A stretch of 64,000 nt of DNA from an uncultured Candidatus Saccharibacteria bacterium (GTDB lineage Bacteria > Patescibacteriota > Dojkabacteria > SC72): contig CAZSUV010000001.1 in the NCBI GenBank assembly GCA_964610125.1, positions 120,035-184,034 on the forward strand, given 5' to 3'. A model generated the notes under the pieces. The model made no database searches. It was not told the origin of the DNA and worked only from the letters and a program-made list of their open reading frames with translations. The position numbers and the translations under genes were made by a program. Shown here piece by piece: positions 1 through 64,000 of this stretch. Positions within the stretch are counted from its first letter, which is position 1; the number at the start of each line of letters is the position of its first letter.

Positions 1-81
1 GCACAATTTGCATCTAGAGGTAGAGTGTCAAGATTAAATAAAAGAAGATCACATCTTAATTTAGAATTAAAAGTTAAGTAA
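1..81 (+). CDS. rplV: 50S ribosomal protein L22, C-terminal fragment (gene starts upstream of window)
   Basis: In-frame translation to a stop at 79-81 gives ...ASRGRVSRLNKRRSHLNLELKVK, which resembles the L22 C-terminus. It sits directly upstream of rpsC, the canonical order. Confidence 0.6.
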   Translation, partial: AQFASRGRVSRLNKRRSHLNLELKVK

Positions 82-82
82 C

Positions 83-730
83 ATGGGAAGAAAGGTCAAT
101 CCAAACGCAATAAGAATGGGAATAAATAAAATCTGGGATGCAGTCTGGTATGCAGACAAAGCTCAGTTCCCTAAGATTTTTGCACAAGATTTGAAAATTG
201 AAGAAAAGATTAGAAAAACATTGAAAGATGCAGGAGTTGATCAAGTTCAAATCATGAGATCTGCAAACAAGATAGAAGTATTGGTAAGTGTTGCTAGACC
301 TGGTGTAGCTATTGGAAGAGGTGGAGAAGGAATAGACAAACTACAGAAGGAAATGAAGAACATGACTAAGATGGAAATAGAAGTAAAGATTAAAGAAGTT
401 AAGAAAGCAGATATGTCTGCAAGAATAATTGCAAGAACAATAGCTGAAGGTATTGAAAGAAGACAACCTTCTAAGCTTTTAATGATGAGTGCAAAAGAAA
501 AAGCAATGATGGCAGGTGCAAAAGGATTGAGAATTTGGATATCAGGAAGAATCAATAACGCAAGTCAAGCAAGAACAATCAAGGTAACAGCAGGAACAGT
601 TCCAGCTCAAACTTTGAAAGCAGATATTGATTTTGCAATGGATACAGCTAAAACATTGGATGCAGGATTGATGGGTGTAAAGGTATGGATATACAAAGGA
701 ACTAAGACAGACTATCAAGACGAAGAATAA
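83..730 (+). CDS. rpsC: 30S ribosomal protein S3
   Basis: N-terminus MGRKVNPNAIRMG; KH-domain signature; 215 aa; position in the S10/spc operon order. Confidence 0.95.
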   Translation: MGRKVNPNAIRMGINKIWDAVWYADKAQFPKIFAQDLKIEEKIRKTLKDAGVDQVQIMRSANKIEVLVSVARPGVAIGRGGEGIDKLQKEMKNMTKMEIEVKIKEVKKADMSARIIARTIAEGIERRQPSKLLMMSAKEKAMMAGAKGLRIWISGRINNASQARTIKVTAGTVPAQTLKADIDFAMDTAKTLDAGLMGVKVWIYKGTKTDYQDEE

Positions 731-749
731 ACTATTTAATTAGACTACT

Positions 750-1166
750 ATGAACTTACAACCTAAAAAAAGAAAATACAGGAAAGAATTTAGAGGAAGA
801 ATGGGTGGAGTAGCTACTGCTAACAACAAGTTGGCTTTTGGAGAATATGGAATGAAGGCTATGGAAAATGGTTGGTTGGAAGCTAGAGAAATAGAGTCTG
901 CAAGAAAAGCAATCACAGGACATATTAAGAGAAAAGGAAAAGTTTGGATCAAGGTATTCCCACAGAAACCATACACACATAAAACAGTAAACAGTAAGAT
1001 GATTGGTGGTAAAGGAGCAATTGAAGGATATGTCGCAGTAATAGTTCCAGGGACATTACTTTTTGAAATGAGTGGTGTAGATGAAGCTACTGCAAAGGAA
1101 GCAATGAGACTTGGTGCACAGAAGTTGTCTCTCAAAGCTAAGTTTGTTACAAAGACTGCAATATAG
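750..1166 (+). CDS. rplP: 50S ribosomal protein L16
   Basis: MNLQPKKRKYRKEFRGR... matches the L16 N-terminal consensus; 138 aa. Confidence 0.95.
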   Translation: MNLQPKKRKYRKEFRGRMGGVATANNKLAFGEYGMKAMENGWLEAREIESARKAITGHIKRKGKVWIKVFPQKPYTHKTVNSKMIGGKGAIEGYVAVIVPGTLLFEMSGVDEATAKEAMRLGAQKLSLKAKFVTKTAI

Positions 1167-1219
1167 CTTGAGAATAAGATAAATAATTGATAGAATACAA
1201 GCCGTTACCAAATAAAAAT

Positions 1220-1474
1220 ATGAAAAAAGAAATAGCAAAAATAACAAAGAAGAGAGAGATAAGTGGAGTAGTAGTCAGCAACAAAATGACTGGTACAGTT
1301 CGTGTTCAAATCGAAGAAATATACAGTCACAAAGAATACTCTAAAGTCATGAGAAGACAAAAGACATTCTTTGCTCATACAAATGAACCATTGGAAATTG
1401 GAGATAAGGTAACAATTAGAGAATCTAAGCCATTCTCAAAGAATGTAAATTGGGTAGTTGTAAGCAAACAATAA
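1220..1474 (+). CDS. rpsQ: 30S ribosomal protein S17. The ORF track starts at 1187 with TTG; an ATG at 1220 gives the canonical 84 aa protein.
   Basis: [17 protein letters not shown]...[21 protein letters not shown] matches S17. No L29 gene lies between rplP and rpsQ. Confidence 0.9.
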
Positions 1475-1475
1475 T

Positions 1476-1847
1476 ATGGTACAAAGAGAAACATTATTAA
1501 CAATTGCAGATAACAGTGGAGCTAAGATTGCCAAAGTATTTGGTATTCCAGGAGCATCTAAGAAAAAATATGCACACATCGGTGATGTCGTTAATGTAGC
1601 AGTACAGAAAGCATTGCCAAATAGTGGAGTAAAAACACACGAAGTTGGAAAAGCAGTAATAGTAAGAGTACATAAAGAATATAGAAGAAAAGATGGAACA
1701 TATATTAGATTTGATGATAATGCAGGTGTATTGATAGATCCAAAGAGTAAAGCACCTAAGGGATCAAGAATATTTGGCCCAGTAGCTAGAGAGTTAAAAG
1801 AGAAGGGATTTGATAAAATAGTATCTCTTGCTCCAGAAGTATTGTAA
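1476..1847 (+). CDS. rplN: 50S ribosomal protein L14
   Basis: [17 protein letters not shown] matches the L14 consensus; 123 aa. Confidence 0.95.
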
Positions 1848-1863
1848 TTTAAGAAATAAGAAA

Positions 1864-2262
1864 ATGAAGATTAAAAAAGGTGATACAGTAAAAATATTAT
1901 ACGGTAAGGATAGCGGAAAGACAGGTCCTGTTGTTGCTGTAGATCTTAAAAACGATATGGTTGTAGTAAGTGGAGTAAATGTTTCAAAAAGACATTTAAA
2001 AGGAGATGGTAGAACTAGAACATCTGAGATCTTAACAATAGAAAAACCAATGGCAGTTTCAAAAGTGATATTGGTTTGTCCATTGTGTGGAAAAACAACA
2101 AGAGTTGGATTAAAGAGAGAAGATGGAAAGGTAACAAGAATATGTAAGAAATGTGGAAAAGAAATAGCAGATAAGAAAGAAGAGAAAGTTGAAGTAAAGA
2201 AAGAAACAGAAGCAAAAAAGACAGTTAAGAAAACTACAAAATCTAAAACTAATACTAAATAA
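1864..2262 (+). CDS. rplX: 50S ribosomal protein L24 with a C-terminal Cys4 zinc-ribbon and lysine-rich extension
   Basis: KOW motif MKIKKGDTVKILYGKDSGKTGPVV; then CPLCGKTT...CKKCGKE followed by a K-rich tail. The ATG at 1864 is in frame with the track ORF 1828. Confidence 0.85.
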   Translation: MKIKKGDTVKILYGKDSGKTGPVVAVDLKNDMVVVSGVNVSKRHLKGDGRTRTSEILTIEKPMAVSKVILVCPLCGKTTRVGLKREDGKVTRICKKCGKEIADKKEEKVEVKKETEAKKTVKKTTKSKTNTK

Positions 2263-2267
2263 TAAAA

Positions 2268-2822
2268 ATGGCTAGATTACAGGAAGAATATAACAAAACA
2301 ATAAAAGCAGAACTAATGAAAGAGGGAAACTTCACTAATGTTATGGAAGTTCCTACTCTTAAGAAAATAGTTGTAAACATTGGTGCTGGAGAAGCAATCG
2401 CTAATAAAGGTGCTTTGGATGAAATCGTAAAGATGATGGAATTGATAACAGGTCAGAAGCCAGTAGTAAACAAATCTAAGAAAGCTATTGCAGCTTTTAA
2501 ACTTAGAGAAGGTATGGAAATTGGAGTATCAGTAACATTGAGAGGTGAAAGAATGTGGGAATTTTTTGATAAGTTGATAAATGTTGTATTCCCAAGAGTC
2601 AAGGACTTTAGAGGATTGAAAACTAAGTCATTTGATAAAGCTGGGAACTATTCAATAGGTATCGAAGATCATACAATTTTCATTGAAGTTGATCCTAACA
2701 ATGTAACGAAGATAAGAAGCTTGGAAGTAACAATAGTTACTACTGCTAAGGATGCGAAGAGTGGAAAATTACTTTTAGATAAATTTGGATTTCCTTTCAT
2801 AAAAGATGTCAACAGAAGCTAA
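2268..2822 (+). CDS. rplE: 50S ribosomal protein L5
   Basis: Sequence matches L5; 184 aa; operon order. Confidence 0.95.
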
Positions 2823-3000
2823 AGAATACAAAGCAAGACAGTTAAAAATAAAGTCTAAATATACTACAAGGGTATACAATAGATGTGAGTTATGTGGAAG
2901 ATCTAGAGGATACATCAGACATTATGGAATTTGTAGAATATGTTTTAGACAGTTAGCGAGTGAGGGAAGAATCCCTGGTGTTCAAAAGTCAATTTGGTAA
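2806..3000 (+). CDS. rpsZ: 30S ribosomal protein S14 type Z (zinc-binding)
   Basis: [38 protein letters not shown] carries the C-x2-C...C-x2-C zinc ribbon of short S14; 64 aa. Confidence 0.9.
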
Positions 3001-3020
3001 TTTAATTATATATAAATAGA

Positions 3021-3398
3021 ATGAACGATTTAATTGCTGATTTGTTAGCAAGAATGCAAAACTCAATAATGAGAAAAGAAAGAGTTGTTAACGTAATCAA
3101 TACAAAGATGAATATGGAACTCTTAAGGGTACTTAAGGAAGAAGAGATGATTAAAAGCTTTGAAGCTAAGGATAAGAACATTGAAGTAGAATTAGCATAT
3201 GATGGAAATGAACCAGTAATTGCTCACTTCACAAGAGTAAGCAAATTGGGTCAAAGAATTTATGTGTCTAAAAAAGAGATAACTCCAGTTATGAATGGAA
3301 GAGGTATTGCAATAATCAGTACACCTTCTGGATTAATGAGTGGAGCAATGGCTAAAAGCAAGGGCTTAGGCGGTGAATTAATATGTAAAATCTGGTAA
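3021..3398 (+). CDS. rpsH: 30S ribosomal protein S8
   Basis: MNDLIADLLARMQNS matches the S8 N-terminal consensus. Confidence 0.95.
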   Translation: MNDLIADLLARMQNSIMRKERVVNVINTKMNMELLRVLKEEEMIKSFEAKDKNIEVELAYDGNEPVIAHFTRVSKLGQRIYVSKKEITPVMNGRGIAIISTPSGLMSGAMAKSKGLGGELICKIW

Positions 3399-3403
3399 TT
3401 GAA

Positions 3404-3946
3404 ATGTCTAGAATAGGTTTAAAACCAATCACAATTGAAGATGGAGTAACAGTATTAATAAATGGAGCTGATATTACAGTTACAGGACCTAAGGGTGAAT
3501 TAAAGTTTACTCTTCCTAAAGATATTAGCGTAGAGGTTAAAGAGAATGTAATATATCTATCTTCAGTAGAAGATACAAAGCAATCTCACTCTAACCATGG
3601 TACATTTAGAATGTTAATCGCAAATGCAGTTGAAGGTGTAAAAAATGGATTTGAAAAGAAATTAGAATTGGTAGGTGTTGGTTACAGAGCGAGAATGGAA
3701 GGATTAACATTAGTAATGAGCCTAGGATGGAACCATCCTACAAAAGTTGAACCAGTAGCAGGAATCGATCTAGAGGTACCTGATGAAACAAAGATAACGG
3801 TAAAAGGATTTGATAAACAACAGGTTGGTGAGTTTGCTGCTAAAATAAGAGCAATCAGAAAACCAGAGCCATATAAAGGAAAAGGAATCAGATATGAGGG
3901 TGAATATGTTAAGAGAAAGAGTTCTAAATCTAGTTTAGGTAAATAA
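3404..3946 (+). CDS. rplF: 50S ribosomal protein L6
   Basis: MSRIGLKPITIEDGVTV; two L6 repeat domains; 180 aa. Confidence 0.95.
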   Translation: MSRIGLKPITIEDGVTVLINGADITVTGPKGELKFTLPKDISVEVKENVIYLSSVEDTKQSHSNHGTFRMLIANAVEGVKNGFEKKLELVGVGYRARMEGLTLVMSLGWNHPTKVEPVAGIDLEVPDETKITVKGFDKQQVGEFAAKIRAIRKPEPYKGKGIRYEGEYVKRKSSKSSLGK

Positions 3947-3948
3947 GA

Positions 3949-4272
3949 ATGAAAAATACTAAAGAACAAAAAAGAGCAAGAAGAAAATTGCATATAAGAA
4001 AGAATGTGAATGGTACTGCAACTAAGCCTAGAATTTTTGTATTCAAAAGCAACAAATTCTTCTATGCAGGTATTGCAGATGATGAAAAGAATATTGTTCT
4101 TAAGTCTGTAATGTGTAAGAAGAATGCAGAAGGAATCAAAGGAATGGCTACAACATTTGGAAAAGAAGTTGCAAAATTTGATAGTGCAGTATTTGATAGA
4201 AGTGGTTACAGATATCATGGTTTAATCCAGATATTTGCAGACGAATTAAGAGCAAACGGAGTTAAAATTTAG
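3949..4272 (+). CDS. rplR: 50S ribosomal protein L18
   Basis: KRARRKLHIRK...TKPRIFVFKSNKFFYA matches L18. Confidence 0.9.
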   Translation: MKNTKEQKRARRKLHIRKNVNGTATKPRIFVFKSNKFFYAGIADDEKNIVLKSVMCKKNAEGIKGMATTFGKEVAKFDSAVFDRSGYRYHGLIQIFADELRANGVKI

Positions 4273-4287
4273 TTTAATACAAAAGAG

Positions 4288-4917
4288 ATGGTAGATCTAA
4301 GAAGAAACAACAAAGAAAGAAAAGAATTTGATAAGAAGTCTCTTGCAATAAGAAGAGTCGCTAAAGTTACCAAGGGTGGTAAAAGATTGCGATTCAGCAC
4401 TATTGTAATTGTTGGAGATCATAATGGTCGAGTTGGAATTGGACTTGGAAGAGGTGCTGATGTTAAAAGCGCAGTAGAAAAAGGAGAAAGATTAGCAACT
4501 AAATCTGTAACAGCTATACAGTTGATTGGGGACACCATCCCACACGAGGTTGTTTACAAATATGGTGCAGCTGAAGTTATGTTAAGACCTGCAAGACCAG
4601 GTACTGGTGTAATCGCAGGATCTTCAGTAAGAACAGTATTAGAATTGGCAGGAGTATTAAATGTATATGGTAAAATATTAGGAACACAAGAAGTTAATGC
4701 AAATGCATACTGTACTGTAGAAGCTTTGAAATCATTGAGAAATGGAAGAGTATTAAGAAAAATGACAAAGATGAGAGCAAGAGTTGATTTGAAGAATGAA
4801 ATGGATAAAGAAAAGAAAGCTAAAGATGATGTAAAGAGACAGAAGAAATATGAAGCTAAAAAAGAAGCATTCAAAAAAGAAAACAAGAGAACACCTAAAG
4901 TAAGTAATAAAAAATAA
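4288..4917 (+). CDS. rpsE: 30S ribosomal protein S5 with a K/E-rich C-terminal extension
   Basis: VAKVTKGGKRLRFSTIVIVGDHNGRVGIGLGRGADV matches the S5 dsRBD; an extended charged tail follows. Confidence 0.95.
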   Translation: MVDLRRNNKERKEFDKKSLAIRRVAKVTKGGKRLRFSTIVIVGDHNGRVGIGLGRGADVKSAVEKGERLATKSVTAIQLIGDTIPHEVVYKYGAAEVMLRPARPGTGVIAGSSVRTVLELAGVLNVYGKILGTQEVNANAYCTVEALKSLRNGRVLRKMTKMRARVDLKNEMDKEKKAKDDVKRQKKYEAKKEAFKKENKRTPKVSNKK

Positions 4918-5360
4918 TGTATCTAGAAAACATACCAAAAAGAAACAATAGAACAATGAAGGGAAAGAGAATCGGAAGAGGATATGGATCCGGTGTTGGT
5001 GGTCACACAGTTGGTAGAGGTTCTAAAGGACAGAAATCAAGAACAGGACACAAATCATTGGAATTCTTTGAAGGTGGTAATGTTGCTTTCTACAGAAGAA
5101 TGCCTAAATACAAAGGTTTCAACCAGAGCAGAAAGATTGAAAATGATGCAGTAAACGTAAATACATTAGAAAAGGAATTTAAAGCAGGTGAGGTTGTGTC
5201 AGTAGATACATTGAAAGAAAAAGGTATTATCAAAAAGAACTCTCAAGGTGTAAAAATCTTGGGTAAGGGTGAAATCAAAATCAAACTCAATATCGAAGGT
5301 GTTGCAGTCTCCGCCGCTGCAAAAGAGAAGATCATGAAAGCCGGGGGAACTATTAAATAG
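4917..5360 (+). CDS. rplO: 50S ribosomal protein L15, directly abutting rpsE with no L30 gene between
   Basis: GKRIGRGYGSGVGGHTVGRGSKGQKSR matches L15. Its start overlaps the rpsE stop. Confidence 0.95.
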   Translation: MYLENIPKRNNRTMKGKRIGRGYGSGVGGHTVGRGSKGQKSRTGHKSLEFFEGGNVAFYRRMPKYKGFNQSRKIENDAVNVNTLEKEFKAGEVVSVDTLKEKGIIKKNSQGVKILGKGEIKIKLNIEGVAVSAAAKEKIMKAGGTIK

Positions 5361-5371
5361 CCTCTCAAAAA

Positions 5372-6637
5372 ATGACAAATCTAAAAGAGAAAATCCTGTC
5401 CCTTTTCAGGACAAAGGAGATTAGAAATAAAATCATATTTTCACTATTAATTCTTGTTGCATACAGAGTGCTTTCTGCTATCCCAGTCTCAGGTATACCA
5501 GCAGAAGCCTTAGTTCAACTATTTAAGGGAACTCAGTTAGGGGATGTATTATCTACTGTATCAGGCGGTGTTTTAGAATCCGCTTCATTAGTAGCTATCG
5601 GATTAACACCATACATTAACGCATCAATCATATTCCAACTCTTAGGAACAGTAATTCCAAAACTCGCAGAATTAAGAAAAGAAGGCGCAGATGGGAGAAG
5701 AAAGATTAGTATGTATACTAGAATCGCAACCGTACCTTTGGCTATACTTCAATCATTTGTTATATATTCAACTCTAAGAGGATTTGGGTTAATAGATACA
5801 TTAGGTACATTGGAGTTAGTAGGAATGTCTGCTGCTTTAACCGCAGGATCTATGATTATGATGTGGTTTAGTGAACTCATATCTGAACAAGGTGTTGGTG
5901 GAGGATCTTCATATCTCATTATGTTAGGAATTCTCTCGGGAATCCCAGGTACAGTTAGAACCAACTTCATAACTATGGATCCAACGCAGAAAATATTATT
6001 CTTTGTAGTCGCAATTGTTTTGGTAGTTTCTACAATTATAATCACTCAAGCAGAACGAAGAATCCCAATTCAATACTCAAGGAGAGTAAGAGAGGGTGGA
6101 GCTATGGACAGCTATATCCCTATCAAACTAACTCAATCTGGAGTTATGCCTGTAATCTTTGCAATGTCACTATTATCATTCCCTCAATTAATTGCAAAGT
6201 TTTTGGTAAGTAAGAATTACTCTGAAGGTTTAACTACCTTCGCAAATAATGTGCAAACATGGCTATCCAATACCTATATCTATGAATCTATGGTCTTTAT
6301 ATTCATCATTGCATTCGCACTCTTCTACCTAACCGTAGTATTCAATACCGACGAGTTAGCAGAAAATCTTCAAAAACAAGGTGCCTTTATACAAGGTGTT
6401 AGACCTGGTAATACCACCTCTGACTATTTGAAATCCACAGCATTAAAACTAACCGTTGTAGGTGCCTTATTCCTGGCTTTAGTATCTGTATTACCAAGCT
6501 TCATGATCCATTTCGGACTCATTACAGCAAGCGTAATAACGGGTACAGGGCTTTTGATTGTCATAGGAGTGATCCTTGACATGAAGAGGCAGGTAGAGTC
6601 TATGATGGTTGTGAGAAAATACGACAAGTATCTTTAG
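5372..6637 (+). CDS. secY: Preprotein translocase subunit SecY
   Basis: 421 aa, 10-TM profile, SecY motifs; lies between rplO and adk. Confidence 0.95.
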   Translation: MTNLKEKILSLFRTKEIRNKIIFSLLILVAYRVLSAIPVSGIPAEALVQLFKGTQLGDVLSTVSGGVLESASLVAIGLTPYINASIIFQLLGTVIPKLAELRKEGADGRRKISMYTRIATVPLAILQSFVIYSTLRGFGLIDTLGTLELVGMSAALTAGSMIMMWFSELISEQGVGGGSSYLIMLGILSGIPGTVRTNFITMDPTQKILFFVVAIVLVVSTIIITQAERRIPIQYSRRVREGGAMDSYIPIKLTQSGVMPVIFAMSLLSFPQLIAKFLVSKNYSEGLTTFANNVQTWLSNTYIYESMVFIFIIAFALFYLTVVFNTDELAENLQKQGAFIQGVRPGNTTSDYLKSTALKLTVVGALFLALVSVLPSFMIHFGLITASVITGTGLLIVIGVILDMKRQVESMMVVRKYDKYL

Positions 6638-6697
6638 CCCTTAGACTATTTCATGCTACAATATTGCAGTTAATCTGATCTAGATATATTCAGCTTT

Positions 6698-7345
6698 ATG
6701 AAAACTATACTTTTTCATGGACCTTCAGGGTGCGGTAAAGATACTCAAGCAGATTTATTAGTGAAAAACTATAGATTTGAAAAGATAGTGACTGGGGAAA
6801 TGTTTAGGACTATGTATGATATGGCTGATATAGATGGAATAAAAGCTCATGAGGCATGGGGAAAGGGAAAATTTGTACCTGACGATATCACTTATAGAAT
6901 GCTCCCAAGATGGCTTACCAGATTTAATCCCACTAAGGACTGGATATTTGTGTCTGTAGTAAGAAGCCAGGGTCAAATTGCATTGTTCGATAATCTCTTG
7001 AAAGAATCTAGCAGAAACTTAGATGCATTTATACATTTTAAACTTTCTGAAGAAGCTGCAATTGAAAGAATGTCATTGAGATGGGTGTGTCCTAATTGTA
7101 ATCAAATCTATCATGAGAAATACAAAAAAGAACGGATCCAAGGCTTTTGTGATGCTTGCGGTATGAGGTTAATCCAACGCGAAGATGACCAACCAGAAAG
7201 GATAAAAAGCAGGTTGGAAGAGTACAACAGGACCATACAACCAATCTTGGATGAATATCGAAATAGGGGGATTCTCATTGAAATTGATGCAAGTCCATCG
7301 ATAGAGGAGATACAGAAGGAAATAATCACTAAATTGAACTTGTAA
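6698..7345 (+). CDS. adk: Adenylate kinase with zinc-binding lid
   Basis: P-loop GPSGCGKDTQA; lid CPNCNQ...CDACG. Confidence 0.9.
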   Translation: MKTILFHGPSGCGKDTQADLLVKNYRFEKIVTGEMFRTMYDMADIDGIKAHEAWGKGKFVPDDITYRMLPRWLTRFNPTKDWIFVSVVRSQGQIALFDNLLKESSRNLDAFIHFKLSEEAAIERMSLRWVCPNCNQIYHEKYKKERIQGFCDACGMRLIQREDDQPERIKSRLEEYNRTIQPILDEYRNRGILIEIDASPSIEEIQKEIITKLNL

Positions 7346-7420
7346 ATACCTTCATTTTTTGATATCCTTACCCTGTTCCGTTGTGTATCACAAGAATGTA
7401 TATCAAAATAGCATTTTGTA

Positions 7421-7449
7421 TTGAAAGAACGTCACTATTCTGATATAAT
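7421..7449 (+). promoter_or_regulatory. Sigma70-type promoter upstream of infA: TTGAAA, 17 nt spacer, TATAAT
   Basis: Exact consensus hexamers with a 17 nt spacer lie about 37 nt upstream of the infA ATG, in the adk-infA gap. Confidence 0.5.
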
Positions 7450-7485
7450 TCCTGAGATTCATTTACATAGAAGAAAGACCGTACT

Positions 7486-7722
7486 ATGATCGATAGCAAA
7501 AAAGTTTACGAATTCGAAGGGGTAGTCAAAGAATGTCTTCCCAATACTCAATTCGTAGTCGAGATCAATGTAAATGGAGCTAAGCACGATGTGATAGGGT
7601 ACCTTTCTGGAAAAATGCGAATGCATTTCATCAGAATTCTCGAAGGAGATAAGGTAAAGATAGAAATGACACCCTATGACAAAGAAAAGGGTCGAATTAC
7701 TTTTAGATCAATGAATAAATAA
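7486..7722 (+). CDS. infA: Translation initiation factor IF-1
   Basis: S1-like OB fold; sequence [35 protein letters not shown]. Confidence 0.95.
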
Positions 7723-7723
7723 A

Positions 7724-7840
7724 ATGAAAGTCCAAGCTTCTGTTAAAAAGAGATGTCCAGATTGTTATTCCGTTAAGAGAGGTGGAAGAGTTTTCGTTTA
7801 CTGTAAGAAGAACGCTAAGCATAAACAAAGACAAGGTTAA
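7724..7840 (+). CDS. rpmJ: 50S ribosomal protein L36 (38 aa). It is not in the ORF track because it is shorter than 60 aa.
   Basis: Manual translation gives [38 protein letters not shown], which has the L36 zinc-ribbon signature. It sits between infA and rpsM. Confidence 0.9.
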
Positions 7841-7869
7841 TTTAACTTTTTAGTTTTTACAAATTTAAG

Positions 7870-8253
7870 ATGGCAAGAATCGCAGGAATAGAAGTAACAA
7901 ATGAAAAGAAAATATGGATTTCCCTCATGGGAATTTACGGTATTGGTACAAAGCGAGCACATGATATTTGTAAAGACACAAACATTGATGAAAATACTTT
8001 AGTTAAGGATCTCTCCGAAGCTCAATTAGATGTAATCAGAAAATACATCGAAGAGAAGTATCAGGTAGAGGGAGCTTTAAGACAAGGCATATTCAGAGAT
8101 ATCAAAAGATTGAAGGATATCAGATGTTACAGAGGAATCCGACATAAATTAGGATTACCTGTAAGAGGTCAGAGAACAAGACATAATGCACATACTAGAA
8201 AAGGTAAGACTAGAGCAGTTGGTGGTTTAAAGAGAGTACTTGCTAAAACTTAA
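7870..8253 (+). CDS. rpsM: 30S ribosomal protein S13
   Basis: MARIAGIEV...GIYGIG matches S13. Confidence 0.95.
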   Translation: MARIAGIEVTNEKKIWISLMGIYGIGTKRAHDICKDTNIDENTLVKDLSEAQLDVIRKYIEEKYQVEGALRQGIFRDIKRLKDIRCYRGIRHKLGLPVRGQRTRHNAHTRKGKTRAVGGLKRVLAKT

Positions 8254-8271
8254 CATCATTTAAATATTTTA

Positions 8272-8688
8272 ATGGCAGATACAAAAACAGCAAAAACAAC
8301 CAAATCAACAAAGGTAATCAAGAAGAAAGCAAAAAAAAGCGTAAACACAGGTATGGCTTTTGTTCAATCAACATTCAACAATACAATTATCACATTAACA
8401 GATGAAGCTGGAGAAGTATTAGGACAGGGTAGCCCAAGTGCAGTTGGATTCAAAGGTGCTAAGAGAAGCACAGCCTTCGCAGCTACAAAAGCAGCAACAG
8501 AATTAGGTGAAAGAGTTGTTAAGAAATATGGATTAAAAGAAGTTAAGGCATTTATAGCTGGACCTGGAGCAGGCAGAAATGCTTCAATCAAAGGATTGGA
8601 TGCAGCTGGAATAAAGATCACAATGTTGGTAGACAGAACACCTATTCCTCACAATGGATGCAGACCAAGAAAAATACCAAGAAAGTAG
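8272..8688 (+). CDS. rpsK: 30S ribosomal protein S11
   Basis: AFVQSTFNNTIITLTDEAGEVL...KGAKRSTAFAA matches S11. Confidence 0.95.
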   Translation: MADTKTAKTTKSTKVIKKKAKKSVNTGMAFVQSTFNNTIITLTDEAGEVLGQGSPSAVGFKGAKRSTAFAATKAATELGERVVKKYGLKEVKAFIAGPGAGRNASIKGLDAAGIKITMLVDRTPIPHNGCRPRKIPRK

Positions 8689-8713
8689 TTAATATTTTTA
8701 GATTTATATATAG

Positions 8714-9325
8714 ATGGGTAGATATACCGGACCAAAAGAAAAACTAAGTAGAAGAGAGGGTGTGAATCTTCACCTTAAAGGTGAGAGATCATTCTCAGAT
8801 AAAGCAGGATCAGTCAGAAGACCTTTTGCTCCTGGTCAACACGGTAATGATAGAAAAGCAAGATTATCCAACTACGGAATTCAACTCAGAGAAAAACAGA
8901 AAGTTAAGAGAACCTATGGATTAAGAGAAAGAAAGATGAAGAGTGTATACATGGAAGCAGATAGAAGAGCAAAGACAAGAAATACAGATAAAGGTATGGA
9001 GCTTCTAAAGATGTTGGAATTGAGATTAGATAATGTTGTTTACATGGCAGGATTAACACCTTCAAGAGGTGCTGCAAGACAGGCAATTGTACACGGAAAC
9101 ATGATTTTAAATGGAAAGAAAATGTCTATACCTTCATATGAAGTAAAAGAAGGTGATGTCGTGACTTTGAAATTGGCAAAACTTGCACCAGCACAGCAAT
9201 TGTTCCCAACTCCTACATGGTTAGAGAGAAAGGACTTGAGTTGTAAGGTATCAAGAATGCCTGTTAGAGAAGATATTGATGAGGGTATTAGAGAAAACCT
9301 AATCATTGAGTTCTACTCTAGATAA
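8714..9325 (+). CDS. rpsD: 30S ribosomal protein S4
   Basis: MGRYTGPKEKLSRREG matches the S4 N-terminus; S4 domain present. Confidence 0.95.
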   Translation: MGRYTGPKEKLSRREGVNLHLKGERSFSDKAGSVRRPFAPGQHGNDRKARLSNYGIQLREKQKVKRTYGLRERKMKSVYMEADRRAKTRNTDKGMELLKMLELRLDNVVYMAGLTPSRGAARQAIVHGNMILNGKKMSIPSYEVKEGDVVTLKLAKLAPAQQLFPTPTWLERKDLSCKVSRMPVREDIDEGIRENLIIEFYSR

Positions 9326-9343
9326 TTTTATATATACATCTAC

Positions 9344-10306
9344 ATGGAAGCTTTTAAAGATATTAAAGTAGTAATTAAAGAAGAGAATGAAAACTATGGA
9401 ATGTTTGAAATATCTCCTCTCCCAAGAGGATATGGTCATACATTAGGCAATGCATTGAGAAGAATCTTGTACTCCAGTCTTAAAGGAACAGGAATCACTA
9501 GTGTAAAAGTCAAAGGTGTAGATCATGAATATTCAACATTGGACGGTGTTAAAGAGAATGTTGTAGATATAATCATGAATCTTAAGCAGATCAAATTCAA
9601 AACAGGTGTAGATGAGAAATTTACATGTAAGATTTCGGTAAAAGGAAAGAAAGTTGTAACGGCAGGAGATATAGAAGTATCTGGAGATTTGGAAGTTGTA
9701 AACAAAGATTTGGTATTAGCAACATTGACTGATGCAGGATCAAAATTAGAAATGGAATTAACAGTAGAATCAGGAGTTGGTTACAGAGATGTCAAGAATG
9801 CAGAAAGAAAAGAAGTTGGATTGATTCCTTTGGATTGTGATTTCACACCAATCGAAAAGATTAGCTTAAGCGTAGAACAAGCTCGTAAGGGACAGGAAAC
9901 TGACTTGGATGCAGTATTGCTAGGAGTCACAACCGATGGTAGCATTACACCTAAAGATGCATTGGTAGAATCTTCAAAGATTCTTCAAGAATTTGCAGGG
10001 AAAGTAATGGTAGCTATGGGAATGTCTCAGAAGGAAGTAGTTGAATTAGCAGAAGAAGCAAATAAAGCAGAAGTCGTCGCAGAAACAACATCTGAAGAGA
10101 GTGACGAAATTGGATCATGGAAAGTTGAAGATTTGCCAATTTCGAAGAGATCTAAAACAGGTCTATTAGCTGGTGGGTACAAGACTATTGCAGATTTGAG
10201 AAATACAACAGCAACTGAACTATTGAACTTACCTGGATTTGGAAACAAATCATTGAATGAAGTTATCGAACTTTTAAATCAGTACGGTGTTAATATTAAG
10301 AACTAA
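9344..10306 (+). CDS. rpoA: DNA-directed RNA polymerase subunit alpha
   Basis: 320 aa; N-terminal dimerisation domain; C-terminal HhH domain (NLPGFGNKSLNEV). Confidence 0.95.
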   Translation: MEAFKDIKVVIKEENENYGMFEISPLPRGYGHTLGNALRRILYSSLKGTGITSVKVKGVDHEYSTLDGVKENVVDIIMNLKQIKFKTGVDEKFTCKISVKGKKVVTAGDIEVSGDLEVVNKDLVLATLTDAGSKLEMELTVESGVGYRDVKNAERKEVGLIPLDCDFTPIEKISLSVEQARKGQETDLDAVLLGVTTDGSITPKDALVESSKILQEFAGKVMVAMGMSQKEVVELAEEANKAEVVAETTSEESDEIGSWKVEDLPISKRSKTGLLAGGYKTIADLRNTTATELLNLPGFGNKSLNEVIELLNQYGVNIKN

Positions 10307-10311
10307 AAAAC

Positions 10312-10833
10312 ATGTACAAGGGTGTAAAGAAATCAAAATTAGGTAGAAAAACATCAAACAGAAAAGCATTGATGCAAAATCAGATAAGATCTTTGTTTGA
10401 AAGTGGTCATGTAGTAACTACATCTCCAAAGGCAAAGGTATTGAAAAGCAATGCACAATCTTTAATAGCATTGGGTAAAAAGCACAAAGGAATGCTCTCT
10501 TTGAGAAGAGAATTAGCAGTTACATTAAAAGAAGATGGATTAGTAAAGAAATTCATTGAATATGTTGAAAAAGAAGTTACAGGTGTTAGAAGTGTAAAAA
10601 TTGGATTTAGAGCTGGAGATAATGGTGAAAAGACAAGAGTCGAGTTAATCGGAATGGAAAAGAAGATAAGAAAAGTTGCAAAGAAAGCAACTGAAACAGA
10701 GAAGAAAGAAGAAACCAAAGTTGAGAAGGCAGCTCCAAAAGCTAAAGTCTCAAAGAATATTTTAGATAAAGGAATAGATAAGAGTGCTACAGTTAAGAAA
10801 ACTGGTAGAGCAACTTCTAGATCAGGACTTTAA
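10312..10833 (+). CDS. rplQ: 50S ribosomal protein L17 with a K/E-rich C-terminal extension
   Basis: GRKTSNRKALMQNQIRSLFESGHVVTT matches L17. Confidence 0.9.
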   Translation: MYKGVKKSKLGRKTSNRKALMQNQIRSLFESGHVVTTSPKAKVLKSNAQSLIALGKKHKGMLSLRRELAVTLKEDGLVKKFIEYVEKEVTGVRSVKIGFRAGDNGEKTRVELIGMEKKIRKVAKKATETEKKEETKVEKAAPKAKVSKNILDKGIDKSATVKKTGRATSRSGL

Positions 10834-10850
10834 TTAATTAGTGAAATAGA

Positions 10851-11285
10851 ATGAAATACAAGACAACTTGGACAAAAAAAGAAGATATCGAAAGAAAGTG
10901 GTATGTAGTTGATGTTAAAGATCAGATTCTTGGAAGAGCTACTACAAAAATTGCATCACTTTTGATTGGAAAAGATAAAGTTGAAGCAGTTCCAAATTTT
11001 GACTGTGGTGACTATGTTATCGTAATCAATACAGATGACATCAAGTTAACTAGAGAAAAAGAAACTAAAAAGATGTATTACAGACACTCTGGGTTTCCAG
11101 GTGGTTTGAAATCAACAAGATTTGATGAACAGTTGGCATTAGATTCAACAAAAATTATTAAAGATGCTGTAGTAACAATGCTTCCTCAAAACAAGCATAG
11201 AGCATTGAGAATGGCTAGATTGTTCATATATAAGGGTGCAGATCATAAGCAAAGTGGTCAAAAGCCTATTGAGATTAAATTTTAA
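10851..11285 (+). CDS. rplM: 50S ribosomal protein L13
   Basis: WYVVDVKDQILGRATTKIASLLIGKDK matches L13. Confidence 0.95.
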   Translation: MKYKTTWTKKEDIERKWYVVDVKDQILGRATTKIASLLIGKDKVEAVPNFDCGDYVIVINTDDIKLTREKETKKMYYRHSGFPGGLKSTRFDEQLALDSTKIIKDAVVTMLPQNKHRALRMARLFIYKGADHKQSGQKPIEIKF

Positions 11286-11296
11286 TTATATTAATA

Positions 11297-11689
11297 GTGG
11301 AGAAATATTTTGAAGGAATCGGAAGAAGAAAAACATCTACTGCAAGAGTAAGAATATATAAGGGTGATAAAGCATCTACTATTAATGGTGTTCCAGCAGT
11401 CGACTTTTTGAAAGATTTTACTAAATCAGAACTTTACATCATCAGACCTTTAACAGTCTCAGGATTAGAAACTCAATATTACTTTACTGCTAAAGTAAGT
11501 GGTGGTGGTATAACTGGTCAGGTTGATGCGATCAGATTAGGTCTTTCTAGAGCAATCTGTGAAATGAATCCAGAAGCAAAACCAGCTTTAAGAAAAGAGA
11601 ATCTTGTTACTAGAGATCCTAGAGAAGTTGAAAGAAAGAAATATCATCACGTCAAAGCAAGAAAGAAACCTCAGTTCTCAAAGAGATAG
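11297..11689 (+). CDS. rpsI: 30S ribosomal protein S9 (apparent GTG start)
   Basis: GIGRRKTSTARVRI...; C-terminal KKPQFSKR. Confidence 0.9.
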   Translation: MEKYFEGIGRRKTSTARVRIYKGDKASTINGVPAVDFLKDFTKSELYIIRPLTVSGLETQYYFTAKVSGGGITGQVDAIRLGLSRAICEMNPEAKPALRKENLVTRDPREVERKKYHHVKARKKPQFSKR

Positions 11690-11758
11690 TTTTTCTATTT
11701 GCCTTGGATTTTCAAATATCGTAGTATTTAACTGTATCTAAGTTAATACTTCGCATAT

Positions 11759-12643
11759 ATGGAAAAAACTTCAAAGAAATTTTGGATAATCACATTAACA
11801 GTACCGTTAACCGTAATTGGTATGTTCATTGGTTATCTAATTATCACCTACGCTAACAAATATGTGCAAACGAACTATGGTACAAAGACTGTTTCTGAGG
11901 TACCAAGTTATGACCCGACCTCAAATAATTATCATGGGGGAGTAGGAATGGATTCGATAGGAAGTTCGTATATTAGGAATACTTCTCAAGAAATTATAAA
12001 AACAGCTTCAATGAATATGGCTGCAGATGATATGGACAAGACTTTGGCATCAGTCGAAGCTTTGGAAACAGAATATAATGCTTCAACGACTAATCTCCAA
12101 GACTCAGGAAAAGGTGTAGACAGATATCTTTACATGACAATTAAGGTTGAGGAATCTAAATTCCAAGAACTTTACAACAAACTAAAGGCACTCCCAGGAG
12201 AGTTCACTTACTCTTCAATAGGAGCAAGTGATGTAACCGAGAGTGTTACTGACTTAGAAAGCAGATTAGCAAATCTACAAAAGTTAGAAACTCAATACAA
12301 TGATATTCTAAAAACCGCAAAGACAGTTGATGAAATTCTCTCAGTACAGAAAGAACTTTCAACCACAAGAACTGAAATTGAATCTATACAAACTCAATTA
12401 AAGAATATTGATAACCAAACAAGCTATTCATATATCACTTTAACAGTCTCTCAAAGTTCTACAGGTACACAGCTTTCAGACAATGAATGGAGACCATTAG
12501 GAATATTGAAAGAAGCAGGTAGAGCATTAGTAGGTTTCGCTAAATTCTTAGGAACAGGCTTAATCTATGTATTGGTATTTTCACCAGTAATCGCTGCAGT
12601 GGTTGTTCCTGTTGTATTAATACTTAAAAAGACAAAAAAATAG
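11759..12643 (+). CDS. Membrane-anchored coiled-coil protein of unknown function
   Basis: N-terminal TM helix, long coiled-coil or low-complexity middle region, C-terminal TM helix (GLIYVLVFSPVIAAVVVPVVLIL). No catalytic motif recognised. Confidence 0.6.
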   Translation: MEKTSKKFWIITLTVPLTVIGMFIGYLIITYANKYVQTNYGTKTVSEVPSYDPTSNNYHGGVGMDSIGSSYIRNTSQEIIKTASMNMAADDMDKTLASVEALETEYNASTTNLQDSGKGVDRYLYMTIKVEESKFQELYNKLKALPGEFTYSSIGASDVTESVTDLESRLANLQKLETQYNDILKTAKTVDEILSVQKELSTTRTEIESIQTQLKNIDNQTSYSYITLTVSQSSTGTQLSDNEWRPLGILKEAGRALVGFAKFLGTGLIYVLVFSPVIAAVVVPVVLILKKTKK

Positions 12644-12652
12644 TATAATACA

Positions 12653-12960
12653 GGGCGCAAGTATTCCTAGATGATTGCTCTTGCTATTTTGGTGAGAGAG
12701 GAAAGTCCGGACTCTATGTCGGTCTCGAATATCTCGAGATAGGTGCCAGCGTGAGCTGGAAGGGAGTGATCTTTTGGTTAAAAGGGCAACAGAAAGTTAT
12801 ACCGCCTCGAAAGAGGTAAGGGTGAAATGGTGGTGTAAGAGACCACCGGGTATTGTAGTAATACAATATTGCGAGGCAACCCCCACCTAGAGCAAGGTTA
12901 AAACCGCTTAGATAGATAATCATCATAAACAGAATTCGGCTTATTGGGTGCTTGCGCACT
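12653..12960 (+). ncRNA. rnpB: RNase P RNA, bacterial type A
   Basis: Conserved GAGGAAAGTCCGG (P4 5' strand), AGGGTGAAATGGTGGTGTAAGAGACCACC (CR-II/III) and ACAGAATTCGGCTTAT (P4 3' strand/CR-V). The P1 helix pairs GGGCGCAAG at 12653-12661 with CTTGCGC at 12951-12957. The track ORF 12714..12959(-) is spurious. Confidence 0.85.
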
Positions 12961-13010
12961 TTTTATGAGTGAACTGCTGGTCTACTAACTAATTATGGTA
13001 TATTAGATTT

Positions 13011-13787
13011 ATGCTTGACGTACAGGAAATTCTAACGGAAAAACACGAGCCATTAAAAGTTGATAATAATCAAACGACGACAGATGGTCTTCCTGTTAGT
13101 TATGATGAAAAGTCTTATATCCAAGTTGCAGAAAGTGAGTATAAGGATGATCCTCTTATCCAAGCTTTATTATCGAATCAAGAGATTGGTGAAGAAGCAA
13201 AGATATCTCCTTGGCTTCTTGGAGAATTTCAAGGTCTTTTAGAACTTTCCAAAGCTATGAACAAAGAGATGGGCCTTAACTTCATTAAGGATACGGAAGA
13301 TAGATTGTATTTTGATCAGGCCGTTCGAGTTGGAGATCAGTATTCCATAGGAGGTGGTAATCTTTCTGCTAATTTTGACTTCCCTCCTGGATATAAACAA
13401 ATAATCTCAATTCATACTCACATTCTAGATACCATTAAGGGTACTGCTGGATTTTCTAAATTGGGTGATGAAGGTGATTGGCACACTATAATCTCTCGAA
13501 GTGACGAAAAAATCGCATCGATAGTTTTATGTAGAAATGGAAAAGGATATATTGCTATTCCAAAACAGTCGTTAGAAGAAACGGCAAAGCAATATGCTAT
13601 TGCAAACTCATATATAACACCAGATCCTAGAGGTTTTTTACTAAATAATGAATATATGCAATATGAAATTAGTGAAGGAATGGATGACAATGAAAGAGTA
13701 GAAGAAAACGTTAAGATATCTAAAACTTTTAATATAAGATTGCTGGAAGTTGATCTCAAAACAGGACAGGTAAAAAAATTAGCATAA
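13011..13787 (+). CDS. Hypothetical protein, 258 aa
   Basis: Long ORF with typical codon usage, an acidic N-terminus and an IHTHILD...CRNGKGY segment. No confident family assignment. Confidence 0.6.
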   Translation: MLDVQEILTEKHEPLKVDNNQTTTDGLPVSYDEKSYIQVAESEYKDDPLIQALLSNQEIGEEAKISPWLLGEFQGLLELSKAMNKEMGLNFIKDTEDRLYFDQAVRVGDQYSIGGGNLSANFDFPPGYKQIISIHTHILDTIKGTAGFSKLGDEGDWHTIISRSDEKIASIVLCRNGKGYIAIPKQSLEETAKQYAIANSYITPDPRGFLLNNEYMQYEISEGMDDNERVEENVKISKTFNIRLLEVDLKTGQVKKLA

Positions 13788-13797
13788 GCTAAGATAT

Positions 13798-14778
13798 TTA
13801 TGTTGTAATATCTCTTCCAATTCCATTCAAAAATTCTCTTTCATTTGTCTTGTTTCTTCCCTCAATCTGGAATTCAAAAACCCTTAGGGATATGAGTGGA
13901 TCTCTAGTAGCAAATAGCACTTTCCCATCGTTTGTGAATATCTCTCCAGGGTCCTTTTCAGATGGAACTTCAACTAATTCAGCTCTAAAAATCTTCATAA
14001 TCTTTCCCGATATATTCTTGTTTAAGTTTGTAGAAAGCTTAGTCCAAGCAATAGGCCATGGGATGAAAGCACGTACCATACGCTCAATCTCTTGAGGCGT
14101 TTTGTTTCGCCAATCAATTTCAGCATTTTCCTTTGAAATATCCTTTTGCCAACAATATGTAGCCTCTTCGTCAATCTGCTTTCTTGCTGATATTCCATCA
14201 TTAATCCATTGCTCTAAAACATCACCTAAAATCTCAGCACTCTTCTTAACTAACCTCTGTCTTAAGGAAAGATTAGTATCATTCTCCCTAATCTCCTCTT
14301 CAAATATATCTAATATATCCCCCTCATCTAATCCTTCGGACATTAGCATGATTGAAATCCCTGTCATGTTCTGACCATCCAATATAGCCTTCTGGATAGG
14401 GACTGCGCCTCGGTACTTAGGAAGAATGGAAAAATGAACATTAATGCATTTGTATTTAGGATATTCTAAAAATTCTTTAGGAATGATTTCACCAAATGCC
14501 TTACATACAACTAATTCGGGTTTGAATTTGTCCAATGCCTTTTGATATAGCTCGGGTTTCTTGTCTGTGTGGAATACTGGAATGCCATTCTCTAATGCAT
14601 ATTCTTTAACTTCTGATGGAGTAGATACTTGTTTTCTTCCGACCAGCTTATCAGGTGTAGTTATAACTCCAACCATATCAAATCTTTCATCTTCATTTAG
14701 TGCTTTTAAAGTTGCAACAGATTCCCAGCCAGTACCAAGGAATAATGTCTTTACAGGTTCTTTCTTTAAATCTCTCAT
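13798..14778 (-). CDS. fmt: Methionyl-tRNA formyltransferase
   Basis: N-terminal formyltransferase fold (LFLGTGWESVATLKAL, VITTPDK); 326 aa with a C-terminal domain. Confidence 0.9.
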   Translation of the reverse strand: MRDLKKEPVKTLFLGTGWESVATLKALNEDERFDMVGVITTPDKLVGRKQVSTPSEVKEYALENGIPVFHTDKKPELYQKALDKFKPELVVCKAFGEIIPKEFLEYPKYKCINVHFSILPKYRGAVPIQKAILDGQNMTGISIMLMSEGLDEGDILDIFEEEIRENDTNLSLRQRLVKKSAEILGDVLEQWINDGISARKQIDEEATYCWQKDISKENAEIDWRNKTPQEIERMVRAFIPWPIAWTKLSTNLNKNISGKIMKIFRAELVEVPSEKDPGEIFTNDGKVLFATRDPLISLRVFEFQIEGRNKTNEREFLNGIGRDITT

Positions 14779-14824
14779 ATAGGTAATTTTAACTTAATCT
14801 TTAAAAAATTGATATAATACGGCG

Positions 14825-15850
14825 ATGAAAATGTCAGAATTCATATACAATTTACCGGATGAGAAGATAGCTAAATACCCACCAGAAGTCAGAGGTACTA
14901 CAAACCTACTTGTTTTAGACCGAAAGAATGAAAGTTTAGATCACAAGAAATATTTCAATATCCCTGAATATATCCAAGAAGGAGATGTCGTGGTATTGAA
15001 CGAAACTAAGGTTGAAAAGCGAAGAACATTCTTCTTAACAGCAAACGAGAGAAGGTTGGAAGTACTTTTCTTAAATAGGATCGGGGACGGAAGATGGTAT
15101 TGCCTCATAAAAGGATCAAGATATGTAAAGCCGGGGGATATCTTAAAAGGCGAGGAAGATGAAAATATTAAGATAAAGATAAGTGAAAGAAGCAATATGG
15201 GATTCCTTGTAGAACCTGTTGCTGAAGAAGGAGAAAAAATTTTTGACAAGATTGGCCATACTCCAATTCCACCATATATGAAAAGACCTGATACAAAGGA
15301 AGACTATGTAAGATACAATACCGTATTTGCACGCCTCCTAGGCTCCGTAGCGGCCCCTACAGCAAGTTTAAACCTCACAGATGAAATACTAGCCCAGATA
15401 CAACAAAAAGGCGCTAAAATCGTTAAGGTGGAGCTAAAAGTGGGTTGGGGTACATTTGCACCAATTAGAGAGGAAAATATTGAAGAACATGATATTCATA
15501 AAGAGGAAATTGCCATGTCAATGGAGTCTGCAGAGATAATTAATCAGGCAAAAAGAACGGGAAAGAAGGTTTGGGCATTTGGAACTACAGTAGCTAGAAC
15601 ATTGGAAACTGTAAGTAACGAAAAAGGATTGGTTGAAGAATATTCTGGAGAAACTCAGCTATACATATATCCAGGATATACATGGAAATGTGTAGATCAT
15701 ATGGTTACTAACTTTCATATGCCAGATTCAAGCCTCATATTGCTAGTTTCCTCATTTGCAGGGACGGAATTCATAAAGAGGGCATATCAAGAAGCATTAG
15801 ACAAAGATTACAAATTTTTAAGCTATGGTGATAGCATGTTAATAATCTAA
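14825..15850 (+). CDS. queA: S-adenosylmethionine:tRNA ribosyltransferase-isomerase
   Basis: N-terminus MSEFIYNLPDEKIAKYPPEVRGTTNLLVL matches the QueA consensus; 341 aa. Confidence 0.9.
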   Translation: MKMSEFIYNLPDEKIAKYPPEVRGTTNLLVLDRKNESLDHKKYFNIPEYIQEGDVVVLNETKVEKRRTFFLTANERRLEVLFLNRIGDGRWYCLIKGSRYVKPGDILKGEEDENIKIKISERSNMGFLVEPVAEEGEKIFDKIGHTPIPPYMKRPDTKEDYVRYNTVFARLLGSVAAPTASLNLTDEILAQIQQKGAKIVKVELKVGWGTFAPIREENIEEHDIHKEEIAMSMESAEIINQAKRTGKKVWAFGTTVARTLETVSNEKGLVEEYSGETQLYIYPGYTWKCVDHMVTNFHMPDSSLILLVSSFAGTEFIKRAYQEALDKDYKFLSYGDSMLII

Positions 15851-15852
15851 CT

Positions 15853-16881
15853 ATGAATATACAAGATTTTGGTAAAAAGTTTGTCTTCATGCCTGATGCC
15901 ACGAGAGGTGCGGTTAGATTTCTTACAACTGAGCAACTTAAAGCTACGAAAACGGAGGCGATTGTTACCAACACGTTACATTTGTTAATGAATCCTGGTC
16001 CTGAAAGAATGAAGGAACTAGGAGGTATTAAGAAGCTAATGAATTGGGATGGCGTTGTTCTAACAGATTCGGGAGGATTTCAGGTATTTTCATTGATACA
16101 TTCAGGGAAGTGGAAGGGTAAGGTACATGAAGATGGTGCTACTTTTTACTCACCTTGGACAGGAGATAGGTATGATTTAACTCCTGAGAGTTCAATTGAT
16201 ATCCAAATGAAGATAGACTCAGATATTTTGGTTACGTTAGATGATTGTAGAGGTACAGACTTGAGTAGAGAAGAAGCAGAACAATCTGTAGAGAGGACAA
16301 TTAAATGGGCGAAGCGATGTAAAGACCACTTTGAAAATGTATATGGTGGTACTAAAGAGACGGGAAAGCTTTTAAGTTGTGTAGTACAAGGTGCTAATTT
16401 CTCAGATTTAAGAAAGAAGTGTGCAGAAGAATTAACTAAGATAGGGTTTGATGGATATAACTTTGGAGGGTTTGTGGTGGATAAAGAGGGAGAGTTGGTG
16501 ATTGATGAAATGAAAGCGGTTATAGATAATACGCCAAAGGATAAGTTTAAATATGCGATGGGAGTGGGTAAACCTGAAGATATTCGTAGAGCTGCAAAGA
16601 TTGGATATACAGTATTTGATACTGTACTCGTTACTAGGAATGCTAGACATGGTACTTTGTATTCTTCGGATATTGAAGATGAGGTTTTAAGGATTACTAA
16701 TCAGGATTATGCTACTGATGAGAGGCCTATTGATTCTAAATGTGATTGCTATACTTGTAAGAATCATAGTAGGGCATATGTACATCAAATGCTTAAGGTG
16801 GGCGAAGCTACAGGTATGACCTTAGCTACAATACACAATTTGAGATATTACCAAAGGTTGATAGAAGAATTAAATAAATAG
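15853..16881 (+). CDS. tgt: Queuine tRNA-ribosyltransferase
   Basis: TIM-barrel Tgt; zinc site CDCYTCKNHSRAYVHQM; 342 aa. Confidence 0.9.
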   Translation: MNIQDFGKKFVFMPDATRGAVRFLTTEQLKATKTEAIVTNTLHLLMNPGPERMKELGGIKKLMNWDGVVLTDSGGFQVFSLIHSGKWKGKVHEDGATFYSPWTGDRYDLTPESSIDIQMKIDSDILVTLDDCRGTDLSREEAEQSVERTIKWAKRCKDHFENVYGGTKETGKLLSCVVQGANFSDLRKKCAEELTKIGFDGYNFGGFVVDKEGELVIDEMKAVIDNTPKDKFKYAMGVGKPEDIRRAAKIGYTVFDTVLVTRNARHGTLYSSDIEDEVLRITNQDYATDERPIDSKCDCYTCKNHSRAYVHQMLKVGEATGMTLATIHNLRYYQRLIEELNK

Positions 16882-16884
16882 ATA

Positions 16885-17409
16885 CTAGGAATTATTTCTT
16901 AAGAAATCTTCCCTTATTTTCTCAAATAACTCTTTTCTTCCATCTCTTCCAAGGCTTAATGCCCAATTCCAAGCGGATTCATAATCATAGACACCTTTTC
17001 GAGCTTTTTCTACAAGGATTTGTTCATCTGCAAACTTTTTACCATATAGGTCTGTCCAGACGTCAAAAATAATTAAATCATTAATTTGTTCTGCGTCATA
17101 TTCATTTTGGCATTCCTCGAAACCAAAAAATAAACGGTGTCCAAGCTCATGAATTAGAGTAGCTTTCTTAGTGTTGTGAGGATAACTTGCTCTTAGATGC
17201 ATTGCATCGCCAAGAACTCCAGAACGACTTATACCAACATAGACAATTGCTTTGATATCTTCTTCATGAAATTTACAATCAGAAAGTTCTTCAAATTTCG
17301 CAACAATTTTTTCTCCATCATCTTTCCAGATTTGTGTATATTCGTTGGCTGCTGTTATGAAAGGTTCTTCATTTGGCTCGGGTTCAAACTGCATGTTCAA
17401 ATTCATCAT
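16885..17409 (-). CDS. Hypothetical small zinc metallopeptidase-like protein (HExxH)
   Basis: IHELGHRLFFGFEEC contains HExxH with downstream Glu; 174 aa. Possible distant paralog of the 24093..24728 protein. Confidence 0.55.
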   Translation of the reverse strand: MMNLNMQFEPEPNEEPFITAANEYTQIWKDDGEKIVAKFEELSDCKFHEEDIKAIVYVGISRSGVLGDAMHLRASYPHNTKKATLIHELGHRLFFGFEECQNEYDAEQINDLIIFDVWTDLYGKKFADEQILVEKARKGVYDYESAWNWALSLGRDGRKELFEKIREDFLRNNS

Positions 17410-17647
17410 GGCTGAATTATATCATAGGAATTATTGTAGTTTGAGGAATTCCCCTAAAAATGATATGATTAAAAGTCCTATGATTAAACACTTTTATACT
17501 ATTGAATGTATTTGTAATGATTATTAATTTTATGAAATCGATTTTTAATAAAATTAAAGAGAATAATTCATTAAAACGCAGCTATACGGCTGTGTCTTTT
17601 CACAAAAGCGTTTAAGGGGACATATTAAATTTTAATTAGAGAGCATA

Positions 17648-19168
17648 ATGGAAGCATTAGCTATAATTGTTGCCATATTGGCAAGTGCTGGAGGCTCTGT
17701 CGCTGTACTTAAATATGTATTTAAGTGGGTAAATGTAAATAAAATCCCAGAGGCAGAGATAGAAGCAGCCGCAAAGAAAATGATGGGTAAGAAGTTCGAA
17801 GAGGCTGAAGAAGAACTTGCAGAACTAAGAGAGAGAGAAGAGAAGCGACTTAAGGATATGCGAAGAGAAAATACCGAGCATGAAGAAATACTCATCGAAA
17901 GAGAGAAGACCTTAAACAAACGATCTAAAATTTTAGATGACAAGAGCGGAGAATTAGAATCAAAAGAAGGAGAACTAAAAGAAGCTTTGAAGCGAATTGA
18001 AGATACAAGAACTCAACTTAAAACTCAATTAGAAAAGATTTCTGGACTTTCTAGAGAGGAAGCTACAGAGAAATTTAAGAAGGAGATAGAAGAGGATCTT
18101 AAGGGTTTTGAAGCTCAGAAGATCAGACAAGCTGAAAAGAATATTGAAGCTGTAGCTGATGAGAAAGCAAAGCATATTCTTGTTGATTCTATGCAGAGAG
18201 TTGCAACTGACTATGTTGGTGAGACTACAACAAAGAGTATTAAGGTTGAAGATGAAAAGGTTAAGGGAAGAATCATTGGAAAAGAAGGAAGAAATATTAG
18301 AGCATTTGAACAAATCACAGGTGTGGATGTCATCGTTGATGAATCTCCTACATCTATTGGTCTTTCTTCATTTGATCCATTGAGAAGGGAGATAGCTTTT
18401 GTAGCTATGACCAAACTCATTGGAGATGGAAGAATCCACCCAGGAGCTATTGAAGAGTGCGTAAGAAAAGCTAAGAATGAGATTTCATTAGAAATTAAAA
18501 AGAATGGAGAAATTCTTGCTGAAGAAGCAGGATGGCCAGATATTGATATTGGGCTTTTGAAATTAATTGGAAAAATGAAATATCGAACCAGTTATGGTCA
18601 ATCATTGATGTCTCATACAATCGAAGTTGTAAGGCTTGCAGAGGTGTTGGCCGCTGAAGTTGGTGCAGATGTTACCTTAGTAAAGCGAGCTGCATTACTT
18701 CATGATGTCGGAAAGGTGTTGACTCACAAGGTTGATCTTCCTCACCACCATATTTCAGGTCAGGTTGCTAGAAAATATCTTTTGAGCGATAAGCTTGTGA
18801 ATGCAATTGAATCACATCACTTGGATATTGAGCCTACATCTGTCGAAGCTGTACTTGTATATATTGCTGACGCAATTTCTGGATCAAGACCAGGTGCAAG
18901 AAAAGATAGCTACGAACAGTACATACAGAGAATTGAAGGTATCGAAAATGCTGCAAAAGATGTTGCAGGAGACAAGATTGACGATGTATTTGCAATCAGA
19001 GCTGGAAGAGAATTGAGAGTAATTGTTAAGCCAATCATGGTTTCAGATGATGAAGCTAAGGTTATGGCAAAGCAAATAGCTCAAGCAATTGAGAAAACTC
19101 AAAGCTATCCAGGCAATGTTGAAGTCACAGTTATTAGAGAAACAAGGGCAATTGAGGTAGCAAGATAA
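17648..19168 (+). CDS. rny: Ribonuclease Y
   Basis: N-terminal TM helix, coiled coil, KH domain (GRIIGKEGRNIRAFE), HD domain (LLHDVGK); 506 aa. Confidence 0.95.
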   Translation: MEALAIIVAILASAGGSVAVLKYVFKWVNVNKIPEAEIEAAAKKMMGKKFEEAEEELAELREREEKRLKDMRRENTEHEEILIEREKTLNKRSKILDDKSGELESKEGELKEALKRIEDTRTQLKTQLEKISGLSREEATEKFKKEIEEDLKGFEAQKIRQAEKNIEAVADEKAKHILVDSMQRVATDYVGETTTKSIKVEDEKVKGRIIGKEGRNIRAFEQITGVDVIVDESPTSIGLSSFDPLRREIAFVAMTKLIGDGRIHPGAIEECVRKAKNEISLEIKKNGEILAEEAGWPDIDIGLLKLIGKMKYRTSYGQSLMSHTIEVVRLAEVLAAEVGADVTLVKRAALLHDVGKVLTHKVDLPHHHISGQVARKYLLSDKLVNAIESHHLDIEPTSVEAVLVYIADAISGSRPGARKDSYEQYIQRIEGIENAAKDVAGDKIDDVFAIRAGRELRVIVKPIMVSDDEAKVMAKQIAQAIEKTQSYPGNVEVTVIRETRAIEVAR

Positions 19169-19193
19169 GTATCTTCTAGTAGTAATTGCTATA

Positions 19194-19225
19194 GGGGAAG
19201 CGTAATTATATGCTTCCCCTTTTTG
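19194..19225 (+). terminator. Rho-independent terminator after rny
   Basis: GGGGAAGC-gtaattatat-GCTTCCCC followed by TTTTT. Confidence 0.75.
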
Positions 19226-19544
19226 TTCTCCGTATCAATGTTTAACTGAATTTTCTCTAGATAATGAAACATACTGCCATATGTGTGAAAATGCCTTCTT
19301 TAAGGCAAAAACAGCGAAATTTTGTATTTTCTAATAATTTAGGTATACCTTTTCTGTTTCAAATTTTGAATCATAAAGAAACCCTGTTATAACAAAGTTT
19401 TTGTACATCTTGCTCTCGGTCCTGTAGTAAAGTAGGCGCTTGACGATTAGCTTGATATAACCTATTTTTAAGTTGGATATGCACAGAGACCCTATTAATA
19501 TTTGGCATCTGGCATAGTATCTCTTAAGAAAGGAGGCCATCATT

Positions 19545-19814
19545 ATGTTGAAAAAAGATTTAGTTGATAAAATTGCATCAACAGGTTTAACAAAGAGACA
19601 AGCTGGTGATGCTTTAGACGCAGTTCTAGAAGCAATCTCAGGATCTCTAAAGAACGGTGAAGCTGTTCTTTTGACAGGATTCGGTAAATTTGAAGTAAGA
19701 ACAAGAGCAGCAAGAACAGGAATCAATCCTAAGACTCTTGCAAAGATCAAATTACCTGAAACTAAAGTTCCAGCATTCAAACCTGGAAAGGCTTTGAAAG
19801 CTGCAGTAAAGTAA
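19545..19814 (+). CDS. hup: DNA-binding protein HU (HU/IHF family)
   Basis: 89 aa; GFGKFEVRTRAARTGINPKT arm motif; strong RBS AAGGAGG upstream. Confidence 0.9.
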   Translation: MLKKDLVDKIASTGLTKRQAGDALDAVLEAISGSLKNGEAVLLTGFGKFEVRTRAARTGINPKTLAKIKLPETKVPAFKPGKALKAAVK

Positions 19815-19851
19815 GTACCGCCGGTATTTATTTGCAGATAAGGTAGATGAA

Positions 19852-19879
19852 GGGGACCCAATAAAATGGGTCCTTTTTC
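19852..19879. terminator. Hairpin plus T-run after hup. It lies between the convergent genes and may be bidirectional.
   Basis: GGGACCC-aataaaat-GGGTCC followed by TTTTT, with an A-run on the upstream side. Confidence 0.7.
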
Positions 19880-19903
19880 GTTATTGAAAAAGCATTGGGA
19901 AGT

Positions 19904-20422
19904 TTATTCAATTATTATAAATCCTAATACAGCATTCTTTTTATGATCTTTATCTTTAAAACAAAAAGCATCTTTTCCAATACCCTCATCATATTGAATT
20001 GGAATATCTTGTAATTGCTGTAAATCATAAACAGTAATTAAATCAATTCTTAATGCGTAGCCTCTATCTTGAATAGCTCCAACCGCAAAGTCTTCTACGC
20101 ATTCTTCTCCCATCTTTATCACTTCCCCCGATTTTATGGGTACAGCAAAAAGCTCTACGCCTCTTTGCTGATAGAAATCATGGGCAACAGACATTTTTCG
20201 ATTGGGATCATATCGGTCGGTTCCAGTTTCTGAAATTATTTTAATAAGCCGATCAATAGTAAGATTAGGATGATCTTTTAAAGAGAGTGCTCTAACAGCG
20301 ATATCCGTATTTGAAAAATTCTGAATTAGGATATTATCTATTGCCTCTCCAGCAGAGTGGAAGCAACTTGGATTATCAGTTTTATAATCCTGTAAATGAA
20401 GTGTAATTATTGGTTTCTTCAC
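19904..20422 (-). CDS. Hypothetical protein, 172 aa
   Basis: Intact ORF with good codon usage. No recognisable motif. Confidence 0.55.
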   Translation of the reverse strand: MKKPIITLHLQDYKTDNPSCFHSAGEAIDNILIQNFSNTDIAVRALSLKDHPNLTIDRLIKIISETGTDRYDPNRKMSVAHDFYQQRGVELFAVPIKSGEVIKMGEECVEDFAVGAIQDRGYALRIDLITVYDLQQLQDIPIQYDEGIGKDAFCFKDKDHKKNAVLGFIIIE

Positions 20423-20547
20423 AGTGACATTTTACAATTCAGTATCTTTTTTATCAATCTTCAAAAATGTAAAGGGGATTTTCTGAAAAAAATCCTCGAC
20501 TATTTAGTTTAAATGCCTTAAACTGGATAGATATATAAACGCCCAAT

Positions 20548-21924
20548 ATGAAGAACTTCTTTATTCCAACTGAAAAGAATAAGTACAAACCATACCTCCT
20601 ACGAAAAATAGCTTTAGTTGCATATTCTGTACTTTTAATCTTTGTTAATAGCTTTGGAGGAATATTTGGTATTAATCAAGTACAGGCGAGTAACATAACG
20701 CCAAGTAATATCATTGAATTAACCAATCAGGAGAGGGCTGCAAATGGACTTAATACTCTCAAAGAGAATTCTAGCTTAGCAGCAGCCGCATTAGCAAAGG
20801 CAAATAACATGTTTGAGATCCAATATTGGGATCATTTTGGTCCTAATGGTGAGACTCCATGGCAATTCATACGTGCTGAAGGATATAACTATGTATATGC
20901 GGGAGAAAATCTTGCTAAAGGTTTTCAAACATCTGAAGGTGTACATGAAGCATGGATGGCAAGTCCAACCCATGCTGCGAATATTATGAGTGCAAATTAC
21001 AAGGATATTGGAGTCGCTGTAGTCCAAGGAACACTCCTTGGAAAGCAAACAACCCTAGTAGTCCAGATGTTCGGAAATCTTACTACAGAGGTCGCTAGTG
21101 CCACTACAGGGGGATCTAAGACTACTACTTCGGGTGGTACTGTAATCGGAACCGAACATGGGGATATAAAGAGCATAATGATTACATCACCAGTACAATC
21201 ATCAATATCTACAGACCCTAGCATAAATGTTGCGGGTGAGGTTAAAAATGCGGATGGACAGTACACAGTACAGGTATACGACCAATCCAATGTTGTAGGA
21301 GAGACATCTTCAAATACAGGAAATTGGGAATTTGACAAAGAAAGTGATTGGTCTGAAGGAACTCATGTATTAAAAGCTCAGATAAAGGGCGAAAATACAG
21401 TATCTCCTAATGTAACTTTTACTGTAGATTCTACACCACCAATTGTGGACAAAGCCTCAATCTCAGTTAAACAAAATGGAGAAAATTACGTTTTGAAATT
21501 CAATATAGATGATACTTGGGTAGATCTGAGAGTTGTTAATGGTGCTACATCAATTACTGTAACATCAGATAACAAGAAAGAAATAACCGTAGAGATACCT
21601 GTGAAAGGGTTAGGAAATAAGGTGGTTATAATGGCCACTGATGCACAGGGCAACATATCTCAATTGGATATTACAGAATATTTTAAAGATGAAGCGAGTA
21701 GTAAGGGAGCAAGTATATTTTTGAGTCTAACTAATGCAAATATTGGAGATCAGATAAGTATTGGTATTGTGGCTTTAATTTTTGTATTGTTGTGTATTGA
21801 AATTTTTGTATACTGGAAGAAAGGAAAGCTCAAGGATATAACTGGGGATTTGTTTACAGTTGGAACATGGTGGCTAATACTAACAATTGCAATATTTAAT
21901 GGGTTTACTGGTTTAATTAATTAA
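20548..21924 (+). CDS. Cell-surface protein with an N-terminal CAP/SCP (PR-1-like) domain, Ig-like repeats and a C-terminal TM anchor
   Basis: N-terminal signal anchor; CAP-domain motifs (NQERAANGL..., HFGPNGETPWQ, GENLAKG, HEAWMASPTHAANI); S/T-rich beta-rich middle; two C-terminal TM helices. Confidence 0.7.
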   Translation: MKNFFIPTEKNKYKPYLLRKIALVAYSVLLIFVNSFGGIFGINQVQASNITPSNIIELTNQERAANGLNTLKENSSLAAAALAKANNMFEIQYWDHFGPNGETPWQFIRAEGYNYVYAGENLAKGFQTSEGVHEAWMASPTHAANIMSANYKDIGVAVVQGTLLGKQTTLVVQMFGNLTTEVASATTGGSKTTTSGGTVIGTEHGDIKSIMITSPVQSSISTDPSINVAGEVKNADGQYTVQVYDQSNVVGETSSNTGNWEFDKESDWSEGTHVLKAQIKGENTVSPNVTFTVDSTPPIVDKASISVKQNGENYVLKFNIDDTWVDLRVVNGATSITVTSDNKKEITVEIPVKGLGNKVVIMATDAQGNISQLDITEYFKDEASSKGASIFLSLTNANIGDQISIGIVALIFVLLCIEIFVYWKKGKLKDITGDLFTVGTWWLILTIAIFNGFTGLIN

Positions 21925-21937
21925 AATTTACTGCCCA

Positions 21938-22735
21938 GTGAAAAAATACAGGTTAAAGGTACAAAACGATATCATATATCTATTTATACTCCTCGCTATA
22001 ACGGAGTTTTTTAACTATCTCGTCCTAAATACAAGAGGCGCTGGACTAATGATAACGGCTGGGTTAGGAATTCTACTTTTAGAAACATGGTTCATACGTA
22101 CATTTAGCCTCTATTCAGGAAAAAAGATATCAAAATACAGTGATGTTTTAGTTAGAATTTCATTGAAAGATAGATTCTTTAGCTATTTTGTCCTTCCTCT
22201 GATATTTTACATATCAATTTTGGCATTTTTGTATTTCAACAGGAATCTGCTTTTAGGGCATGTGGTTTTAGGAATCTGTATGATACTTTTCTTAGTACTA
22301 TTCTTAAATGTAAAAAGCTCTTTAAACAAGATATATTCAGTTGCCAATGCAACAAGAACAATATTTGATTTCATCTGTATAACCATTCTATACCTACTGA
22401 CCAATATTTTTGTAAGAGTAGGGTTGTCGATGATGATCTTTGCTTTAATACTATTTGTGACCTCTTTTGTACTCCTCCTCTTCTCATTAAAACTACATAG
22501 GAAACTTGGATTAATGGAAATCTTTGTTTCCCTACTAAGTTCAGTATTCATATCCTGTTTTACAATCATATTCTGGAGTACCAATATCTTCGTAATCCCA
22601 CTTGTTGCAGCATTAGGTTTCTACCTGGTCATATCAATATGGAATATCCGATTCTCTGGAAAAATACATTTGGTTGATTACTTCTTACCAATTTTGTACG
22701 TGATTCTAGCTTTAATCTTAATTCTTACAATTTAA
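21938..22735 (+). CDS. Polytopic integral membrane protein, unknown function
   Basis: 265 aa with about 8 hydrophobic helices. Tightly linked to the upstream CAP-domain gene and overlaps the downstream gene start. Confidence 0.6.
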   Translation: MKKYRLKVQNDIIYLFILLAITEFFNYLVLNTRGAGLMITAGLGILLLETWFIRTFSLYSGKKISKYSDVLVRISLKDRFFSYFVLPLIFYISILAFLYFNRNLLLGHVVLGICMILFLVLFLNVKSSLNKIYSVANATRTIFDFICITILYLLTNIFVRVGLSMMIFALILFVTSFVLLLFSLKLHRKLGLMEIFVSLLSSVFISCFTIIFWSTNIFVIPLVAALGFYLVISIWNIRFSGKIHLVDYFLPILYVILALILILTI

Positions 22736-23436
22736 TGTCAAAAAGAATCGTAGTGAAGATCGGGGGTTCAGTACTTTACGATGCTAATCTAGACATCAAT
22801 TTCTCAGTATTAAAGAAATTTAAAGATTGGTATATTCAACACAAAGAGGAATATGAAAAGATAGTTATAGTTACAGGTGGAGGAATGCTCTCAAGAGAAA
22901 TACAGAAGAAAATTGAAGGATCTATTACAGAGAAGGAATATCAGCATAATATTGCTATGTCCATTACCCAAACTAATGCGGCAATAATACAGGGATATCT
23001 TGAGGATACAGATTCATATATTCCTAAAAGATTAGGAGATGCATACGAATTCCTAAGTGAAGAGAAGAATAGGACATTGATAAGTGGTGGATTGAAGATT
23101 GGATGGAGTACTGATATGGATGCGGCTATATTCGCAGATATGCTGGATGTAGATACGGTATACAAGATTTCAAATATTGATCATGTATATGATGTAGATC
23201 CGAGAGATAATCCTAATGCGAAGCCATTTGATGATTTAACGTGGGTTGAATATTCTGGTTTGTTCAATATCACAGATGATGTTAATCATGAAGCAAACAA
23301 AAATATTCCAATTGATGTAACTTGCGCAAAGTTTTGCTTAAAAAAAGGAATATCATTCTTTATATGTGGGGGAGATGCGTTAAGAGAAAAGTCTACAGTA
23401 GAAGAGATTCTTCAAACAGGGACATTAATACATTAA
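22735..23436 (+). CDS. pyrH: Amino-acid-kinase family protein, most like archaeal-type UMP kinase
   Basis: RIVVKIGGSVL...VTGGGMLSR...NIDHVYDVDPRDNPNAKPF aligns with archaeal-type UMP kinase or isopentenyl phosphate kinase rather than the bacterial KLSGEAL type. Confidence 0.55.
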   Translation: MSKRIVVKIGGSVLYDANLDINFSVLKKFKDWYIQHKEEYEKIVIVTGGGMLSREIQKKIEGSITEKEYQHNIAMSITQTNAAIIQGYLEDTDSYIPKRLGDAYEFLSEEKNRTLISGGLKIGWSTDMDAAIFADMLDVDTVYKISNIDHVYDVDPRDNPNAKPFDDLTWVEYSGLFNITDDVNHEANKNIPIDVTCAKFCLKKGISFFICGGDALREKSTVEEILQTGTLIH

Positions 23437-23891
23437 GCAATAGCTTCAATGGTATATTCTGTTGCACCCTTAGGGGTAGTAATTGTAACTTTGGAGTTTA
23501 ATTTTTTACCCATGATAGCTTGCCCGATTGGAGATAGGTGAGAAATCTTCCCTTCTAATGGGTTAGCTTCTTCCTCTCCGGTGATTTCATACTTTACAGA
23601 TTTCCCATTTTTTAATGTTACAGTGTCTCCAAGTCCAACGACACTCTTGTTCTTGTCTTTTACCACTTTTGCAGTTCTAATTTTCTCCTTTAACTCAAGA
23701 ATTCTTTCTTCGTTTACATATTGATTTTCAAGAGCCATAGCATAGCCGTCGTTCTCCTTTAAATCTCCTTGATTGCGCATTTCATTGATTGTATCTGCAA
23801 TCTTTGCTCTAAGCTCAGTTTCTCGTTTGATGAGCTCATTTTTTAACTTTTTAAAACCGGACAGTGTTGTTTGGTATATGTTTTCTTTCAT
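23433..23891 (-). CDS. greA: Transcription elongation factor GreA, copy 1
   Basis: 152 aa; N-terminal coiled coil with GDLKEND; C-terminal FKBP-like domain (LSPIGQAIMGKK). Confidence 0.85.
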   Translation of the reverse strand: MKENIYQTTLSGFKKLKNELIKRETELRAKIADTINEMRNQGDLKENDGYAMALENQYVNEERILELKEKIRTAKVVKDKNKSVVGLGDTVTLKNGKSVKYEITGEEEANPLEGKISHLSPIGQAIMGKKLNSKVTITTPKGATEYTIEAIA

Positions 23892-23996
23892 ATATCCCGG
23901 TATTTAATTTAGTAACGGAACATATTAATATTATAGGAGAAAGAAGTCAATAGATACAAAATATACCCAGTTTATGATAGAATTACAGCCAGAAAT

Positions 23997-24071
23997 GCCG
24001 CTATCGTCTAACGGTTAGGACATATGATTCTCAATCATACAACCGGGGTCCGATTCCCCGTAGCGGTACCA
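23997..24071 (+). tRNA. tRNA-Glu (anticodon CUC), CCA encoded
   Basis: Manual cloverleaf: acceptor GCCGCTA/TAGCGGT, D-arm TCGTCTAACGGTTAGGACA, anticodon stem TATGA/TCATA with loop TTCTCAA, T-arm CGGGG-TCCGATT-CCCCG, then ACCA. Confidence 0.8.
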
Positions 24072-24092
24072 TAATATTTTAATATTTCCTCA

Positions 24093-24728
24093 ATGGCAAA
24101 GGTCTTTAATATAACAACATCTAAGGATGAAAAGGTTATTGGATTCTACAACCAGGCAATGAAGGAATTATGCGAATTCTATGATATTCAATGGTATGAA
24201 AATACACCTTTAGTTCATATTGTGCCGGATAGGAAGACATTTGACGATCTATGGGGTGAAAAAACTGAAAATTGGGTTGTTGGAGATACAATGGGAACTA
24301 ATCGAATTTTGTATATTCTCTCTCCTGATGTCTATGAGAAGGACAGTATTCATAAATATTCGGATAAAGAATATCTTGGATTAATAAAACATGAATTAAG
24401 TCATCTGTTTTGTCAGATACTATTTGATAGCTTTGAGCCACTTTGGTTTACAGAGGGTATTGCTGTATATACGTCAGGGCAATTAGAGAGATATGAAAAA
24501 CCAATGGAATTTTCTAAGTTTCTAGAATTCTTTGATACACTTGGTGATGAAGCATATAGCCAAGCTGGATTTGCAGTTGAAATATTAGTAAAGAAAATAG
24601 GTAGGGAAAAATTCTTAAAAGCATTAGGAGATATTAAAACTCCAGTAACAAAGAAATTTTTCGAAGAATATTTCAAAAAGAATTTTGATATAGAATTAAG
24701 TTATAAATGGTTTAATGAAAATCTATGA
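24093..24728 (+). CDS. Hypothetical HExxH protein, 211 aa
   Basis: IKHELSHLFCQILFDSFEPLWFTEG contains HExxH plus downstream Glu. Cytoplasmic. Confidence 0.55.
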   Translation: MAKVFNITTSKDEKVIGFYNQAMKELCEFYDIQWYENTPLVHIVPDRKTFDDLWGEKTENWVVGDTMGTNRILYILSPDVYEKDSIHKYSDKEYLGLIKHELSHLFCQILFDSFEPLWFTEGIAVYTSGQLERYEKPMEFSKFLEFFDTLGDEAYSQAGFAVEILVKKIGREKFLKALGDIKTPVTKKFFEEYFKKNFDIELSYKWFNENL

Positions 24729-25381
24729 AATTCGATATCATAACAATCTTCCCTGAAATAATAGAAGAATATATAAACAAAGGAATAGTCAGTATAGCCA
24801 GAGAAAAAGGATTGGTAGAAATTAACGTACATAACCTAAGAGATTGGACAGAAGACAATCATAAGACAGTAGATGATACCCCATGTGGAGGTGGACCAGG
24901 AATGGTACTAAAAGTAGAACCCATATACAGAGCAATACAGGATTTAAAGCAAGAAAATACCATCGTAGCAATAACTACACCTAAAGGAGAAAAATTAGTA
25001 CAAAGTAAATTGAAAGATTTTTCAACCCAATCAGATTTACACATGATTATACTCTGTGGAAGATATGAAGGCTTTGATCAAAGAATACATGACAATCTAG
25101 TAGACTATGAATTCTCAATAGGGGATTATGTACTCTCTGGCGGAGAATTAGCATCCTTAGTATTAGTAGATGGAATTACAAGGTTATTCCCAGGAGTATT
25201 AGGTAATGAAGAATCCTTAAGCGAAGAGTCATTTAATGATGGAGAGACATTGGATTATCCCCAATATACCAGGCCAATAGAATTTAATGGCTGGAAAGTG
25301 CCTGATGTCTTGCTTTCGGGGAATCATGAAGAAATTAAAAAATGGAGAGTCTCTCAAAAGCCTCTAATAGGTAAGAATTAG
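24725..25381 (+). CDS. trmD: tRNA (guanine37-N1)-methyltransferase
   Basis: MKFDIITIFPEIIEEY...; SPOUT fold; 218 aa. Confidence 0.9.
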   Translation: MKFDIITIFPEIIEEYINKGIVSIAREKGLVEINVHNLRDWTEDNHKTVDDTPCGGGPGMVLKVEPIYRAIQDLKQENTIVAITTPKGEKLVQSKLKDFSTQSDLHMIILCGRYEGFDQRIHDNLVDYEFSIGDYVLSGGELASLVLVDGITRLFPGVLGNEESLSEESFNDGETLDYPQYTRPIEFNGWKVPDVLLSGNHEEIKKWRVSQKPLIGKN

Positions 25382-25451
25382 GGCTATATTACATAATGTT
25401 TCCATAGACTATATAATATACTATAGAGTTGTAAATTAATGACCAAAGATT

Positions 25452-25916
25452 ATGAAAGAAAAAATATTACTGACCAAAGAAAAGAAAGAAGCCTTAGAAT
25501 TAGAATTGAAGAACTTAGTTGAAGTTAAGAAGCCCGAACTATCTGCTGCGTTAGCCTTAGCTAGGCAAAATGATCTTAGTGAAGATACTGATGATTTAAG
25601 CGTAATGCTTGAGGACAAAGAAACAATAGATGAAAGAATAGAGGAATTAAAAAAATTAATTGCGAATTCGAAAGTCATTGAGAAGAAAGCATGCAATCCT
25701 AACTTTGTTGGTGTTGGAACTGAAATAAAGGCTGAATTCAATGGTAAAGTGCAGAATCTGAAATTGGTTTCTACATTAGAATCTGATCCTCTTAAGGGAT
25801 ATATTTCTGAGGGTTCACCATTAGGAAAAGCATTGTTAAAAGCTCAGGTTGGCAAAACCATAGACTTTAAGGTTAAAGGAAGAAAATTTGAATACAAGAT
25901 ATTAGAGATTTGCTAA
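25452..25916 (+). CDS. GreA/GreB-family transcription factor, copy 2
   Basis: 154 aa; N-terminal coiled coil with NDLSEDTDD; C-terminal domain (SPLGKALLKAQVGK). Confidence 0.8.
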   Translation: MKEKILLTKEKKEALELELKNLVEVKKPELSAALALARQNDLSEDTDDLSVMLEDKETIDERIEELKKLIANSKVIEKKACNPNFVGVGTEIKAEFNGKVQNLKLVSTLESDPLKGYISEGSPLGKALLKAQVGKTIDFKVKGRKFEYKILEIC

Positions 25917-27212
25917 ATCTTCAATCTTAACTCTTTCTTGCTTCATTGTATCTCTGTCTCTTACTGTTACAGTATTATCTTCTAATGTCTGGTAATCTAC
26001 GGTTATACAGTATGGTGTACCGATTTCATCCTGATATCGATATCGCTTACCAATATTTCCTCTTGCATCCCATACAACCTTTTTGGTATCCGAAAGTTTT
26101 TCAAAGATTTCTCTAGCTTTGTTAACGATTTCTTCTTTGTTAGAGACCAATGGGAATACTGCAGCTTTGTATGCAGCTATTTCAGGATTAATCTTTAATA
26201 TTGTTCGTATTTCACCATTCTCCAATGTCTCTTCCTCGTATGAATCCAAGAGTAAGAACAAGAATGTCCTATCCACACCACCTGAAGTCTCAACAATATT
26301 TGGAATATATTTCTCTCCAGTTTGAGGATCAACATATGAAAGATCTTTCCCAGAGAACTTACTGTGTTGCGTGAGATCGTAATCAGCTCTCCAGTGGATA
26401 CCTTCATTTTCTGCCCATCCCCATGGTGCTAGATATTCAACATCAAATGCTTTTTTAGCATAGAAGACCAATTTCTCCTTAGGATGTTCAAAGAATCTAA
26501 GATTCTCATGCTTTCGGTACAATTTCTTGTAGAAGTTCATTCTTTCTTCCTTCCAATATTCAAAAGATTTTTCCATATCATTTGGATGCACAAAGTACTG
26601 CATATCCCACTGTTCAAATTCTCTAGTTCTAAATGTGAATTTGTTAGGAGTGATTTCATTTCTAAAAGCTTTACCAATCTGTGCAATACCAAAAGGAATT
26701 TGCTGTCTTGTAGAATCAACAACATTCTTGAAATCAAGATATATTGTTTGACATGCTTCACCTCTTAAATATGCAGTTGCTTTCTCTCCTTCGATGACAC
26801 CAACTTCTGTTTTGAAAAGAATATTATATTTTCTTGGTTCTGTGAAATCAGTACCACCACATTTTGGACATTTTCCTTCAATATCCTCAGGTCTAAATCG
26901 TGCATGACATTTTTTACATTCTATAGATTCATCTGCAAAGTTTTGAACATGACCAGATGCTTCCCATACCTTAGGGTGGGTGATAATGGTACCATCAATA
27001 CCGACGACATTTTCTCGTTTGTCGACCATATTCTTCCACCAATATCTTTTGAGATTGTTTTTCATCTCTACACCTACAGGACCATAGTCATAGAATCCTC
27101 CTATACCGCCATATATTTCAGAGTTTTGAAATATAATACCTCTTCTTTTACTGAGGGATGTGACTTTTTGTAGAAGATCTTCCATAGGTCGAAAGATGAA
27201 ATTAATATTCAT
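25902..27212 (-). CDS. glyQS: Glycine--tRNA ligase, alpha2 (archaeal/eukaryotic-like) type
   Basis: 436 aa class II aaRS with motifs matching dimeric GlyRS (IYGGIGGFYDYGPVG...). Confidence 0.9.
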   Translation of the reverse strand: MNINFIFRPMEDLLQKVTSLSKRRGIIFQNSEIYGGIGGFYDYGPVGVEMKNNLKRYWWKNMVDKRENVVGIDGTIITHPKVWEASGHVQNFADESIECKKCHARFRPEDIEGKCPKCGGTDFTEPRKYNILFKTEVGVIEGEKATAYLRGEACQTIYLDFKNVVDSTRQQIPFGIAQIGKAFRNEITPNKFTFRTREFEQWDMQYFVHPNDMEKSFEYWKEERMNFYKKLYRKHENLRFFEHPKEKLVFYAKKAFDVEYLAPWGWAENEGIHWRADYDLTQHSKFSGKDLSYVDPQTGEKYIPNIVETSGGVDRTFLFLLLDSYEEETLENGEIRTILKINPEIAAYKAAVFPLVSNKEEIVNKAREIFEKLSDTKKVVWDARGNIGKRYRYQDEIGTPYCITVDYQTLEDNTVTVRDRDTMKQERVKIEDLANL

Positions 27213-27293
27213 GATTATATCTTAAAATCTTGTGTAAGGACAGATTATTTATATGATATAATCCTACTATCTTAAATTATATGATTCGTTCCC

Positions 27294-28838
27294 ATGGAGG
27301 ATACACAAAGGAGTGACATGCTCGGGCAAAGACAAGTAAGATTAGAGAAGATCGAAGCACTCAAGAAGCTAGGTGTGGAGATATATCCTGCGAAGTCATA
27401 TAAACAATTCCACAATGGAGAAATATTAAACAATTTTGAGAAATATGAAGGGCAAGAAGTTTGTCTTGATGGTAGAGTAGTAGCTTGGAGAGAGCATGGC
27501 CAGCTTTTGTTTGGAAATATTATGGATCAAACTGGAACTATCCAGATTATGATTAGAGAAAATGAATTGGTGGAAGACCTTGCAAAAGGATATTTGGGAT
27601 TTGATAAACTTACACTCTTGGATTTAGCAGATTTTGTAGAAGTATATGGCACAATTGGTAAAACTCGAACAGGTGAAATCTCTGTTATGGTTAAAAACAT
27701 TAGATTACTAACTAAAGCATTAAGACCAATCCCACGAAAATTAGAAAATAAAGAACAGATATTTAGAAGAAGATACCTAGATTTAACTGTTGAACCAGAA
27801 AGAATAAAGTTGTTTGAAAGAAAAGCAAAGTTCTGGCAGGTACAGAGAGATTTACTTAGAGCTGAAGGGTTCTTGGAAGTGGAAGTTCCAGTATTGGAAG
27901 CTGTAACTGGTGGAGCTGATGCTGCACCTTTCATTACACATCACAATGCATTGAACCAAGATTTCTACCTTAGAATCTCTACAGAATTGTATCAAAAGAG
28001 ATTAATAGGTGGTGGTTTTGAGAAGGTATATACATTAGGTCCTAACTTCAGAAATGAGGGTATGGATGATGAGCATCTTCAAGAATACTACCAGTTGGAA
28101 TGGTATTGGGGATATGCAAACTACAGAGACAATATGGATTTGGTAAGAAGATTGTTCTTGGAGATTGCTAACAAGGTATATGGCAGAACCAAGTTTACAA
28201 CCAGAGGTCACACTTTTGATTTGGCTGATGAGTGGAAGGAGATTGATTACACAACTGTTATAAAGGAAAGATTTGATATTGATATCTTTAATGATTCGGA
28301 TGAGAAGATGTTAAAGGCGATTAATGATAATCATATTGAAATGGGTGGAGAGGTTAACAGGAATAGAATGATTGATACGCTTTGGAAATCAATCAGAGCT
28401 ACTATATCTGGTCCTGCATATTTAGTTAACCAACCTAAGATTATTTCACCTTTAGCAAAATCACATAAGGATAATCCTGAACTAACAGAGAGATTCCAAG
28501 TGGTTATAGCTGGTAGCGAATTAGGTAATGGGTATTCTGAGATTAATGATCCTCAAGATCAGTTAGATAGGTTCTTGGAGCAACAGGCTTTGAGAGAGAG
28601 TGGGGATGATGAAGCTCAGATGTTAGATATTGATTTTGTAGAGATGTTGGAATATGGCATGCCTCCTGTAAGTGGATGGGGTCATAGTGAAAGAGTATTC
28701 TGGTTTATGGAGGATATTTCTGGTAGAGAGGGTACTTTCTTCCCACAGATGAGAATAGAGGTAGAGAATACTACAAAGGAGATATACAAGGACAAAGTCA
28801 AATTCAAGGAAACTGTTAAGAAAGAGGAGAAGAAATAG
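27294..28838 (+). CDS. lysS: Lysine--tRNA ligase (class II)
   Basis: N-terminal OB fold; class II core with FRNEGMDDEHLQEYYQLEWY; 514 aa. Confidence 0.9.
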   Translation: MEDTQRSDMLGQRQVRLEKIEALKKLGVEIYPAKSYKQFHNGEILNNFEKYEGQEVCLDGRVVAWREHGQLLFGNIMDQTGTIQIMIRENELVEDLAKGYLGFDKLTLLDLADFVEVYGTIGKTRTGEISVMVKNIRLLTKALRPIPRKLENKEQIFRRRYLDLTVEPERIKLFERKAKFWQVQRDLLRAEGFLEVEVPVLEAVTGGADAAPFITHHNALNQDFYLRISTELYQKRLIGGGFEKVYTLGPNFRNEGMDDEHLQEYYQLEWYWGYANYRDNMDLVRRLFLEIANKVYGRTKFTTRGHTFDLADEWKEIDYTTVIKERFDIDIFNDSDEKMLKAINDNHIEMGGEVNRNRMIDTLWKSIRATISGPAYLVNQPKIISPLAKSHKDNPELTERFQVVIAGSELGNGYSEINDPQDQLDRFLEQQALRESGDDEAQMLDIDFVEMLEYGMPPVSGWGHSERVFWFMEDISGREGTFFPQMRIEVENTTKEIYKDKVKFKETVKKEEKK

Positions 28839-28885
28839 CTCAAAACTTCAACCAAATCTAATTCTTTTATGTGCATCTCTTTCGA

Positions 28886-29224
28886 GAAAAACAGCACAAA
28901 CGTGCAGAATTAGAGTTGGGCTATATCCGATGGGCACGATAGGGTTTACACCTAAACATGGCGATTATCAGTCGCTTGCTCCGTAGTTGAGCTTCGTGCC
29001 CCCGAACAAAAAGTGGTGCATGTGTTATGGGATTAGAACCCTACCGTCTCCGTTGTCCGCTTGAGAGCGATGCCAATTGCATAGGCTACACATTGCACCA
29101 TAAAGTGATATCTACTTGATCTAACCACGCTCATAGGGAGCTGGGTAGATATACTACAAAATTTGAAAAGAACAATTACATTTAATAACAAAGAAATTAT
29201 AATATAACAATTTCTATCGGTCAA
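28886..29224 (-). ncRNA. Candidate structured non-coding RNA unit of unknown identity: promoter, two tRNA-like modules, intrinsic terminator
   Basis: The minus strand carries TTGACC (29224-29219), a 17 nt spacer and TATAAT (29201-29196). Downstream is an 88 nt module (29100-29013) closed by an 11 bp stem and containing GGTTCTAATCCC. Next is a 73 nt cloverleaf (29001-28929): GGGCACG acceptor, GCTC/GAGC D-stem, CTGATAA anticodon loop, degenerate TGTAAAC T-loop. The unit ends with a hairpin plus T5 at 28908-28886. Local GC is well above that of the flanks. Confidence 0.45.
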
Positions 29225-29261
29225 TCTAAAACAATACATCTATTTCTGATATCATTAACAT

Positions 29262-29633
29262 ATGGAATCAATCAAAGATCTCTTACAACAAATCAAACAA
29301 GGAGCTGATGAAAAAGCAGATGAAGCAACTACACCACAAAATACACTCTTTGATACAAAGAAATTAGCAACCAATCCAAACAAGCTATTTGATAATAAAC
29401 ATAAATATATATCCACTGAATATCAAATGTATGGACTGAGATTAGCAGCCAAATTAGATGACAAGAAACGAGCTACAATGTATATCAAATGGGCCAAGGA
29501 AAAACCAAGAGCAATACTAGAAACAGCATATAGCTTCTGTATAGACTATCCAAGTGCAAGAGATAAAAGTAAGATATTTATGTGGAAAGTAAAAGAACTA
29601 GAAGATGAAAGAAAAAATAAACCCAAAGAGTAA
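29262..29633 (+). CDS. Hypothetical lysine-rich protein, 123 aa
   Basis: Intact ORF upstream of and overlapping the permease pair. Confidence 0.45.
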   Translation: MESIKDLLQQIKQGADEKADEATTPQNTLFDTKKLATNPNKLFDNKHKYISTEYQMYGLRLAAKLDDKKRATMYIKWAKEKPRAILETAYSFCIDYPSARDKSKIFMWKVKELEDERKNKPKE

Positions 29634-30429
29634 TTTCAAAAATATTCTTAAACGAATAACAAAGATGTTTTTTGCGCAAGAATTTATGCACAAAGAACAA
29701 CTTCTTGTATGGATTATTGCCGATATTATAAAAATTGTTGGATTATGCTTTGTATGGAGTGCTTCTGCGAGAATGACAGGAAGTATGGATCAGGGATATG
29801 TGATTACATACTACCTATTCATCATCATAGTTGGGAAATTAATGCAAGATATTACTCCTGAAAATGGAGTTAGGCAGATTTTAGAAGGTAGATTTTCCAA
29901 TTCTCTTCTAAAGCCAATTTCCTATCTGACAGAATACATGGGTAGTAACCTCGGTTCCAACCTGTTTAGGTTAATTGTATCAGTCCCAGCATTTGGAGTA
30001 GGGATGTATGTTGCAATAAGGTTGGGATTTTGGATTACAGATTTTAATCCTTATCTTATGTTCTTGGCATTATTTGCAGTAATCATTGGTTTCTTGGTGA
30101 ATTTTTTACTTGGAAACATATTTTCATTAATTGCCTTCTACAACAAAAATATGGAAGGAATGAAGATCTTTTACTACAATATTGCGGCATTTCTCTCTGG
30201 AGAGTACATGCCTTTTGCAGCTTTGCCATTGATAGGGTTATTTGTTGTTCAAGTTTTGCCATGGAGATATACATTATCTTTTCCAATTGAAATACTTTTA
30301 GGAAGAATGACCAACTATGATATTGGGATTGGGTTTGTAATTGGTATTGTTTGGTTAATAGCTTTATATCTTCTCTATTTAATTCTCTTTAAAATATCCA
30401 TTAAAAAATATGCAGCGGAGGGAATATAG
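29605..30429 (+). CDS. ABC-2-family transporter permease-like membrane protein
   Basis: 274 aa, 6 TM. Architecture and sequence fit the ABC-2 permease family. No ATPase adjacent. Confidence 0.6.
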   Translation: MKEKINPKSNFKNILKRITKMFFAQEFMHKEQLLVWIIADIIKIVGLCFVWSASARMTGSMDQGYVITYYLFIIIVGKLMQDITPENGVRQILEGRFSNSLLKPISYLTEYMGSNLGSNLFRLIVSVPAFGVGMYVAIRLGFWITDFNPYLMFLALFAVIIGFLVNFLLGNIFSLIAFYNKNMEGMKIFYYNIAAFLSGEYMPFAALPLIGLFVVQVLPWRYTLSFPIEILLGRMTNYDIGIGFVIGIVWLIALYLLYLILFKISIKKYAAEGI

Positions 30430-31222
30430 AACAACAATATGGAGGTATTTGAGAATATGGATATTGAACTTCAGGGCAAGTGTTAAAAAAAGTAATACGT
30501 ACAAGGGAGAGATCTTCGTTAGAATATTGCGGACCTTTTTCATCCTTGCAACCCAGGTACTTCTTAGAAAAGTAGTATTTGGAGACCAAGAATTTTATGT
30601 AGGTTGGTCAGTAGCTCAGGCATATCTTGTGATTGGAATATGGGATCTACTAAATTACTTTGGTTGGGCTTTTTTTGGAATTAATCTGACTCAATTAGAA
30701 CGAAGAGTTTTAACAGGGGAGTTTGATTTTACACTTCTAAAACCTTTGTCTTCTGGATGGTTTGCATCGTTTTACGATTTCTCAATATATAGTGCGATAT
30801 CTTCATTTTCAGGTTTCATACTTATTGGCTATTACTTCTTTGTAGAGTGGAATACCTTATCTCTTATAAATGTATTATTGGGTGTTGTTGGAATAATAGT
30901 TGGATTAATATTTTGGTATGCCTTCTATCTCTTTTTAGCTAGTTTTACACTTAGTAATCCAAGAAATGGATTTTTAACTTTAGTGAAAGAGATATTAGGA
31001 TTAACCAAATATCCAATAAATATATATACCAATGCTATTCAATTAGTATTCTATACTGTATTACCGATTGCATTTCTTAGTACTGTTCCAGCTAATTTGA
31101 TTATTGGGAGAGCAGGGTGGGCATTTCTATTAATTGGGGGTGGGTTAGCAATTCTTTTTGTTCGTTTAAGCTACTGGATATGGAAACAGAATGTTAAAAA
31201 ATATGTAAGTGCGGGAGGATAG
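30410..31222 (+). CDS. ABC-2-family transporter permease-like membrane protein, paralog of the previous gene
   Basis: 270 aa, 6 TM. The 20 nt overlap with the upstream gene indicates translational coupling. Confidence 0.6.
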   Translation: MQRREYRTTIWRYLRIWILNFRASVKKSNTYKGEIFVRILRTFFILATQVLLRKVVFGDQEFYVGWSVAQAYLVIGIWDLLNYFGWAFFGINLTQLERRVLTGEFDFTLLKPLSSGWFASFYDFSIYSAISSFSGFILIGYYFFVEWNTLSLINVLLGVVGIIVGLIFWYAFYLFLASFTLSNPRNGFLTLVKEILGLTKYPINIYTNAIQLVFYTVLPIAFLSTVPANLIIGRAGWAFLLIGGGLAILFVRLSYWIWKQNVKKYVSAGG

Positions 31223-31226
31223 GTAG

Positions 31227-32276
31227 TTATCTTTGACTATCCAGAACTTTGTGTACAGCATCTAATACTTTTTCCAGAGCTTCTTCTCCTGTTTCTGCTT
31301 TTAATGCCGAGGCCGCTGCATATTCATGACCACCACCACCTAATTCTTTCGCTATAACCCCCACATCTTGGTAGCCCTTTGTACTTCTAAATGATACATA
31401 CCAAGAATTCTCTCCATCGAAGTTAGGTTTAATTATAAATCCCCAATGTACTCCTTGAATATATCTGATATATCGATCCCTTAAAAAAGCCTGCGCCTCA
31501 TTAATACCTTGTTTAGTTAATCCATCTTTTACAATCATATCTTCGGATATATACATGTATCCCATATCCTTTTCGATTTGAAGCGTTTTAAGGTAAGAAA
31601 CAATAGCAGGAGTAGACTCTCTAGGAAATTTTCCCATCTTGTATGACATCTCTTCAATATCGATATCCATAACTTCTTTGGCTTCGGCATATATCCTCAT
31701 AGTATCTGGAGTTGTTCCTGCGAACATAAATCGTCCTGTATCTGCAACAATTCCATATTGTGTTAATTGGGATATCTCAGGAGTGATTCTGAAATTTTTA
31801 CCATACATATCTTTAAAAGTAGCAAAGGCCTGCTCTGAAGCAGAACTTCTTGATTCGTTAATAACAACATGAGCCTTGTCTGGAGCTACGTCAGTATGAT
31901 GATCTAGTATTACAATTGGTTTTGAACTATCCTGCAAGCTATCTTTGGTATAATCTAGGCATTGAGCTGTGCTCATTGCATCTACTACAACTATCAAATC
32001 TTCATCCCCCTCTTTAATCTCTTTTACAACATGAATCTCTTTCATTCCTGGAATATTTATAGTGGGGGTTTGCCTCGCCTTCATCACAACATTCATCTTA
32101 GGATATCCTAACTCAATGAATTTCTTTACCAATATCATGCTACAAAACGCATCCATATCTGGCCCCTTGTGAGTAATGATCAATATATTTTTAGATTTTT
32201 CAATCAATTGTTTAAATTCTTTGTTGTACTGTAGCATAATCTTGATAATACCAAGTTTGGAGAATATAATAAACAA
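31227..32276 (-). CDS. nrnA: DHH-DHHA1 phosphoesterase (NrnA-like oligoribonuclease/pAp phosphatase)
   Basis: HKGPDMDAF and VLDHHTD (DHH) motifs; GGGHEYAAA (DHHA1 GGGH). The start is probably MLQYNKEF at 32237. Confidence 0.8.
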   Translation of the reverse strand: MFIIFSKLGIIKIMLQYNKEFKQLIEKSKNILIITHKGPDMDAFCSMILVKKFIELGYPKMNVVMKARQTPTINIPGMKEIHVVKEIKEGDEDLIVVVDAMSTAQCLDYTKDSLQDSSKPIVILDHHTDVAPDKAHVVINESRSSASEQAFATFKDMYGKNFRITPEISQLTQYGIVADTGRFMFAGTTPDTMRIYAEAKEVMDIDIEEMSYKMGKFPRESTPAIVSYLKTLQIEKDMGYMYISEDMIVKDGLTKQGINEAQAFLRDRYIRYIQGVHWGFIIKPNFDGENSWYVSFRSTKGYQDVGVIAKELGGGGHEYAAASALKAETGEEALEKVLDAVHKVLDSQR

Positions 32277-32391
32277 AGTATGAAGAGATATTTTTCTAAA
32301 AATTCATCTCAGTCTTCAGTCCTCTAAGGAGGACAAACTAAATACTTTTCAAAATTGAATTTCAGGTTAATTAAATTAAAAAAATAGTGAG

Positions 32392-33660
32392 ATGATAGAT
32401 ATTAAAAAAATAGTTGAAGAAACAGATATTGTTAAACAAGGTTTACTAAAAAGAATGGATGAAGATAAATTGGATCTCAATGGGATTATTTCCTTGTATG
32501 AAAAACGAAAACAAATCCAAACCCAATATGATACAAAAAGAGGTGAGCAGAATGGATTCAATGAACAGATGTCAAAAGTAGAAAAGGGGAGTGATGAATT
32601 TAAGAAATTGGTAACAGATCTCAAAGCAAAAGCAGAGGAAGTTAAAGCATTGGAAGTAGAATTAAAAAATGTTGAAGCAGAATTGAAAGCTAAAATGGAA
32701 GTTTTACCAAATATTCCTGAAGAGGATGTTGTAGCTGGAGGAAAAGAAAACAATGAAGTTATAAAGATGGTCGGAGAAAAACCAACCTTTGATTTTCCAA
32801 TAAAAGATCATGTTGAATTGGGGAAAAATCTTGGTATGTTTGACTTTGAAACTGCATCTAAGGTATCTGGAACCAACTTCTCTATGTACCGAGCAATGGG
32901 TGCTAGGTTGGAATGGGCTTTGATTAACTTCTTCATATCTGAACATAACAAGTCTGGATATGAGATGGTGATCCCTCCTAATCTTGTTGTAGAACAATCT
33001 GCATATGCAGCAGGCCAATTACCAAAGTTTAAAGATGATGTGTATTGGGTACAAGATGGACTATGTTTAGTTCCAACTGCAGAAACAGTTTTAACCAATA
33101 TTTACAGAGATGATCTTTTGGAAGAAAAAGACTTACCTAAGAAATTCTTTGCATATACCCCATGTTACAGAAGAGAAGCTGGTACATACCGAGCATCAGA
33201 AAAGGGATTAATTCGAGTACACCAATTCAACAAAGTTGAGATGTATCAATTTACAGCAGAGGATAAGTCAAAGGAAGCATTTGAAGAACTAGTAGCGAAA
33301 GCTGAAGATTTAGTTAAGAAATTAGGGCTTCATTACAGAGTAGTTAAACTTGCAGCAGGCGACTGTTCTGCAGGAGCAGCTAGAACATATGATATTGAAG
33401 TATATATGCCAGCTATGGATACTTACTATGAAGTAAGTTCTGTATCCAATGTAACTGATTATCAGGCGAGAAGAGGAAATATGAAGTACAAACCAGCAGA
33501 TGGAAGCAAACCAAAGTATATGCATACATTAAATGGATCTGGATTAGCTACAAGTAGATTGATGGTAGCTTTAGTTGAAGCATATCAACAGAAGGATGGA
33601 AGCATTATTGTTCCTGAAGTACTTAGACCATTCATGGGTGTAGATAAAATAGAGATATAA
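32392..33660 (+). CDS. serS: Serine--tRNA ligase
   Basis: N-terminal coiled-coil arm; class II core (FRREAGTYRASEKGLIRVHQFNKVE); 422 aa. Confidence 0.95.
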   Translation: MIDIKKIVEETDIVKQGLLKRMDEDKLDLNGIISLYEKRKQIQTQYDTKRGEQNGFNEQMSKVEKGSDEFKKLVTDLKAKAEEVKALEVELKNVEAELKAKMEVLPNIPEEDVVAGGKENNEVIKMVGEKPTFDFPIKDHVELGKNLGMFDFETASKVSGTNFSMYRAMGARLEWALINFFISEHNKSGYEMVIPPNLVVEQSAYAAGQLPKFKDDVYWVQDGLCLVPTAETVLTNIYRDDLLEEKDLPKKFFAYTPCYRREAGTYRASEKGLIRVHQFNKVEMYQFTAEDKSKEAFEELVAKAEDLVKKLGLHYRVVKLAAGDCSAGAARTYDIEVYMPAMDTYYEVSSVSNVTDYQARRGNMKYKPADGSKPKYMHTLNGSGLATSRLMVALVEAYQQKDGSIIVPEVLRPFMGVDKIEI

Positions 33661-33664
33661 TCGT

Positions 33665-34228
33665 ATGAATTTTTTCTTAGGCTTTTGTCCTGATGAAAAG
33701 GCTAATCACAAAATACGGAAGGTAATAGGGGAGGTTGGAAAAGTATTTGACGGGTTACAAATTCCTGTTAGATGGAGTGATCCAGCCTCTTACCATCTCT
33801 ACATTCTCACACTTGGACATAGTCTTTCCTTTTTAAGATTGTTTTGGCTTAAATACAAACTTAAAGGTTTTACAGTTAAACCATTTAAGGTAGTTTTCAA
33901 TACGGTACATATTGGTATATCAAGGAAATACAAAGAACTAATCTATTTAGATCTCAAAGAGGGTGGGGAGGAGATGCGTGATATCCTATTCGAACTTAGA
34001 AAACGCTTAACTATCAACGATCAGGGTAAATTTATACCTCATCTTGTATTGGGTAGGGTGAGCGAGGATTTGAGCAGCCAAGAATATACCAACATTTCGA
34101 AAGATCTATACAGAGTTGCAAAAGATTTAGATATTCAACAGATTGAATTTGAAGTTACTGGATTGAAATTGATTAAGAATACTTCAACAGGTTTTCAGAT
34201 TCTTTTAGAATTGAATCAAAATCAATAG
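33665..34228 (+). CDS. Hypothetical protein, possibly 2H-phosphoesterase (LigT-like) fold
   Basis: 187 aa with two H-x-hydrophobic segments (HLYILTLGH, HLVLGRV) spaced as in 2H enzymes. The motifs are degenerate. The 3' end overlaps convergent miaA by 56 nt. Confidence 0.4.
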   Translation: MNFFLGFCPDEKANHKIRKVIGEVGKVFDGLQIPVRWSDPASYHLYILTLGHSLSFLRLFWLKYKLKGFTVKPFKVVFNTVHIGISRKYKELIYLDLKEGGEEMRDILFELRKRLTINDQGKFIPHLVLGRVSEDLSSQEYTNISKDLYRVAKDLDIQQIEFEVTGLKLIKNTSTGFQILLELNQNQ

Positions 34229-35054
34229 TCCATATTGCATTCTTGTTTCGTTTAAACCAAGTGCGTTGTCTTTTGATATAGTGCATGGTGTTGGCTACAA
34301 TTTCTGACTTAACATCCCCTATCGATTTCTCATTTTCAAAATACCCATTAAATTCACTGTATCCAATTGAGTTGCATGCAGGATACTTATTCAATCCCTC
34401 TTCTCTTAATTTTTTGTTTTCTTTAATCAATCCATTTTCAATCATTTGATCTATACGTTTTTCAATTCTTACTTTTAATATGTTAGTAGGGAGATCAATT
34501 ACAAAATATTTACATGGGAAGGTAGGGGTAGTTGATTTCTTTTCTGGGAGGGAATTCCCTCTTTCAATAATTCTTTGTAATCTTCTTGGATTATTCTTGT
34601 CACTATTGTTGAGCTGAGACAATATATCTTCTGGTATTTGTTGTTGTAACTGTTGGACTGACAAATTTTCTAAAGCCCCCCTACTCTGGTTTTGTATTTT
34701 TTCAGACTGGACTAGATTGTAATTGTAAATTATTGAATCAATATACAAACCTGTGCCGCCTACAAGTATGGGTGTCTGACCTTCTGGTATGGTCTCTAGC
34801 AGTTTAAATACATCTTGCTGGTATTCATAGATATTGTAGGAATCTTTTACGGAGGTAGTACCATACAGAAAATGTGGTACTTGTGACATCTGTTCTTTTG
34901 ATGGCCTTGCAGTCCCAACATTCATCTCTTTGTAAACCTGTCTAGAATCGGCATTTATTATAACGCCATTGATAGATTGGGCTAACTTAATAGCTATATC
35001 CGACTTACCTGTAGCGGTAGGTCCAGCAATTACAATGAGAGGTCTTAAGTTCAT
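34173..35054 (-). CDS. miaA: tRNA dimethylallyltransferase
   Basis: LIVIAGPTATGKSDIAIKLA P-loop; ...INADSRQVYKEMNVGTA. Confidence 0.9.
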   Translation of the reverse strand: MNLRPLIVIAGPTATGKSDIAIKLAQSINGVIINADSRQVYKEMNVGTARPSKEQMSQVPHFLYGTTSVKDSYNIYEYQQDVFKLLETIPEGQTPILVGGTGLYIDSIIYNYNLVQSEKIQNQSRGALENLSVQQLQQQIPEDILSQLNNSDKNNPRRLQRIIERGNSLPEKKSTTPTFPCKYFVIDLPTNILKVRIEKRIDQMIENGLIKENKKLREEGLNKYPACNSIGYSEFNGYFENEKSIGDVKSEIVANTMHYIKRQRTWFKRNKNAIWTIDFDSILKESENLLKYS

Positions 35055-35055
35055 A

Positions 35056-35565
35056 CTATTTTAAAAGCTTGTAAACCAGTAAATAGTGAAGCCATATGGT
35101 AGCAAGTGAAAGTGCTAGTGCTATTACTACTGGAACTAATATTGATGGAGTAAGAACTATAAAGGCAACGAAAAGAAGTATGCTAGAAATTGTTAATCTG
35201 AATGCATCGTTAAATACTTCGGCCTTAACCTGGGTCATATCAAAAGTTTTTTGCTTGTGATTTTGCATATAGAATCCTGTCATTGTACCAATGCAAAGAA
35301 TGGCAATGAAAAACACAATGAAAGGAATTAGTTTAAAGGTATATGTAATATCTATTTTAAAAACTAAATGGGTTACAACTAAGGTGATGAGTGTTAATAC
35401 CCCAGCAATTGCTAATGAATCAAAAGAGATATGGGCTAATTTAGCTTGTTTAGAAAATATCCATACCAAACTAGGTACTACGAGCAAGATTATTAATATG
35501 AGTATCAAGGTATTTACCTTCTCTAATGTAGTCCAGTTGTTAAAAAGATTTATTATTATATCCAT
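35056..35565 (-). CDS. Small polytopic membrane protein, 4 TM
   Basis: 169 aa, hydrophobic helices. Last gene of a minus-strand operon. Confidence 0.55.
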   Translation of the reverse strand: MDIIINLFNNWTTLEKVNTLILILIILLVVPSLVWIFSKQAKLAHISFDSLAIAGVLTLITLVVTHLVFKIDITYTFKLIPFIVFFIAILCIGTMTGFYMQNHKQKTFDMTQVKAEVFNDAFRLTISSILLFVAFIVLTPSILVPVVIALALSLATIWLHYLLVYKLLK

Positions 35566-35567
35566 AG

Positions 35568-36776
35568 TTATATTTTCTTCACTTTATTAATATACCAACT
35601 AGAAATTACCAAACAGAGTTTTGCTAATGCAGTTAGAATTAGCATATCTTGTGCAATGGTACTAATGAATCCATTTCCTAGGAATATGACACTTGAAAGA
35701 ATTATGAGTAAGAACAATTCAATGTAGAATACTGAGTCCTTCCCTTCTGCAATGATTCGGGTAACTATGATTGCAAGGATGGCCTCGATGGAAAGCATAA
35801 ATGTATCTACAGGGATTTGGAATATCTTTAAGAAGGCTAAATATATTGAAATGGTAAGGGTTGTAGCTAGGAATGATTTTAAAAGAATATCTGTTGAAGT
35901 AGTTTTTGAGATGAAAAGGTAGAAGTACAAAACTGCCAATGCTATCAATATGCCTAAAGCTAGTTGAACATAGTTTACTGTAGGGACATTGGTTTCTAAA
36001 TCTGTTTGTGAATCTATTTTGAAATTTGTCTCAACAACTCCAGAATTGTAAAGTAAACTCATGACTTTAATATGGTCTACATTATCAGAGGATATTGGAA
36101 TGGCAAATATCTGACTTGTTGTATCTACAATGTGTGGTGTAACAAATCCATCAATATCTACACCAATTGAAACACCATTATATTGTTTAAGGAAATTTCT
36201 AAACTTCTCTTCACCTGCTGGCCATAGTTTGAATATTGCAAAGTTTGAGTATTCTCCATTGTTTGTCTTTAACTTGGTTATATATACATTTCTAAAATCG
36301 CTCCTATCCCATTCAGTAGCATCATAGTTGGTACCAAGCATATATGCATATGTGTTTTCCCTGTCATCAAAATTCACATCCGCTTTTCTAGTTACAATCT
36401 TTACTTCGAATTTGTTAGAGATTAATTCTTTTACTAAGTCTTTATCTTTGCTTGATGTTACATCAATTCTGATCTTGCTATCCTCTACATATGTAGATAC
36501 TTCTTCAACACCGAAGCCTTTCAATCTTTTGTAAAAGATATTTCTTAAATCATTGAGTGCCTTGGTTTCTGTATTTTCAGTAGAAACTATGAATTCTTGA
36601 GACCAATATGTATTGTCTTTGAGATTAAGATTGTAGTTGGTTTGTGATATATATTTTTCGGTAAGGGGAAGCGCGATGAATATTGAAGCAAGAAAAAGTG
36701 CTGTTACAACAATTATTAATATGTAGTTTAGTAGAGGTTTAACGTTAAAGTTAAACTTCAGTTTTGGTAACTTCAT
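35568..36776 (-). CDS. Membrane protein: N-terminal TM, extracytoplasmic domain of about 270 aa, C-terminal 4-TM bundle
   Basis: 402 aa. Topology inferred from hydrophobicity. No recognised family. Confidence 0.55.
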   Translation of the reverse strand: MKLPKLKFNFNVKPLLNYILIIVVTALFLASIFIALPLTEKYISQTNYNLNLKDNTYWSQEFIVSTENTETKALNDLRNIFYKRLKGFGVEEVSTYVEDSKIRIDVTSSKDKDLVKELISNKFEVKIVTRKADVNFDDRENTYAYMLGTNYDATEWDRSDFRNVYITKLKTNNGEYSNFAIFKLWPAGEEKFRNFLKQYNGVSIGVDIDGFVTPHIVDTTSQIFAIPISSDNVDHIKVMSLLYNSGVVETNFKIDSQTDLETNVPTVNYVQLALGILIALAVLYFYLFISKTTSTDILLKSFLATTLTISIYLAFLKIFQIPVDTFMLSIEAILAIIVTRIIAEGKDSVFYIELFLLIILSSVIFLGNGFISTIAQDMLILTALAKLCLVISSWYINKVKKI

Positions 36777-36779
36777 TAC

Positions 36780-37352
36780 TTAAAGTAGGTCAGATATCTG
36801 TCCGAATATGACCATCTTATCCTTTTCTAAGATGTTCATCAAGAATGGTTCTTTCTTTTTTCTAGCAAAATCAAAATCTTCTTTAGTTATCGCACTAAAT
36901 CTGATATCTCTTTTTTGTTCTTTTTCTAATTCACTCATAGCTGTAGATAGGTCTCTAACTTTCATTGTACCAATGAAAAGAAAATCTACATCTGTGGGAT
37001 TCTCGTATTTGTTTTTAATGAAGCTCTCAGTTAACACTAGCAATTGTATTCCTTCAATTTCTTCAGCAACTTTTAGAATTGCTTTCCCAATATTTGATTC
37101 TTTGTAGAACATAGATCGAAGCTCAGGAAGGATTGGATACTTTCTGTTTAGCTTGTATACCAATTTATTTCCATCTTTCTTAGAAACCAAAAGACCTGCA
37201 TCTTGAAGATTTAATAGTTCTCTTCTTACTGCATTTATCTCTTCATCTAAGATTCTAACTAACCCTCGAACGTGGAATGATGCATTCAAATCAAGCATAT
37301 ACTGCTCGAGAATTCTCACCCTCACTTTTGAGATAAAAAAGTTTTTTAGCAT
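36780..37352 (-). CDS. Winged-helix (ArsR/MarR-like) DNA-binding protein with a C-terminal domain of unknown function
   Basis: N-terminal wHTH (VRVRILEQYM...VRRELLNLQDAGLLVSKKDGNKLVYKL); 190 aa. Confidence 0.55.
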   Translation of the reverse strand: MLKNFFISKVRVRILEQYMLDLNASFHVRGLVRILDEEINAVRRELLNLQDAGLLVSKKDGNKLVYKLNRKYPILPELRSMFYKESNIGKAILKVAEEIEGIQLLVLTESFIKNKYENPTDVDFLFIGTMKVRDLSTAMSELEKEQKRDIRFSAITKEDFDFARKKKEPFLMNILEKDKMVIFGQISDLL

Positions 37353-37373
37353 AGTTCCCCAACCTGCTTAATA

Positions 37374-38657
37374 TTATTGCTCAATTATAGCAAATTTTCC
37401 ATCAGAAGTGCCAATCATCTCGACCCATATTCTTCCTCTATTAAATTCGAGCTCTTTTCCTTCGCTATCATAGTATGTTGTTCTGTCAGTTCTTGAGGTC
37501 TTTTTCCATGTACCATATGTGATTTTGCCATCCATGAGATAGGTGGATTTGCCTTGGCCGATAGTGGTGATAATCAAGTGCCCTTTGTCATCTCCAGACT
37601 GAATCATAGATACTTCCTGTACTACAATATTTTTTGAATATACCTGTGTGTTAGTCTCTTGATCAATATCTGCTTGTCCTCCAACCTTTCTTAAGTATGT
37701 ATTGGTTGCTTGGTCATATGTCCAGATGACATTGTAAAGTCCGCTATTTATCAATCTAGTATGGAATGTTAACTCAACTTGTGTCTTTTCTCCTCGTTTA
37801 GATATCTCTGCATCAGTTTTAAACTTCCAGCTTTCAAAATTACTTGGGAAAGAATCCCAATCTAACTTTGCTGCATATTCCCACGCGTATGTAAGTGAAT
37901 TGTATTCGTTATGTGGGGCTACTCTTCTTCCATCGTTCCATCTCCATGCACCGATAGTTGCGAGATCTTTTACTCCATAGCTGTAGAGATTACCACATGC
38001 ATTGGTTCTTGGATCGTCTGAGGAAGCGCATCCATCATGGATTATGAGTGGATCATATTCACTTGCCCATTCTAGATAATATTGTCGAATACTTCTCACA
38101 GGACCTACCTTGTCTGGAACGGTACTCCAATATATTGGCATTAATCTTGTAATCCCAGCTTCAGCATTAGCTTCAATAACTACATCAGCACTGTTTAAGC
38201 CTGAAAGAGGGCGTGCTTCAGAATGGTTGTTGGTCATTACGGCAACGGGTCTTCTGGTCTTCATAATGTCCATCTCAGACTTAGTAAATAGCATTCCATT
38301 TAATGGACTAACTTCAGTTTTTGGTTCTTGTGGAGCAGAGAGTAGCGAGAGTCCTCCTTTGAAAAGTGCAGAGAGTGGATTAGAAGCTATGAAATCTTGG
38401 TTAAACGAAAGGACCTTGTTTAATGGTTGTGGTTTAACTCTGTATATTCCAAAGTAGTAGAAACCTCCAATACCTGCCAAACAAACTAATGCCACGATTG
38501 GAAATATGAAATTTCTAAATTTGAGTTTCTTCTTCATATCGGAAAGTTTTACTTCTACAATTGGAGATTCAGGCGTATTCTCAATGGGAGTTGGGGTTAT
38601 CTTTGTTTCTACAACTTCAGATTCTCCTGTGTCAGAAATATTGAACTCTTTAGTCAT
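37374..38657 (-). CDS. Membrane-anchored extracytoplasmic protein, 427 aa, unknown function
   Basis: Acidic N-terminal tail, single TM (FIFPIVALVCLAGIGGFYYF), large soluble domain. First gene of the minus-strand operon. Confidence 0.55.
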   Translation of the reverse strand: MTKEFNISDTGESEVVETKITPTPIENTPESPIVEVKLSDMKKKLKFRNFIFPIVALVCLAGIGGFYYFGIYRVKPQPLNKVLSFNQDFIASNPLSALFKGGLSLLSAPQEPKTEVSPLNGMLFTKSEMDIMKTRRPVAVMTNNHSEARPLSGLNSADVVIEANAEAGITRLMPIYWSTVPDKVGPVRSIRQYYLEWASEYDPLIIHDGCASSDDPRTNACGNLYSYGVKDLATIGAWRWNDGRRVAPHNEYNSLTYAWEYAAKLDWDSFPSNFESWKFKTDAEISKRGEKTQVELTFHTRLINSGLYNVIWTYDQATNTYLRKVGGQADIDQETNTQVYSKNIVVQEVSMIQSGDDKGHLIITTIGQGKSTYLMDGKITYGTWKKTSRTDRTTYYDSEGKELEFNRGRIWVEMIGTSDGKFAIIEQ

Positions 38658-38764
38658 GGCAGTTTTACTTAATATATATCCAATATACTAGCATATCGTT
38701 TTTGACATTTAAATCTATGGAAATATTGTGGTAGTATATATAAATAATATTTTAGGACAAAACT

Positions 38765-39787
38765 ATGATAAAGAAAATCATATGGTTCCTTGTATTACCC
38801 CTAATCATTGGAGTAAGCATTTACTTCATATTCTTCAACAAGAAAGCTGCGACAAACAACACGGATAAAGGTGGTGATACTAATCAAACTCAAACGGATA
38901 ATACAGATACAACCGATGAGGATGAAGATGCCGATACAGATACTACAAATAATGAGGGAACAACAACACCGCTAACGGGTTTTTCAACAGAGAGTCAGAC
39001 TGAAGGTGTAGCTTCGCAGTCTAAATTCACAATCGAGGATGTAACTAATACTGCTCGAACTGGATATCATGAATTTACATTCTCACTTTCCTCTACGGGT
39101 ACTGATGATCCATATGTAATTGCGACATACAGAAGTGATCTTGGAGTTATACGTATTGATTTAAATCAGATTGAGAAGGATAACAGTGATATTGGATATC
39201 AAAAGGCTGTTGCAATTAACAAGGAAGGGATATCTCAGCTTTACCACAATGTATCTTCTGATCAAACCGAGGAGATATATGATATTGGCGTAAGTAAGAG
39301 TACAGCTTTCAAGATTACTACTGCAAAGATGTCTGATAGATGGGATATCATAGTTGGTGTTCAATATCCTGGAGTAGTCTCTACTGAAAATCTAGATTTA
39401 GGTAGTAAAGAATTTGGTAAAACAGCTCAAGCCATTATGGGCGTTGATGCTACCAAGGGTTCTACTTTAGCATCATATACATATGGTTCTACTTCCGGTG
39501 TTTTCAAGTTTGTATGGAATGTTAGTAGCTCTGATACTAATCCAATTCCTTCTGTAAGTGCAGCATACAATGCAGAACATCATTTAGTTGTTACCTTTGG
39601 AAGTGTAAAAACAGACAAGGTATATCTTGCAGTTGATGGTATTGATCTCCCAGGTGTATTAGCTATGCAAACTGAGAGAAGTGCTGAAAAGAGTATATAT
39701 ACCTTCTATGGTTTAACTGAAGATGTTGATTACAAATTGAGTGCTGGATTAAGCCCTAACCAAGTAATAGTTGAGATAAAGTTGTAA
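38765..39787 (+). CDS. Secreted or membrane-anchored protein with a D/T/N-rich low-complexity linker and a beta-rich domain
   Basis: N-terminal TM/signal; DTDTTDEDEDADTDTTNNEG linker; 340 aa. Confidence 0.55.
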   Translation: MIKKIIWFLVLPLIIGVSIYFIFFNKKAATNNTDKGGDTNQTQTDNTDTTDEDEDADTDTTNNEGTTTPLTGFSTESQTEGVASQSKFTIEDVTNTARTGYHEFTFSLSSTGTDDPYVIATYRSDLGVIRIDLNQIEKDNSDIGYQKAVAINKEGISQLYHNVSSDQTEEIYDIGVSKSTAFKITTAKMSDRWDIIVGVQYPGVVSTENLDLGSKEFGKTAQAIMGVDATKGSTLASYTYGSTSGVFKFVWNVSSSDTNPIPSVSAAYNAEHHLVVTFGSVKTDKVYLAVDGIDLPGVLAMQTERSAEKSIYTFYGLTEDVDYKLSAGLSPNQVIVEIKL

Positions 39788-40192
39788 ATGATTAAGAGTA
39801 TAGTTTTTGATTTTAATGGAGTAATCTTGGACTCCAGTACACATCATATAAATGAGGATGTGATTGAGTTGCTTGAAGACTTGTTTGAATCTGATTTTAA
39901 GTTACATCTTTTTTCCAATACCTCTAAACAAGCTATAACCATCCTTAATGCTAAGTATGATTTCTTAAAATATTTCCATAATGTAATCCTTGTTGAAGAT
40001 ACGGGTTTGTCTAAGCCTTCTGATGCTTCATTTGAAAATCTTCTTAAAGTAACAGGGGAGGTTGGAGAAGAGATGGCATATATAGATGATGGAAAGGATA
40101 ATCTAAGACAGGCAAAACGCTATGGCATGTCGGCGATTCCTTTCGTAGATGCAGATAGGCTAAGGATTAGCTTAGCGTCTTTAGATATTTAA
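39788..40192 (+). CDS. Small HAD-superfamily hydrolase-like protein
   Basis: SIVFDFNGVILDS (motif I DxD/N); ...DDGKDNL (motif IV); 134 aa. Confidence 0.55.
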   Translation: MIKSIVFDFNGVILDSSTHHINEDVIELLEDLFESDFKLHLFSNTSKQAITILNAKYDFLKYFHNVILVEDTGLSKPSDASFENLLKVTGEVGEEMAYIDDGKDNLRQAKRYGMSAIPFVDADRLRISLASLDI

Positions 40193-40210
40193 ATTTTAAG
40201 ACATATAAAT

Positions 40211-40792
40211 ATGATAACTAGAGAAAGATGTATGCAGTTAATAGATAAATATGTGACTACCCCATGGCTTAAACTACATATGAAGGAGAGCGACATTATA
40301 ATGCAAGCTGTAGCCAATAGGCTTGGGGAGCATGAAGAAAAATGGGGTCTATCTGGTTTACTTCATGATTTAGATTTTGACTATGTAGGTAAGGATCCTG
40401 CAAGGCATGTGGTTGAGTTTGATGATATTTTAAAAATGGAGAATCTTGAAGTTGGGAAAGATATAGACAAGGATGTGTATCATGCGATTAAGGCTCACTA
40501 TGAAGAGAATCCTAAGGTACCTGAGAACAGAGAGAATAACTTAGATTATGCTTTGTCCGCTTCTGAGAACTTATCTGGTTTTTTAGTGGCTTGTGCTTTG
40601 GTTATGCCAGATAAGAAGATTGCGACTGTTACTTCTGATACGGTTTTAAGGAAGTTAAAGAAGAAGGAATTTGCGAAGGGTGTTAGAAGAGATTTGATAC
40701 AGGATATTGAAAAAACGGGTATATCTTTAGAAGAATTTATTGATATATCTTTAGATGCTATGAAGGCTAGGGCTAGTGAACTAGGGCTTTAA
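40211..40792 (+). CDS. HD-domain phosphohydrolase
   Basis: H...LLHDLD motif; 193 aa. Confidence 0.65.
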   Translation: MITRERCMQLIDKYVTTPWLKLHMKESDIIMQAVANRLGEHEEKWGLSGLLHDLDFDYVGKDPARHVVEFDDILKMENLEVGKDIDKDVYHAIKAHYEENPKVPENRENNLDYALSASENLSGFLVACALVMPDKKIATVTSDTVLRKLKKKEFAKGVRRDLIQDIEKTGISLEEFIDISLDAMKARASELGL

Positions 40793-40815
40793 GGGTGTAA
40801 AATATATACCATTAA

Positions 40816-40889
40816 CGGGGCGTAGTTCAGATGGCTAGAGCGCTTGCATGGGGTGCAAGAGGTCGCACGTTCAAGTCGTGTCGCCCCGA
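40816..40889 (+). tRNA. tRNA-Pro (anticodon GGG), no encoded CCA
   Basis: Manual cloverleaf: C1:G72 with A73 (bacterial tRNA-Pro identity), acceptor CGGGGCG/CGCCCCG, D-arm GTTC/GAGC, anticodon stem CTTGC/GCAAG with loop ATGGGGT, T-arm GCACG-TTCAAGT-CGTGT. Confidence 0.8.
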
Positions 40890-40902
40890 TATCTGAAAAC
40901 AA

Positions 40903-41769
40903 CTAGTTATTGAATGATTTCTCAATATCTCTTCTTATGGATTTTGCAATATCGGAAGAATCTTTTATTCCTATTCCGCAACTATCAAGGGCCAATTTCG
41001 CTCTAACTCCCTCTAAATATATCTCATAGAAGTCGAGTGGTTTTGTTACAATTTCTTTAATCTTTTTGAAACTATCGATCGAAAAGGGTGTCAGTAAATT
41101 CAAGTCTAGAGGATCTACTAAATTATTGATTCCACTTCTTAAGATATTCTCGTGTGTTCTGGAATTAATACCTTTCTTAGCTAATTGCTGGGTATAATGT
41201 AAAAGAAGATCTTTTCGTGGATTATCATTTATCTTTTCTATACCTTTCATATAACCAAGTAATGAGTTCTTGAGCGGTTGTATATGCTGTGTCTCTAATT
41301 TTTCTATTCCCCAAAGAGCTAAATTACATGATCTAATCAAAGAGTTCGCCGATTGGGGGCTTAGGATAGTTTCTTTCTTATGGATTTCTTTCATGTCAAC
41401 ATTTATTAATCCTTGGTTTAAAGCTGTTGGAAACATATCTCCAATTTCCCCTTGAGGAGGAATTCCTTTTGAATATGATTCAAATGCCGCAAGCCGAAAT
41501 TCAATTACCCTATCAATATCAAATATCGCATCTATATATGCTACTTGCTCTGGCTCAGAATATAGCTGTTCTAATCTCTCCTGATATGTTTCCGAAGTAT
41601 CATCTTCTCTTAAAATCGATTGCTCATACTTTTCGCCATATTTCTTTTGATCTTCTTCTAAATGAAATTGAATTAACTCAGGAGTTGTAGCTAAAGCTTT
41701 CGCCAATGAGACTATGTCTCCTGTATTGGGATCTTGAGTACTAGAAGAACTATCCACAGGATCTGCCAT
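40903..41769 (-). CDS. Hypothetical cytoplasmic protein, 288 aa
   Basis: Intact ORF immediately downstream of tRNA-Pro on the opposite strand. No recognisable domain. Confidence 0.5.
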   Translation of the reverse strand: MADPVDSSSSTQDPNTGDIVSLAKALATTPELIQFHLEEDQKKYGEKYEQSILREDDTSETYQERLEQLYSEPEQVAYIDAIFDIDRVIEFRLAAFESYSKGIPPQGEIGDMFPTALNQGLINVDMKEIHKKETILSPQSANSLIRSCNLALWGIEKLETQHIQPLKNSLLGYMKGIEKINDNPRKDLLLHYTQQLAKKGINSRTHENILRSGINNLVDPLDLNLLTPFSIDSFKKIKEIVTKPLDFYEIYLEGVRAKLALDSCGIGIKDSSDIAKSIRRDIEKSFNN

Positions 41770-41851
41770 TATGCTATGTATATTATGTTATTTTAAATGA
41801 TATCCTTCTCAAAATCCTTTGTAAAGTAAGTCTGTTGGGGGATATGGGATT

Positions 41852-42673
41852 TTGATATATAATTTGAAAGTAAATATTAATTTCTTTAATATTCAAATGG
41901 AAAAAAACAAAAAACTGTTACTCATAATCATAGGGATAATCTTCTCACTTTGTATACTCATACTCCCAGTAATCTTCCTCATTAGATTAACAACATCAGA
42001 AGTAAAAAATCTTGTAAGTGATAATAGTAAAACCATAACCAATTCAGAAGAAATAGAAAAGAAAGTAGAAGTATCCCAAAGCGAAGCATGGATATCTGCT
42101 TTCAGTACTGAAGAAGTACATGATACAAAAGATTTAGCACATGTAAAAATATGGGTAAATGCAAACCTCTTCCATATGGATGCAATAACCAGTTACACAA
42201 TAAAAAATATTAAGGTAGAAGGATACAAAAAAGGCAAAGTAGCAATCGTAAAACCAGGGCATATCAGTAACACGCTCTCTTCCTACAATTATGTCTGGGG
42301 ACCATATGAAGATGAAATGAAATCGGCAGAAATTAAGGATAGTGGAAAAACCCTAACCTTTGATGTAGTAGAGATAGCCCATTACTATGATGAAGTCTCA
42401 AGATCTGGAACCTCTATGCCAACATGGGGCATTTTTCTAAAAGAATTAGGGGAATACAATTACAGAAAGATAATGGATAGCTCAAATTTGTTTGAAAGTG
42501 AAAAAATCCTGGAATACGCAGATGTTGAACCAGATGATATCAATATATCTTTTTCATTTGATGTAGAAATGGTATTCGAAGATGGTACTAAGTGGGTAAA
42601 AAGATTCTCTGCGGAATTAGATGGTGCAAAGATTGTAGAAAACAAAAGCTATATGGTTGATCTTAGCTACTAG
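41852..42673 (+). CDS. Membrane-anchored protein, 273 aa, unknown function
   Basis: N-terminal TM helix and a soluble domain. Confidence 0.5.
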   Translation: MIYNLKVNINFFNIQMEKNKKLLLIIIGIIFSLCILILPVIFLIRLTTSEVKNLVSDNSKTITNSEEIEKKVEVSQSEAWISAFSTEEVHDTKDLAHVKIWVNANLFHMDAITSYTIKNIKVEGYKKGKVAIVKPGHISNTLSSYNYVWGPYEDEMKSAEIKDSGKTLTFDVVEIAHYYDEVSRSGTSMPTWGIFLKELGEYNYRKIMDSSNLFESEKILEYADVEPDDINISFSFDVEMVFEDGTKWVKRFSAELDGAKIVENKSYMVDLSY

Positions 42674-42730
42674 GTTAACAAATGCATGGGAATATCGTAT
42701 AGTTAATAACTAAACTGTACCCTGCCCAAA

Positions 42731-44134
42731 ATGCAAAAAGAATATATTCAGATAGGAAATCCTAATGTCTTTAATGGCCAATATATGTTGGCTGTATTTA
42801 GATTAGAAGGATACGATAGCTCGTTAGTAGATATTGCAAGCGAAGTAGCTGCAGAATCATCTACAGGATCATTTGTTAAGATAGGAACAGCAACCGCTTT
42901 TTCAGAAAGCCTAGATGCTTTGGTATATCGAATAGATGAGAAGAATAACCTGGTATGGATAGCATATCCATGGAGAATATTTGACCGAGGAGGTAATGTT
43001 CAAAACATCATGACCTTCATCGCTGGTAATGTCTTTGGTATGGCAAGTGTAAAAGTGTGTAAGATATTGGATGTATATTTCCCACCACAGATGTTAGTAC
43101 AGTACGATGGACCAGAATATACCATTGATGATATGAGGAAGTATCTAAATATTCAGGAGAGACCAGTATTTGGAAGTATCATTAAACCAAAGATAGGTTT
43201 AACATCATCCGAATATGCAGAACTTTGCTATGATTTCTGGTCAGGTGGTGGTGATTTTGTTAAAAATGATGAACCCCAAGCAGATCAAGATTTCTGTCCT
43301 TACGACAAGATGGTACAAGATGTTAAGCATGCAATGGACAGAGTAGAACAAGAAACAGGTAAAACTAAGGTTCACTCTTTCAATATATCCTCTTCCGATT
43401 ACGATACCATGATTAAAAAAGCAGACTATATCCAATCTGTAATGAAACCAGGAAGCTATGCTTTCTTAGTAGATGGTATAACCGCAGGATGGATGGCGGT
43501 ACAAACCATTAGAAGAAAATATCCAAATGTATTCTTGCACTTCCATAGAGCAGGGCATGGTGCATTTACTAGAGATGAAAATCCAATAGGGTATACAGTT
43601 CCAGTATTGACCAAGTTTGCTAGACTAGCAGGTGCTTCAGGTATTCATACGGGTACTGCAGGTATCGGTAAGATGGCAGGATCTCCAAAGGAAGATGTCA
43701 TGGCAGCAAATCATTCCCTTAGATTATATTCAGAGGGTGATTACTTCAAACAGATCTGGTCAGAGATTCCAGAAAAAGATGCAGATCTACAATTAGCTAT
43801 ACAGAAAGAAGCTCAAGGAGAAGATTACAGTAATCTTGGATATTGGAGAATAACTAAGAAAATGTGCCCAATTATCTCTGGTGGTTTAAACCCATTACTA
43901 GTAGGAGAATTCATAGATACAGTGGGAACTCAGGACTTCATAACTACAATGGGAGCTGGAGTACATTCTCATCCAATGGGAACAAAGGCTGGAGCAACTG
44001 CAGTCTTACAAGCATATGAGGCATGGAAGCAGAAAATCTCATTAGAAGAATATGCTAAGGACAAAGAAGAACTGAGGGTGGCTATAGATTTCTATACCAA
44101 GCACGAAGTCCCACATCCTGATAAACAGGTTTAG
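42731..44134 (+). CDS. rbcL: Ribulose-1,5-bisphosphate carboxylase/oxygenase large subunit, form II/III-like
   Basis: 467 aa with RuBisCO active-site motifs: IKPKIGL (carbamylated Lys region), GGGDFVKNDE (Mg site), HFHRAGHG, GGLNP, MGAGVHSHPMG. No small-subunit gene nearby. Confidence 0.85.
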   Translation: MQKEYIQIGNPNVFNGQYMLAVFRLEGYDSSLVDIASEVAAESSTGSFVKIGTATAFSESLDALVYRIDEKNNLVWIAYPWRIFDRGGNVQNIMTFIAGNVFGMASVKVCKILDVYFPPQMLVQYDGPEYTIDDMRKYLNIQERPVFGSIIKPKIGLTSSEYAELCYDFWSGGGDFVKNDEPQADQDFCPYDKMVQDVKHAMDRVEQETGKTKVHSFNISSSDYDTMIKKADYIQSVMKPGSYAFLVDGITAGWMAVQTIRRKYPNVFLHFHRAGHGAFTRDENPIGYTVPVLTKFARLAGASGIHTGTAGIGKMAGSPKEDVMAANHSLRLYSEGDYFKQIWSEIPEKDADLQLAIQKEAQGEDYSNLGYWRITKKMCPIISGGLNPLLVGEFIDTVGTQDFITTMGAGVHSHPMGTKAGATAVLQAYEAWKQKISLEEYAKDKEELRVAIDFYTKHEVPHPDKQV

Positions 44135-45147
44135 TCAAAGAGACCAGTAATGGATTTTCTTTGGTTTACTCGGCTAATAGCCTCTGCAAAATAGCTCGCA
44201 ATTGAAACTTCTTTAAACCATTTTGCAGATTTCATAAATTCTTTGGAATGGTATGTACTGTCTGTTCCGATAACCAAATCTAAGTATCCATTCTCATATG
44301 CTTCTTGAAATCTTTCTTTTGCTGGGCCATTGAAAAGTGCGTGTGTGCAAACAGCGATGACTTTCTTTGCTCCCATATTCTTTGTCTCTTCTAGTGCTTT
44401 TACTAATGTTCCACCAGTACAAATCATGTCATCAACAATATATACATCCTTACCTTTTACATCACCCAATATGGACATCTTATCTACAGTATTAGCTTTA
44501 CAATAATTTCTAGCTTTGTATGAGAATGCGATATCTGTTTTCAAAGTTTGTGCATAGTGATTGGCACGTTTTGCACCACCTAAATCGGTAGGCATGATGA
44601 CGGTATTCTCTTTGTCCTCAATCATTTTTTTCAATACGGGAATCAAAACATATCCACCCATAAGGTTATCGATTTTTGCCCTTCTGAAAAATCCTTGGAT
44701 TGCGGAGTTATGTAAATCTATTGTAACTACATGATCTACACTTCCATCTCCTTCCAATTCATATGCGATTCTTGCTGCAGTAATTCCTTCTCTTCCGGAC
44801 TGTTTATCTTGTCTTGCATATGGATATGAAGGTAATACTGTGGTTATTCTTTCTGCATCACATCTTCGGCATGCGTCTACCATGGTATACAATGCCCTTA
44901 GATTTTCATCTGTTGATCGACCCTCTGAGTGATTTTCACAATCTTGGATAATGAAGACGTCCTTCCCTCTAATACTTTCGTTGATGACTGTTTTCAGTTC
45001 GGTACTTGCAAAATGCATCTCTTCTGAATCAATGAGGTGTACCTCTTCTCCATGCTTCTTCTTTAATTCCTTTTCTATTCTCTTCGCAAAACTTAATCCA
45101 GATGCACACGCTAATATTGAAAGTGGAGCTTTGGGTGTAGGAGTCAT
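44131..45147 (-). CDS. prs: Ribose-phosphate pyrophosphokinase (PRPP synthetase)
   Basis: GKDVFIIQD, YARQD, HVVTIDLHNSAIQGFF, DDMICTGGTL (PRPP-binding) align along the whole length with Prs; 338 aa. Convergent with rbcL, with 4 nt overlap. Confidence 0.85.
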   Translation of the reverse strand: MTPTPKAPLSILACASGLSFAKRIEKELKKKHGEEVHLIDSEEMHFASTELKTVINESIRGKDVFIIQDCENHSEGRSTDENLRALYTMVDACRRCDAERITTVLPSYPYARQDKQSGREGITAARIAYELEGDGSVDHVVTIDLHNSAIQGFFRRAKIDNLMGGYVLIPVLKKMIEDKENTVIMPTDLGGAKRANHYAQTLKTDIAFSYKARNYCKANTVDKMSILGDVKGKDVYIVDDMICTGGTLVKALEETKNMGAKKVIAVCTHALFNGPAKERFQEAYENGYLDLVIGTDSTYHSKEFMKSAKWFKEVSIASYFAEAISRVNQRKSITGLFD

Positions 45148-45223
45148 AGAAAGGATTTTTAATTTATTTCTATTTACAGTGTATATCCTGTTAAGAATTC
45201 TGTAAAATGAATTAATAATTTAT

Positions 45224-45808
45224 ATGGGAAATACTATGTCAAAGACTTTAGAGAACTTAACAAAGGCATTTATAGGGGAGAGTCAGGCTAGAAATAGATA
45301 TACCTTTTACTCTAGTATTGCTAGAAAAGAGGGATATATTCAGATATCACAAATTTTTGAAATGACTGCGACTCAAGAGAAAGAGCATGCTAATTGGTTG
45401 ATGAAAATGATTCAGACATTGAAAGAGGATGTTAATGGTCTCAAGGTTGAGGCTGATGCAAACTTTACAATGGGTACTACACAAGAAAATCTGAAAGCGG
45501 CGATTGAGGGTGAGATGTATGAGAACAAAGATATGTATCCTGAATTTGCTAAGGTTGCAAGAGAAGAAGGGTTTGAAGATATTGCGAAAAGATTAGAGTC
45601 TATTGCTATTGCTGAAGGTCATCATGCAGAGAGATATACTAAGCTTCATACTGTATTAACCGATGGGACTATATTTAAAAAAGATACTGAGGTTATATGG
45701 ATTTGTTCTGAGTGTGGTTATGTGTTCGTAGGTAAAGAACCTCCTATGGAATGTCCATCATGTGGTCATGCACAGGGTTTTTACTATCTAATGAATGAGG
45801 AGTATTAG
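45224..45808 (+). CDS. rbr: Rubrerythrin
   Basis: N-terminal ferritin-like diiron domain (E...EKEH, E...EGHH); C-terminal rubredoxin CSECG...CPSCGH. Confidence 0.85.
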   Translation: MGNTMSKTLENLTKAFIGESQARNRYTFYSSIARKEGYIQISQIFEMTATQEKEHANWLMKMIQTLKEDVNGLKVEADANFTMGTTQENLKAAIEGEMYENKDMYPEFAKVAREEGFEDIAKRLESIAIAEGHHAERYTKLHTVLTDGTIFKKDTEVIWICSECGYVFVGKEPPMECPSCGHAQGFYYLMNEEY

Positions 45809-45885
45809 TATATTTCTATCTATAATTATACTAAAAATAATTTTTGTATACAATATTGACTCAAAATAGGGTTGGGTGGTAATAT

Positions 45886-47724
45886 TTGCCTTATAACATA
45901 AGCCTTTTTAATATGGAGAAAGAAAAGGATATTACGTTCGGTGAGTATATAAAAATTTCAAAGTGGGTGCTAAGTATAAGTTTTAAAATATCTCGAAGTA
46001 GTGAGATTATTCGGTTAGTTGGACAAATTTTCAATAATCTTGGCTTCTTGTACAACACATATATCATCTCAAAGATTATCGATGCTTTAGTAAAAGAATC
46101 TACATCTGTCGATGCTACGATACAAAGATTGCTCCCATATCTTGGAATTTTATTAGTTGTTAATACCATATTTGTAGTAATCGCAGAGCTAAGAGGTTAC
46201 GCTGATAGAAAGATGAATCAGTTATCTATGCCATTTTATGAAAAAATGAAATATGACAAAGTTCGGGAATTGGGATTGCAGACTCTAGAATTTCCGGATA
46301 TCGCAAATTTAAAGCAGAAAGTAGAGGAATGGTTAGGGCTAATTGGTAACATCGATAGCTCGATTGTGAGCATAATCTCTTTCTTAATTCGAATTGTTGT
46401 ATCTGGAATTGTGCTTTACAGTACGGTGCCTATCTTGATACCTATTGTTCTTCTAGCTTCAATTCTCTTCTATTTCAATAAACGCAAATATTTTAAAATG
46501 GAATTTGACTGGATTCGAAGAGAAGACCATATTTCTGGAAGGCGTAAGCATTACAAAATATCGACGGATCTATCAAATATTAATACAATAGGTGAAATTT
46601 CAATAACTGGAGCACACGACTATCTAGATGCTAAATTTCAAAAGTTTTTTGATTACTACGCTTGGGGATTTCTTCGAATAATCAAAAAGGAATATTTTGC
46701 GGATTTCTTATTGACCTTATTGAGCAACGTTGTAACAGTTTTAGGATACATTCAGGTCTTTGTTATATATCTTGCAAAATCAATTACTATTGGTAATGTT
46801 ACTTTCTATTTAGGTACCATAGATGGGTTTTATTCTGGTATTGAAAGATTCTTTAGAGAATTTGTAATATATCGAGATAATATGCTGAAAATCAAGGATG
46901 TATATACTTTCTTTCAATTGGAGTCAAAAATTAAAGATGGAAGTTATGCTCTTCCTCGATTCGTAACTCCTCCTGCAATAGATATTAAAAACTTGTCTTT
47001 TCATTATCCCAACAACAAAATAAAGATATTGAAGAATTTTTCCTTAACAATTAAGGCAGGAGAAAAAATTGCAATTGTTGGTGAAAATGGAGCGGGCAAA
47101 TCAACCTTAGTAAAGATGCTAGCTAGAGTATATGATCCTCAAGAAGGGGAAATATTGATAAACGAAAGAAATATTAAAGAAATTAAACTTGATGATTGGT
47201 ACAAAAACTTGGGTATACTTTTCCAAGACTTCAACTTCTATGGAGAGTTAAATGCACAAGAAAATATATATATTGGAAAATCAGTTAAGCCCATGGATAT
47301 GGATAAAGTTAAAGAGGCGTCTCATAACGCAGATGCCTATGATTTTATTCAAAAATATCCTAAAAAGTTTGAAACTATTATGAACGAAAGGTATGAGGGA
47401 GGTATACAACCAAGTAAAGGTCAACAACAGAAGATAGCTATAGCTAGGTTCTTCTACAGAGATGCTCCGGTTGCCATATTCGATGAGCCTACCTCTGCTA
47501 TAGATGCAGAATCAGAGTATAAGATATTCAATAAGATATATAAGTTCTTTGATAATAAAACTGTTATCATCATTTCCCATAGATTTTCTACTGTAAGAAA
47601 TGCAGACAGAATAGTTGTACTAGATCAGGGGAGAATTGTAGAAGAAGGTTCTCATCAAGAGCTTCTAGCTATGGGTGGAAAATATGCTCAAGCATTCAAG
47701 AAACAGGCTGAGGGATATTTGTAA
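45886..47724 (+). CDS. ABC transporter fused permease/ATP-binding protein (exporter type)
   Basis: 6-TM domain then NBD: Walker A GENGAGKST, signature PSKGQQQK, Walker B IFDEPTSAID; 612 aa. Confidence 0.85.
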   Translation: MPYNISLFNMEKEKDITFGEYIKISKWVLSISFKISRSSEIIRLVGQIFNNLGFLYNTYIISKIIDALVKESTSVDATIQRLLPYLGILLVVNTIFVVIAELRGYADRKMNQLSMPFYEKMKYDKVRELGLQTLEFPDIANLKQKVEEWLGLIGNIDSSIVSIISFLIRIVVSGIVLYSTVPILIPIVLLASILFYFNKRKYFKMEFDWIRREDHISGRRKHYKISTDLSNINTIGEISITGAHDYLDAKFQKFFDYYAWGFLRIIKKEYFADFLLTLLSNVVTVLGYIQVFVIYLAKSITIGNVTFYLGTIDGFYSGIERFFREFVIYRDNMLKIKDVYTFFQLESKIKDGSYALPRFVTPPAIDIKNLSFHYPNNKIKILKNFSLTIKAGEKIAIVGENGAGKSTLVKMLARVYDPQEGEILINERNIKEIKLDDWYKNLGILFQDFNFYGELNAQENIYIGKSVKPMDMDKVKEASHNADAYDFIQKYPKKFETIMNERYEGGIQPSKGQQQKIAIARFFYRDAPVAIFDEPTSAIDAESEYKIFNKIYKFFDNKTVIIISHRFSTVRNADRIVVLDQGRIVEEGSHQELLAMGGKYAQAFKKQAEGYL

Positions 47725-47783
47725 TTGACCAATCATTGGTTATCTGCCACAATATACCTATCTAATATTTAAATATATCTGTA

Positions 47784-47990
47784 ATGAAAGTATCTATAGA
47801 CAAGACAAAATGTGCAGTATGTGGATCATGTGTTGCCATATGTCCTGAAGTATTTGAAATGAGAGATGATGGAGTAGTTGATGTTAAGCCTGAGTATCAG
47901 GGAGTAGAAATTACAGATCCTCAAATACAAGAAAAGGTAAGACAAGCGTTTGATGCATGTCCTGCTATGGCTATAGTTATAGAGGAGTAG
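47784..47990 (+). CDS. fdx: Small 4Fe-4S ferredoxin
   Basis: 68 aa, CAVCGSCVAICP...C motif. Confidence 0.75.
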   Translation: MKVSIDKTKCAVCGSCVAICPEVFEMRDDGVVDVKPEYQGVEITDPQIQEKVRQAFDACPAMAIVIEE

Positions 47991-47998
47991 AAACGGAT

Positions 47999-48412
47999 AT
48001 GGATGATTGTATTTTTTGTAAAATTGTTAAGGGAGAGATTCCTTGTTACAAACTTTATGAAAATGATTCCGTTATCGCTTGGTTAGATATCCAACCTTTA
48101 AGTAAAGGGCATCTTTTGGTTGTTCCTAAAGAACATTACAAAGATATCCATGAAGCTCCCGAAGAAACCTTGTGTGAAGTTATGAAGGTAACTAGAATAA
48201 TGGCAAACAAAATAAAGGAAGAATTACATCCAGAAGCAATATTGATTAATCAGAATAATGGTGAAAGGGCGGGGCAAACTATTATGCATTATCACATGCA
48301 TATAAAGCCAATATATGAGGATACTCACTGTAATAGTGAGGACGGACATAGACGAGGATTCTCTGATGAAGAAATGAAAGCTGTAGAGAAGTTGTTAAAA
48401 GTTTCTAATTAG
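47999..48412 (+). CDS. HIT-family (histidine triad) protein. The ATG at 47999 is the likely start; the track ORF starts at 47957 and overlaps fdx.
   Basis: CIFCKIVKGEIP...; triad HYHMHI. Confidence 0.8.
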   Translation: MDDCIFCKIVKGEIPCYKLYENDSVIAWLDIQPLSKGHLLVVPKEHYKDIHEAPEETLCEVMKVTRIMANKIKEELHPEAILINQNNGERAGQTIMHYHMHIKPIYEDTHCNSEDGHRRGFSDEEMKAVEKLLKVSN

Positions 48413-49277
48413 TCTTAAAGAATTGTAATATCTGGTCCATATATTCAGTATCTAAATCAAAGTGTGTTTTTCCTTCCAATGTAACTAGGGGAATATCTTT
48501 CCCAAGATTCTTCATGTATGCAACAAAATTGACTGAGTTGGAGTATCCAATATTTACATCGGCAGTACCATGCCATATTTGTATCCCAATATTCATTATC
48601 TTATCTACATCAGCTTGTTTCCATTCATATGTTCTAGTGGTTGGAGCAAGCAAAGCTATTTTAGCAATATTTTCTGGATATTTTTGAGCGAAATGCATAG
48701 TTGGTAAGCCACCCATACTAAATCCAATCAAATATATCTTTCCGTTTGTGGTGTAATGAGATTCTATCCACTGTTGAAGAAGTAGCATATCTGCTACAGA
48801 TGCTGCGTTCCCCCAGTTCTCATCATGCTCGTTGGATGCTGCAAATATGAAATTTTGCTCTCCAAAGTATTTCCCATATCCTTGCATATCAATCATGAAT
48901 GGATCGTACATATCGGAAATGATTCTAGTATTGGAACCATGACTATACAGAATGATTGATGGAGGATTATCTGTATCTATGCTTGTTGGTACAGCTATAT
49001 ATGCTGTTTGCCCTTCAAACTCTCTTACAATTTCTACATATTTAGGACCCTCAGGGGTAGTAGGCTCTTCTTCCCCAGTGGCAGCATTCTCTTGTGTTTG
49101 GTTTTGAGTCTCTTCCTGTTTAATTTCTTCTTTGGGAGGATTTTTTTCTACCAATACTTGGTATGCAAGATATGCGGGGAAAGCTAAAAGTAGGAGGAAT
49201 ACAATAAAAAGTACAATATCACTTATGTGTATTTTCTTTTCTGTATTCTCCATATCATAATTATATTGATTTTTCAT
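48405..49277 (-). CDS. Secreted alpha/beta-hydrolase (esterase/lipase-like)
   Basis: N-terminal TM/signal, nucleophile elbow GFSMGG, 290 aa. Confidence 0.7.
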   Translation of the reverse strand: MKNQYNYDMENTEKKIHISDIVLFIVFLLLLAFPAYLAYQVLVEKNPPKEEIKQEETQNQTQENAATGEEEPTTPEGPKYVEIVREFEGQTAYIAVPTSIDTDNPPSIILYSHGSNTRIISDMYDPFMIDMQGYGKYFGEQNFIFAASNEHDENWGNAASVADMLLLQQWIESHYTTNGKIYLIGFSMGGLPTMHFAQKYPENIAKIALLAPTTRTYEWKQADVDKIMNIGIQIWHGTADVNIGYSNSVNFVAYMKNLGKDIPLVTLEGKTHFDLDTEYMDQILQFFKTN

Positions 49278-49318
49278 TCATCTGTCTATGAGATGGTATA
49301 ATATTAATTACTTAAATT

Positions 49319-50083
49319 TTGTGGCTTAATGAAATGACAGAAACAAAGAAAAGTGAGACTAAAGAGGTGGTCATAAACCTCGATACATTCGCAATTCCTT
49401 TAGCAATAATAATCGCAGGTGTAATAATTGCACTTGGGATATTCTTTGCAAATAAGAATGCAGATACGAAGGGTACGGCGAATACGAATGATACGACTAA
49501 TACAGATACCACAGGGGATACCTACAAATCAGCTACAACTACGATAGCTGACGGTGCTGTATTGGGAAATAGGGATAAGGCAAAGGTTGCTATAGTTATG
49601 TACAGTGACTATCAGTGTCCATATTGTCAGACTTTTGAGAAGGATACCCTGTCTGATATTGTGAGTAATTATGTTGATACCGATCAAGCTATATTTGTAT
49701 TTAGAAACTATCCATTGAGCTTCCATGGTGAGATTACATACAACTCTGCATATGCAGGTGAATGTGTGTTTGATCAATTAGGAAGTGAGAAGCTAAGAGA
49801 ATTCCATAGCAAGACATATTTGGCAAAAGATATGACAGCTGTTAATGCTGTGGCTCAAGAATTAGGCGTAGATATGACCAAGTACAATACTTGTGTAACC
49901 AATCAAACATTCAAGAGCAGGGTAGATGCAGACTTCGCAGCTGGACAAGCTGCTGGAGTCTCAGGTACCCCAGGATTTGTTGTTGGAACTTTGGATGGCG
50001 ATAAGGTAACAGGGAAGCTTATCGAAGGAGCGTATCCATTTGCTTCATTCAAGGCAGTAATAGATGAGATGTTAGCTAAGTAG
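49319..50083 (+). CDS. DsbA-like thiol:disulfide oxidoreductase, membrane-anchored
   Basis: N-terminal TM; thioredoxin-fold active site CPYC; 254 aa. Confidence 0.8.
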   Translation: MWLNEMTETKKSETKEVVINLDTFAIPLAIIIAGVIIALGIFFANKNADTKGTANTNDTTNTDTTGDTYKSATTTIADGAVLGNRDKAKVAIVMYSDYQCPYCQTFEKDTLSDIVSNYVDTDQAIFVFRNYPLSFHGEITYNSAYAGECVFDQLGSEKLREFHSKTYLAKDMTAVNAVAQELGVDMTKYNTCVTNQTFKSRVDADFAAGQAAGVSGTPGFVVGTLDGDKVTGKLIEGAYPFASFKAVIDEMLAK

Positions 50084-50091
50084 AACCCCAT

Positions 50092-50119
50092 CCCAGGACT
50101 GACCTAGGTCAGTCCTGGG
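50092..50119. repeat. Perfect 28 bp palindrome CCCAGGACTGACCTAGGTCAGTCCTGGG (REP-like/IS end hairpin, left)
   Basis: Seen directly. The core GGACTGACCTAGGTCAGTCC recurs at 50625-50644 on the other side of the transposase gene. Confidence 0.85.
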
Positions 50120-50159
50120 GTTCATTCAGATTTAATAACCCAGTGCTACAATTGGGTTT

Positions 50160-50636
50160 ATGAAGAAAATCCCAGTCATCAAACTGTATAGAAGTGAAAA
50201 CTTCTACCATATATACAATAGAGGCAATAACAAAGCCTTAATTTGCCGTACCTATAAGGATTACATTGCTCTTAGAGGATTGATGTATAGATTTATCAAG
50301 GAAAAGAGGCTACTTCTTGTATGTTACTGCTTCATGCCAAACCATTTCCATCTAATTATCAAACTTAGAGATGATTTGGAGGGGATTTCAAAATTCATGC
50401 GGGCATATATGACATCATATGTCATGTATTTCAATAGAAGATATCGAAGAGTTGGACATCTTTTTCAAAGTCCATTTCAAGCGAGAAGAATTGAAGATGA
50501 TAGGGATTTACATAAGGTAATAGAATACATTAAACAGAACCCAGTGGAAGCAGGATTAATCTCATCTAAAACAGGCCTCAAATACCGATGGTTATTTGTA
50601 AAAAGGACATTCTATAGGAGGGGAGGACTGACCTAG
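50160..50636 (+). mobile_element. tnpA: HUH Y1 single-strand transposase gene (IS200/IS605 TnpA or RAYT-like), 158 aa
   Basis: HuH motif PNHFHLII; catalytic Tyr helix EYIKQNPVEAG; size typical of Y1 transposases; bracketed by identical palindromes. Confidence 0.75.
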
Positions 50637-50645
50637 GTCAGTCCT
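50624..50645. repeat. Perfect 22 bp palindrome AGGACTGACCTAGGTCAGTCCT (right copy). It overlaps the tnpA stop codon.
   Basis: Seen directly. It matches the core of the left palindrome. Confidence 0.85.
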
Positions 50646-50656
50646 AATAAGGTCAG

Positions 50657-51802
50657 TTATTTTTTCTTTCCTTTGTTCCAGGCTTCTAATTTCATTCTGA
50701 TGAAGGCTCCAACGGCTGTGGACATTAGGGCTACTGAGTAGAAGAATCCTATGAATGGTACGAGCCCAACCAATACAGAGATTAATCGTCCAATGGCTAG
50801 TGATTTAAATGGTCTGTACCCTTCTGATTTGAGCAAATGTAATATCTTTTGTCCAAATGCAGTTTCAACCCACAACTGACCAAAGATGGTGAGGAACAAG
50901 ATCAATCCAAATACAAAGAATGCTAATGGAAGACCTACTAATGAAATACTTAGTAAAAGTAATGCTACTGGAGCAACTACTAGAACCGCAAATCCGATTA
51001 ACAAACTAAAGATGAAATCTTTTGGACTTCCAGTAATCTTTGCCATGATCTTACCTGTTTTAACAGGTGCAGAAGCAATCATTACATATCCAACTAAACT
51101 CAAGCTACAGAATGAGAAGAGAGCTCCAAATAGCTTGTCTGTCCAGTTCGTTGCATATACCTTTGGAGTATTGAGATCAACCTCTTTATCAAAGATTACA
51201 CCTTGTTCTTTAGCAATATTCTCAATTATTACAGAATCATATATATTTCCAGTGACTTTTTCTTCTTGTAAGCTATATTTGCTTCCTAAGATTATTAAAT
51301 CTCCTTTGATTAACGTATCGATTGTTCCATCGCTTGTAATGAATCTTGCATCATCACCAACTGAGCCAGTTAGGCTTGTTCTCATAGCTATATTTACATA
51401 GTCTTTTTCTACATTTCCACTAAAGTTTACTGAGGAACCGATGGTATATGCATTAGCTTTTACAATCCCTTGGATAGAGATGTCATTACCTACAGCTACG
51501 AGATTCCCATACGTATTTCCGGTGAATGTAATATTTGAACCCACAACATATACATCTCCAGTAATTGTTCCTGTGATTTTTACATCTGTAGCAGCAATGA
51601 AGAGGTCTCCTTGAACTAGACCATTAATCTCTGTGTAGCTGTTTGTTACATAGAGATCATCTGCAACGGTTTGATCTTGGTTTAAGGTGTAATCCTTAAA
51701 GTGAAATTCTGCAGCATTGGCTGGTTTTGTAGCTACGATACCGATGAGTACTGTTAGCAAAGGAATTGCTAATATACTTAAGAGTCTTTTTGAAATGGAC
51801 AT
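50657..51802 (-). CDS. Membrane protein with an extracytoplasmic beta-helical repeat domain (bactofilin/DUF4097-like) and a C-terminal polytopic region
   Basis: Signal peptide; repeated V/I-x-G-x-V/I hexapeptide-like strands (ITGTITGDVYVVGSNITFTGNTYGNLVAVGNDISIQG...); then about 5 TM helices; 381 aa. Confidence 0.55.
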   Translation of the reverse strand: MSISKRLLSILAIPLLTVLIGIVATKPANAAEFHFKDYTLNQDQTVADDLYVTNSYTEINGLVQGDLFIAATDVKITGTITGDVYVVGSNITFTGNTYGNLVAVGNDISIQGIVKANAYTIGSSVNFSGNVEKDYVNIAMRTSLTGSVGDDARFITSDGTIDTLIKGDLIILGSKYSLQEEKVTGNIYDSVIIENIAKEQGVIFDKEVDLNTPKVYATNWTDKLFGALFSFCSLSLVGYVMIASAPVKTGKIMAKITGSPKDFIFSLLIGFAVLVVAPVALLLLSISLVGLPLAFFVFGLILFLTIFGQLWVETAFGQKILHLLKSEGYRPFKSLAIGRLISVLVGLVPFIGFFYSVALMSTAVGAFIRMKLEAWNKGKKK

Positions 51803-51920
51803 TGTTTTTTGTATGATAATTTACTACATATATAGTAGCACAAATAGGTTTCCATTTGTCACATCCCGATGGTATGATGATATTTGCTATTGGGTATTTT
51901 TCTATTTATAATCTACCAAC

Positions 51921-52685
51921 ATGCTTAACTACTTTGAACTTCTTTGGCAGTTCATAACAACAGATTTCAAACTCAGATACAAGAACTCTTACTTAGGCAT
52001 CATATGGATTGTCCTAAAACCTTTAGCAATGTTCAGCATCATCTATGTAATATGGTCAAACATTTTCAAAATGGGACCAGAATACAAGATGGGATTGCTT
52101 CTAGGAATCATCATGATGAACTTCTTTAGTGAAGCCATAATGATGGGGATGGATTCGTTAATGTCAAAAGCCGGAATCATATTGAAGATTAAATTCCCAA
52201 GAGAAGTGGTTATATATAGTGGAGTAACAATCGCTCTCATAGACTTCGTTTTCAACATGGTAGTCTTTGGTATCTTTTGTATATTTACTCCAGTTACTAC
52301 AACAGTGCTCGGTGTTTTACTTTTCCTTATGGCAATAGCAAGTATCTTCATACTTACACTTGGAATAAGTCTTTTCTCTAGTATCATATTCATCAAACTT
52401 AGAGATATCCATAACTTGGTAGAAGTTGGTTTACAATTGATCTTTTGGGCAACTCCGATCTACTATACATTAACAATGATGCCTGAGAATATACAAAAAA
52501 TCATAAAGCTCAATCCATTAACATTGATTGTCACATATGCCAGAAAAGGATTAATTACAGGAAACACTGTAAGAACAGAAGATTTCTTACAACTAGGTAT
52601 CGTTTTCTTAATCTGTTGCTTAGTGCTTTTACTTGGAAATATCTTCTTCAAGAAAAAAGTTTCTAAAATAGCCGAATACTTCTAA
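51921..52685 (+). CDS. ABC-2 type polysaccharide/teichoic-acid export permease (Wzm/TagG-like)
   Basis: 6-TM ABC-2 permease; LKYKNSYLGIIWIVLKPL signature; 254 aa. Confidence 0.8.
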   Translation: MLNYFELLWQFITTDFKLRYKNSYLGIIWIVLKPLAMFSIIYVIWSNIFKMGPEYKMGLLLGIIMMNFFSEAIMMGMDSLMSKAGIILKIKFPREVVIYSGVTIALIDFVFNMVVFGIFCIFTPVTTTVLGVLLFLMAIASIFILTLGISLFSSIIFIKLRDIHNLVEVGLQLIFWATPIYYTLTMMPENIQKIIKLNPLTLIVTYARKGLITGNTVRTEDFLQLGIVFLICCLVLLLGNIFFKKKVSKIAEYF

Positions 52686-53425
52686 TGGATGAAATCAAAC
52701 CAATAATACATATAAAGAATGTAAAAAAATCTTTCTTCTTGCCACAGGAGAAGCATGATACGCTTGTGGAATTTTTGCATAATCCTCTTAGACTATTTAA
52801 GCCAGCAGGGGAACAATATTCAGTACTTAAAGATATTGATTTGGATATATATCCAGGAGAATTTGTTGGAATAATGGGTAGAAATGGATCAGGGAAATCT
52901 ACATTGTTAAAAATAATGGCAGGGATATATGAACCAACAAGTGGATCTGTAAAAGTTAATGGGAAATTAGTTCCATTTCTAGAACTAGGGGTAGGATTTA
53001 ATCCAGAGCTATCAGCAAGGGAAAATGTATATCTTAATGGCGTTATCTTAGGAATGAAGAGAAATGTTTTAAAGGAAAAATATCATGAGATTGTAGAATT
53101 TGCAGAATTGGAAAAATTCATGGAAGTTCCGCTTAAGAATTTCTCATCGGGTATGCAGGTTAGATTAGCATTCTCAATTGCCATAATGGCAGATGCTGAT
53201 GTATATCTTCTTGATGAGGTATTAGCAGTAGGCGATGTGGCTTTCCAAGAAAAGTGTTTTAACGTATTTAGAAAGTACAAAGCAGATGGAAAGACTGTTG
53301 TTTTAGTTACACATTCACCAGAGTCAGTAAAAGGTTTCTGTGATAGGGCAGTGTTTATCAAGGATGGCTTAATACAACCAACTAACTCTGTTGACGAAGT
53401 TATACAAGCATACATAAATGGATAA
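52685..53425 (+). CDS. ABC transporter ATP-binding protein (Wzt/TagH-like)
   Basis: Walker A GRNGSGKST, signature FSSGMQVRLAF, Walker B YLLDEVLAVGD; translationally coupled to the permease. Confidence 0.85.
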   Translation: MDEIKPIIHIKNVKKSFFLPQEKHDTLVEFLHNPLRLFKPAGEQYSVLKDIDLDIYPGEFVGIMGRNGSGKSTLLKIMAGIYEPTSGSVKVNGKLVPFLELGVGFNPELSARENVYLNGVILGMKRNVLKEKYHEIVEFAELEKFMEVPLKNFSSGMQVRLAFSIAIMADADVYLLDEVLAVGDVAFQEKCFNVFRKYKADGKTVVLVTHSPESVKGFCDRAVFIKDGLIQPTNSVDEVIQAYING

Positions 53426-54650
53426 AAGTACATTAAGGACCAGACACAATTGGATTTTGTTAAAAAGGATTGGAATCAATATTCTTGAGAAATTGCATAT
53501 TAAGGATTTCTTAAGAAGAAGTTTGGACCGAAATACTCCTGTGTTTAGAGTCTCATTAGATATTAATCCCAAACTAAAATCCATAATTGTGCTTCCAAAT
53601 ATGCCTTGGGGTTACAGGAAACAAAGACCTCAACAGATATTCTCAAGATTAGCTAAGAAAGGTTACAACATTTTCTACATTTCTCCTTTGACCTCAGACA
53701 AGGAATATATGGTGGAATTGGAGAAGAATATATATGAGGTACATTTGAAGACTAAGGTAAGTGGTGATGTTTTGAGAGATTTCCATTTGGATATGGAAAA
53801 TCAAAAAATGTTTGTTGAATCTTTAAATACTTTGTTAGGAGAATATGTTAAGAAGGATACTTTGTTGTTTGTACTTCATCCTGTATGGAAAAATGTTGCT
53901 TTTGAGATTGAGAATGTTAAGAGGATATATGATTTGATGGATCTGTATTCTGGGTTTGATAATGCAAGAGAAGAATTAGTGAAGGATGAGGAGGAATTGA
54001 TTATTAATTCTGATATTGTCATAACTACCGCTCAAAATCTTTTTGATCATGCGAGTGGTTTGAACAAAAATACGTATTTGATTAGGAATGGATGTGACTA
54101 TGAGGAGTTTAATAAATTGGAGAAGAATGGGATTCTTGATTCACTGCAGGACAGGCCTATTATTGGTTTCTATGGTGCTATTAATACTTGGTTGGATGCG
54201 GATATTTTAGATGCGGTTATAAAGGCTAACAAGGACAAATATTTTGTATTTCTTGGGGCAGTTAATACTGGAAATGTGGTTAAGTTGGGTAAGCATAGGA
54301 ATGTATTTTTCTTAGGTGAGGTTGGGCATGATGAGTTACCCGGCTATTTGGCATATTTTGATGTTTGTACTATTCCTTTTGTTTTGAATGATTTAATTAA
54401 GAGTACTAATCCTGTTAAGTTCTATGAGTATATTAGTTCGGGTAAGCCAGTGGTATCTGTTAGATTACCTGAGTTAGAACAATATTCCGATATTTGTTAT
54501 TTGTATGATAATGTTGAGGAATTTAGTAAGTATATATATGTGGCATTACATGACGATACAGAGGAATTAAAAAAGAAGAGAATGGGGGTGGCAAGTGAGA
54601 ATAGTTGGGATACCCGAGTTGGCGATATCTTAAAAGTTGTTATACAATAA
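53418..54650 (+). CDS. Glycosyltransferase, GT-B fold (GT4-like)
   Basis: 410 aa. C-terminal region with the E-x7-E-like donor-binding pattern (KFYEYISSGKPVV). Paralog of 59463..60752. Confidence 0.7.
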   Translation: MDKSTLRTRHNWILLKRIGINILEKLHIKDFLRRSLDRNTPVFRVSLDINPKLKSIIVLPNMPWGYRKQRPQQIFSRLAKKGYNIFYISPLTSDKEYMVELEKNIYEVHLKTKVSGDVLRDFHLDMENQKMFVESLNTLLGEYVKKDTLLFVLHPVWKNVAFEIENVKRIYDLMDLYSGFDNAREELVKDEEELIINSDIVITTAQNLFDHASGLNKNTYLIRNGCDYEEFNKLEKNGILDSLQDRPIIGFYGAINTWLDADILDAVIKANKDKYFVFLGAVNTGNVVKLGKHRNVFFLGEVGHDELPGYLAYFDVCTIPFVLNDLIKSTNPVKFYEYISSGKPVVSVRLPELEQYSDICYLYDNVEEFSKYIYVALHDDTEELKKKRMGVASENSWDTRVGDILKVVIQ

Positions 54651-54686
54651 ACATCAGATATTTAAAATTTCTGTAGATCTACAATT

Positions 54687-55421
54687 ATGTTCCATAAAAC
54701 TGATTTTGCAATAGTTACTCCAATGGCAAACGAGTCTGACGGATTTGATGAATTCATTGGTGCTATATCTAAAGTTTTAGACCTTTTAGAAAGCGGAAAA
54801 GTATATTTTGTGGTGGACAATGTTTCAAAAGATAATACATTAGAATTATGTAAAAAATTATCAAAAAAAGATTCGAGGTTTGTTACCGTTTGGGCTCCTG
54901 AGAATAGGAATGTTGTAGATGCATATATTCGAGGTTATCAGGAAGCTGTTAATAATGGCCATGAATTTATTATAGAAATGGATGCTGGGTTATCACATGA
55001 TCCAAGAGCAATACCAATGTTCTTAAGAGTTTTGAACGAAGGAAATGAATGTGCTTTTGGTAGTCGTTTTATATCAGGTGGATCTATTCAAGATTCTTCG
55101 TGGAAACGTTCACTCCTCTCAAAGGGAGGTACAACTTTATCCAATTTACTTCTTGGTACTACAATGCATGATATGACCTCGGGTTATCAAGGATTCCATG
55201 TAGATATTGTAAAGAGATTTCTAGCATATAAGCTTCTTTCTAAGGCTCATTTTTATCAAACAGAACTAAGATACTTGCTTCGTAAGACTAGATATATAGA
55301 AGTTCCAATACACTACAGATCTCCATCTCCAAGCGTATCAAAGAAAGCTATTAAGAACTCATTCCAAGTTCTATTTCACTACTTCTTCTTAAGATTAAGA
55401 TCAAAATCCGTTTCCATATAA
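54687..55421 (+). CDS. GT2-family glycosyltransferase (polyprenyl-phosphate sugar synthase, DPM1-like)
   Basis: FAIVTPMANESD...VVDNVSKDNT...; DxD-type motif; 244 aa. Confidence 0.75.
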   Translation: MFHKTDFAIVTPMANESDGFDEFIGAISKVLDLLESGKVYFVVDNVSKDNTLELCKKLSKKDSRFVTVWAPENRNVVDAYIRGYQEAVNNGHEFIIEMDAGLSHDPRAIPMFLRVLNEGNECAFGSRFISGGSIQDSSWKRSLLSKGGTTLSNLLLGTTMHDMTSGYQGFHVDIVKRFLAYKLLSKAHFYQTELRYLLRKTRYIEVPIHYRSPSPSVSKKAIKNSFQVLFHYFFLRLRSKSVSI

Positions 55422-55859
55422 ATGAACTATTTAGGAATCAAAGAAAAAATTGTCTCATTATCAAAAAAGGAAATAGTTATTGAAGGTATTAAATATCTTT
55501 TTGTAGGAGGAACCTGTACACTGCTTGATTTCTTGCTTCTTTATATTCTCAAAGATCATTTAGGAGTTAATTATGTAATTGCTTCAGGAATATCCTTTAG
55601 TGCAGGAGTTATTCTAAATTATTTTCTCTGTACATTATGGATTTTTAAAACAAGAATAATAAATAATCGTTATGGAGAATTTTTGATATATGTTGTTATC
55701 TCAGTAGTAGGTTTATTAATAAATACAGGTTTGATATGGTTATTTACTGAAATGTTTGGTATTCCAGTTTTGTTTTCAAAAGTTTTGGGAACACCAATTG
55801 TTTTAATCTGGAATTTCTTTGGTAGAAAATATTTGGCCCATACAATTAAAGTTAAATAA
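55422..55859 (+). CDS. GtrA-family membrane protein
   Basis: 145 aa, 4 TM; GtrA-like sequence (FLFVGGTCTLLDFLLLYIL). Typically partners GT2 polyprenyl-P sugar synthases. Confidence 0.75.
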   Translation: MNYLGIKEKIVSLSKKEIVIEGIKYLFVGGTCTLLDFLLLYILKDHLGVNYVIASGISFSAGVILNYFLCTLWIFKTRIINNRYGEFLIYVVISVVGLLINTGLIWLFTEMFGIPVLFSKVLGTPIVLIWNFFGRKYLAHTIKVK

Positions 55860-55869
55860 ATATAAAGAT

Positions 55870-56874
55870 ATGGAAAAAACATTTTTAGTTATTACATCAA
55901 TTGCTGACGATAAGCATCCTATCCTAAATTCCATAGCCAATGATGCTGCAAAAAATGATGTTCCATTTATTGTAGTTGGTGATACCAAGAGTCCTGATAA
56001 ATTTGAAATTAAAAATTGTGATTTCTATTCTGCCAATCGACAAGCAAGTTTGGATTTTGATCTTGCAAAAGTTCTTCCATTTAAGCATTATGCGCGTAAA
56101 AATATTGGTTACTTGATAGCTATGTCAAAGGGAGCAGAAACAATAATAGAAACAGACGATGACAATATTCCATTAGAAGGTTTTTGGAATAATCGTAGTA
56201 GAGAGGTAGAAGCGCATCTATTAAACGATCAAGGCTGGGTTAATGTATATAAATATTTTACGGAGAAATTAATATGGCCAAGGGGTTTTGCTCTGGAAAA
56301 TATACAAAAAGAACTTGTTAATATAGATACCATGCAAAAGGTTGATTGCCCAATACAACAGGGCTTGGCAGACGAGAACCCTGACGTGGATGCAATATAT
56401 AGATTAACATTACCTTTGCCGGTAACCTTTAATAAATCAGAGAATATAGCATTAGGAAAAAATTCTATTTGTCCTTTTAATAGCCAAAATACTACTTGGT
56501 TTAAGGAAGCTTTTCCTCTTATGTATCTTCCTTCTTATTGTAGTTTCAGAATGACAGATATATGGAGATCATTTGTAGCACAACGGGTTGCATGGACGTG
56601 TGGTTGGCCAATACTGTTTCATAATAGTACAGTAAGACAAGAGAGGAATGATCATAATTTGATGAAAGATTTCCGTGATGAGGTTTCAGGATATAATAAT
56701 AATGAGATGATTTGTCAAAGCTTAAAGGAACTTGATTTAAAAGAAGGCATTGAAAATATATCTCAAAATATGATTCTGTGTTATGAAAAACTTATTAGTT
56801 TAGAACTTGTTGGGAAAGAGGAGATGGAGTTGCTTAATTATTGGTTGAAGGATGTGACTAAATTGAATGATTAA
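55870..56874 (+). CDS. Putative GT-A-like glycosyltransferase (DxD motif), 334 aa
   Basis: The ATG at 55870 (MEKTFLV) is preferred over the track start 55819. ETDDDNIP matches a DxD motif. Soluble. Confidence 0.5.
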   Translation: MEKTFLVITSIADDKHPILNSIANDAAKNDVPFIVVGDTKSPDKFEIKNCDFYSANRQASLDFDLAKVLPFKHYARKNIGYLIAMSKGAETIIETDDDNIPLEGFWNNRSREVEAHLLNDQGWVNVYKYFTEKLIWPRGFALENIQKELVNIDTMQKVDCPIQQGLADENPDVDAIYRLTLPLPVTFNKSENIALGKNSICPFNSQNTTWFKEAFPLMYLPSYCSFRMTDIWRSFVAQRVAWTCGWPILFHNSTVRQERNDHNLMKDFRDEVSGYNNNEMICQSLKELDLKEGIENISQNMILCYEKLISLELVGKEEMELLNYWLKDVTKLND

Positions 56875-58177
56875 TAGAATTGAGATGAAATTCACATTGA
56901 AAAAGGAAACTTTATTAAATATATTTTATTTCTCATTCATATTTATTCTTACGTGGATATTTATAAAAAGTATAATATCTGGATTTGCGAAAGAAAGTTG
57001 GAATATAACCGAATTTTTGATCAATTATCAGGGAGGGTTTGTAAGAAGAGGGTTGCTTGGGGAAGTCTTACTTCATTTATATAACTATTTTGCTCTAAAT
57101 CCATACTTTATAATATTAGGTATTTGTGTGTTAGCATATGTTGTTTTGGCAACTTTCTTTCTTAAATCCTTTATCAAGAAAGGATATACAATATTTATTC
57201 TTCCATTTGTTTTTTTTCTTGGGAATCCAATTATAAATGATGTTTGGGTAAGAAAAGATGTTTTGCTTATCTTACTTTTGATATCTGCGATATATTTTGT
57301 AACAAGAAAATCAAATTGGTATATTATTTTAGCCAACATTTTTTTGATTTTTGGTCTACTAATTCATGAATCTATTGGTTTCTTTAGCTTACCAATATTA
57401 TTGCTGATAATCTTTTACAAAGATAAAGTCTTTGATGCTATGAAGCAATCACGGATAAGAAGGATTTTTATTTCAATTGCTAAACTATTTCCTGCAATCT
57501 TAACATTCTTTTGCACATTTTATTATAGCGGTTCTTTATCTATCTCCAATAAAATATGGGAATCTTGGAAACATGTAGAATTCCCAATTCAATCAATTGA
57601 TAATACCGTTATCCCTGGTGCAATAGATGGGATATCATGGTCATTTAAGAGAGGACTTTCTTTGGCAATAGATACATTAAAAAACTTTCAAGATGGAATT
57701 TATGCTCCGCTTGCATGGGTTTTGATTATTATTTTAATCTATTTTTTGTTAACAAACACAGACAAATTTAATTTTAAGATTTTGAAGTATCAACCTTTTA
57801 AGAACTTTAATAAAACAAATATCTCGAATATTCTCCTATTTCAACTGATGACGATTAGTCCTCTTTTTGTACTTGGTTGGGATTATAGTCGTTGGATATT
57901 TTTCTGGGTTACTTCATCATTTGCATTAATTGTTTTAATCTCAGAAGAAAAGCTTTCTGCTATATTTCCGCAAATCCTTACATCAATTAGTACGAAGATA
58001 AACAAGATTCTTAATTTATTTTTTAGTCAATCAAAAAGCTTTTTATTTCTAATATTGATACTTATTGGTATTCCAACATATAGTTGGTCCTTAATTGGAT
58101 TTGTAAACTCAAGTGCTTTTGTAATCTTATTAAAATTTTTCTCAATAATGATAGAGTCTGTCAAAACTTTGATATAA
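56867..58177 (+). CDS. Polytopic membrane protein (putative polymerase or GT-C-like glycosyltransferase)
   Basis: 436 aa, more than 10 TM helices, embedded in the glycan cluster. Confidence 0.5.
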   Translation: MINRIEMKFTLKKETLLNIFYFSFIFILTWIFIKSIISGFAKESWNITEFLINYQGGFVRRGLLGEVLLHLYNYFALNPYFIILGICVLAYVVLATFFLKSFIKKGYTIFILPFVFFLGNPIINDVWVRKDVLLILLLISAIYFVTRKSNWYIILANIFLIFGLLIHESIGFFSLPILLLIIFYKDKVFDAMKQSRIRRIFISIAKLFPAILTFFCTFYYSGSLSISNKIWESWKHVEFPIQSIDNTVIPGAIDGISWSFKRGLSLAIDTLKNFQDGIYAPLAWVLIIILIYFLLTNTDKFNFKILKYQPFKNFNKTNISNILLFQLMTISPLFVLGWDYSRWIFFWVTSSFALIVLISEEKLSAIFPQILTSISTKINKILNLFFSQSKSFLFLILILIGIPTYSWSLIGFVNSSAFVILLKFFSIMIESVKTLI

Positions 58178-58185
58178 AGAATAGC

Positions 58186-59400
58186 TTACTGTAGCCTCTT
58201 TCTTAACCTCCCAGTTTGCAAATATAGTATCAACAAAGTTATAAATGTTATTGGGGATATCATATATCGAGGTTGTATTTCTAGTAGAGTATGGATGAAA
58301 AAGAAAAGAATAAGTACGGTCATACCATATATGAAAACATATCTCTCTTGTGAGCTCTTTTTCTTCCATTCGTAAATAAACAAGAATACTAATAAGGCAG
58401 AAATGGTTTTTATAGTTTTTACTGCCATGCCTTCAATAATATCTGCGGATAAGAAAAAGTATGTATTTTCGTTAGAATTGGTACTTTGATATTGTAACCA
58501 CCAAAATCCGTTTTGGTTATGATTAAAAAGATAATTATCCCATTTACAAAGAATGGTTGTTAGCAATTTTCTTTTTGGTAGGTCTCTAAGGCCATCTAAA
58601 AGGGCTTTAGATAGCGGAAGAGACGATTCTCGCTTTTCTCTTTCGACGGCTTCGGCAGTCCATTCTCCACAATATGGTCCTGCTTCATATGTTTCTATAA
58701 GTCCTGTGTAGAAAGCAAGTCTTTTGTGTGTAGATAAAGAATCTTTGTTTTGGGAATTGCTTTCTAAAATAGTACAAATTGAAAAGGCAATGGCTGTAGA
58801 TAAGGTTATCCCGATAACAATTTTCTTGATAAGAGGATTGTTCTTGTGTGTGAATAAAATATAGATAATTATCCCAATTATTAAGATGATAGAAATATAT
58901 AATAATTGACTTCGCATTGTTAAACTTATGGCGATTACTATGATCGATAAAATATAAAGTATGTTTTTGTTTTTCTCAATTGAAAGCAGGAAAAATTTTA
59001 ATCCAAGAACGTACAAGATAATGGTAGGAATATCTGAGTTAACCGATGATGAGTATCCAGCAAACCAAATCCCAAATAATGGAAGTAAGCATGTCGCTAA
59101 AATTTGCCACTTTGAATCGTTGTTAACGTATAAGGCATAAGATAAAGAGATAAAGCAAAGAGAATTGACCAGAAAGGCACACCAATATGGTTCTAAGCCA
59201 ATTTCCTTGAATGGCAAATATAGTATAAACAAAATGCCCCCTTTTACATATTCGGAGAGATTGCTAAAAGAACTCCAATAAAAATCTTGAAAATCACTCA
59301 AGGGGGTTGGTTTAAAAGTAAACGTAAGGTATGCAAATAATGAAATTACGGCAAGGGTAAAGATTATGTGTATTACTAGGAGTATGCTTTTTCTGGTCAT
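58186..59400 (-). CDS. Polytopic membrane protein, GT-C-like (ArnT/PMT-like architecture)
   Basis: 404 aa, multiple TM helices with an extracytoplasmic loop domain. Confidence 0.5.
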   Translation of the reverse strand: MTRKSILLVIHIIFTLAVISLFAYLTFTFKPTPLSDFQDFYWSSFSNLSEYVKGGILFILYLPFKEIGLEPYWCAFLVNSLCFISLSYALYVNNDSKWQILATCLLPLFGIWFAGYSSSVNSDIPTIILYVLGLKFFLLSIEKNKNILYILSIIVIAISLTMRSQLLYISIILIIGIIIYILFTHKNNPLIKKIVIGITLSTAIAFSICTILESNSQNKDSLSTHKRLAFYTGLIETYEAGPYCGEWTAEAVEREKRESSLPLSKALLDGLRDLPKRKLLTTILCKWDNYLFNHNQNGFWWLQYQSTNSNENTYFFLSADIIEGMAVKTIKTISALLVFLFIYEWKKKSSQERYVFIYGMTVLILFFFIHTLLEIQPRYMISPITFITLLILYLQTGRLRKRLQ

Positions 59401-59462
59401 AATACAGAACTGAATAATTTATGCTCAAGTATATATTAATCCTGGACTAGTGTCATTCTCAG

Positions 59463-60752
59463 ATGGTATCATCTGAGAACGAATGGATTAATACTATGTT
59501 TTATCTACTAACGAAATTTACTAAAAAAATTCAAAGAATAGCTGAAAATACTAAGAAAAGGGGTTTAACTCAGACTTTTGCATATCTTGGGTACAAGCTT
59601 TCTATCAACCCTGTTTCATTAAAGTTAAGGCAATCAAAGTTAGATAAACAGTTAGGTGAAATACTTAAGGAGAACGAGGGAAAACCAATAATCCTTTCTA
59701 TGTCTTTCATAGATTGGAAGGTTCCTCTTTACCAAAGGCCTCAACATATAGCTATACAATTAGCTAAAAAGGGGTATTTGTATTTCTACAATACTAGAAA
59801 TGGATATGATTTCTTAGATGGATACAAGAAGATTGGTGAGAATATGTATCTTACGAATAGGTTTGATGATGTATATGAGAAGTTAAAGGGTAAAAAGAAA
59901 TATATACATTTGTATTCTACTAATATGTATGAGGATGATGAGAAGAGATTGGAAAGAGCTTTAGATAATGGGGATATGATTTTGTATGAGTATATTGATG
60001 AGATTAGTGAGAAAATATCTGGAAAAGAGATTCCAAAGTTTGTATTGGATAGGCATGAGAGATTACTTAAGGATGAAGAGCATTGTTTTGTTATAGCTAC
60101 TGCAGACAAACTTTACAATGATGTTGCTAAGTACAGGAGGAGGAATTTTGAATTGGTAACTAATGGAGTAGTGTATGAACATTTCAGAGATATTGAAAAT
60201 AGCATTCCTAAGGAGATGGAAGTGGTTGTTGATCAGAAGAAACCAATAATAGGGTACTATGGTGCTTTGGCTAGTTGGTTTGATTACAAGGTTATTAAAG
60301 AGGTTGCTAATATGAGGAAGGATTGGAATATTGTGTTAATAGGTTGGGACTATGATGGTACTTTCAAGAATTCGGGATTGGATAATTTAAAGAATGTATT
60401 TGTTGTTCCTCCTGTTAATTACCATAAGCTTCCTTTGTATGCTCAATGGTTTGATGTATGTATGATTCCATTCCAGATAAATGAGGTTACATTATCTACG
60501 TCTCCTGTTAAGTTATTTGAATATATGGCTTTAGGTAAACCTATTGTTACTACACCTATGCCTGAGTGTAAGAAATACAAGAGTGTATTGATAGCTGAGA
60601 ATGATGCTAAGGATTTTGCTAAGAAGATTGAAGAAGGATTAAAACTAAGAGGTGATGCTAAGTATGAGGAGTTGCTTAAAAAAGAAGCATTAGAAAATAC
60701 TTGGGAGAAGAAGGCGGAAGATATAAATATACTAATAAAGATCGTAAAATAA
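59463..60752 (+). CDS. Glycosyltransferase, GT-B fold (GT4-like), paralog of 53418..54650
   Basis: C-terminal halves align (WFDYKVI.../WLDADIL..., PVKLFEYMALGKPIV / PVKFYEYISSGKPVV). Confidence 0.7.
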   Translation: MVSSENEWINTMFYLLTKFTKKIQRIAENTKKRGLTQTFAYLGYKLSINPVSLKLRQSKLDKQLGEILKENEGKPIILSMSFIDWKVPLYQRPQHIAIQLAKKGYLYFYNTRNGYDFLDGYKKIGENMYLTNRFDDVYEKLKGKKKYIHLYSTNMYEDDEKRLERALDNGDMILYEYIDEISEKISGKEIPKFVLDRHERLLKDEEHCFVIATADKLYNDVAKYRRRNFELVTNGVVYEHFRDIENSIPKEMEVVVDQKKPIIGYYGALASWFDYKVIKEVANMRKDWNIVLIGWDYDGTFKNSGLDNLKNVFVVPPVNYHKLPLYAQWFDVCMIPFQINEVTLSTSPVKLFEYMALGKPIVTTPMPECKKYKSVLIAENDAKDFAKKIEEGLKLRGDAKYEELLKKEALENTWEKKAEDINILIKIVK

Positions 60753-60770
60753 GTTTTATAAAGTTATAAT

Positions 60771-61799
60771 ATGATTATTAGATCCAAGGCACCATTAAGA
60801 TTAGGATTGGCAGGAGGTGGAACAGATGTTGCTCCTTTTTGTGATCAATATGGAGGTTATGTGCTTAATGTCACAATAGGTTTGTATGCATATTGTACTA
60901 TTGAGCCAACGAAAGATGGAAAAATATCTTTCTATTCCTCAGATAGAGATGAATATTTTGAGTGTAAAAGTACTTCACATATAGAGTTAGATGATAAGTT
61001 GATTCTTCATAAAGGAGTTTATAATCGAATAGTCAAAGACTTTAATAACGGGAAGCCCTTATCTTTCAAAATGACAACTTATGCTGATGTTCCTGCGGGA
61101 TCAGGATTAGGATCATCTTCAACAATGGTAGTTGCTCTAATAAAAGCATATATGGAATGGCTAAATCTTCCATTAGGGGAATACGATACGGCTAATTTAG
61201 CATATGAAATTGAAAGGATTGATTTAGGCCTTTCCGGAGGAATGCAAGATCAGTATTCAGCTACTTTCGGTGGATTGAATTTCATGGAATTCCTAGGTGG
61301 AGAAAGAGTAATAGTTAATCCTCTCAGAATAAAGAATTGGGTAAAAAATGAACTGGAGAATTCTTTAATACTATATTATCTAGGAGCTTCAAGGGATAGT
61401 GCGAAAATTATCACGGAACAGATAAAAAATGTTGAAAAAAAGAGCAAGAAAAATATTGATGCCATGCTTGAAACGAAAGAAAAGGCTGTGATTATGAAAG
61501 AAGCAATTTTAAAAGGAGATTTTGAATCTTTTGCAACTTGTCTTAATTCGGGATGGGAGGCAAAGAAAAGGATGGCCTCTGTTATTAGTAATAAAGATAT
61601 TGATAAAATATTCCGCTATGTCATGTCCCATGGAGGAAAAGCTGCAAAGATCTCCGGTGCAGGGGGAGGTGGTTTTATGATGATAATTGTAGACCCTGCA
61701 AAAAGATTTGAATTAGTTGAAGCTTTGAAGAAAAAAGGAGGAATAGTTTTTAAAACTATGATTGTTGAAAAGGGTACTGAGGCTTGGACTTTATATTAA
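60771..61799 (+). CDS. hddA: GHMP-family sugar kinase (D-glycero-alpha-D-manno-heptose 7-phosphate kinase-like)
   Basis: [13 protein letters not shown]; [15 protein letters not shown] (GHMP ATP motif); 342 aa. Confidence 0.75.
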
Positions 61800-61814
61800 T
61801 TTAGCTAATTAAGC

Positions 61815-62507
61815 ATGGAGGCAATTATTTTAGCTGGTGGACTAGGTACAAGGCTTGCACATATAGTTAATGATGCTCCTAAGTCTATGGCACTAGTTTG
61901 TGAAAAGCCATTTCTGAAATATGTTCTTGATAATTTAAAGAAATATCACTTTAAGCATATTGTTTTAGCCGTTGGACATATGCGAGAGCAGATTATGGAT
62001 TACGTCGGGAACGAATATCGTGGTATGGAAATAACATATTCGATTGAAGAATCTCTTTTGGGAACTGGTGGGGGAATAAGGCAGGCATTATCTTTTTGTA
62101 ATGATTCTGAAGTTTATGTGTTGAATGGTGACAGCTTTTTAGAAGTAGATTTTAAAGCAATGCGAGATTTTCATTTAATGAAACTTTCCGATGTAACAAT
62201 CGCTACAAAACATATGATCGATTTTGACCGTTATGGAACGATTAATATTGATAATACAAGTAAAAAGATTTTATCTTTTAATGAAAAGAAGTACCAAGAA
62301 GATGGGATAATTAGTGGGGGGATATATTTAATCAGGAAAAATACCTTAGATAATATAAAAGAAAAAAAATTTTCAATTGAGAAAGATGTATTTGAAAATA
62401 GGGATCTTAATCTTGATATGTACGCATTTGGAACAGATGGATATTTTATTGATATTGGTGTTCCAGAAGATTACTATCGGGCTCAAGAAGATTTTGCTAA
62501 ATTTTAA
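61815..62507 (+). CDS. hddC: Sugar-phosphate nucleotidyltransferase (heptose-1-phosphate guanylyltransferase-like)
   Basis: MEAIILAGGLGTRL...; 230 aa. Confidence 0.75.
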   Translation: MEAIILAGGLGTRLAHIVNDAPKSMALVCEKPFLKYVLDNLKKYHFKHIVLAVGHMREQIMDYVGNEYRGMEITYSIEESLLGTGGGIRQALSFCNDSEVYVLNGDSFLEVDFKAMRDFHLMKLSDVTIATKHMIDFDRYGTINIDNTSKKILSFNEKKYQEDGIISGGIYLIRKNTLDNIKEKKFSIEKDVFENRDLNLDMYAFGTDGYFIDIGVPEDYYRAQEDFAKF

Positions 62508-62519
62508 TTGTAAATAAAT

Positions 62520-63011
62520 TTGAATAAAGCGATTTTTTTGGATAGAGATGGTACTTTGAATGTAGAGAAAAATTACTTGTATAAGATAGAAGATTTCGAG
62601 TTTATACCTGGCATGCCTGAAGCTATAAAAAGATGGAATGAATTGGGATACAAGGTTATAGTTGTAACAAACCAGGCTGGAGTGGCAAGAGGTTACTATT
62701 CTGAGGATGACGTTATGAGTCTGCATACATATATAAATGAGTTGCTAATTAAATCAGGAGCCTATATTGATGCCTTCTATTACTGTCCTCACCACCCAAT
62801 TCACGGAATTGGAAAATATAAGGTAGAATGTAGTTGTAGAAAACCAAAAACAGGAATGTTAGAACAAGCAATATTAGATTTCGATATTAATGTAGCGCAG
62901 TCATATTTATTTGGTGACCATGATTCGGATATAGAAGCAGGGGAAAAAATGAAAATAAGGTCTTATAAAGTTGATGGATATTTATTCAATATAGAAAAAT
63001 ATAAATTTTAG
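62520..63011 (+). CDS. gmhB: D,D-heptose 1,7-bisphosphate phosphatase (HAD, zinc-binding)
   Basis: [11 protein letters not shown] (motif I); CPHHP...[10 protein letters not shown] (GmhB Zn site); GDHDSD. Apparent TTG start. Confidence 0.8.
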
Positions 63012-63026
63012 AAAAGATACATCATT

Positions 63027-63761
63027 ATGGATCAAAAGATTTACGAAAATATAGATCAAAGATTTGCAAAATATTATAAATGGGTTGAAGAAAATAAGGA
63101 AAGTCTTCTAAGTCAAGCAGAATTGGAGAAGTATCAATATGATTGGCCACGATTTGCCCTATCAATTGGACTAATGGATAAATATTATGGAAATAAAAAG
63201 CTACAAATATTAGAACTTGGTGGAGAAGGGGTTTCGACTAAATTTCTTAGAGCATATTTCCCCAATTGGAATATAAGTAACTATTGTGATGATCTAAGAC
63301 AGAAAAATTGGGATTTAAAGGACGGACAATATGATTTAATTGTTAGTATGGAAGTTGTTGAACATTTGTCGGATGTAAATGAAGATCATTTTGAATGGAA
63401 TGCATCATTTCTTTACTCTGGATTAATGAATTGTTTGGAAGAAAGCAATAGAGTGTTGAACAACAAAGGGAGAATATTTTTAACAACACCGAATGCTTTG
63501 AGCAACATTCACTTTTATAAAATGATTGTAGGCGAAATCCCTCATCAATATTCCCCTCATGTTCGAGAGTATACATATGAGGAACTACTTGGGATTATTA
63601 AACAAATGAAACTGCCAGTTAGAAACTATGAATGTCTTGAGGCTTTGTGCGTATGTTGGGATTTCTCATATATAACGGATTTTATAAAAAAATCAAAAGG
63701 AAATTTGAAAAACAGACACTCTACCTTGTTTTTTGACTTAGGCGTAAACAAAGTAATATAA
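63027..63761 (+). CDS. Putative class I SAM-dependent methyltransferase-like protein
   Basis: ILELGGEG resembles motif I; DLIVSMEVVEHL resembles the post-II region; 244 aa. Confidence 0.5.
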   Translation: MDQKIYENIDQRFAKYYKWVEENKESLLSQAELEKYQYDWPRFALSIGLMDKYYGNKKLQILELGGEGVSTKFLRAYFPNWNISNYCDDLRQKNWDLKDGQYDLIVSMEVVEHLSDVNEDHFEWNASFLYSGLMNCLEESNRVLNNKGRIFLTTPNALSNIHFYKMIVGEIPHQYSPHVREYTYEELLGIIKQMKLPVRNYECLEALCVCWDFSYITDFIKKSKGNLKNRHSTLFFDLGVNKVI

Positions 63762-63817
63762 AAATATTTTGTATGCCCCTATAGAGTTATTTATTGTCAT
63801 AATATATACTTATAGAA

Positions 63818-64000
63818 ATGGATAACGAGACACTAAAAAATTTAGATAATAAGTTCATAAAATATTATGAATGGCTTAATCAGAGCAAAAATTCTCTTTT
63901 GACTCAGGAAGAATTAGAAATTTTTAAATATCATTGGGTTCGATTCGCCGTTTCCATAGGTTTGTTAGATCAATATTATGGAAATAAAGAGATGCGAGTT
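63818..64000 (+). CDS. Paralog of the preceding methyltransferase-like gene; N-terminal fragment, continues beyond the window
   Basis: MDNETLKNLDNKFIKYYEWLNQSKNSLLTQEELEIFKYHWVRFAVSIGLLDQYYGNKE aligns with the N-terminus of 63027..63761. Confidence 0.5.
   Translation, partial: MDNETLKNLDNKFIKYYEWLNQSKNSLLTQEELEIFKYHWVRFAVSIGLLDQYYGNKEMRV

Follow-up and report, generated by a model that had tools for sequence, protein, structure and literature searches.

Several described systems combine tRNA-shaped RNAs with unusual genetic surroundings. In the MALAT1-mascRNA, MEN-beta and MHV68 tRNA-miRNA units a structured non-coding RNA is immediately followed on its 3' side by a tRNA-shaped module. YrlA is a modular non-coding RNA, in which a tRNA mimic is accompanied by other helices and the hairpin arrangement is permuted. 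Phages and mobile elements carry accessory arrays of additional, dispensable tRNA genes, whose anticodon loops are unusual and which turn over rapidly. In CPR bacteria (Patescibacteria), whose genomes are very small and in which few regulators are known, next to nothing has, to our knowledge, been learned about non-coding RNAs. Group I introns were recently described in tRNA genes of Patescibacteria (PMC13011429), and non-proteogenic tRNA-Gly species of S. aureus, which serve as cell-wall donors, are devoid of G18, G19, U55 and C56 (PMC4574755).

In the DNA considered here (a stretch of 64,000 nucleotides, which is called the window below), the gap downstream of lysS appears to accommodate a small minus-strand RNA gene, extending from promoter to terminator and composed of a folded leader and a degenerate tRNA-Ile look-alike. 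A subclade of Dojkabacteria, which are CPR bacteria, has at this site a hypervariable slot for RNA cassettes, which may be occupied or empty, and the unit represents one of its alleles. A stand-alone non-coding unit on the minus strand had been proposed in a preceding sequence-only reading and was borne out; all features described there were found again, with coordinates shifted slightly. The G+C-rich core noticed at that time is real as well, with a G+C content of 0.48–0.51 over positions 28900–29149 against 0.20–0.35 in the flanking spacer. Protein coding was rejected, because a 68-aa minus-strand ORF at 29033–29239 starts upstream of the −35 element and indels of 1 nt and 8 nt interrupt its frame in the related loci L011 and L013 (such numbers designate loci of relatives throughout).

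Transcription would start from a sigma-70-type promoter at 29196–29224 (minus strand, as for all features below), recognised already in the earlier reading and composed of TTGACC at 29224–29219, a 17-nt spacer and TATAAT at 29201–29196. It fits the consensus at 11 of 12 positions, and its −10 hexamer sits within the palindrome ATTATAAT. A single match of this kind is not above chance, as the scan registered 4 promoter sites against 2.9 ± 1.7 in shuffled sequences, and the call becomes convincing because of its conservation at the slot in related loci rather than because of the match itself. Thus, 26 related loci contain the combination TTGACC/T-17(±1)-TAnAnT with GTTCTT or GTTCAT in this slot and in this orientation, the 64-kb window contains it only once, and all matches of the promoter expression (27/27, window included) belong to the slot and to its minus strand. 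Each cassette type has its own specific variant of the −10 element, and the GTTCTT/GTTCAT motif follows it in every type. The transcription start may be expected near 29189, and the predicted single-stranded 5' leader (29158–29190) carries the motif GUUCUUUU at 29173–29166.

The gap between lysS and orf123, a conserved 123-aa ORF, contains a minus-strand cassette in approximately 35 related Dojkabacteria loci. Each cassette includes a TTGACC-17-TAnAAT promoter, the GTTCTT motif and a structured leader, in most cases a tRNA or tRNA-like module as well, and a long putative terminator hairpin; a U-rich linker precedes the tRNA in all cassette types. The leaders belong to at least 8 types that are unalignable with each other, and the tRNA part is swapped independently. 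The leader is retained and the tRNA part exchanged in three comparisons, L094 with L145, L017 with L180, and the window with L013, where the window's leader is followed by a different tRNA body with a 6-nt anticodon loop. Leaders of type C adopt similar folds with many compensatory pairs, and the L092 and L070 leaders differ by a double compensatory change in stem P1. The type of cassette does not follow the similarity of flanking genes: the closest relatives by nucleotide identity of lysS (L085, 93%; L084, 92%; L006, 91%) all possess unrelated cassettes. The cassette is dispensable; it is precisely missing from L098, whose flanks are 96–99% identical to those of the occupied locus L097. One recombination breakpoint seems to fall between the −35 and −10 elements. 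Different alleles are found in, for example, the genomes LBSF01 (GW2011_GWC2_36_7), CAIVJR01 and CAZLLO01; a Logan contig from SRR13723393 is identical to the window, and SRR22387883 and the JGI samples Ga0209373 and Ga0209800 contain related strains.

The tRNAs found in the slot are no less variable. They carry 11 different anticodons, those for Ser and Leu being placed on class I bodies, and their anticodon loops range from 6 nt (L013) through 8 nt (L085 and L070) and 13 nt (L099) to 67 nt (L002), while L007 has G and L180 has A at position 33. Their scores form a continuum from 69 to 27 bits and some acceptor stems are broken, as in L092. In several alleles (L089b, L129 and L018) the tRNAs look fully competent, having 60–69 bits, an encoded CCA, Gly identity pairs with U73 and a strong T stem of the EF-Tu type. 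Based on this gradation one could assume that the region downstream of lysS is merely a hotspot of recombination and insertion, where a decaying tRNA pseudogene and leftover sequence persist, transcribed or not, without any role. We regard such a non-functional relic as unlikely. It would account for the dispensability of the cassette, for the unrelated protein genes that occupy the slot in other relatives, and for the 88% identity of the unit between the window and L011, which is no better than the 90% of lysS. However, the promoter, GTTCTT, closing stems and terminator hairpin are preserved over at least 8 otherwise unalignable cassette types, and differences cluster in the anticodon loops, whereas neutral decay predicts an even spread.

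This clustering is well seen in L092 and L070, which are 92% identical overall and yet differ in 7 of 9 anticodon-loop columns (P = 4e-7, post hoc), the changes being patchy and concentrated in the anticodon loop and in the 5' strand of the acceptor stem. Such a pattern may point to a hypervariable RNA involved in conflict, with the leader and the diversifying anticodon loop serving as decoy or guide against toxins that target tRNA and against phage or host factors, and with alleles exchanged horizontally under diversifying selection. The incongruence of cassette type with the flanks and its presence or absence at the strain level are in line with this idea, as is the candidate defence nuclease YhcG/DUF1016 (PADLOC family PDC-S02, E = 8e-132) occupying the slot in other relatives. 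Nevertheless, relaxed constraint together with selection against mis-decoding explains the variation of the loop equally well, the argument from location is weak, and searches of viral contigs, phage records and plasmid records revealed no copies. We therefore consider a role of this RNA in conflict to be decidedly unlikely; the corresponding statement for the subclade, namely that it keeps a single chromosomal slot for strain-exchanged, RNA-only cassettes whose leaders and diversifying anticodon loops are decoys or guides in conflict, seems rather improbable too, if slightly less so.

Several possible origins of the cassette were rejected. Paralogs of the unit are absent from the 64-kb window and from the flanks of 180 loci, and the L097/L098 junctions, which display A-rich microhomology only, are without convincing terminal inverted repeats or target-site duplication, so that a repeat family or MITE was dismissed. 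Integron attC-like ends were dismissed as well, given no match to the R-box consensus. A phage or plasmid origin found no support either: exact patterns of type A, to which the window's cassette belongs, gave 0 matches in IMG/VR, the 15 matches of the promoter pattern obtained in this search were all unrelated, BLAST against phage records gave no match, and BLAST against plasmid records gave one 62-nt AT-rich chance match only. Three further look-ups for type-A homologs returned only other cassette types.

The leader begins with a 5' hairpin domain (29105–29157), in which an outer stem GUAUAUCUAC/GUAGAUAU-AC surrounds the hairpin CCAGCUC-CCUAU-GAGCGUGG. Its predicted folding energy is −15.2 kcal/mol (z = −2.58), and the domain is kept in L011 and L013, whose internal loops contain an insertion of 8 nt, and partly deleted in L093. 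It is followed by a four-way-junction domain of 85 nt (29015–29099), whose closing stem encloses a D-like hairpin, a long middle hairpin and a GGG-UUCUAAU-CCC hairpin at 29041–29029. The same element with the same GGG-UUCUAAU-CCC motif had been described as 88 nt long (29100–29013), which is 1 nt too many at the 5' side and 2 nt at the 3' side; the strands of its closing stem, GGUGCA-A-AUGUG and CACAU-GCACC, were also given correctly, but they form 10 bp with one bulged A, not 11 bp. This domain is predicted to fold with −30.5 kcal/mol (z = −2.99), and 0 of 200 shuffled sequences were as stable. Variation falls preferentially on unpaired positions (13 variable columns among 31, compared with 6 among the 54 paired ones; Fisher p = 0.002), so that substitutions avoid the junction stems, and compensatory pairs are present in several helices; both observations argue against a relic without function. 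In particular, the D-like stem contains the compensatory change GCC/GGC to GCUU/AAGC, and the closing stem covaries with that of the sister cassettes L006 and L084.

It had also been suggested that the unit contains two tRNA-like modules. For the 85-nt element (29099–29015) this was not upheld: a search over 601 nt gave zero RF00005 matches at E ≤ 10, and ARAGORN proposed a 77-nt 'tRNA-Leu(caa)' only at the 80% threshold and with two mismatches in the anticodon stem. Furthermore, its T-like loop differs among homologs at positions 2–4 (UUCUAAU, UUAUAAU, UCCCAAU), and homologous elements in the sister cassettes L006, L084 and L089 keep the closing stem and lack both the D-like and the T-like hairpin. 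Of the two modules, only that at 29001–28931 is demonstrably derived from tRNA. T-box-like pairing between leader and anticodon was rejected, as the AUC of the junction is kept in L013 despite its different anticodon loop.

The tRNA-derived module is separated from the junction domain by a U-rich linker (29002–29014; ACUUUUUGUUCGG), whose UUCG can pair with CGGA of the trailer (28929–28926). The minimum-free-energy fold includes the stem extended in this way, and L011 retains this pairing through a one-sided change from U.G to U-A. The module itself is a tRNA-Ile(GAU)-derived cloverleaf of 71 nt (28931–29001), detected by RF00005, whose gathering threshold is 29 bits, with 43.8 bits (E = 4.7e-8 locally and 5e-6 for the whole window) and coinciding with the minimum-free-energy fold (z = −3.31). 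The earlier description of this cloverleaf holds in its details: the acceptor is GGGCACG/CGUGCCC and the D stem GCUC/GAGC, the anticodon GAU lies in the loop CUGAUAA, A73 is present, CCA is not encoded, and both the D loop (AACUACG) and the T loop (UGUAAAC) are odd. The T loop can alternatively be drawn as a GUAA tetraloop. The 5' end of the module was also placed correctly, whereas the 3' end moves from 28929 to 28931, which shortens the module from 73 to 71 nt. The alternative of a degenerate tRNA-Ile with a companion element, offered in the same reading, essentially fits this module and the domain upstream of it. The cloverleaf was encountered only in L011 (with L086-88), L093 and, partially, L010. 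The L011 homolog reaches 52.7 bits and has an identical T loop, the D loop AAUCACG and a compensatory pair 28-42 (G-C to A-U). With either default or lowered thresholds ARAGORN never called 29001–28931, and the default filtered Rfam scan missed it too, the same run having also missed a normal tRNA-Pro.

Could this cloverleaf be a working tRNA-Ile(GAU), additional or sole, which participates in translation and whose long structured 5' leader is incidental? Its score above the Rfam tRNA threshold and its 7-nt anticodon loop with U33, G34 A35 U36, the purine A37 and A38 speak for this reading, as do the competent-looking tRNAs of other alleles and the preservation of the anticodon stem in L011 by the compensatory change. 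For bacterial Ile identity 12 elements have been listed (PMC9976931), of which 9 are present (A73, C4-G69, U12-A23, C29-G41, G34, A35, U36, A37, A38). The three missing ones are G16, U20 and U21 of the D loop, and the elbow nucleotides are lost as well, with A8 instead of U8 and without G18, G19, U55 and C56. In its T stem a U49.U65 mismatch is followed by U50-A64 and A51-U63, the latter two as in the non-proteogenic tRNAs of S. aureus, which bind less tightly to EF-Tu and in which position 49-65 is A-U (PMC7826273). The score is 10–17 bits lower than those of the housekeeping tRNAs of the window (60.6 and 53.8), which have no long leader and which, as exemplified by the upstream tRNA-Glu, are retained in place among close relatives, unlike the cloverleaf. 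Since L084, L085 and L006 have no Ile-type tRNA at the slot and L013 combines the same leader with a different body, an essential tRNA-Ile must be encoded elsewhere. We consider participation in translation quite unlikely.

The same features allow one to imagine a non-proteinogenic carrier, which would be charged by IleRS, kept off the ribosome and used to feed a tRNA-dependent transferase, as S. aureus tRNA-Gly does in cell-wall synthesis. The loss of G18, G19, U55 and C56, the pairs U50-A64 and A51-U63 shared with S. aureus species and associated with less tight EF-Tu binding, and the retention of most Ile identity elements are compatible with such a role. However, no Fem-, MprF- or L/F-transferase-like gene was found among the seven neighbouring proteins scanned, and the identity implied by the anticodon differs between strains and is often unreadable, which is unexpected of a dedicated donor. 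We know of no Ile-specific tRNA-dependent transferase, and this possibility appears very improbable.

In six Rfam scans covering the unit and the leaders of sister cassettes tRNA was the sole family found, at 29001–28931 of the unit, so that no known family explains the whole, as had been supposed. Matches were accepted at E ≤ 10 for the unit and at E ≤ 0.01 or E ≤ 0.5 for leaders of other cassette types. At E ≤ 10 the unit gave no match to T-box, riboswitch, 6S, SRP or group I/II intron models, to tmRNA families, or to the covariance models of Y RNA and YrlA, and ARAGORN with default settings reported no tmRNA. Its permuted tmRNA call emerged at the 70% threshold only, amid obviously spurious calls, and was discarded. 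The modular composition, which includes a tRNA-shaped part as well as a long closing stem, had evoked a ribonucleoprotein scaffold similar to Y RNA (YrlA) or to tmRNA, which we find hardly credible: besides the negative scans, the hairpins follow from the 5' side in the order D-like, long arm, T-like, which is not the order of YrlA, and the element is strain-variable and dispensable, unlike tmRNA. TROVE (rsr/Ro60) is absent among the seven neighbouring proteins scanned against Pfam. A group I intron in a tRNA gene was rejected too, as intron models gave no match and the cloverleaf is uninterrupted. The same applies to a fragment of the 16S 3' end with spacer tRNA-Ile, of which only the 8-mer UAACAAGG and an anti-SD-like motif were seen, in leaders of types B and C and not in the window's type A.

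Downstream of the cloverleaf, the 3' trailer and putative terminator region (28852–28930) is convergent with lysS, the stop codon of which occupies 28836–28838. An inner hairpin GCAC-GUUU-GUGC (28905–28894), continued by UGUUUUU (28893–28887), is enclosed in a 14-bp outer hairpin (28919–28852) formed by CCAACUCUAAUUCU (28919–28906) and AGAAUUAGAUUUGG (28865–28852) and followed by UUGAAGUUUU. The predicted energy of this structure is −22.8 kcal/mol (z = −2.99; 0 of 200 shuffles equally good), and a long hairpin with an inner GCAC-N4/5-GUGC was found in all cassette types. The putative terminator first described as a hairpin with U5 is present as to the hairpin and the U-run, but its stem has 4 bp only, and the scan with terminator consensus made no call in the trailer region.

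Taken together, we tentatively prefer, with a little less than even confidence, to regard the unit as an accessory two-part non-coding RNA, which may be cut apart by RNase P and whose tRNA-derived part has been freed from decoding to become a processing or stabilising handle. From the near-consensus sigma-70 promoter a minus-strand primary transcript of approximately 300–350 nt would be produced, containing in turn the 5' hairpin, the 85-nt junction, the U-rich linker, the 71-nt cloverleaf with its leader-trailer pairing and the long terminator hairpin shared with lysS. RNase P, the RNA gene of which is present in the same window (12657–12959, 153.8 bits), would presumably cut 5' of G29001, releasing a structured 5' RNA of approximately 190 nt with a U-rich 3' tail and a tRNA-shaped RNA. 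The 5' RNA would then be the main functional product, while the tRNA-derived module, no longer needed for decoding, would serve mainly for 3' processing and stabilisation, similarly to the mascRNA module of MALAT1. In this picture the anatomy of the unit, its conservation and covariation, its tRNA ancestry and its behaviour as a cassette are demonstrated by the sequences, and transcription, cutting by RNase P and the sharing of tasks between the two parts are proposed. The anticodon domain of the tRNA-derived module is, judging from the sequences, probably free of decoding constraint. The handle is not obligatory, because unit 1 of L014, unit 2 of L085 and unit 1 of L002 apparently have no tRNA-like module.

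Some observations fit less easily with a handle. The competent-looking tRNAs of L089b, L129 and L018 agree better with real tRNA genes than with mere handles, and the retention of GAU and of most Ile identity elements in both the window and L011 hints that the tRNA part matters in itself. A non-canonical T loop could also weaken recognition by RNase P.

One CPR lineage turns out to possess a dedicated strain-variable slot for RNA-only genes, in which leaders and tRNA-derived modules are shuffled independently. If expressed and processed in the way supposed, the locus could represent the bacterial equivalent of tRNA-like handles for processing or, alternatively, an RNA-based accessory or conflict system; should participation in conflict prove true, it would be an accessory system of a new kind, based on hypervariable RNA. 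There is a practical side as well. Default annotation overlooks the window's element, reported neither by ARAGORN nor by the filtered Rfam scan, and some other alleles would wrongly be taken for regular tRNA genes (of Ser, Leu, Thr and other types), thus inflating or distorting both tRNA inventories and inferences on the genetic code of these genomes.

The unit may be compared with several known systems. With canonical bacterial tRNA-Ile(GAU) it shares a cloverleaf of 7/4/5/5 bp, CUGAUAA, A73, C4-G69, U12-A23, C29-G41 and a score above the RF00005 threshold, but it has A8 and a mismatched 49-65, lacks G18, G19, U55, C56, G16, U20, U21 and an encoded CCA, stands behind a structured leader of approximately 190 nt and is missing from the closest relatives. 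The absence of G18, G19, U55 and C56 and the pairs U50-A64 and A51-U63 bring it close to the non-proteogenic tRNA-Gly of S. aureus (PMC4574755, PMC7826273). The latter, however, have a fixed Gly identity, tRNA operons and Fem transferase partners and are conserved within staphylococci, whereas the anticodon in the slot changes between strains. As in YrlA, a tRNA mimic is combined with other helices in a modular RNA, but here there is no Rfam match, the order of helices is different, no rsr was found among the seven neighbours scanned, and the element is hypervariable and dispensable. In MALAT1-mascRNA, MEN-beta and the MHV68 tRNA-miRNA units, as in the predicted transcript of this locus, a tRNA-shaped module directly follows a structured non-coding RNA in one transcript, leader and trailer pair about the acceptor stem (cf. 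PMC8457004) and the anticodon domain seems to be without decoding constraint. Those units are eukaryotic or viral Pol II/III transcripts, whereas a bacterial sigma-70 promoter is predicted here, processing is presumed, and some alleles of the slot carry apparently competent tRNAs; the resemblance is best understood as functional analogy, not homology. Finally, like the accessory tRNAs of phages and mobile elements, the slot tRNAs are extra, non-essential and rapidly replaced and have odd anticodon loops, but they differ in being single-copy at one chromosomal slot and always accompanied by a structured leader and by their own predicted promoter and terminator.

The minus-strand unit that fills the slot between lysS and a 123-aa ORF (orf123) is a conserved, structurally constrained, single-copy and dispensable predicted RNA cassette, whose 3′ module descends from tRNA-Ile(GAU) and has lost the canonical elbow. 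The slot is a gap of 423 nt separating lysS (27294–28838, plus strand), the product of which is best matched by named lysine-tRNA ligases of Candidatus Dojkabacteria (WS6, CPR), from orf123 (29262–29633, plus strand), which has no Pfam family and is followed by two ABC2_membrane_6 genes. All features listed by the sequence-only reading were found in the sequence: a sigma-70-type promoter on the minus strand (TTGACC-17-TATAAT, 29224–29196, 11 of 12 consensus positions), a G+C-rich core (0.48–0.51 vs 0.20–0.35 in the surroundings), a closed-stem element corresponding to a four-way-junction domain of 85 nt (29099–29015, minus strand, fold z = −2.99; closing stem of 10 bp with one bulged A) and a cloverleaf of 71 nt (29001–28931, minus strand). 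A 5′ hairpin (29157–29105, minus strand, z = −2.58) precedes the junction domain. The terminal hairpin with U5 is present at 28905–28887, but it has only 4 bp and was not called by the terminator scan, so the 3′ end is uncertain; it is nested within a 14-bp outer hairpin (28919–28852, minus strand, z = −2.99). Paralogs of the unit were not found within the window. The minus-strand −10 element falls inside the palindrome ATTATAAT (29196–29203), the plus strand of which offers TATAAT at 29198–29203, 59 nt before the start codon of orf123, with ATTACA 17 nt upstream. The two promoters may lie back to back and overlap, hence being mutually exclusive.

Neither a default Rfam scan of the window nor ARAGORN reported anything in the lysS–orf123 region, while the Rfam tRNA model with laxer filters recognized 29001–28931 at 43.8 bits (threshold 29). 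Since both whole-window Rfam scans also missed a normal tRNA-Pro(GGG) at 40816–40889 (plus strand; 53.8 bits in local search, found by ARAGORN), the default-scan miss was technical, not biological. Rfam speed filters lose real tRNAs in this AT-rich genome. In the alignment the cloverleaf is complete; its anticodon loop is CUGAUAA and position 73 is A. It deviates by A8, the absence of G18/G19 (D loop AACUACG), the T loop UGUAAAC and U.U at 49–65. From the bacterial Ile identity set (PMC9976931), A73, C4-G69, U12-A23, C29-G41, G34, A35, U36, A37 and A38 are kept and the D-loop elements are missing. The module is therefore tRNA-Ile(GAU)-derived and non-canonical, as anticipated by one of the alternatives proposed earlier, a degenerate tRNA-Ile with a companion element. 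The retained determinants would suit a working tRNA-Ile, which, given the missing D-loop elements, we regard as improbable.

Two tRNA-like modules had been envisaged, and only the 3′ one stood: the 85-nt domain has no match to the Rfam tRNA model even at E ≤ 10, and ARAGORN needed its threshold lowered to 80% before returning “tRNA-Leu(caa)” there, and the anticodon arm of that call is poor. In keeping with its description as a possibly novel RNA, no Rfam family beyond tRNA matches the unit, and the tRNA model does so only at 29001–28931. The families of tmRNA, Y RNA, 6S, SRP, T-box and introns are all among those that do not match, and the Y-RNA-like or tmRNA-like architecture suggested earlier is not supported; a scaffold of this kind is hardly credible. 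Variable columns of the junction domain lie mainly at unpaired positions (13 of 31, versus 6 of 54 paired ones; p = 0.002); among homologs its D-like stem changes from GCC/GGC to GCUU/AAGC, and its T-like loop appears as UUCUAAU, UUAUAAU or UCCCAAU.

Among ~180 loci gathered with lysS as anchor, whole-unit homologs were registered only in L011 (WS6 bacterium GW2011_GWC2_36_7, 328 nt aligned at 87.5% identity), L086–88 (nhmmer match identical to that of L011), L093 (a unit of the window's type whose 5′ hairpin carries a deletion), L013 (81.6% identity) and L010 (a partial contig, identical). The promoter, 5′ hairpin and junction domain are all conserved in the alignment, and in the anticodon stem a G-C pair of the window is matched by A-U in L011, a compensatory replacement with GAU kept as anticodon. 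In L013 the window-type leader, i.e. the structured 5′ part, precedes a tRNA body unlike that of the window: its D and T loops are canonical, it has G73 with CCA, and its anticodon loop counts 6 nt. A 68-aa ATG ORF (29033–29239, minus strand) extends over the promoter and 5′ hairpin into the junction domain; it is not coding, because its frame is disrupted in L011 and L013 by indels of 1 and 8 nt.

In ~35 loci of the subclade (lysS protein identity of 77% or more) the slot carries one or two minus-strand units of common architecture: TTGACC, 17 ± 1 nt, a −10-like hexamer, a GTTCTT/GTTCAT motif, leader, U-rich linker, module and a long hairpin with inner GCAC-N4/5-GUGC. The promoter-plus-motif pattern is absent elsewhere in these loci and occurs once in the window. 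The leaders (120–200 nt, closed by a long-range stem) form at least 8 mutually unalignable types, within which folds are similar and compensatory pairs occur (type C; stem P1 of L092/L070; the GGUG...CACC closing stem common to the window, L006, L084 and L089). A tRNA or tRNA-like module is usual, not universal. Module scores range between 27.3 and 68.6 bits (Rfam tRNA). The anticodons are GAU, GCC, UCC, GGU, UGU, CGU, UCG, UUG and, on class I bodies, CAG, UGA and GGA; some anticodon loops have 6, 8, 13 or 67 nt, position 33 can be G or A, and several D loops are without GG. Many modules have in common the T arm and variable region AGGUUGUGRGUUCAAAUCYCAY, which points to evolution in place rather than translocation of housekeeping tRNAs. 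L092 and L070, 92% identical over 410 columns, differ in 7 of 9 anticodon-loop columns (P = 4e-7, post hoc), a variability that might befit a conflict-related decoy or guide, to which we give as little credence as to a working tRNA-Ile.

Leaders of types B and C, not alignable with the type A leader of the window, contain conserved unpaired C-rich motifs (minus strands of L018 4685–4820, L145 1254–1380, L099 4197–4316 and L007 5700–5860), namely UCCCCU-type hairpin loops and a ACCUCCUUA-like stretch resembling the 16S anti-Shine-Dalgarno sequence. Such motifs, which are lacking in the type A leader of the window, might base-pair with ribosome-binding sites. In L002 (4777–4901, minus strand), L181 and L182 a structured 60-nt insertion, matched by no intron model, sits in the anticodon loop of a well-formed tRNA body (53.9 bits).

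The three loci closest to the window by lysS nucleotide identity (L085, 93.2%; L084, 92.4%; L006, 91.2%) contain unrelated cassettes and share with it only 58 nt beside orf123, while its own type is found in L011 (90.4%) and L013 (85.8%). Divergence of types A and D begins between −35 and −10, and in L011 a type A unit stands in tandem with an L006-type unit. An empty site was registered in L098 (2465–2468), where the whole 402-nt cassette of L097 (2586–2987) is precisely absent between flanks 95.7% and 98.8% identical, the junctions having only A-rich microhomology. More distant relatives have just 30–40 nt from lysS to the small ORF, and the cassette is therefore a lineage-specific insertion. 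Protein genes take the same position elsewhere: a YhcG/DUF1016 PDDEXK nuclease directly after lysS (L100 4078–5103, also L101, L102 and L080; PADLOC candidate defence family PDC-S02, E = 8e-132), a 305-aa orphan ORF (L001, L179) or a giant Ig-like protein (L003, L020). Thus the site is a general hotspot for accessory DNA, and a decaying relic stranded there is conceivable, albeit unlikely. Searches of viral contigs and of phage and plasmid records yielded no copy of the cassette. In L166 (4529–5020; viral IMG/VR contig IMGVR_UViG_3300025723_000078, 27 tRNA genes within the 9.8 kb retrieved) the promoter/GTTCTTT pattern of the slot stands between tRNA-Cys and tRNA-Asp, ahead of a tRNA-like element with a long closing stem, which could be a coincidence or a related leader-plus-tRNA-like arrangement. 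Three aminoacyl-tRNA synthetase genes cluster around the slot (GlyRS-type class II 25902–27212, minus strand; LysRS 27294–28838 and SerRS 32392–33660, plus strand), with trmD and greA upstream, and several slot alleles are tRNA-Gly-like; this neighbourhood is probably coincidental.

Transcription would start near 29189 on the minus strand, and cleavage by RNase P 5′ of G29001 would part a structured RNA of ~190 nt from a tRNA-shaped one. The window encodes bacterial class A RNase P RNA (12657–12959, plus strand, 153.8 bits), reduced to 303 nt and devoid of two model segments (42 and 24 positions). Because alleles exchange the tRNA part but retain the leader, and because the anticodon domain can vary freely in size, we favour, with somewhat less than even confidence, a tRNA-derived module serving mainly as a processing/stability handle and a leader acting as effector, by analogy with mascRNA-type logic (PMC8457004). 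Against it, some slot units have no tRNA-like part, GAU and most Ile determinants persist in both the window and L011, and L089b, L129 and L018 look like fully competent tRNAs, with Gly identity pairs, U73, CCA and the strong T stem G49-U65/U50-A64/G51-C63 (PMC7826273). The tRNA-Gly species of S. aureus, which likewise miss G18, G19, U55 and C56 (PMC4574755), suggest by analogy a non-proteinogenic aminoacyl donor, a role still less probable than that of a decoy or guide. We found no description of such cassettes in the literature; the nearest paper deals with a different phenomenon, tRNA genes of Patescibacteria that contain group I introns (PMC13011429). The predicted co-transcript of a tRNA-derived ncRNA and a structured small RNA combines known components; what is new is their arrangement in a single RNA-only slot, swappable and strain-variable, where leader and tRNA module are shuffled independently.

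Follow-up and report, generated by a model that had tools for sequence, protein, structure and literature searches.

We find that a window of 64,000 nucleotides from a genome of the Dojkabacteria (candidate division WS6, CPR/Patescibacteria) encodes what is, judged by its residues, a form II/III RuBisCO large subunit of the active type, with every catalytic residue kept and without a small subunit. The gene, rbcL (467 aa), occupies positions 42731..44134 of the forward strand and meets prs, a PRPP synthetase gene at 44131..45147 of the reverse strand, tail-to-tail. The two frames are exactly where the initial annotation of this DNA had placed them. The explanation in which we have high confidence, taken as a whole, is that the enzyme is competent, that it has a salvage role, and that its adjacency to prs is incidental. 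The nearest RbcL sequences are those of the MAG Loclat_bin-19700 (98% identical) and of candidate division WS6 bacterium GW2011_GWC2_36_7 (95% identical), and the more distant matches, at 60-81% identity, include many MAGs labelled Dojkabacteria.

Form and Active Site of the RuBisCO Large Subunit

The rbcL frame matches Pfam PF00016 RuBisCO_large (1e-87) and PF02788 RuBisCO_large_N. Its form was assigned from form-specific HMM scores, the ranking of scores against PDB chains, and a diagnostic insertion. Among the NCBIfam models, NF010002 scores 543 bits, above its cutoff of 489, while the form III model TIGR03326 (330.7 bits vs a cutoff of 497.45) and NF003252 (327 vs 438) fail, and the form I models are below their cutoffs. 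The PDB ranking is headed by form II/III chains, with 9dyp at 1033.6 bits over the full length, 8vgs at 659 and 5mac at 648. Then come form II at about 314 bits, form III at about 212-219, form I at about 150-202, and a RuBisCO-like protein (RLP) at 157. The initial annotation had left the choice between form III and form II/III; the second of these is borne out by NF010002, the PDB ranking and the insertion, while form III is not sustained.

The insertion consists of 29 aa, S344-W372 (SEIPEKDADLQLAIQKEAQGEDYSNLGYW; 43760..43846, forward strand). In HMMER alignments it is missing from the form II enzyme 9RUB (R. rubrum) and from 7T1J and is gapless across 5MAC and 8VGS. PMC5113843 characterises form II/III by some 29 additional residues compared with form II, which fall between catalytic-site residues, after the K314 loop and before the S383-G385 motif, and describes the 29-aa insert for archaeal, SR1 and WS6 enzymes of this form. 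Since S344-W372 matches the insert described there, the RbcL of the window has the distinguishing feature of form II/III.

The active site was mapped by a MAFFT alignment onto spinach RbcL, using a reference identical at 475/475 positions to PDB 1IR1/8RUC. All three catalytic motifs that had been read from the DNA (KPKIGL, GGGDFVKNDE and HFHRAGHG) are intact in the translation, as IIKPKIGLT, GGGDFVKNDE and LHFHRAGHG. The second of these (aa 172-181; 43244..43273, forward strand) supplies the lysine for carbamylation, K178, and two Mg ligands, D180 and E181; their spinach counterparts are K201, D203 and E204. Identity to spinach extends to 16 of the 21 mapped positions: in spinach numbering, E60, N123, K175, K177, K201, D203, E204, H294, R295, H298, H327, K334, S379, G380, G381 and G403. 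The five differences are T65S, W66F, T173I, L335M and G404A, and all recur among 19 aligned form II/III sequences. T173I and L335M are invariant in that set, and T65S and G404A are common to many of its members. Position 66 is F in a minority (3/19) and N in 14.

A comparison of these positions had been suggested as a way of excluding a form IV RLP. Such a protein, or some other non-carboxylating paralogue, would account for the weak, sub-threshold resemblance of RbcL to the MtnW and OiaX RLP models. However, the RLP models reach only 167, 130 and 93 bits against cutoffs of 409-700, the full catalytic and Mg-binding set is present, the protein carries the II/III insertion, and a near-identical solved chain was named ribulose-1,5-bisphosphate carboxylase by its depositors. 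We give this reading almost no probability, and the residue check has in effect refuted it. Carrying an intact active site, RbcL is very probably competent for catalysis, the confidence being that which we place in the explanation as a whole.

The absence of a small subunit was also read correctly at the outset. No RbcS family member is found in the flanks of rbcL, which are a hypothetical membrane protein and prs, or among the frames covered by Pfam/NCBIfam scans or by Pfam matches of relatives.

The PRPP Synthetase and the Convergent Junction

The frame facing rbcL was described as a full-length ribose-phosphate pyrophosphokinase, and it is one. Prs is a 338-aa class I enzyme with Pfam matches to PF13793 Pribosyltran_N, PF00156 Pribosyltran and PF14572 Pribosyl_synth, and it scores 288 bits on TIGR01251 against a cutoff of 113. 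Its best PDB matches are the ribose-phosphate pyrophosphokinases 4s2u and 7xmu (178 bits). Alignment to 4s2u pairs TIDLH with TVDLH, YKAR with DKRR and DDMICTGGT with DDMIDTGGT; the flexible loop has K-x-R where 4s2u and 7xmu have KRR. The marks of a class I PRPP synthetase are thus all present, namely both domains, the catalytic DLH histidine, the loop Lys/Arg and the DDxxxTGGT loop that binds PRPP and ribose-5-phosphate. Prs has widespread homologues of 336-338 aa, and those with a source name are from Dojkabacteria. As part of the overall explanation, it is very likely that prs belongs to a conserved backbone and encodes a PRPP synthetase of the ordinary, housekeeping kind.

The two genes overlap tail-to-tail by 4 nt, as first noted. 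Read directly from the sequence, the junction is tTTAG (44131..44134), in which 44132-44134 is the RbcL stop TAG and the reverse complement of 44131-44133 is the Prs stop TAA. Within the overlap, therefore, are only the two stops and a single base from each gene's final sense codon. This is not unusual in the window, about 93% of which is coding. Five of its 12 convergent junctions overlap, and in four more the genes are at most 10 nt apart. The position of the rbcL segment accounts for the tail-to-tail contact with prs, given that convergent genes of this genome commonly touch or overlap.

The distribution of the pair is narrow. It was found only in six non-redundant close relatives, which have RbcL 84-98% identical and are syntenic with the window over more than 15 kb. 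Among 77 other form II/III loci, no Prs match at E<=1e-3 was found near rbcL; the sequence extends 1.5 kb or more downstream in 67 of these loci, and 5 kb or more on either side in 42. In a clade at 77-81% RbcL identity, rbcL lies between infB and rpsO. Other Dojkabacteria have prs in unrelated contexts, and in some of them rbcL and prs are on one contig but more than 10 kb apart. Adjacency in phylogenetically separate lineages was thus not observed. Finally, clustering of all the frames within 10 kb on either side of 84 form II/III rbcL loci yielded no conserved pathway partner. The recurrent neighbours are only lineage-specific housekeeping genes, such as infB, nusA, rpsO, type IV pilus genes, and probable rarA and cysS, the last two named from their translations.

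The initial annotation implied that the juxtaposition of rbcL and prs is meaningful. In its developed form, the idea is that the two genes are a functional unit in which Prs makes PRPP from ribose-5-phosphate, and PRPP is converted to ribose-1,5-bisphosphate and then to RuBP, either directly or by way of adenine phosphoribosyltransferase and AMP phosphorylase. Selection would then maintain the pairing, with reciprocal transcriptional interference as one conceivable means. The exact 4-nt overlap is indeed kept in all six relatives while their Prs proteins range from 79 to 97% identity, and this retention could reflect some selective value. In addition, the PRPP-to-(AMP)-to-R15P-to-RuBP chemistry has already been proposed in PMC5113843, and Dojkabacteria are reported there to be without a pentose-phosphate pathway, so that ribose-5-phosphate would need such an outlet. 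Against this, rbcL and prs are convergent and so cannot be co-transcribed, overlapping convergent ends are common in the window, and the pair is missing from all 77 of the other loci, including the Dojkabacteria in which both genes are present but well separated. Synteny over more than 15 kb means that shared ancestry suffices to explain the conservation of the pair in the six relatives. Moreover, at this very place in the backbone the related contig L089 carries prs and no rbcL, which identifies prs as a backbone gene. We therefore consider the functional unit unlikely, and the implied meaning of the juxtaposition does not hold up. That the adjacency is incidental, and lends no support to functional coupling or to a dedicated PRPP-to-RuBP module, is by contrast very likely, again at the confidence of the whole explanation.

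Genomic Setting of rbcL

The rbcL gene is at the downstream end of a variable segment whose upstream edge is a tRNA-Pro(GGG) gene (40816..40889, forward strand; ARAGORN). This tRNA gene is present in all the close relatives. The backbone around the segment has the order DHH, serS, miaA and others, then DUF3048, HAD, tRNA-Pro, prs, ferredoxin and HIT. L089 has the same backbone, with a prs 71% identical, and is without the HD gene, the variable frames, rbcL, the rubrerythrin gene and the ABC gene; in it, the 3' end of tRNA-Pro is 2 nt from the prs stop. Relative to L089, this lineage may have gained the segment, or that of L089 may have lost it. No integrase was found, and neither were att-like copies of the tRNA-Pro 3' end or repeats at the edges of the rbcL segment.

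A more elaborate scheme can be drawn from this setting. The 3' end of tRNA-Pro(GGG) would be a hot spot at which the rbcL segment was captured, in such a way that it overlaps prs end to end at the 3' side, and the overlapping convergent transcripts would switch the cell reciprocally between PRPP synthesis and RuBP carboxylation, that is, between anabolic nucleotide salvage and ribose catabolism in a clade of Dojkabacteria without a pentose-phosphate pathway. The sole evidence that speaks for it is conserved synteny among close relatives, and we think the scheme as a whole very unlikely.

Two frames of the segment have no assigned family. The first, of 288 aa (40903..41769, reverse strand), is found in the window and in L001, an identical Logan contig where it was also called; it has no Pfam or NCBIfam match and no tblastn homologue in the relatives L002, L005, L009, L010 and L012. 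The second (41852..42673, forward strand) encodes a membrane-anchored hypothetical protein directly upstream of rbcL. Its true start is likely at 41897, giving the 258 aa called in L001. It has no Pfam or NCBIfam match either, and is found upstream of rbcL at 57-85% identity in L002, L009, L010 and L012 but not in L005. The 57-nt gap between it and rbcL contains a promoter-like site, TTAACA-17-TATAGT (42675..42703, forward strand), which agrees with the consensus at 10 of 12 positions; it is a weak candidate, since shuffled versions of the region contain more sites of this kind.

On the other side of the tRNA gene, an HD-domain protein of 193 aa is encoded at 40211..40792 of the forward strand (Pfam HD, 22.4 bits; no PDB or NCBIfam match). 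The gene is in all the relatives with the rbcL-prs pair and is missing from L089. We considered it as an accessory of the pathway because homologues 32% identical occur in two Pacearchaeota loci, less than 10 kb from rbcL. There, however, the homologue comes straight after a lysyl-tRNA synthetase gene and not after AMP phosphorylase, and so the idea was dropped.

A rubrerythrin and a ferredoxin had been placed just downstream of the pair. Both are real. The rubrerythrin (45224..45808, forward strand; NF045767, 239.7 bits vs a cutoff of 200) is an accessory gene, missing from L002 as well as L089. The ferredoxin, a single-cluster 4Fe-4S protein of 68 aa (47784..47990, forward strand; Pfam Fer4_15 and Fer4_13), is 3.6 kb away, past an ABC ATPase/permease gene, and is a backbone gene conserved beside prs in L089.

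Pathway Partners and Physiological Role

The initial annotation had found neither AMP phosphorylase nor R15P isomerase in the window, and we agree. Every frame of at least 290 aa was either scanned against Pfam/NCBIfam or judged by the precomputed Pfam matches of a relative's homologue, and none of them is an AMP phosphorylase (Glycos_transf_3), an R15P isomerase (IF-2B) or a phosphoribulokinase (PRK). We also applied regular expressions to the window and all the loci, for KHSxGG of AMP phosphorylase, GADR... of e2b2, and the PRK P-loop. The only matches were ABC ATPases and PRK-like frames in the archaeal loci L078 and L084; this is a weak negative. According to Wrighton et al. [quoted passage not shown]

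Analogy with the archaeal pentose-bisphosphate (AMP) pathway, together with the published reconstruction for the phylum, suggests that RbcL most likely carboxylates RuBP made from nucleotide ribose, with the partner genes outside the window. AMP phosphorylase would convert NMP to ribose-1,5-bisphosphate, and R15P isomerase would convert that to RuBP. RbcL would then carboxylate the RuBP to two molecules of 3-phosphoglycerate, which would feed lower glycolysis and the production of acetate and ATP in an anaerobic fermenter without upper glycolysis or a pentose-phosphate pathway. The salvage context proposed at the outset is the published interpretation for exactly this phylum: Wrighton et al. 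place form II/III RuBisCO in Dojkabacteria, with a proposed nucleotide/AMP-salvage role and a PRPP-to-AMP-to-R15P-to-RuBP route. The suggestion that PRPP is a precursor of RuBP is likewise discussed explicitly there and is not new.

It could be asked instead whether RbcL operates in an autotrophic cycle like that of Calvin-Benson-Bassham (CBB), with a PRK encoded elsewhere in the genome. PRK is found in some CPR bacteria (with form III-c) and in some archaea (PMC6389311), the PRK-like frames of L078 and L084 adjoin their II/III rbcL genes, and a PER form II/III enzyme is described in PMC5113843 as having complemented Rhodobacter for CO2-dependent growth. But no PRK is within the window, and the same paper describes CPR genomes with II/III enzymes as without PRK and WS6 genomes as lacking most of central carbon metabolism. 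We regard such a cycle as highly improbable here and retain the salvage role.

Significance

The observation is a correct identification of already known biology. The form II/III RuBisCO of Dojkabacteria, its likely role in passing nucleotide ribose to 3-phosphoglycerate in symbionts with tiny genomes, and its lateral mobility were known beforehand, and a protein nearly identical to this RbcL already has a solved structure. A modest addition is the location of rbcL in an indel-prone stretch beside tRNA-Pro. Sister clades of Dojkabacteria have rbcL at different loci, between HAD/tRNA-Pro and prs here and between infB and rpsO elsewhere, which fits on a fine scale with the lateral transfer of RuBisCO genes described in PMC6389311. 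The case also counsels care: where about 93% of a genome is coding, an overlap of 4 nt between the tails of two genes cannot be taken as a sign that they are functionally coupled, however suggestive the metabolic role of the neighbour.

Comparison with Known Systems

The best match in the PDB is the 468-aa ribulose-1,5-bisphosphate carboxylase of PDB 9DYP/9DYR, which aligns to RbcL over its full length (1033.6 bits) and is near-identical. It shares the active-site residues, the glycine-rich motif MGAGVHSHP and the 29-aa insertion, and differs by scattered substitutions, chiefly near residues 25-35 and in the C-terminal tail. The WS6 form II/III RuBisCO of Wrighton et al. 2016 (PMC5113843) agrees in phylum, in form and, for two WS6 sequences, in the 29-aa insertion. 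Its background is also alike, with a small fermentative genome without PRK and a proposed nucleoside/AMP pathway. The closed WS6-1 genome (GWF2_39_15; locus L035, RbcL 62% identical) has a 48-aa insertion instead of the 29-aa one. Neither the prs neighbour nor the position of rbcL adjoining tRNA-Pro is found in the accessible part of that paper.

The Methanococcoides burtonii form II/III enzyme (5MAC) shares the catalytic residues and the insertion, without gaps, and scores 647.7 bits over residues 2-456. It differs in having an archaeal host, in being noticeably more divergent than the CPR relatives, and in the sequence of the insertion, which is poorly conserved. Form II (R. rubrum 9RUB and R. 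palustris 4LF1, about 290-315 bits) is the closest canonical form. Like RbcL, it has Ile at position 173 and GKM(E/A)G as its loop-6 motif and lacks a small subunit, but it is without the 29-aa insertion and works with PRK in the CBB cycle. The form III enzyme of Thermococcus kodakarensis (1GEH) is distant in sequence, at 212 bits, and RbcL scores under the cutoff of the form III model TIGR03326. The function of the Thermococcus enzyme, using RuBP derived from nucleotide ribose through AMP phosphorylase and R15P isomerase, is the one that we propose for RbcL.

Identity of the RuBisCO gene

The rbcL gene (42731..44134, +) encodes 467 aa with Pfam RuBisCO_large (1e-87) and RuBisCO_large_N matches, and no small-subunit gene was found near it. 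The initial annotation had proposed a form II/III-like large subunit from motifs that are indeed found in the translation (IIKPKIGLT, GGGDFVKNDE and LHFHRAGHG). Among the NCBIfam models, NF010002 scores above its cutoff (543 bits; cutoff 489), and the form III equivalog TIGR03326 (331 bits; cutoff 497) and NF003252 (327 bits; cutoff 438) score below theirs. The top PDB match is 9DYP/9DYR at 1033.6 bits, near-identical across the full length, followed by 8VGS (659 bits) and 5MAC (648 bits). The other forms trail in this ranking: form II at about 314 bits, form III at about 212–219, form I at 202 or less, and a RuBisCO-like protein (RLP, form IV) at 157.

The active site was mapped by MAFFT alignment onto spinach RbcL, using a reference identical at 475/475 positions to PDB 1IR1/8RUC. 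In spinach numbering, the window protein keeps E60, N123, K175, K177, K201, D203, E204, H294, R295, H298, H327, K334, S379, G380, G381 and G403; its K178 corresponds to the carbamylated lysine K201. There are five differences: T65S, W66F, T173I, L335M and G404A. T173I and L335M are invariant across 19 aligned form II/III sequences, and T65S and G404A are common to many of them. At position 66, F is a minority state, present in 3/19, with N in 14/19. Since the catalytic and Mg-ligand residues are kept and the OiaX and MtnW RLP models score only 167, 130 and 93 bits against cutoffs of 409–700, a form IV protein is ruled out. Judged from sequence, the Dojkabacteria genome carries an intact gene for a form II/III carboxylase, whose product is predicted to be active.

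The rbcL–prs junction

The convergent neighbor, prs (44131..45147, −), encodes 338 aa with Pfam Pribosyltran_N, Pribosyltran and Pribosyl_synth matches; both ORFs lie where the initial annotation had drawn them. Its call of a ribose-phosphate pyrophosphokinase is borne out. Prs scores 288 bits against TIGR01251 (cutoff 113), its best PDB matches are the ribose-phosphate pyrophosphokinases 4s2u and 7xmu (178 bits), and the DLH motif, a K-x-R opposite KRR and the DDMICTGGT loop align with these structures. By these motifs and scores, Prs is an ordinary class I PRPP synthetase. Homologues of 336–338 aa are widespread, and all the matches with a named source are from Dojkabacteria.

Direct reading of the junction gives tTTAG. 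RbcL ends with TAG at 44132-44134 and Prs with TAA, read on the complement of 44131-44133, so that the 4-nt tail-to-tail overlap consists of the stop codons plus one base of each last sense codon and nothing more. This overlap is unremarkable: the window has 12 convergent junctions, 5 of them overlapping and another 4 with gaps of 10 nt or less, and is about 93% coding. A weak promoter-like site in the 57-nt gap 5' of rbcL is not significant. That overlapping convergent rbcL and prs transcripts would be regulatory, in a lineage without a pentose-phosphate pathway, we regard as very improbable.

Recurrence of the pair

Functional linkage was judged by recurrence of the adjacency, with a tblastn search of all retrieved loci using the window Prs as query. 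Only six non-redundant relatives (L002, L005, L009, L010, L011 and L012), whose RbcL is 84–98% identical to that of the window, have the tail-to-tail pair. In the 77 further form II/III loci, Prs is never found beside rbcL, even at E ≤ 1e-3; the sequence extends 1.5 kb or more downstream of rbcL in 67 of these, and 5 kb or more to either side in 42. In the next clade, also Dojkabacteria (RbcL 77–81% identical), rbcL lies between infB and rpsO. In these loci (L007, L013–L021 and L023), rbcL is at about 10001–11389 within a nusA-infB-rpsO-pnp housekeeping cluster, a wholly different locus from that of the window. The prs contexts in other Dojkabacteria are likewise unrelated to the window's. In two other Dojkabacteria, rbcL and prs are apparently on one contig (163,439 and 320,735 nt), and in the former prs is more than 10 kb from rbcL. 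Unbiased clustering of all rbcL neighbors yielded only lineage-specific housekeeping genes.

How the adjacency arose

A 424-kb metagenomic contig, L089, has a Prs 71% identical to the window's and the same backbone gene order without rbcL. Before prs, the two share DHH, serS, a 187-aa gene, miaA, three hypothetical genes, DUF3048, a 340-aa gene and HAD; from prs onwards, they share prs, ferredoxin, HIT, an alpha/beta hydrolase, a DsbA-like gene and DUF8173. Missing from L089 are the HD gene, the variable ORFs and rbcL to one side of prs, and rubrerythrin and an ABC gene to the other.

The edge of this indel-prone stretch is a tRNA-Pro(GGG) gene called by ARAGORN at 40816-40889 (+), which is not listed by Rfam at its gathering score. 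It occupies the matching position in 6/6 pair-bearing relatives. In L089, the tRNA-Pro(GGG) is at 9014-9089 with its 3' end 2 nt from the prs stop, and in the window about 3.2 kb, rbcL included, separates the 3' ends of the tRNA and prs; the 2-nt gap identifies the 3.2-kb stretch as an indel relative to L089. It comprises a 288-aa ORF, a 273-aa membrane protein and rbcL. Its content varies among close relatives; in L005, TPR, CutA and ABC genes occupy it instead. The 288-aa ORF (40903-41769, −) has no family match and is found only in the window and an identical Logan contig (L001); the closest relatives have no homologue of it, not even L009 with its 98% identical RbcL. Neither an integrase nor an att-like repeat was found at the indel. 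Thus prs belongs to the backbone and rbcL to the accessory cargo next to a tRNA gene, and their contact is positional. The link between RbcL and Prs suggested in the initial annotation finds no support, given the six close relatives, the 0/77 other loci and the prs of L089 without rbcL.

Other neighbors and features of the window

The anaerobe-type neighbors of rbcL and prs are real: a rubrerythrin (45224-45808; NF045767, 239.7 bits, cutoff 200) and a 68-aa single-cluster ferredoxin supported by Pfam (47784-47990), with an ABC transporter gene between them. The rubrerythrin is missing from L002 (RbcL 91% identical) and, together with the ABC gene, from L089, so this anaerobe marker beside prs is itself variable. 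Within 45224-47724, the rubrerythrin and the adjoining ABC ATPase/permease gene are both accessory.

The product of the HD-domain gene (40211-40792, +; 193 aa) matches nothing in PDB or NCBIfam. All close relatives carry this gene along with rbcL, and L089 lacks it. Homologues 32% identical occur in Pacearchaeota (L071 19597-20190; L072 16057-16644) directly 3' of lysS, whose product is a LysRS of class II in L071 and of class I in L072, a placement that may point to a role tied to LysRS products such as Ap4A.

A 158-aa gene like Y1 (REP-associated tyrosine) transposases (50160-50636; NF047646, 59.8 bits, below the cutoff of 80) is flanked by two perfect copies, at 50095 and 50624, of the 22-nt palindrome AGGACTGACCTAGGTCAGTCCT, which has 0 matches in window shuffles. 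The span 50095-50645 has the appearance of a REPtron-like unit, here in a CPR genome. L002 and L009 have the gene; L005, L012 and L089 do not. A bacterial class A RNase P RNA (12657-12959, +; RF00010, 153.8 bits) is shortened, covering the whole 367-position model in just 303 nt. Short co-directional ORFs at the window start (83-11689) resemble a ribosomal protein cluster, in which only SecY (5372-6637) and RpoA (9344-10306) are confirmed. At the window end (51900-63800) is a cell-envelope sugar cluster. Its products include several glycosyltransferases and a STELLO-like GT, and also a heptose-7-phosphate kinase resembling HddA (60771-61799), whose 455 bits fall short of the equivalog cutoff of 600.

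Pathway partners and proposed role

Every window ORF of at least 290 aa was scanned with Pfam/NCBIfam or has a homologue in a relative with precomputed Pfam matches. This assigned, among others, SecY, RpoA, RNase Y, several aminoacyl-tRNA synthetases, Fmt, QueA, Tgt, glycosyltransferases and HddA, leaving a few without any family. As the initial annotation had noted for the first two, AMP phosphorylase, ribose-1,5-bisphosphate (R15P) isomerase and PRK are not among these ORFs. Absence from a 64-kb window says little, since partner genes are usually dispersed for form II/III; pathway genes are found together with RuBisCO less frequently, and less tightly, for other forms than for form III-c (PMC6389311).

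According to the literature, AMP phosphorylase and R15P isomerase would convert nucleotide ribose to RuBP, RuBisCO would carboxylate it to 3-PGA, and 3-PGA would feed substrate-level ATP formation. It is possible that Prs channels ribose-5-P to this route by way of PRPP, a phosphoribosyltransferase and AMP phosphorylase; the neighborhood gives no support for this. In two archaeal loci, a PRK/uridine-kinase-type P-loop ORF of about 330 aa lies near a form II/III rbcL, immediately downstream in L084 (11398-12393, +) and at strand-relative 4217-5233 (−) in L078. Its putative identity comes from the motif GDSGSGKTTF, and the arrangement recalls the archaeal PRK–RuBisCO pathway.

Comparison with known form II/III enzymes

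A scan of one genome per species gave 80 loci with an RbcL match, and relatives in the protein database number at least 3,800 at E ≤ 1e-50. The closest is 98% identical, from the uncultured-bacterium MAG Loclat_bin-19700, and the second is 95% identical, from candidate division WS6 bacterium GW2011_GWC2_36_7. Many Dojkabacteria-labelled MAGs are among the matches at 60–81%; beyond those are other Patescibacteria, DPANN archaea and Methanolobus. Jaffe et al. 2019 (PMC6389311) documented that these genes have been transferred laterally.

Wrighton et al. 2016 (PMC5113843) described the first WS6 form II/III RuBisCOs and proposed the name Dojkabacteria. In every CPR genome with RuBisCO, they found homologues of AMP phosphorylase and R15P isomerase, and no PRK. 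They proposed a route from nucleotide ribose through RuBisCO and 3-PGA to acetate and ATP. PRPP is already discussed there as a possible RuBP source, with PRPP→AMP→R15P→RuBP favored over thermal PRPP→R15P. The RuBisCO identification and physiological context in the initial annotation are correct and essentially the published interpretation of biology already known. The same source notes a 29-aa insertion as defining the archaeal, SR1 and WS6 form II/III enzymes. The window RbcL has this insertion as a 29-aa segment, S344-W372, in its C-terminal third that is missing from R. rubrum and other form II enzymes, and through it the protein aligns without gaps to 8VGS and to 5MAC, the form II/III enzyme of Methanococcoides burtonii.

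Follow-up and report, generated by a model that had tools for sequence, protein, structure and literature searches.

A probable compact REPtron-like locus, a RAYT-like Y1 HUH gene between atypical palindromes, in the Dojkabacteria

The 64-kb window analyzed here, that is, the whole stretch of DNA under study, carries a compact REPtron-like locus composed of a RAYT-like gene and an atypical REP. The reading that we consider probable is that of a single-copy, vertically inherited class-2 Y1 HUH enzyme (RAYT or TnpA_REP-like) encoded between its cognate palindromes. Comparison with related genomes demonstrates that the unit, about 560 bp long, was inserted in place of an ordinary bidirectional terminator in an ancestor of this Dojkabacteria clade, that it has stayed in place ever since under strong purifying selection, and that the palindrome core has been kept at its ends though synonymous sites are saturated. 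The locus belongs to a familiar class of domesticated mobile elements, in a low-copy form that is not actively jumping. RAYTs are a textbook example of transposase domestication in bacteria.

The unit is ordered as hairpin, promoter, gene and hairpin. Its two neighbours face each other, namely a Thioredoxin_4/DSBA-like gene on the plus strand, whose stop codon lies 8 nt ahead of the left palindrome, and a DUF8173 gene on the minus strand, whose product is identical in sequence to P0121. The Y1 reading frame carries PNHFHLII and EYIKQNPVEAG and thus possesses both an intact HUH motif and a single catalytic-type tyrosine on a C-terminal helix. An earlier note on this DNA had described a 158-aa frame with these motifs, the same palindrome on both of its sides (a 28-mer on the left and a 22-mer over the stop codon on the right), and a compact unit of about 560 bp between convergent dsbA and membrane-protein genes; each of these elements was recovered (Table 1).

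Table 1. Coordinates, in the window, of the Y1 unit, its neighbours and the vacant glyS/lysS site.
Feature	Position	Strand	Details and evidence
DsbA/thioredoxin-like gene, upstream neighbour	49319..50083	+	ORF list; Pfam Thioredoxin_4/DSBA from orthologues
Left hairpin	50084..50122	.	28-nt palindrome, 22-nt core, outer stem AACCCC/GGGGTT
GTTCAT motif next to the left hairpin, on its 3' side	50120..50125	+	Recurring position in Y1 loci
Promoter-like site: TTCAGA, 16 nt, TG-extended TACAAT (50147-50152)	50125..50152	+	Consensus scan and conserved position
Y1 HUH gene, class-2 TnpA_Y1 / RAYT-like, 158 aa	50160..50636	+	Pfam, fold, dN/dS
HUH motif codons H62-F63-H64 within PNHFHLII	50343..50351	+	52-sequence alignment
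Catalytic-Tyr helix Y123-I-K-Q-N127-P128, Y---NP signature	50526..50543	+	Alignment, phmmer
Right hairpin, 22-nt perfect palindrome	50624..50645	.	Encodes final G-L-T and TAG stop
Extra half-site AGGTCAGT (50650-50657), then T-run	50650..50669	+	Read from the sequence
DUF8173 membrane protein, downstream convergent neighbour	50657..51802	-	Pfam PF26514, exact window protein (L001) and orthologues
Vacant glyS/lysS site of a hairpin-bounded mini-element	27186..27293	.	Comparison with L016, L019, L058, L059

On the left, a perfect palindrome of 28 nt, CCCAGGACTGACCTAGGTCAGTCCTGGG, spans 50092-50119. The 22-mer AGGACTGACCTAGGTCAGTCCT is present identically at 50095-50116 and at 50624-50645, where it takes in the TAG stop codon of the Y1 gene (50634-50636). 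Even when up to 3 mismatches are allowed, the 20-nt core occurs twice in the 64-kb window and not once in 100 shuffles. Folded as single-stranded DNA, the left hairpin, whose stem is extendable to AACCCC...GGGGTT (50084-50122), reaches -15.2 kcal/mol (z -6.0), and the right hairpin -8.4 kcal/mol (z -2.9). Six of the seven orthologous loci have an identical left core, and the remaining one departs from it at 2 of 20 positions; the core is the same at the four closest right ends, and in other lineages the right hairpin likewise encodes the C-terminus of the Y1 protein (GLT-stop or GQT-stop). A GTAG tetranucleotide at 50080-50083 belongs to the context of the dsbA stop codon and is not conserved among orthologues. 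Downstream of the right hairpin, the half-site could pair with ACTGACCT (50627-50634) to form an alternative terminator-like stem. The half-site region is partly conserved in the closest orthologues, and, together with its T-run, it overlaps the DUF8173 stop codon (50657-50659, minus strand). A terminator consensus scan of the locus called neither flanking hairpin nor the half-site and T-run.

The Pfam profile Y1_Tnp (PF01797), which the earlier note had named as a check, matches residues 16-127 of the protein with 38.5 bits, above the cut-off of 23. The sole NCBIfam match, NF047646 REP_Tyr_transpos, covers nearly the full length and scores 59.8 bits, under the equivalog cut-off of 80. An alignment of 52 homologues shows no variation at N61, H62, H64, Y123 or N127 and at least 90% conservation at P128. 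In the phmmer alignment, Y123 stands opposite Y115 of E. coli TnpA_REP (4ER8), which we take to be the catalytic tyrosine of that enzyme. An AlphaFold2 model of the Y1 protein (pLDDT 91.8, pTM 0.86) was then compared with the PDB using Foldseek. The top 25 matches are all Y1 transposases; TnpA_REP 4ER8 is the best match both by sequence and by Foldseek (TM 0.70/0.68), and the IS608 and ISDra2 transposases score lower (TM about 0.53-0.55). Class 2 TnpA_Y1 proteins are marked by Y---NP together with NH[F]H, and IS200 subclass 1.1 by DH[VI]H together with Y---Q (Quentin et al. 2018, PMC6006769). The window protein contains NHFH and YIKQNP, and the IS200 motifs DH[VI]H and Y[IV]ENQ are absent from it. 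Judged by motif and predicted fold, the Y1 protein is RAYT-like rather than IS200-like.

The order dsbA, Y1, DUF8173 is common to seven genomes, across which Y1 identity (61-91%) falls in step with that of the neighbours (52-94%). All seven orthologues retain an intact frame, and dN/dS is 0.06-0.18 with dS ranging from 0.5 to saturation. Each Y1 protein variant is found in only one genomic context (across up to 67 data blocks), and no second copy occurs in any locus or contig examined. One could regard the unit as an inert relic, a dead transposase gene whose decay is still to come. Its single copy, the lack of any visible sign that the full unit moved recently and the score under the NCBIfam equivalog cut-off would agree with such a state, which we nonetheless hold to be extremely improbable. 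The intact frames, the invariant catalytic residues, the low dN/dS at saturated dS and the conserved promoter geometry all speak against it, and, as far as the sequences tell, the selection analysis already contradicts it.

An active autonomous IS200-type insertion sequence has also to be weighed. IS200 is about 700 bp long and encodes a TnpA of roughly 150 aa, with a left-end hairpin upstream of the gene; its hairpins are subterminal, it lacks inverted terminal repeats, and it often lies at gene 3' ends. The IS200 of Salmonella and E. coli (subclass 1.1) is comparably compact and shares the left-end hairpin upstream of its gene. At about 560 bp, the present unit would be among the smallest such elements, with the subterminal hairpins as its ends and one copy here, and its geometry (hairpin, internal promoter, Y1 gene of ~150 aa, hairpin) fits. 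The unit moreover occupies at least four different chromosomal sites across lineages, empty sites exist, and the TTTAA ahead of the left hairpin of the DATERJ mini-elements, described below, resembles the fixed target sequence of IS200/IS605 elements. We still find this reading very doubtful. The dimeric enzyme of IS200 combines DH[VI]H with Y---Q, and the element has multiple copies that are about 99% identical, whereas the window protein has NHFH and Y---NP and a fold nearer to TnpA_REP than to the IS608, ISDra2 or IS200 transposases. As a rule, an active IS is present several times over, in copies of about 99% identity (PMC6006769). Further points against it are the single context per protein variant, the synteny kept down to about 52% neighbour identity and the purifying selection described above; evidence that the unit has moved comes only from comparisons between distant lineages.

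Relatives with abhydrolase-dsbA/DUF8173 synteny but no Y1 gene reveal what stood at the site before. Their gap measures 56-72 nt, is made up of an A-run, a GC-hairpin and a T-run in the manner of a terminator, and holds no REP-type hairpin. A further 20.7 kb of one Y1-less genome contains no hairpin, half-site or Y1 gene, and the palindrome is likewise absent from empty TGT/RNase Y sites. Because distant syntenic relatives lack the unit and carry an ordinary terminator in its place, the insertion is old and vertically inherited. Comparing occupied with empty loci did not yield exact element ends, since at each of three places (dsbA/DUF8173, TGT/RNase Y and glyS/lysS) intergenic DNA has diverged too far. 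The earlier note had proposed a search for empty sites in related genomes, which dsbA/DUF8173 thus supplies, and had favoured REP/RAYT domestication over a classical IS200; the Y---NP and NHFH motifs, the 4ER8 match, the synteny in seven genomes and the dN/dS values uphold that preference. Its proposal that the locus marks genome plasticity has to be reversed, for the locus instead marks long-term stability.

Y1 homologues with 44-51% identity reside at three other places (tsf/frr, M50 and RNase Y/TGT), flanked by hairpins of the family GGWCWGACC-TA-GGTCWGWCC. Palindromes flank the gene on both sides in the window, at six orthologous loci and in the homologues at these three other sites. Reading the flanks of the L068 homologue as TIRs was considered and dropped, as the downstream repeat may be part of a structured RNA gene. 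GTTCA(T) lies 3-20 nt past the left hairpin in nine of the ten hairpin-flanked Y1 loci compared, across lineages and contexts, and the exception (L022) has GTTAAC in its place. The -10 box TACAAT of the window ends 7 nt ahead of the Y1 ATG, and a -10-like hexamer is found 5-8 nt ahead of the ATG in all 11 Patescibacteria Y1 loci compared, none of which has a Shine-Dalgarno sequence. Given this spacing, and provided that the promoter functions as such, the Y1 mRNA is probably leaderless. Promoter-like matches in the consensus scan are no commoner than in shuffles (14 vs 11.6), and the promoter call therefore rests on conserved position.

For the REPtron-like locus we infer binding, cleavage and mobility as follows. 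Transcription from the gene's own TG-extended -10 promoter would yield a leaderless mRNA for the Y1 protein, which would bind the palindrome folded as a hairpin in single-stranded DNA such as that at replication forks. It would cut and rejoin DNA next to the hairpin by means of Y123 and the metal bound at the HUH motif, in the way that E. coli TnpA_REP acts on REPs. Over evolutionary time this activity may, on rare occasions, have moved the whole unit and seeded or duplicated hairpin mini-elements; the present-day gene would behave like a host gene. Having replaced the terminator of the two convergent neighbours, the flanking hairpins probably also stop transcription of these genes or insulate them.

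Extra copies of the hairpin are present in the same MAGs as Y1 (JAHISI, CAIVJR, LBSF and DATERJ) and in metagenomes, and 35 independent sites were pooled from these two sources. Sibling MAGs hold 3-5 exact-pattern sites each, and several more when degenerate partners are included; shuffled controls of all fetched sequence (window and loci) yield 0-1 pattern matches. A search for phage carriage gave 0 hairpin matches in viral contigs. The extra hairpins of sibling genomes occupy few intergenic sites and come mostly as pairs 77-222 nt apart. The REP-like dispersal that the earlier note had anticipated is therefore borne out in part: the palindrome family does recur in sibling genomes, but at few sites in each, with only the two flanking copies within the 64-kb window, and the pooled flanks of the 35 sites lack a GT[AG]G foot. 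These flanks show only A at -1 and A or G at -2. Motif positions 3/18 and 5/16 are mispaired in about half of the sites, with only A/T swaps tolerated, and GGTCTGACCTAGGTCTGTCC, a common variant, hardly forms a hairpin (-3.3 kcal/mol, z -0.7). In view of this frequent mispairing and of the poorly folding common variant, the duplex sequence, not the hairpin, may be the conserved feature. Many sites are fixed at orthologous positions beside housekeeping genes such as rplL, glyS/lysS, tuf and typA, in many cases a short way ahead of TG-extended -10 promoters, and several extra sites are thus stable rather than visibly mobile, their position being conserved between genomes. The rplL hairpin site has a 7TM neighbour.

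Such sites bring up the reading that the palindromes are host elements, either duplex operators for another dimeric protein or terminators or insulators, which the Y1 gene targets or on which it hitch-hikes with no present action. Fixation by housekeeping genes just upstream of promoters would suit host elements, the tolerance of A/T swaps only, with frequent loss of pairing, suits duplex reading better than a stable hairpin, and the flanking hairpins did take a terminator's place. Several observations make this quite unlikely in our judgement. First, the empty dsbA/DUF8173 and TGT/RNase Y sites are without the palindrome, so that the hairpins arrived with the gene. Second, both gene ends are flanked by hairpins in four independent contexts, the right one falling within the last codons or the stop. 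Third, sampled Y1-free genome regions are without any hairpin. Finally, the hairpin of L036 adjoins a separate canonical terminator and hence is not the terminator there. It is likewise unlikely, in our estimate, that the Y1 protein is a fully domesticated host factor, its 20-nt target marking a few hairpin-bounded intergenic modules by housekeeping genes and its role lying in chromosome or transcription biology, not in transposition. Insulation or regulated single-strand DNA processing are functions that such a factor might serve. If this held, no smaller REP-RAYT population would be known, and the system would offer a minimal model of how RAYTs serve their hosts. The 20-nt motif itself is almost constant across the sampled Dojkabacteria while the protein has diverged to 44% identity.

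Mini-elements bounded by the hairpins occur in related genomes and bear signs of movement. In DATERJ, a hairpin-bounded element of ~185 nt is found at two loci, about 90% identical internally. TTTAA precedes all four DATERJ/JAGPFQ mini-elements, whereas the unit of the window is not preceded by it. Near-identical genomes differ by a tandem duplication of a 96-nt hairpin unit. The divergent glyS/lysS intergenic region spans 108 nt in the window vs 356 nt in the close relatives L016, L019, L058 and L059, which carry there a 242-nt element bounded by two hairpins; the window retains a half-site-like remnant, AAGGACAGA, at 27236-27244, and its empty site is not a clean hairpin-to-hairpin excision. 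The mini-element spacers were considered as Y1 pseudogenes, and blastx against 121 Y1 proteins returned one weak match (E 0.001, 29% over 35 aa) that was judged spurious. No homology is present between the spacers of different sites, except for orthologues and the DATERJ paralogues. A REPIN-like long hairpin was also rejected, since, when three mini-elements were folded as single strands, pairing was confined to the terminal palindromes, one with the other (z -4.6, -2.2 and -1.3). Rfam gave no match in the window locus (a chance mir-14, E 0.65), the glyS/lysS element or the DATERJ elements. Compared with REPINs or BIMEs, the REP doublets mobilised by RAYTs, the extra hairpins are alike in being mostly paired, in the 185-nt element at two loci and in the tandem units. 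They differ in that the spacers of 77-222 nt are unrelated between sites and non-palindromic, and in that their populations comprise few elements, many of them fixed at orthologous sites.

The E. coli TnpA_REP REPtron (Quentin subclass 2.2; 4ER8) resembles the locus in its single-copy Y1 HUH gene with cognate extragenic palindromes on both sides, its Y---NP catalytic helix, its further palindromes elsewhere in intergenic DNA, and its vertical inheritance under housekeeping-like selection; its enzyme is the closest PDB match by sequence and structure. Identity between the two proteins is, however, only about 16%. The E. coli enzyme requires a GT[AG]G foot and a bulge, whereas the Dojkabacteria palindromes are perfect or A/T-mismatched and have neither. 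E. coli contains hundreds of REPs, as opposed to a handful per roughly 1-Mb genome here, and its TnpA_REP bears a C-terminal tail where the window protein is core-only. Also unlike the E. coli REPtron, the right hairpin of the window lies inside the coding end.

With this locus, the REPtron arrangement reaches an ultra-small CPR/Patescibacteria genome, pared down to a core-only enzyme, a probably leaderless mRNA and few hairpins per genome instead of hundreds. REPs usually co-diverge with their RAYT; in contrast, the hairpin sequence here is nearly constant across deep divergence. For annotation, this means that such "transposase" calls in CPR genomes are stable, selected host genes and not signs of recent mobility or assembly problems, and that the palindromes can account for contig breaks and missing terminators.

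The window protein also resembles class-2 subclass 2.6 (Bertels group 5) and subclasses 2.4 and 2.7 (PMC6006769), which have similar motifs (NH[LIVF]H, [WF]Q and YI..NP), GTAG-less flanking structures with further genomic copies, and low copy number. These subclasses have been reported from Bacteroidetes, Cyanobacteria and a few other phyla and have cores of 135-146 aa plus insertions or tails, whereas the window protein measures 158 aa in total and comes from Patescibacteria. A Y1 homologue from the Bacteroidota also lies between two hairpins, but these have another sequence.

We consider it probable that the ~560-bp unit between dsbA and the DUF8173 gene is a REPtron-like locus, namely a domesticated class-2 Y1 HUH enzyme flanked by its cognate, atypical REPs. 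The earlier note had placed a 158-aa ORF with HUH and tyrosine-helix motifs between identical palindromes, the left a 28-bp perfect palindrome and the right a 22-bp copy overlapping the stop codon, at the convergent ends of dsbA and a membrane-protein gene; ORF, repeat and gene coordinates bear out each of these features. With up to three mismatches allowed, the 20-nt palindrome core matches exactly twice in the 64-kb window and not once in 100 shuffles, and since the window has a G+C content of 34.5%, the G+C-rich palindromes are conspicuous. Folded as single-stranded DNA, the left hairpin reaches -15.2 kcal/mol (z -6.0) and the right hairpin -8.4 kcal/mol (z -2.9). A terminator scan calls neither.

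Features of the Y1 unit, of comparison sites in the window and of dispersed hairpin elements
Feature	Coordinates	Strand	Remarks
DsbA/thioredoxin-like gene	49319-50083	+	neighbour, convergent with DUF8173 gene
Possible outer stem AACCCC/GGGGTT	50084-50122		around left palindrome
Left palindrome, 22-mer AGGACTGACCTAGGTCAGTCCT	50095-50116		extends to perfect 28-nt palindrome, 50092-50119
TG-extended -10 box TGCTACAAT	50144-50152		ends 7 nt before Y1 ATG
Y1 ORF	50160-50636	+	158 aa; contains PNHFHLII and EYIKQNPVEAG
Right palindrome, 22-mer AGGACTGACCTAGGTCAGTCCT	50624-50645		encodes G-L-T codons and TAG stop of Y1
Spare half-site and T-run	50650-50669		3' of right hairpin
DUF8173 membrane protein gene	50657-51802	-	neighbour, convergent with dsbA
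Unrelated 174-aa ORF	16885-17409	-	HELGH metalloprotease-like motif; between TGT (15853-16881) and RNase Y (17648-19168)
glyS/lysS divergent intergenic region	27186-27293		108 nt; glyS 27185<-25905, lysS 27294->28835
~185-nt element	L015 548-732; L017 3529-3713; L027 4897-5081		TTTAA + GGTCTGACCTAGGTCTGTCC ... GGTCTGACCT(G/A)GACCAGA(C/T)C
Mini-element type B			between divergent glyS and lysS promoters
Mini-element type C			downstream of rplL; hairpin at equivalent place in distant L036 lineage
Mini-element type D			hairpin pair 77 nt apart
Further mini-element types, several			DATERJ

The Y1 protein scores 38.5 bits against the Pfam Y1_Tnp profile, above the cut-off of 23, as expected of the transposase homologue first proposed. 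Its sole NCBIfam match is REP_Tyr_transpos, at 59.8 bits and thus under the equivalog cut-off of 80. The top PDB sequence match, E. coli TnpA_REP (4ER8), is weak (E 0.15) and domain-wide, and aligns Y123 of Y1 to Y115 of 4ER8; Y123 is among the residues invariant in an alignment of 52 homologues, together with Y16, H17, N20, R21, N61, H62, H64, N92, G99 and N127. In the scheme of Quentin et al. (2018; PMC6006769), IS200 transposases of subclass 1.1 carry DH[VI]H and Y---Q, and class 2, on the TnpA_REP/RAYT side, carries Y---NP. Because Y1 has NHFH, [F/W]Q and YIKQNP, it is assigned by sequence motif to class 2. Using a confident AlphaFold2 model (pLDDT 91.8, pTM 0.86), a Foldseek search of the PDB returns 4ER8 first (TM 0.70/0.68, rmsd 3.3 Å over 146 columns), with the ISDra2, IS608 and IS200 transposases trailing at TM about 0.47-0.55. 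Y1 belongs to a very large wider family: a threshold of E <= 1e-3 gives 21,257 representative clusters, and one of E <= 1e-10 gives 6,491.

An identical Y1 and relatives at 91, 87, 65 and 61% identity share one arrangement of genes, abhydrolase - dsbA - Y1 - DUF8173, and across seven genomes Y1 identity (61-91%) falls in step with that of the neighbours (dsbA 52-94%, DUF8173 56-93%). The Y1 gene has a dN/dS of 0.06-0.18 (Nei-Gojobori), with dS ranging from 0.5 to saturation. These ratios contradict the reading of the locus as a dead relic, which we find scarcely credible. An active minimal IS200-type element is quite unlikely as well, being contradicted by motifs, fold, single context, synteny and selection; the same evidence favours REP/RAYT domestication over a classical IS200, in agreement with the earlier note. 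The 20-nt core is unchanged in six of seven left copies and in the four closest right copies of the orthologous loci, and the three remoter right copies have A-to-T changes at W positions (GGTCTGACCTAGGTCTGTCC in L009 and L014, GGTCTGACCTAGGTCTATCC in L022). The stretch from left hairpin to ATG is likewise conserved. All 11 Patescibacteria Y1 loci have a -10-like hexamer 5-8 nt before the ATG and lack a Shine-Dalgarno sequence upstream of it, and we infer that the Y1 mRNA would be leaderless, arising from a promoter within the unit. Of the 10 hairpin-flanked Y1 loci compared, 9 have GTTCA(T) at a distance of 3-20 nt on the 3' side of the left hairpin (50120-50125 in the window; equivalents in L003, L009, L014, L033, L036 and L039), L022 having GTTAAC; this motif is too distant from the -10 box for a standard -35 element.

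Empty sites exist in two remoter relatives, which keep the order abhydrolase - dsbA -> <- DUF8173 with neither Y1 nor palindrome and whose DUF8173 proteins share 50% and 46% identity with that of the window. In their dsbA/DUF8173 gaps, of 72 nt and 56 nt, the palindrome is missing and an ordinary bidirectional terminator (A-run / GC-hairpin / T-run) is present. Neither hairpin, half-site nor Y1 occurs in another 20.7 kb from one Y1-free genome, a stretch that includes rplL/7TM and M50/L28, both of them occupied in other lineages. Since the Y1-free relatives have an ordinary terminator and no palindrome, the unit is an insertion that brought its own hairpins; it entered the convergent terminator in an ancestral genome of the clade to which the window belongs. 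The flanking hairpins now probably stand in for the lost terminator. That these are host palindromes merely accompanied by a Y1 gene is unlikely, contradicted both by empty sites without a hairpin and by the flanking of Y1 on both sides in four contexts. Only a few genes separate dsbA/DUF8173 from a gene for a Form III-like RuBisCO large subunit (L003 3118-4524; L064 4910-5901; L065 4713-5703); because it occurs near the site with and without the Y1 unit, there is no linkage between the two. For an archaeon, a RAYT near rbcL is noted in a 2026 preprint.

Three further contexts hold Y1 homologues of 44-51% identity: tsf/frr (L033), an M50 peptidase gene (L036-38) and RNase Y/TGT (L039, MAG DATERJ). 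At all three, Y1 is flanked by the GGWCWGACC-TA-GGTCWGWCC hairpin family, the right hairpin often lying within the last Y1 codons (tails such as ..GLT* and ..GQT*). The recurrence of one hairpin family with Y1 in several contexts shows that the unit has moved or been transferred; such transposition or transfer was rare, with the unit fixed within each lineage. In DATERJ the opposing TGT gene takes its stop codon from the right hairpin. The TGT/RNase Y interval is variable, given this Y1 unit in DATERJ, a 222-nt gap without hairpin in JAHISI and the 174-aa ORF in the window; an isolated half-site GGTCTGTCC inside that ORF, at 17049, is not significant (0.37 expected by chance). A Bacteroidota homologue of 193 aa is flanked by two long hairpins that differ in sequence from the Dojkabacteria family, which fits the usual lineage-specific REP-RAYT pairing. 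The flanks of a fourth homologue, P0028 (47% identical, after fmt in L068), do not match the hairpin motif.

This homologue has fmt on one side and on the other a non-coding stretch of ~370 nt, possibly an RNase P RNA gene. In the window, too, fmt adjoins RNase P RNA (bacterial class A, 12657-12959, 153.8 bits), the other Rfam match there being one tRNA (23997-24068). Synteny between L038 (10500-15027) and L036/L037 (10500-13300) is lost directly after the right end of the shared Y1 gene: L038 continues with prophage-like genes (AntA/ANT, DNA polymerase A, Enc34 ssDNA-binding protein), L036/L037 with a 323-aa protein, bAvd and reverse transcriptase, resembling a diversity-generating retroelement layout.

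The palindrome family recurs in related genomes, as REP-like dispersal on a very small scale. A scan of one genome per species revealed extra hairpin sites in the Y1-bearing Dojkabacteria/WS6 MAGs JAHISI, CAIVJR, LBSF and DATERJ, one or a few each in JAGPFQ, CAZKXP and CAYPAR, and some chance matches in unrelated taxa; a metagenome scan added more. With mismatches allowed, 403 kb of fetched sequence contains 89 motif instances (0-1 in shuffles), representing 35 independent sites. All extra sites examined are intergenic, beside housekeeping genes, and the hairpins are mostly paired, 77-222 nt apart; compared across mini-element types, the spacers are related neither to each other nor to Y1. Several sites are fixed at orthologous positions across genomes, and the hairpin population is small and mostly static.

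Among the 35 sites the G/C skeleton and central ACCTAGGT are invariant, the base just before the motif is A in 63 of 70 flanks, and no GT[AG]G foot occurs. Only A or T is found at positions 3/18 and 5/16, which are paired at 19 and 15 sites, respectively. The common T.T variant scarcely folds (-3.3 kcal/mol, z -0.7). E. coli TnpA_REP requires mismatches for recognising a REP, so unpaired positions are compatible with hairpin recognition here; it may also be that duplex sequence, rather than the hairpin, is the recognised form. With TnpA_REP as the model, Y1 would act on the hairpin form within single-stranded DNA; relocation of the unit, and the seeding or duplication of hairpin modules, would be its work over long time spans. 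RAYT/REP systems are well described, and this extends to subclasses whose flanking structures are atypical and whose 16-mer counts are low; a literature search turned up none described in Patescibacteria, and its one paper with both terms deals with an archaeal locus. The present system is unusual in being very small and present in very few copies, in having a hairpin sequence that has hardly changed over deep divergence, and in pairing its hairpins across long spacers that are unrelated to one another.

Several hairpin elements show signs of turnover. A ~185-nt hairpin-bounded element preceded by TTTAA occupies two loci of one DATERJ contig (~90% internal identity, 100-nt centre conserved); it lies in the RRM-protein/typA intergenic region of two genomes, one of which has the second locus upstream of dus. 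It has no Rfam match and could be a small RNA gene or else a mobile element that is non-autonomous. Directly upstream of the tsf/frr-lineage Y1, three tandem 140-nt units each end in a hairpin variant (L033 9653-9952). Between a retroelement RT gene and rpmB, a hairpin unit shows a perfect 96-nt tandem duplication (L037 13258-13450 vs L036 13258-13354), and because L036 and L037 encode identical Y1 (P0017), this copy-number change is very recent. The type-B element is absent from the window, where the glyS/lysS region measures 108 nt; it measures 356 nt in relatives, among them one with a DUF8173 that shares 94% identity with the window's. Close relatives (L016, L019, L058, L059) have a 242-nt element, bounded by two palindromes, between two TG-extended -10 boxes; all that the window keeps is a 31-nt filler (27221-27251), which includes the half-site-like AAGGACAGA at 27236. 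The 202-nt glyS/lysS spacer (L016 3816-4017; also L019, L058, L059) holds a repeated ATATCGTT motif and lacks an Rfam match; it is ~88% identical between genomes at a Y1 dS of about 0.47, and could represent either an unknown small RNA or regulatory sequence under constraint.
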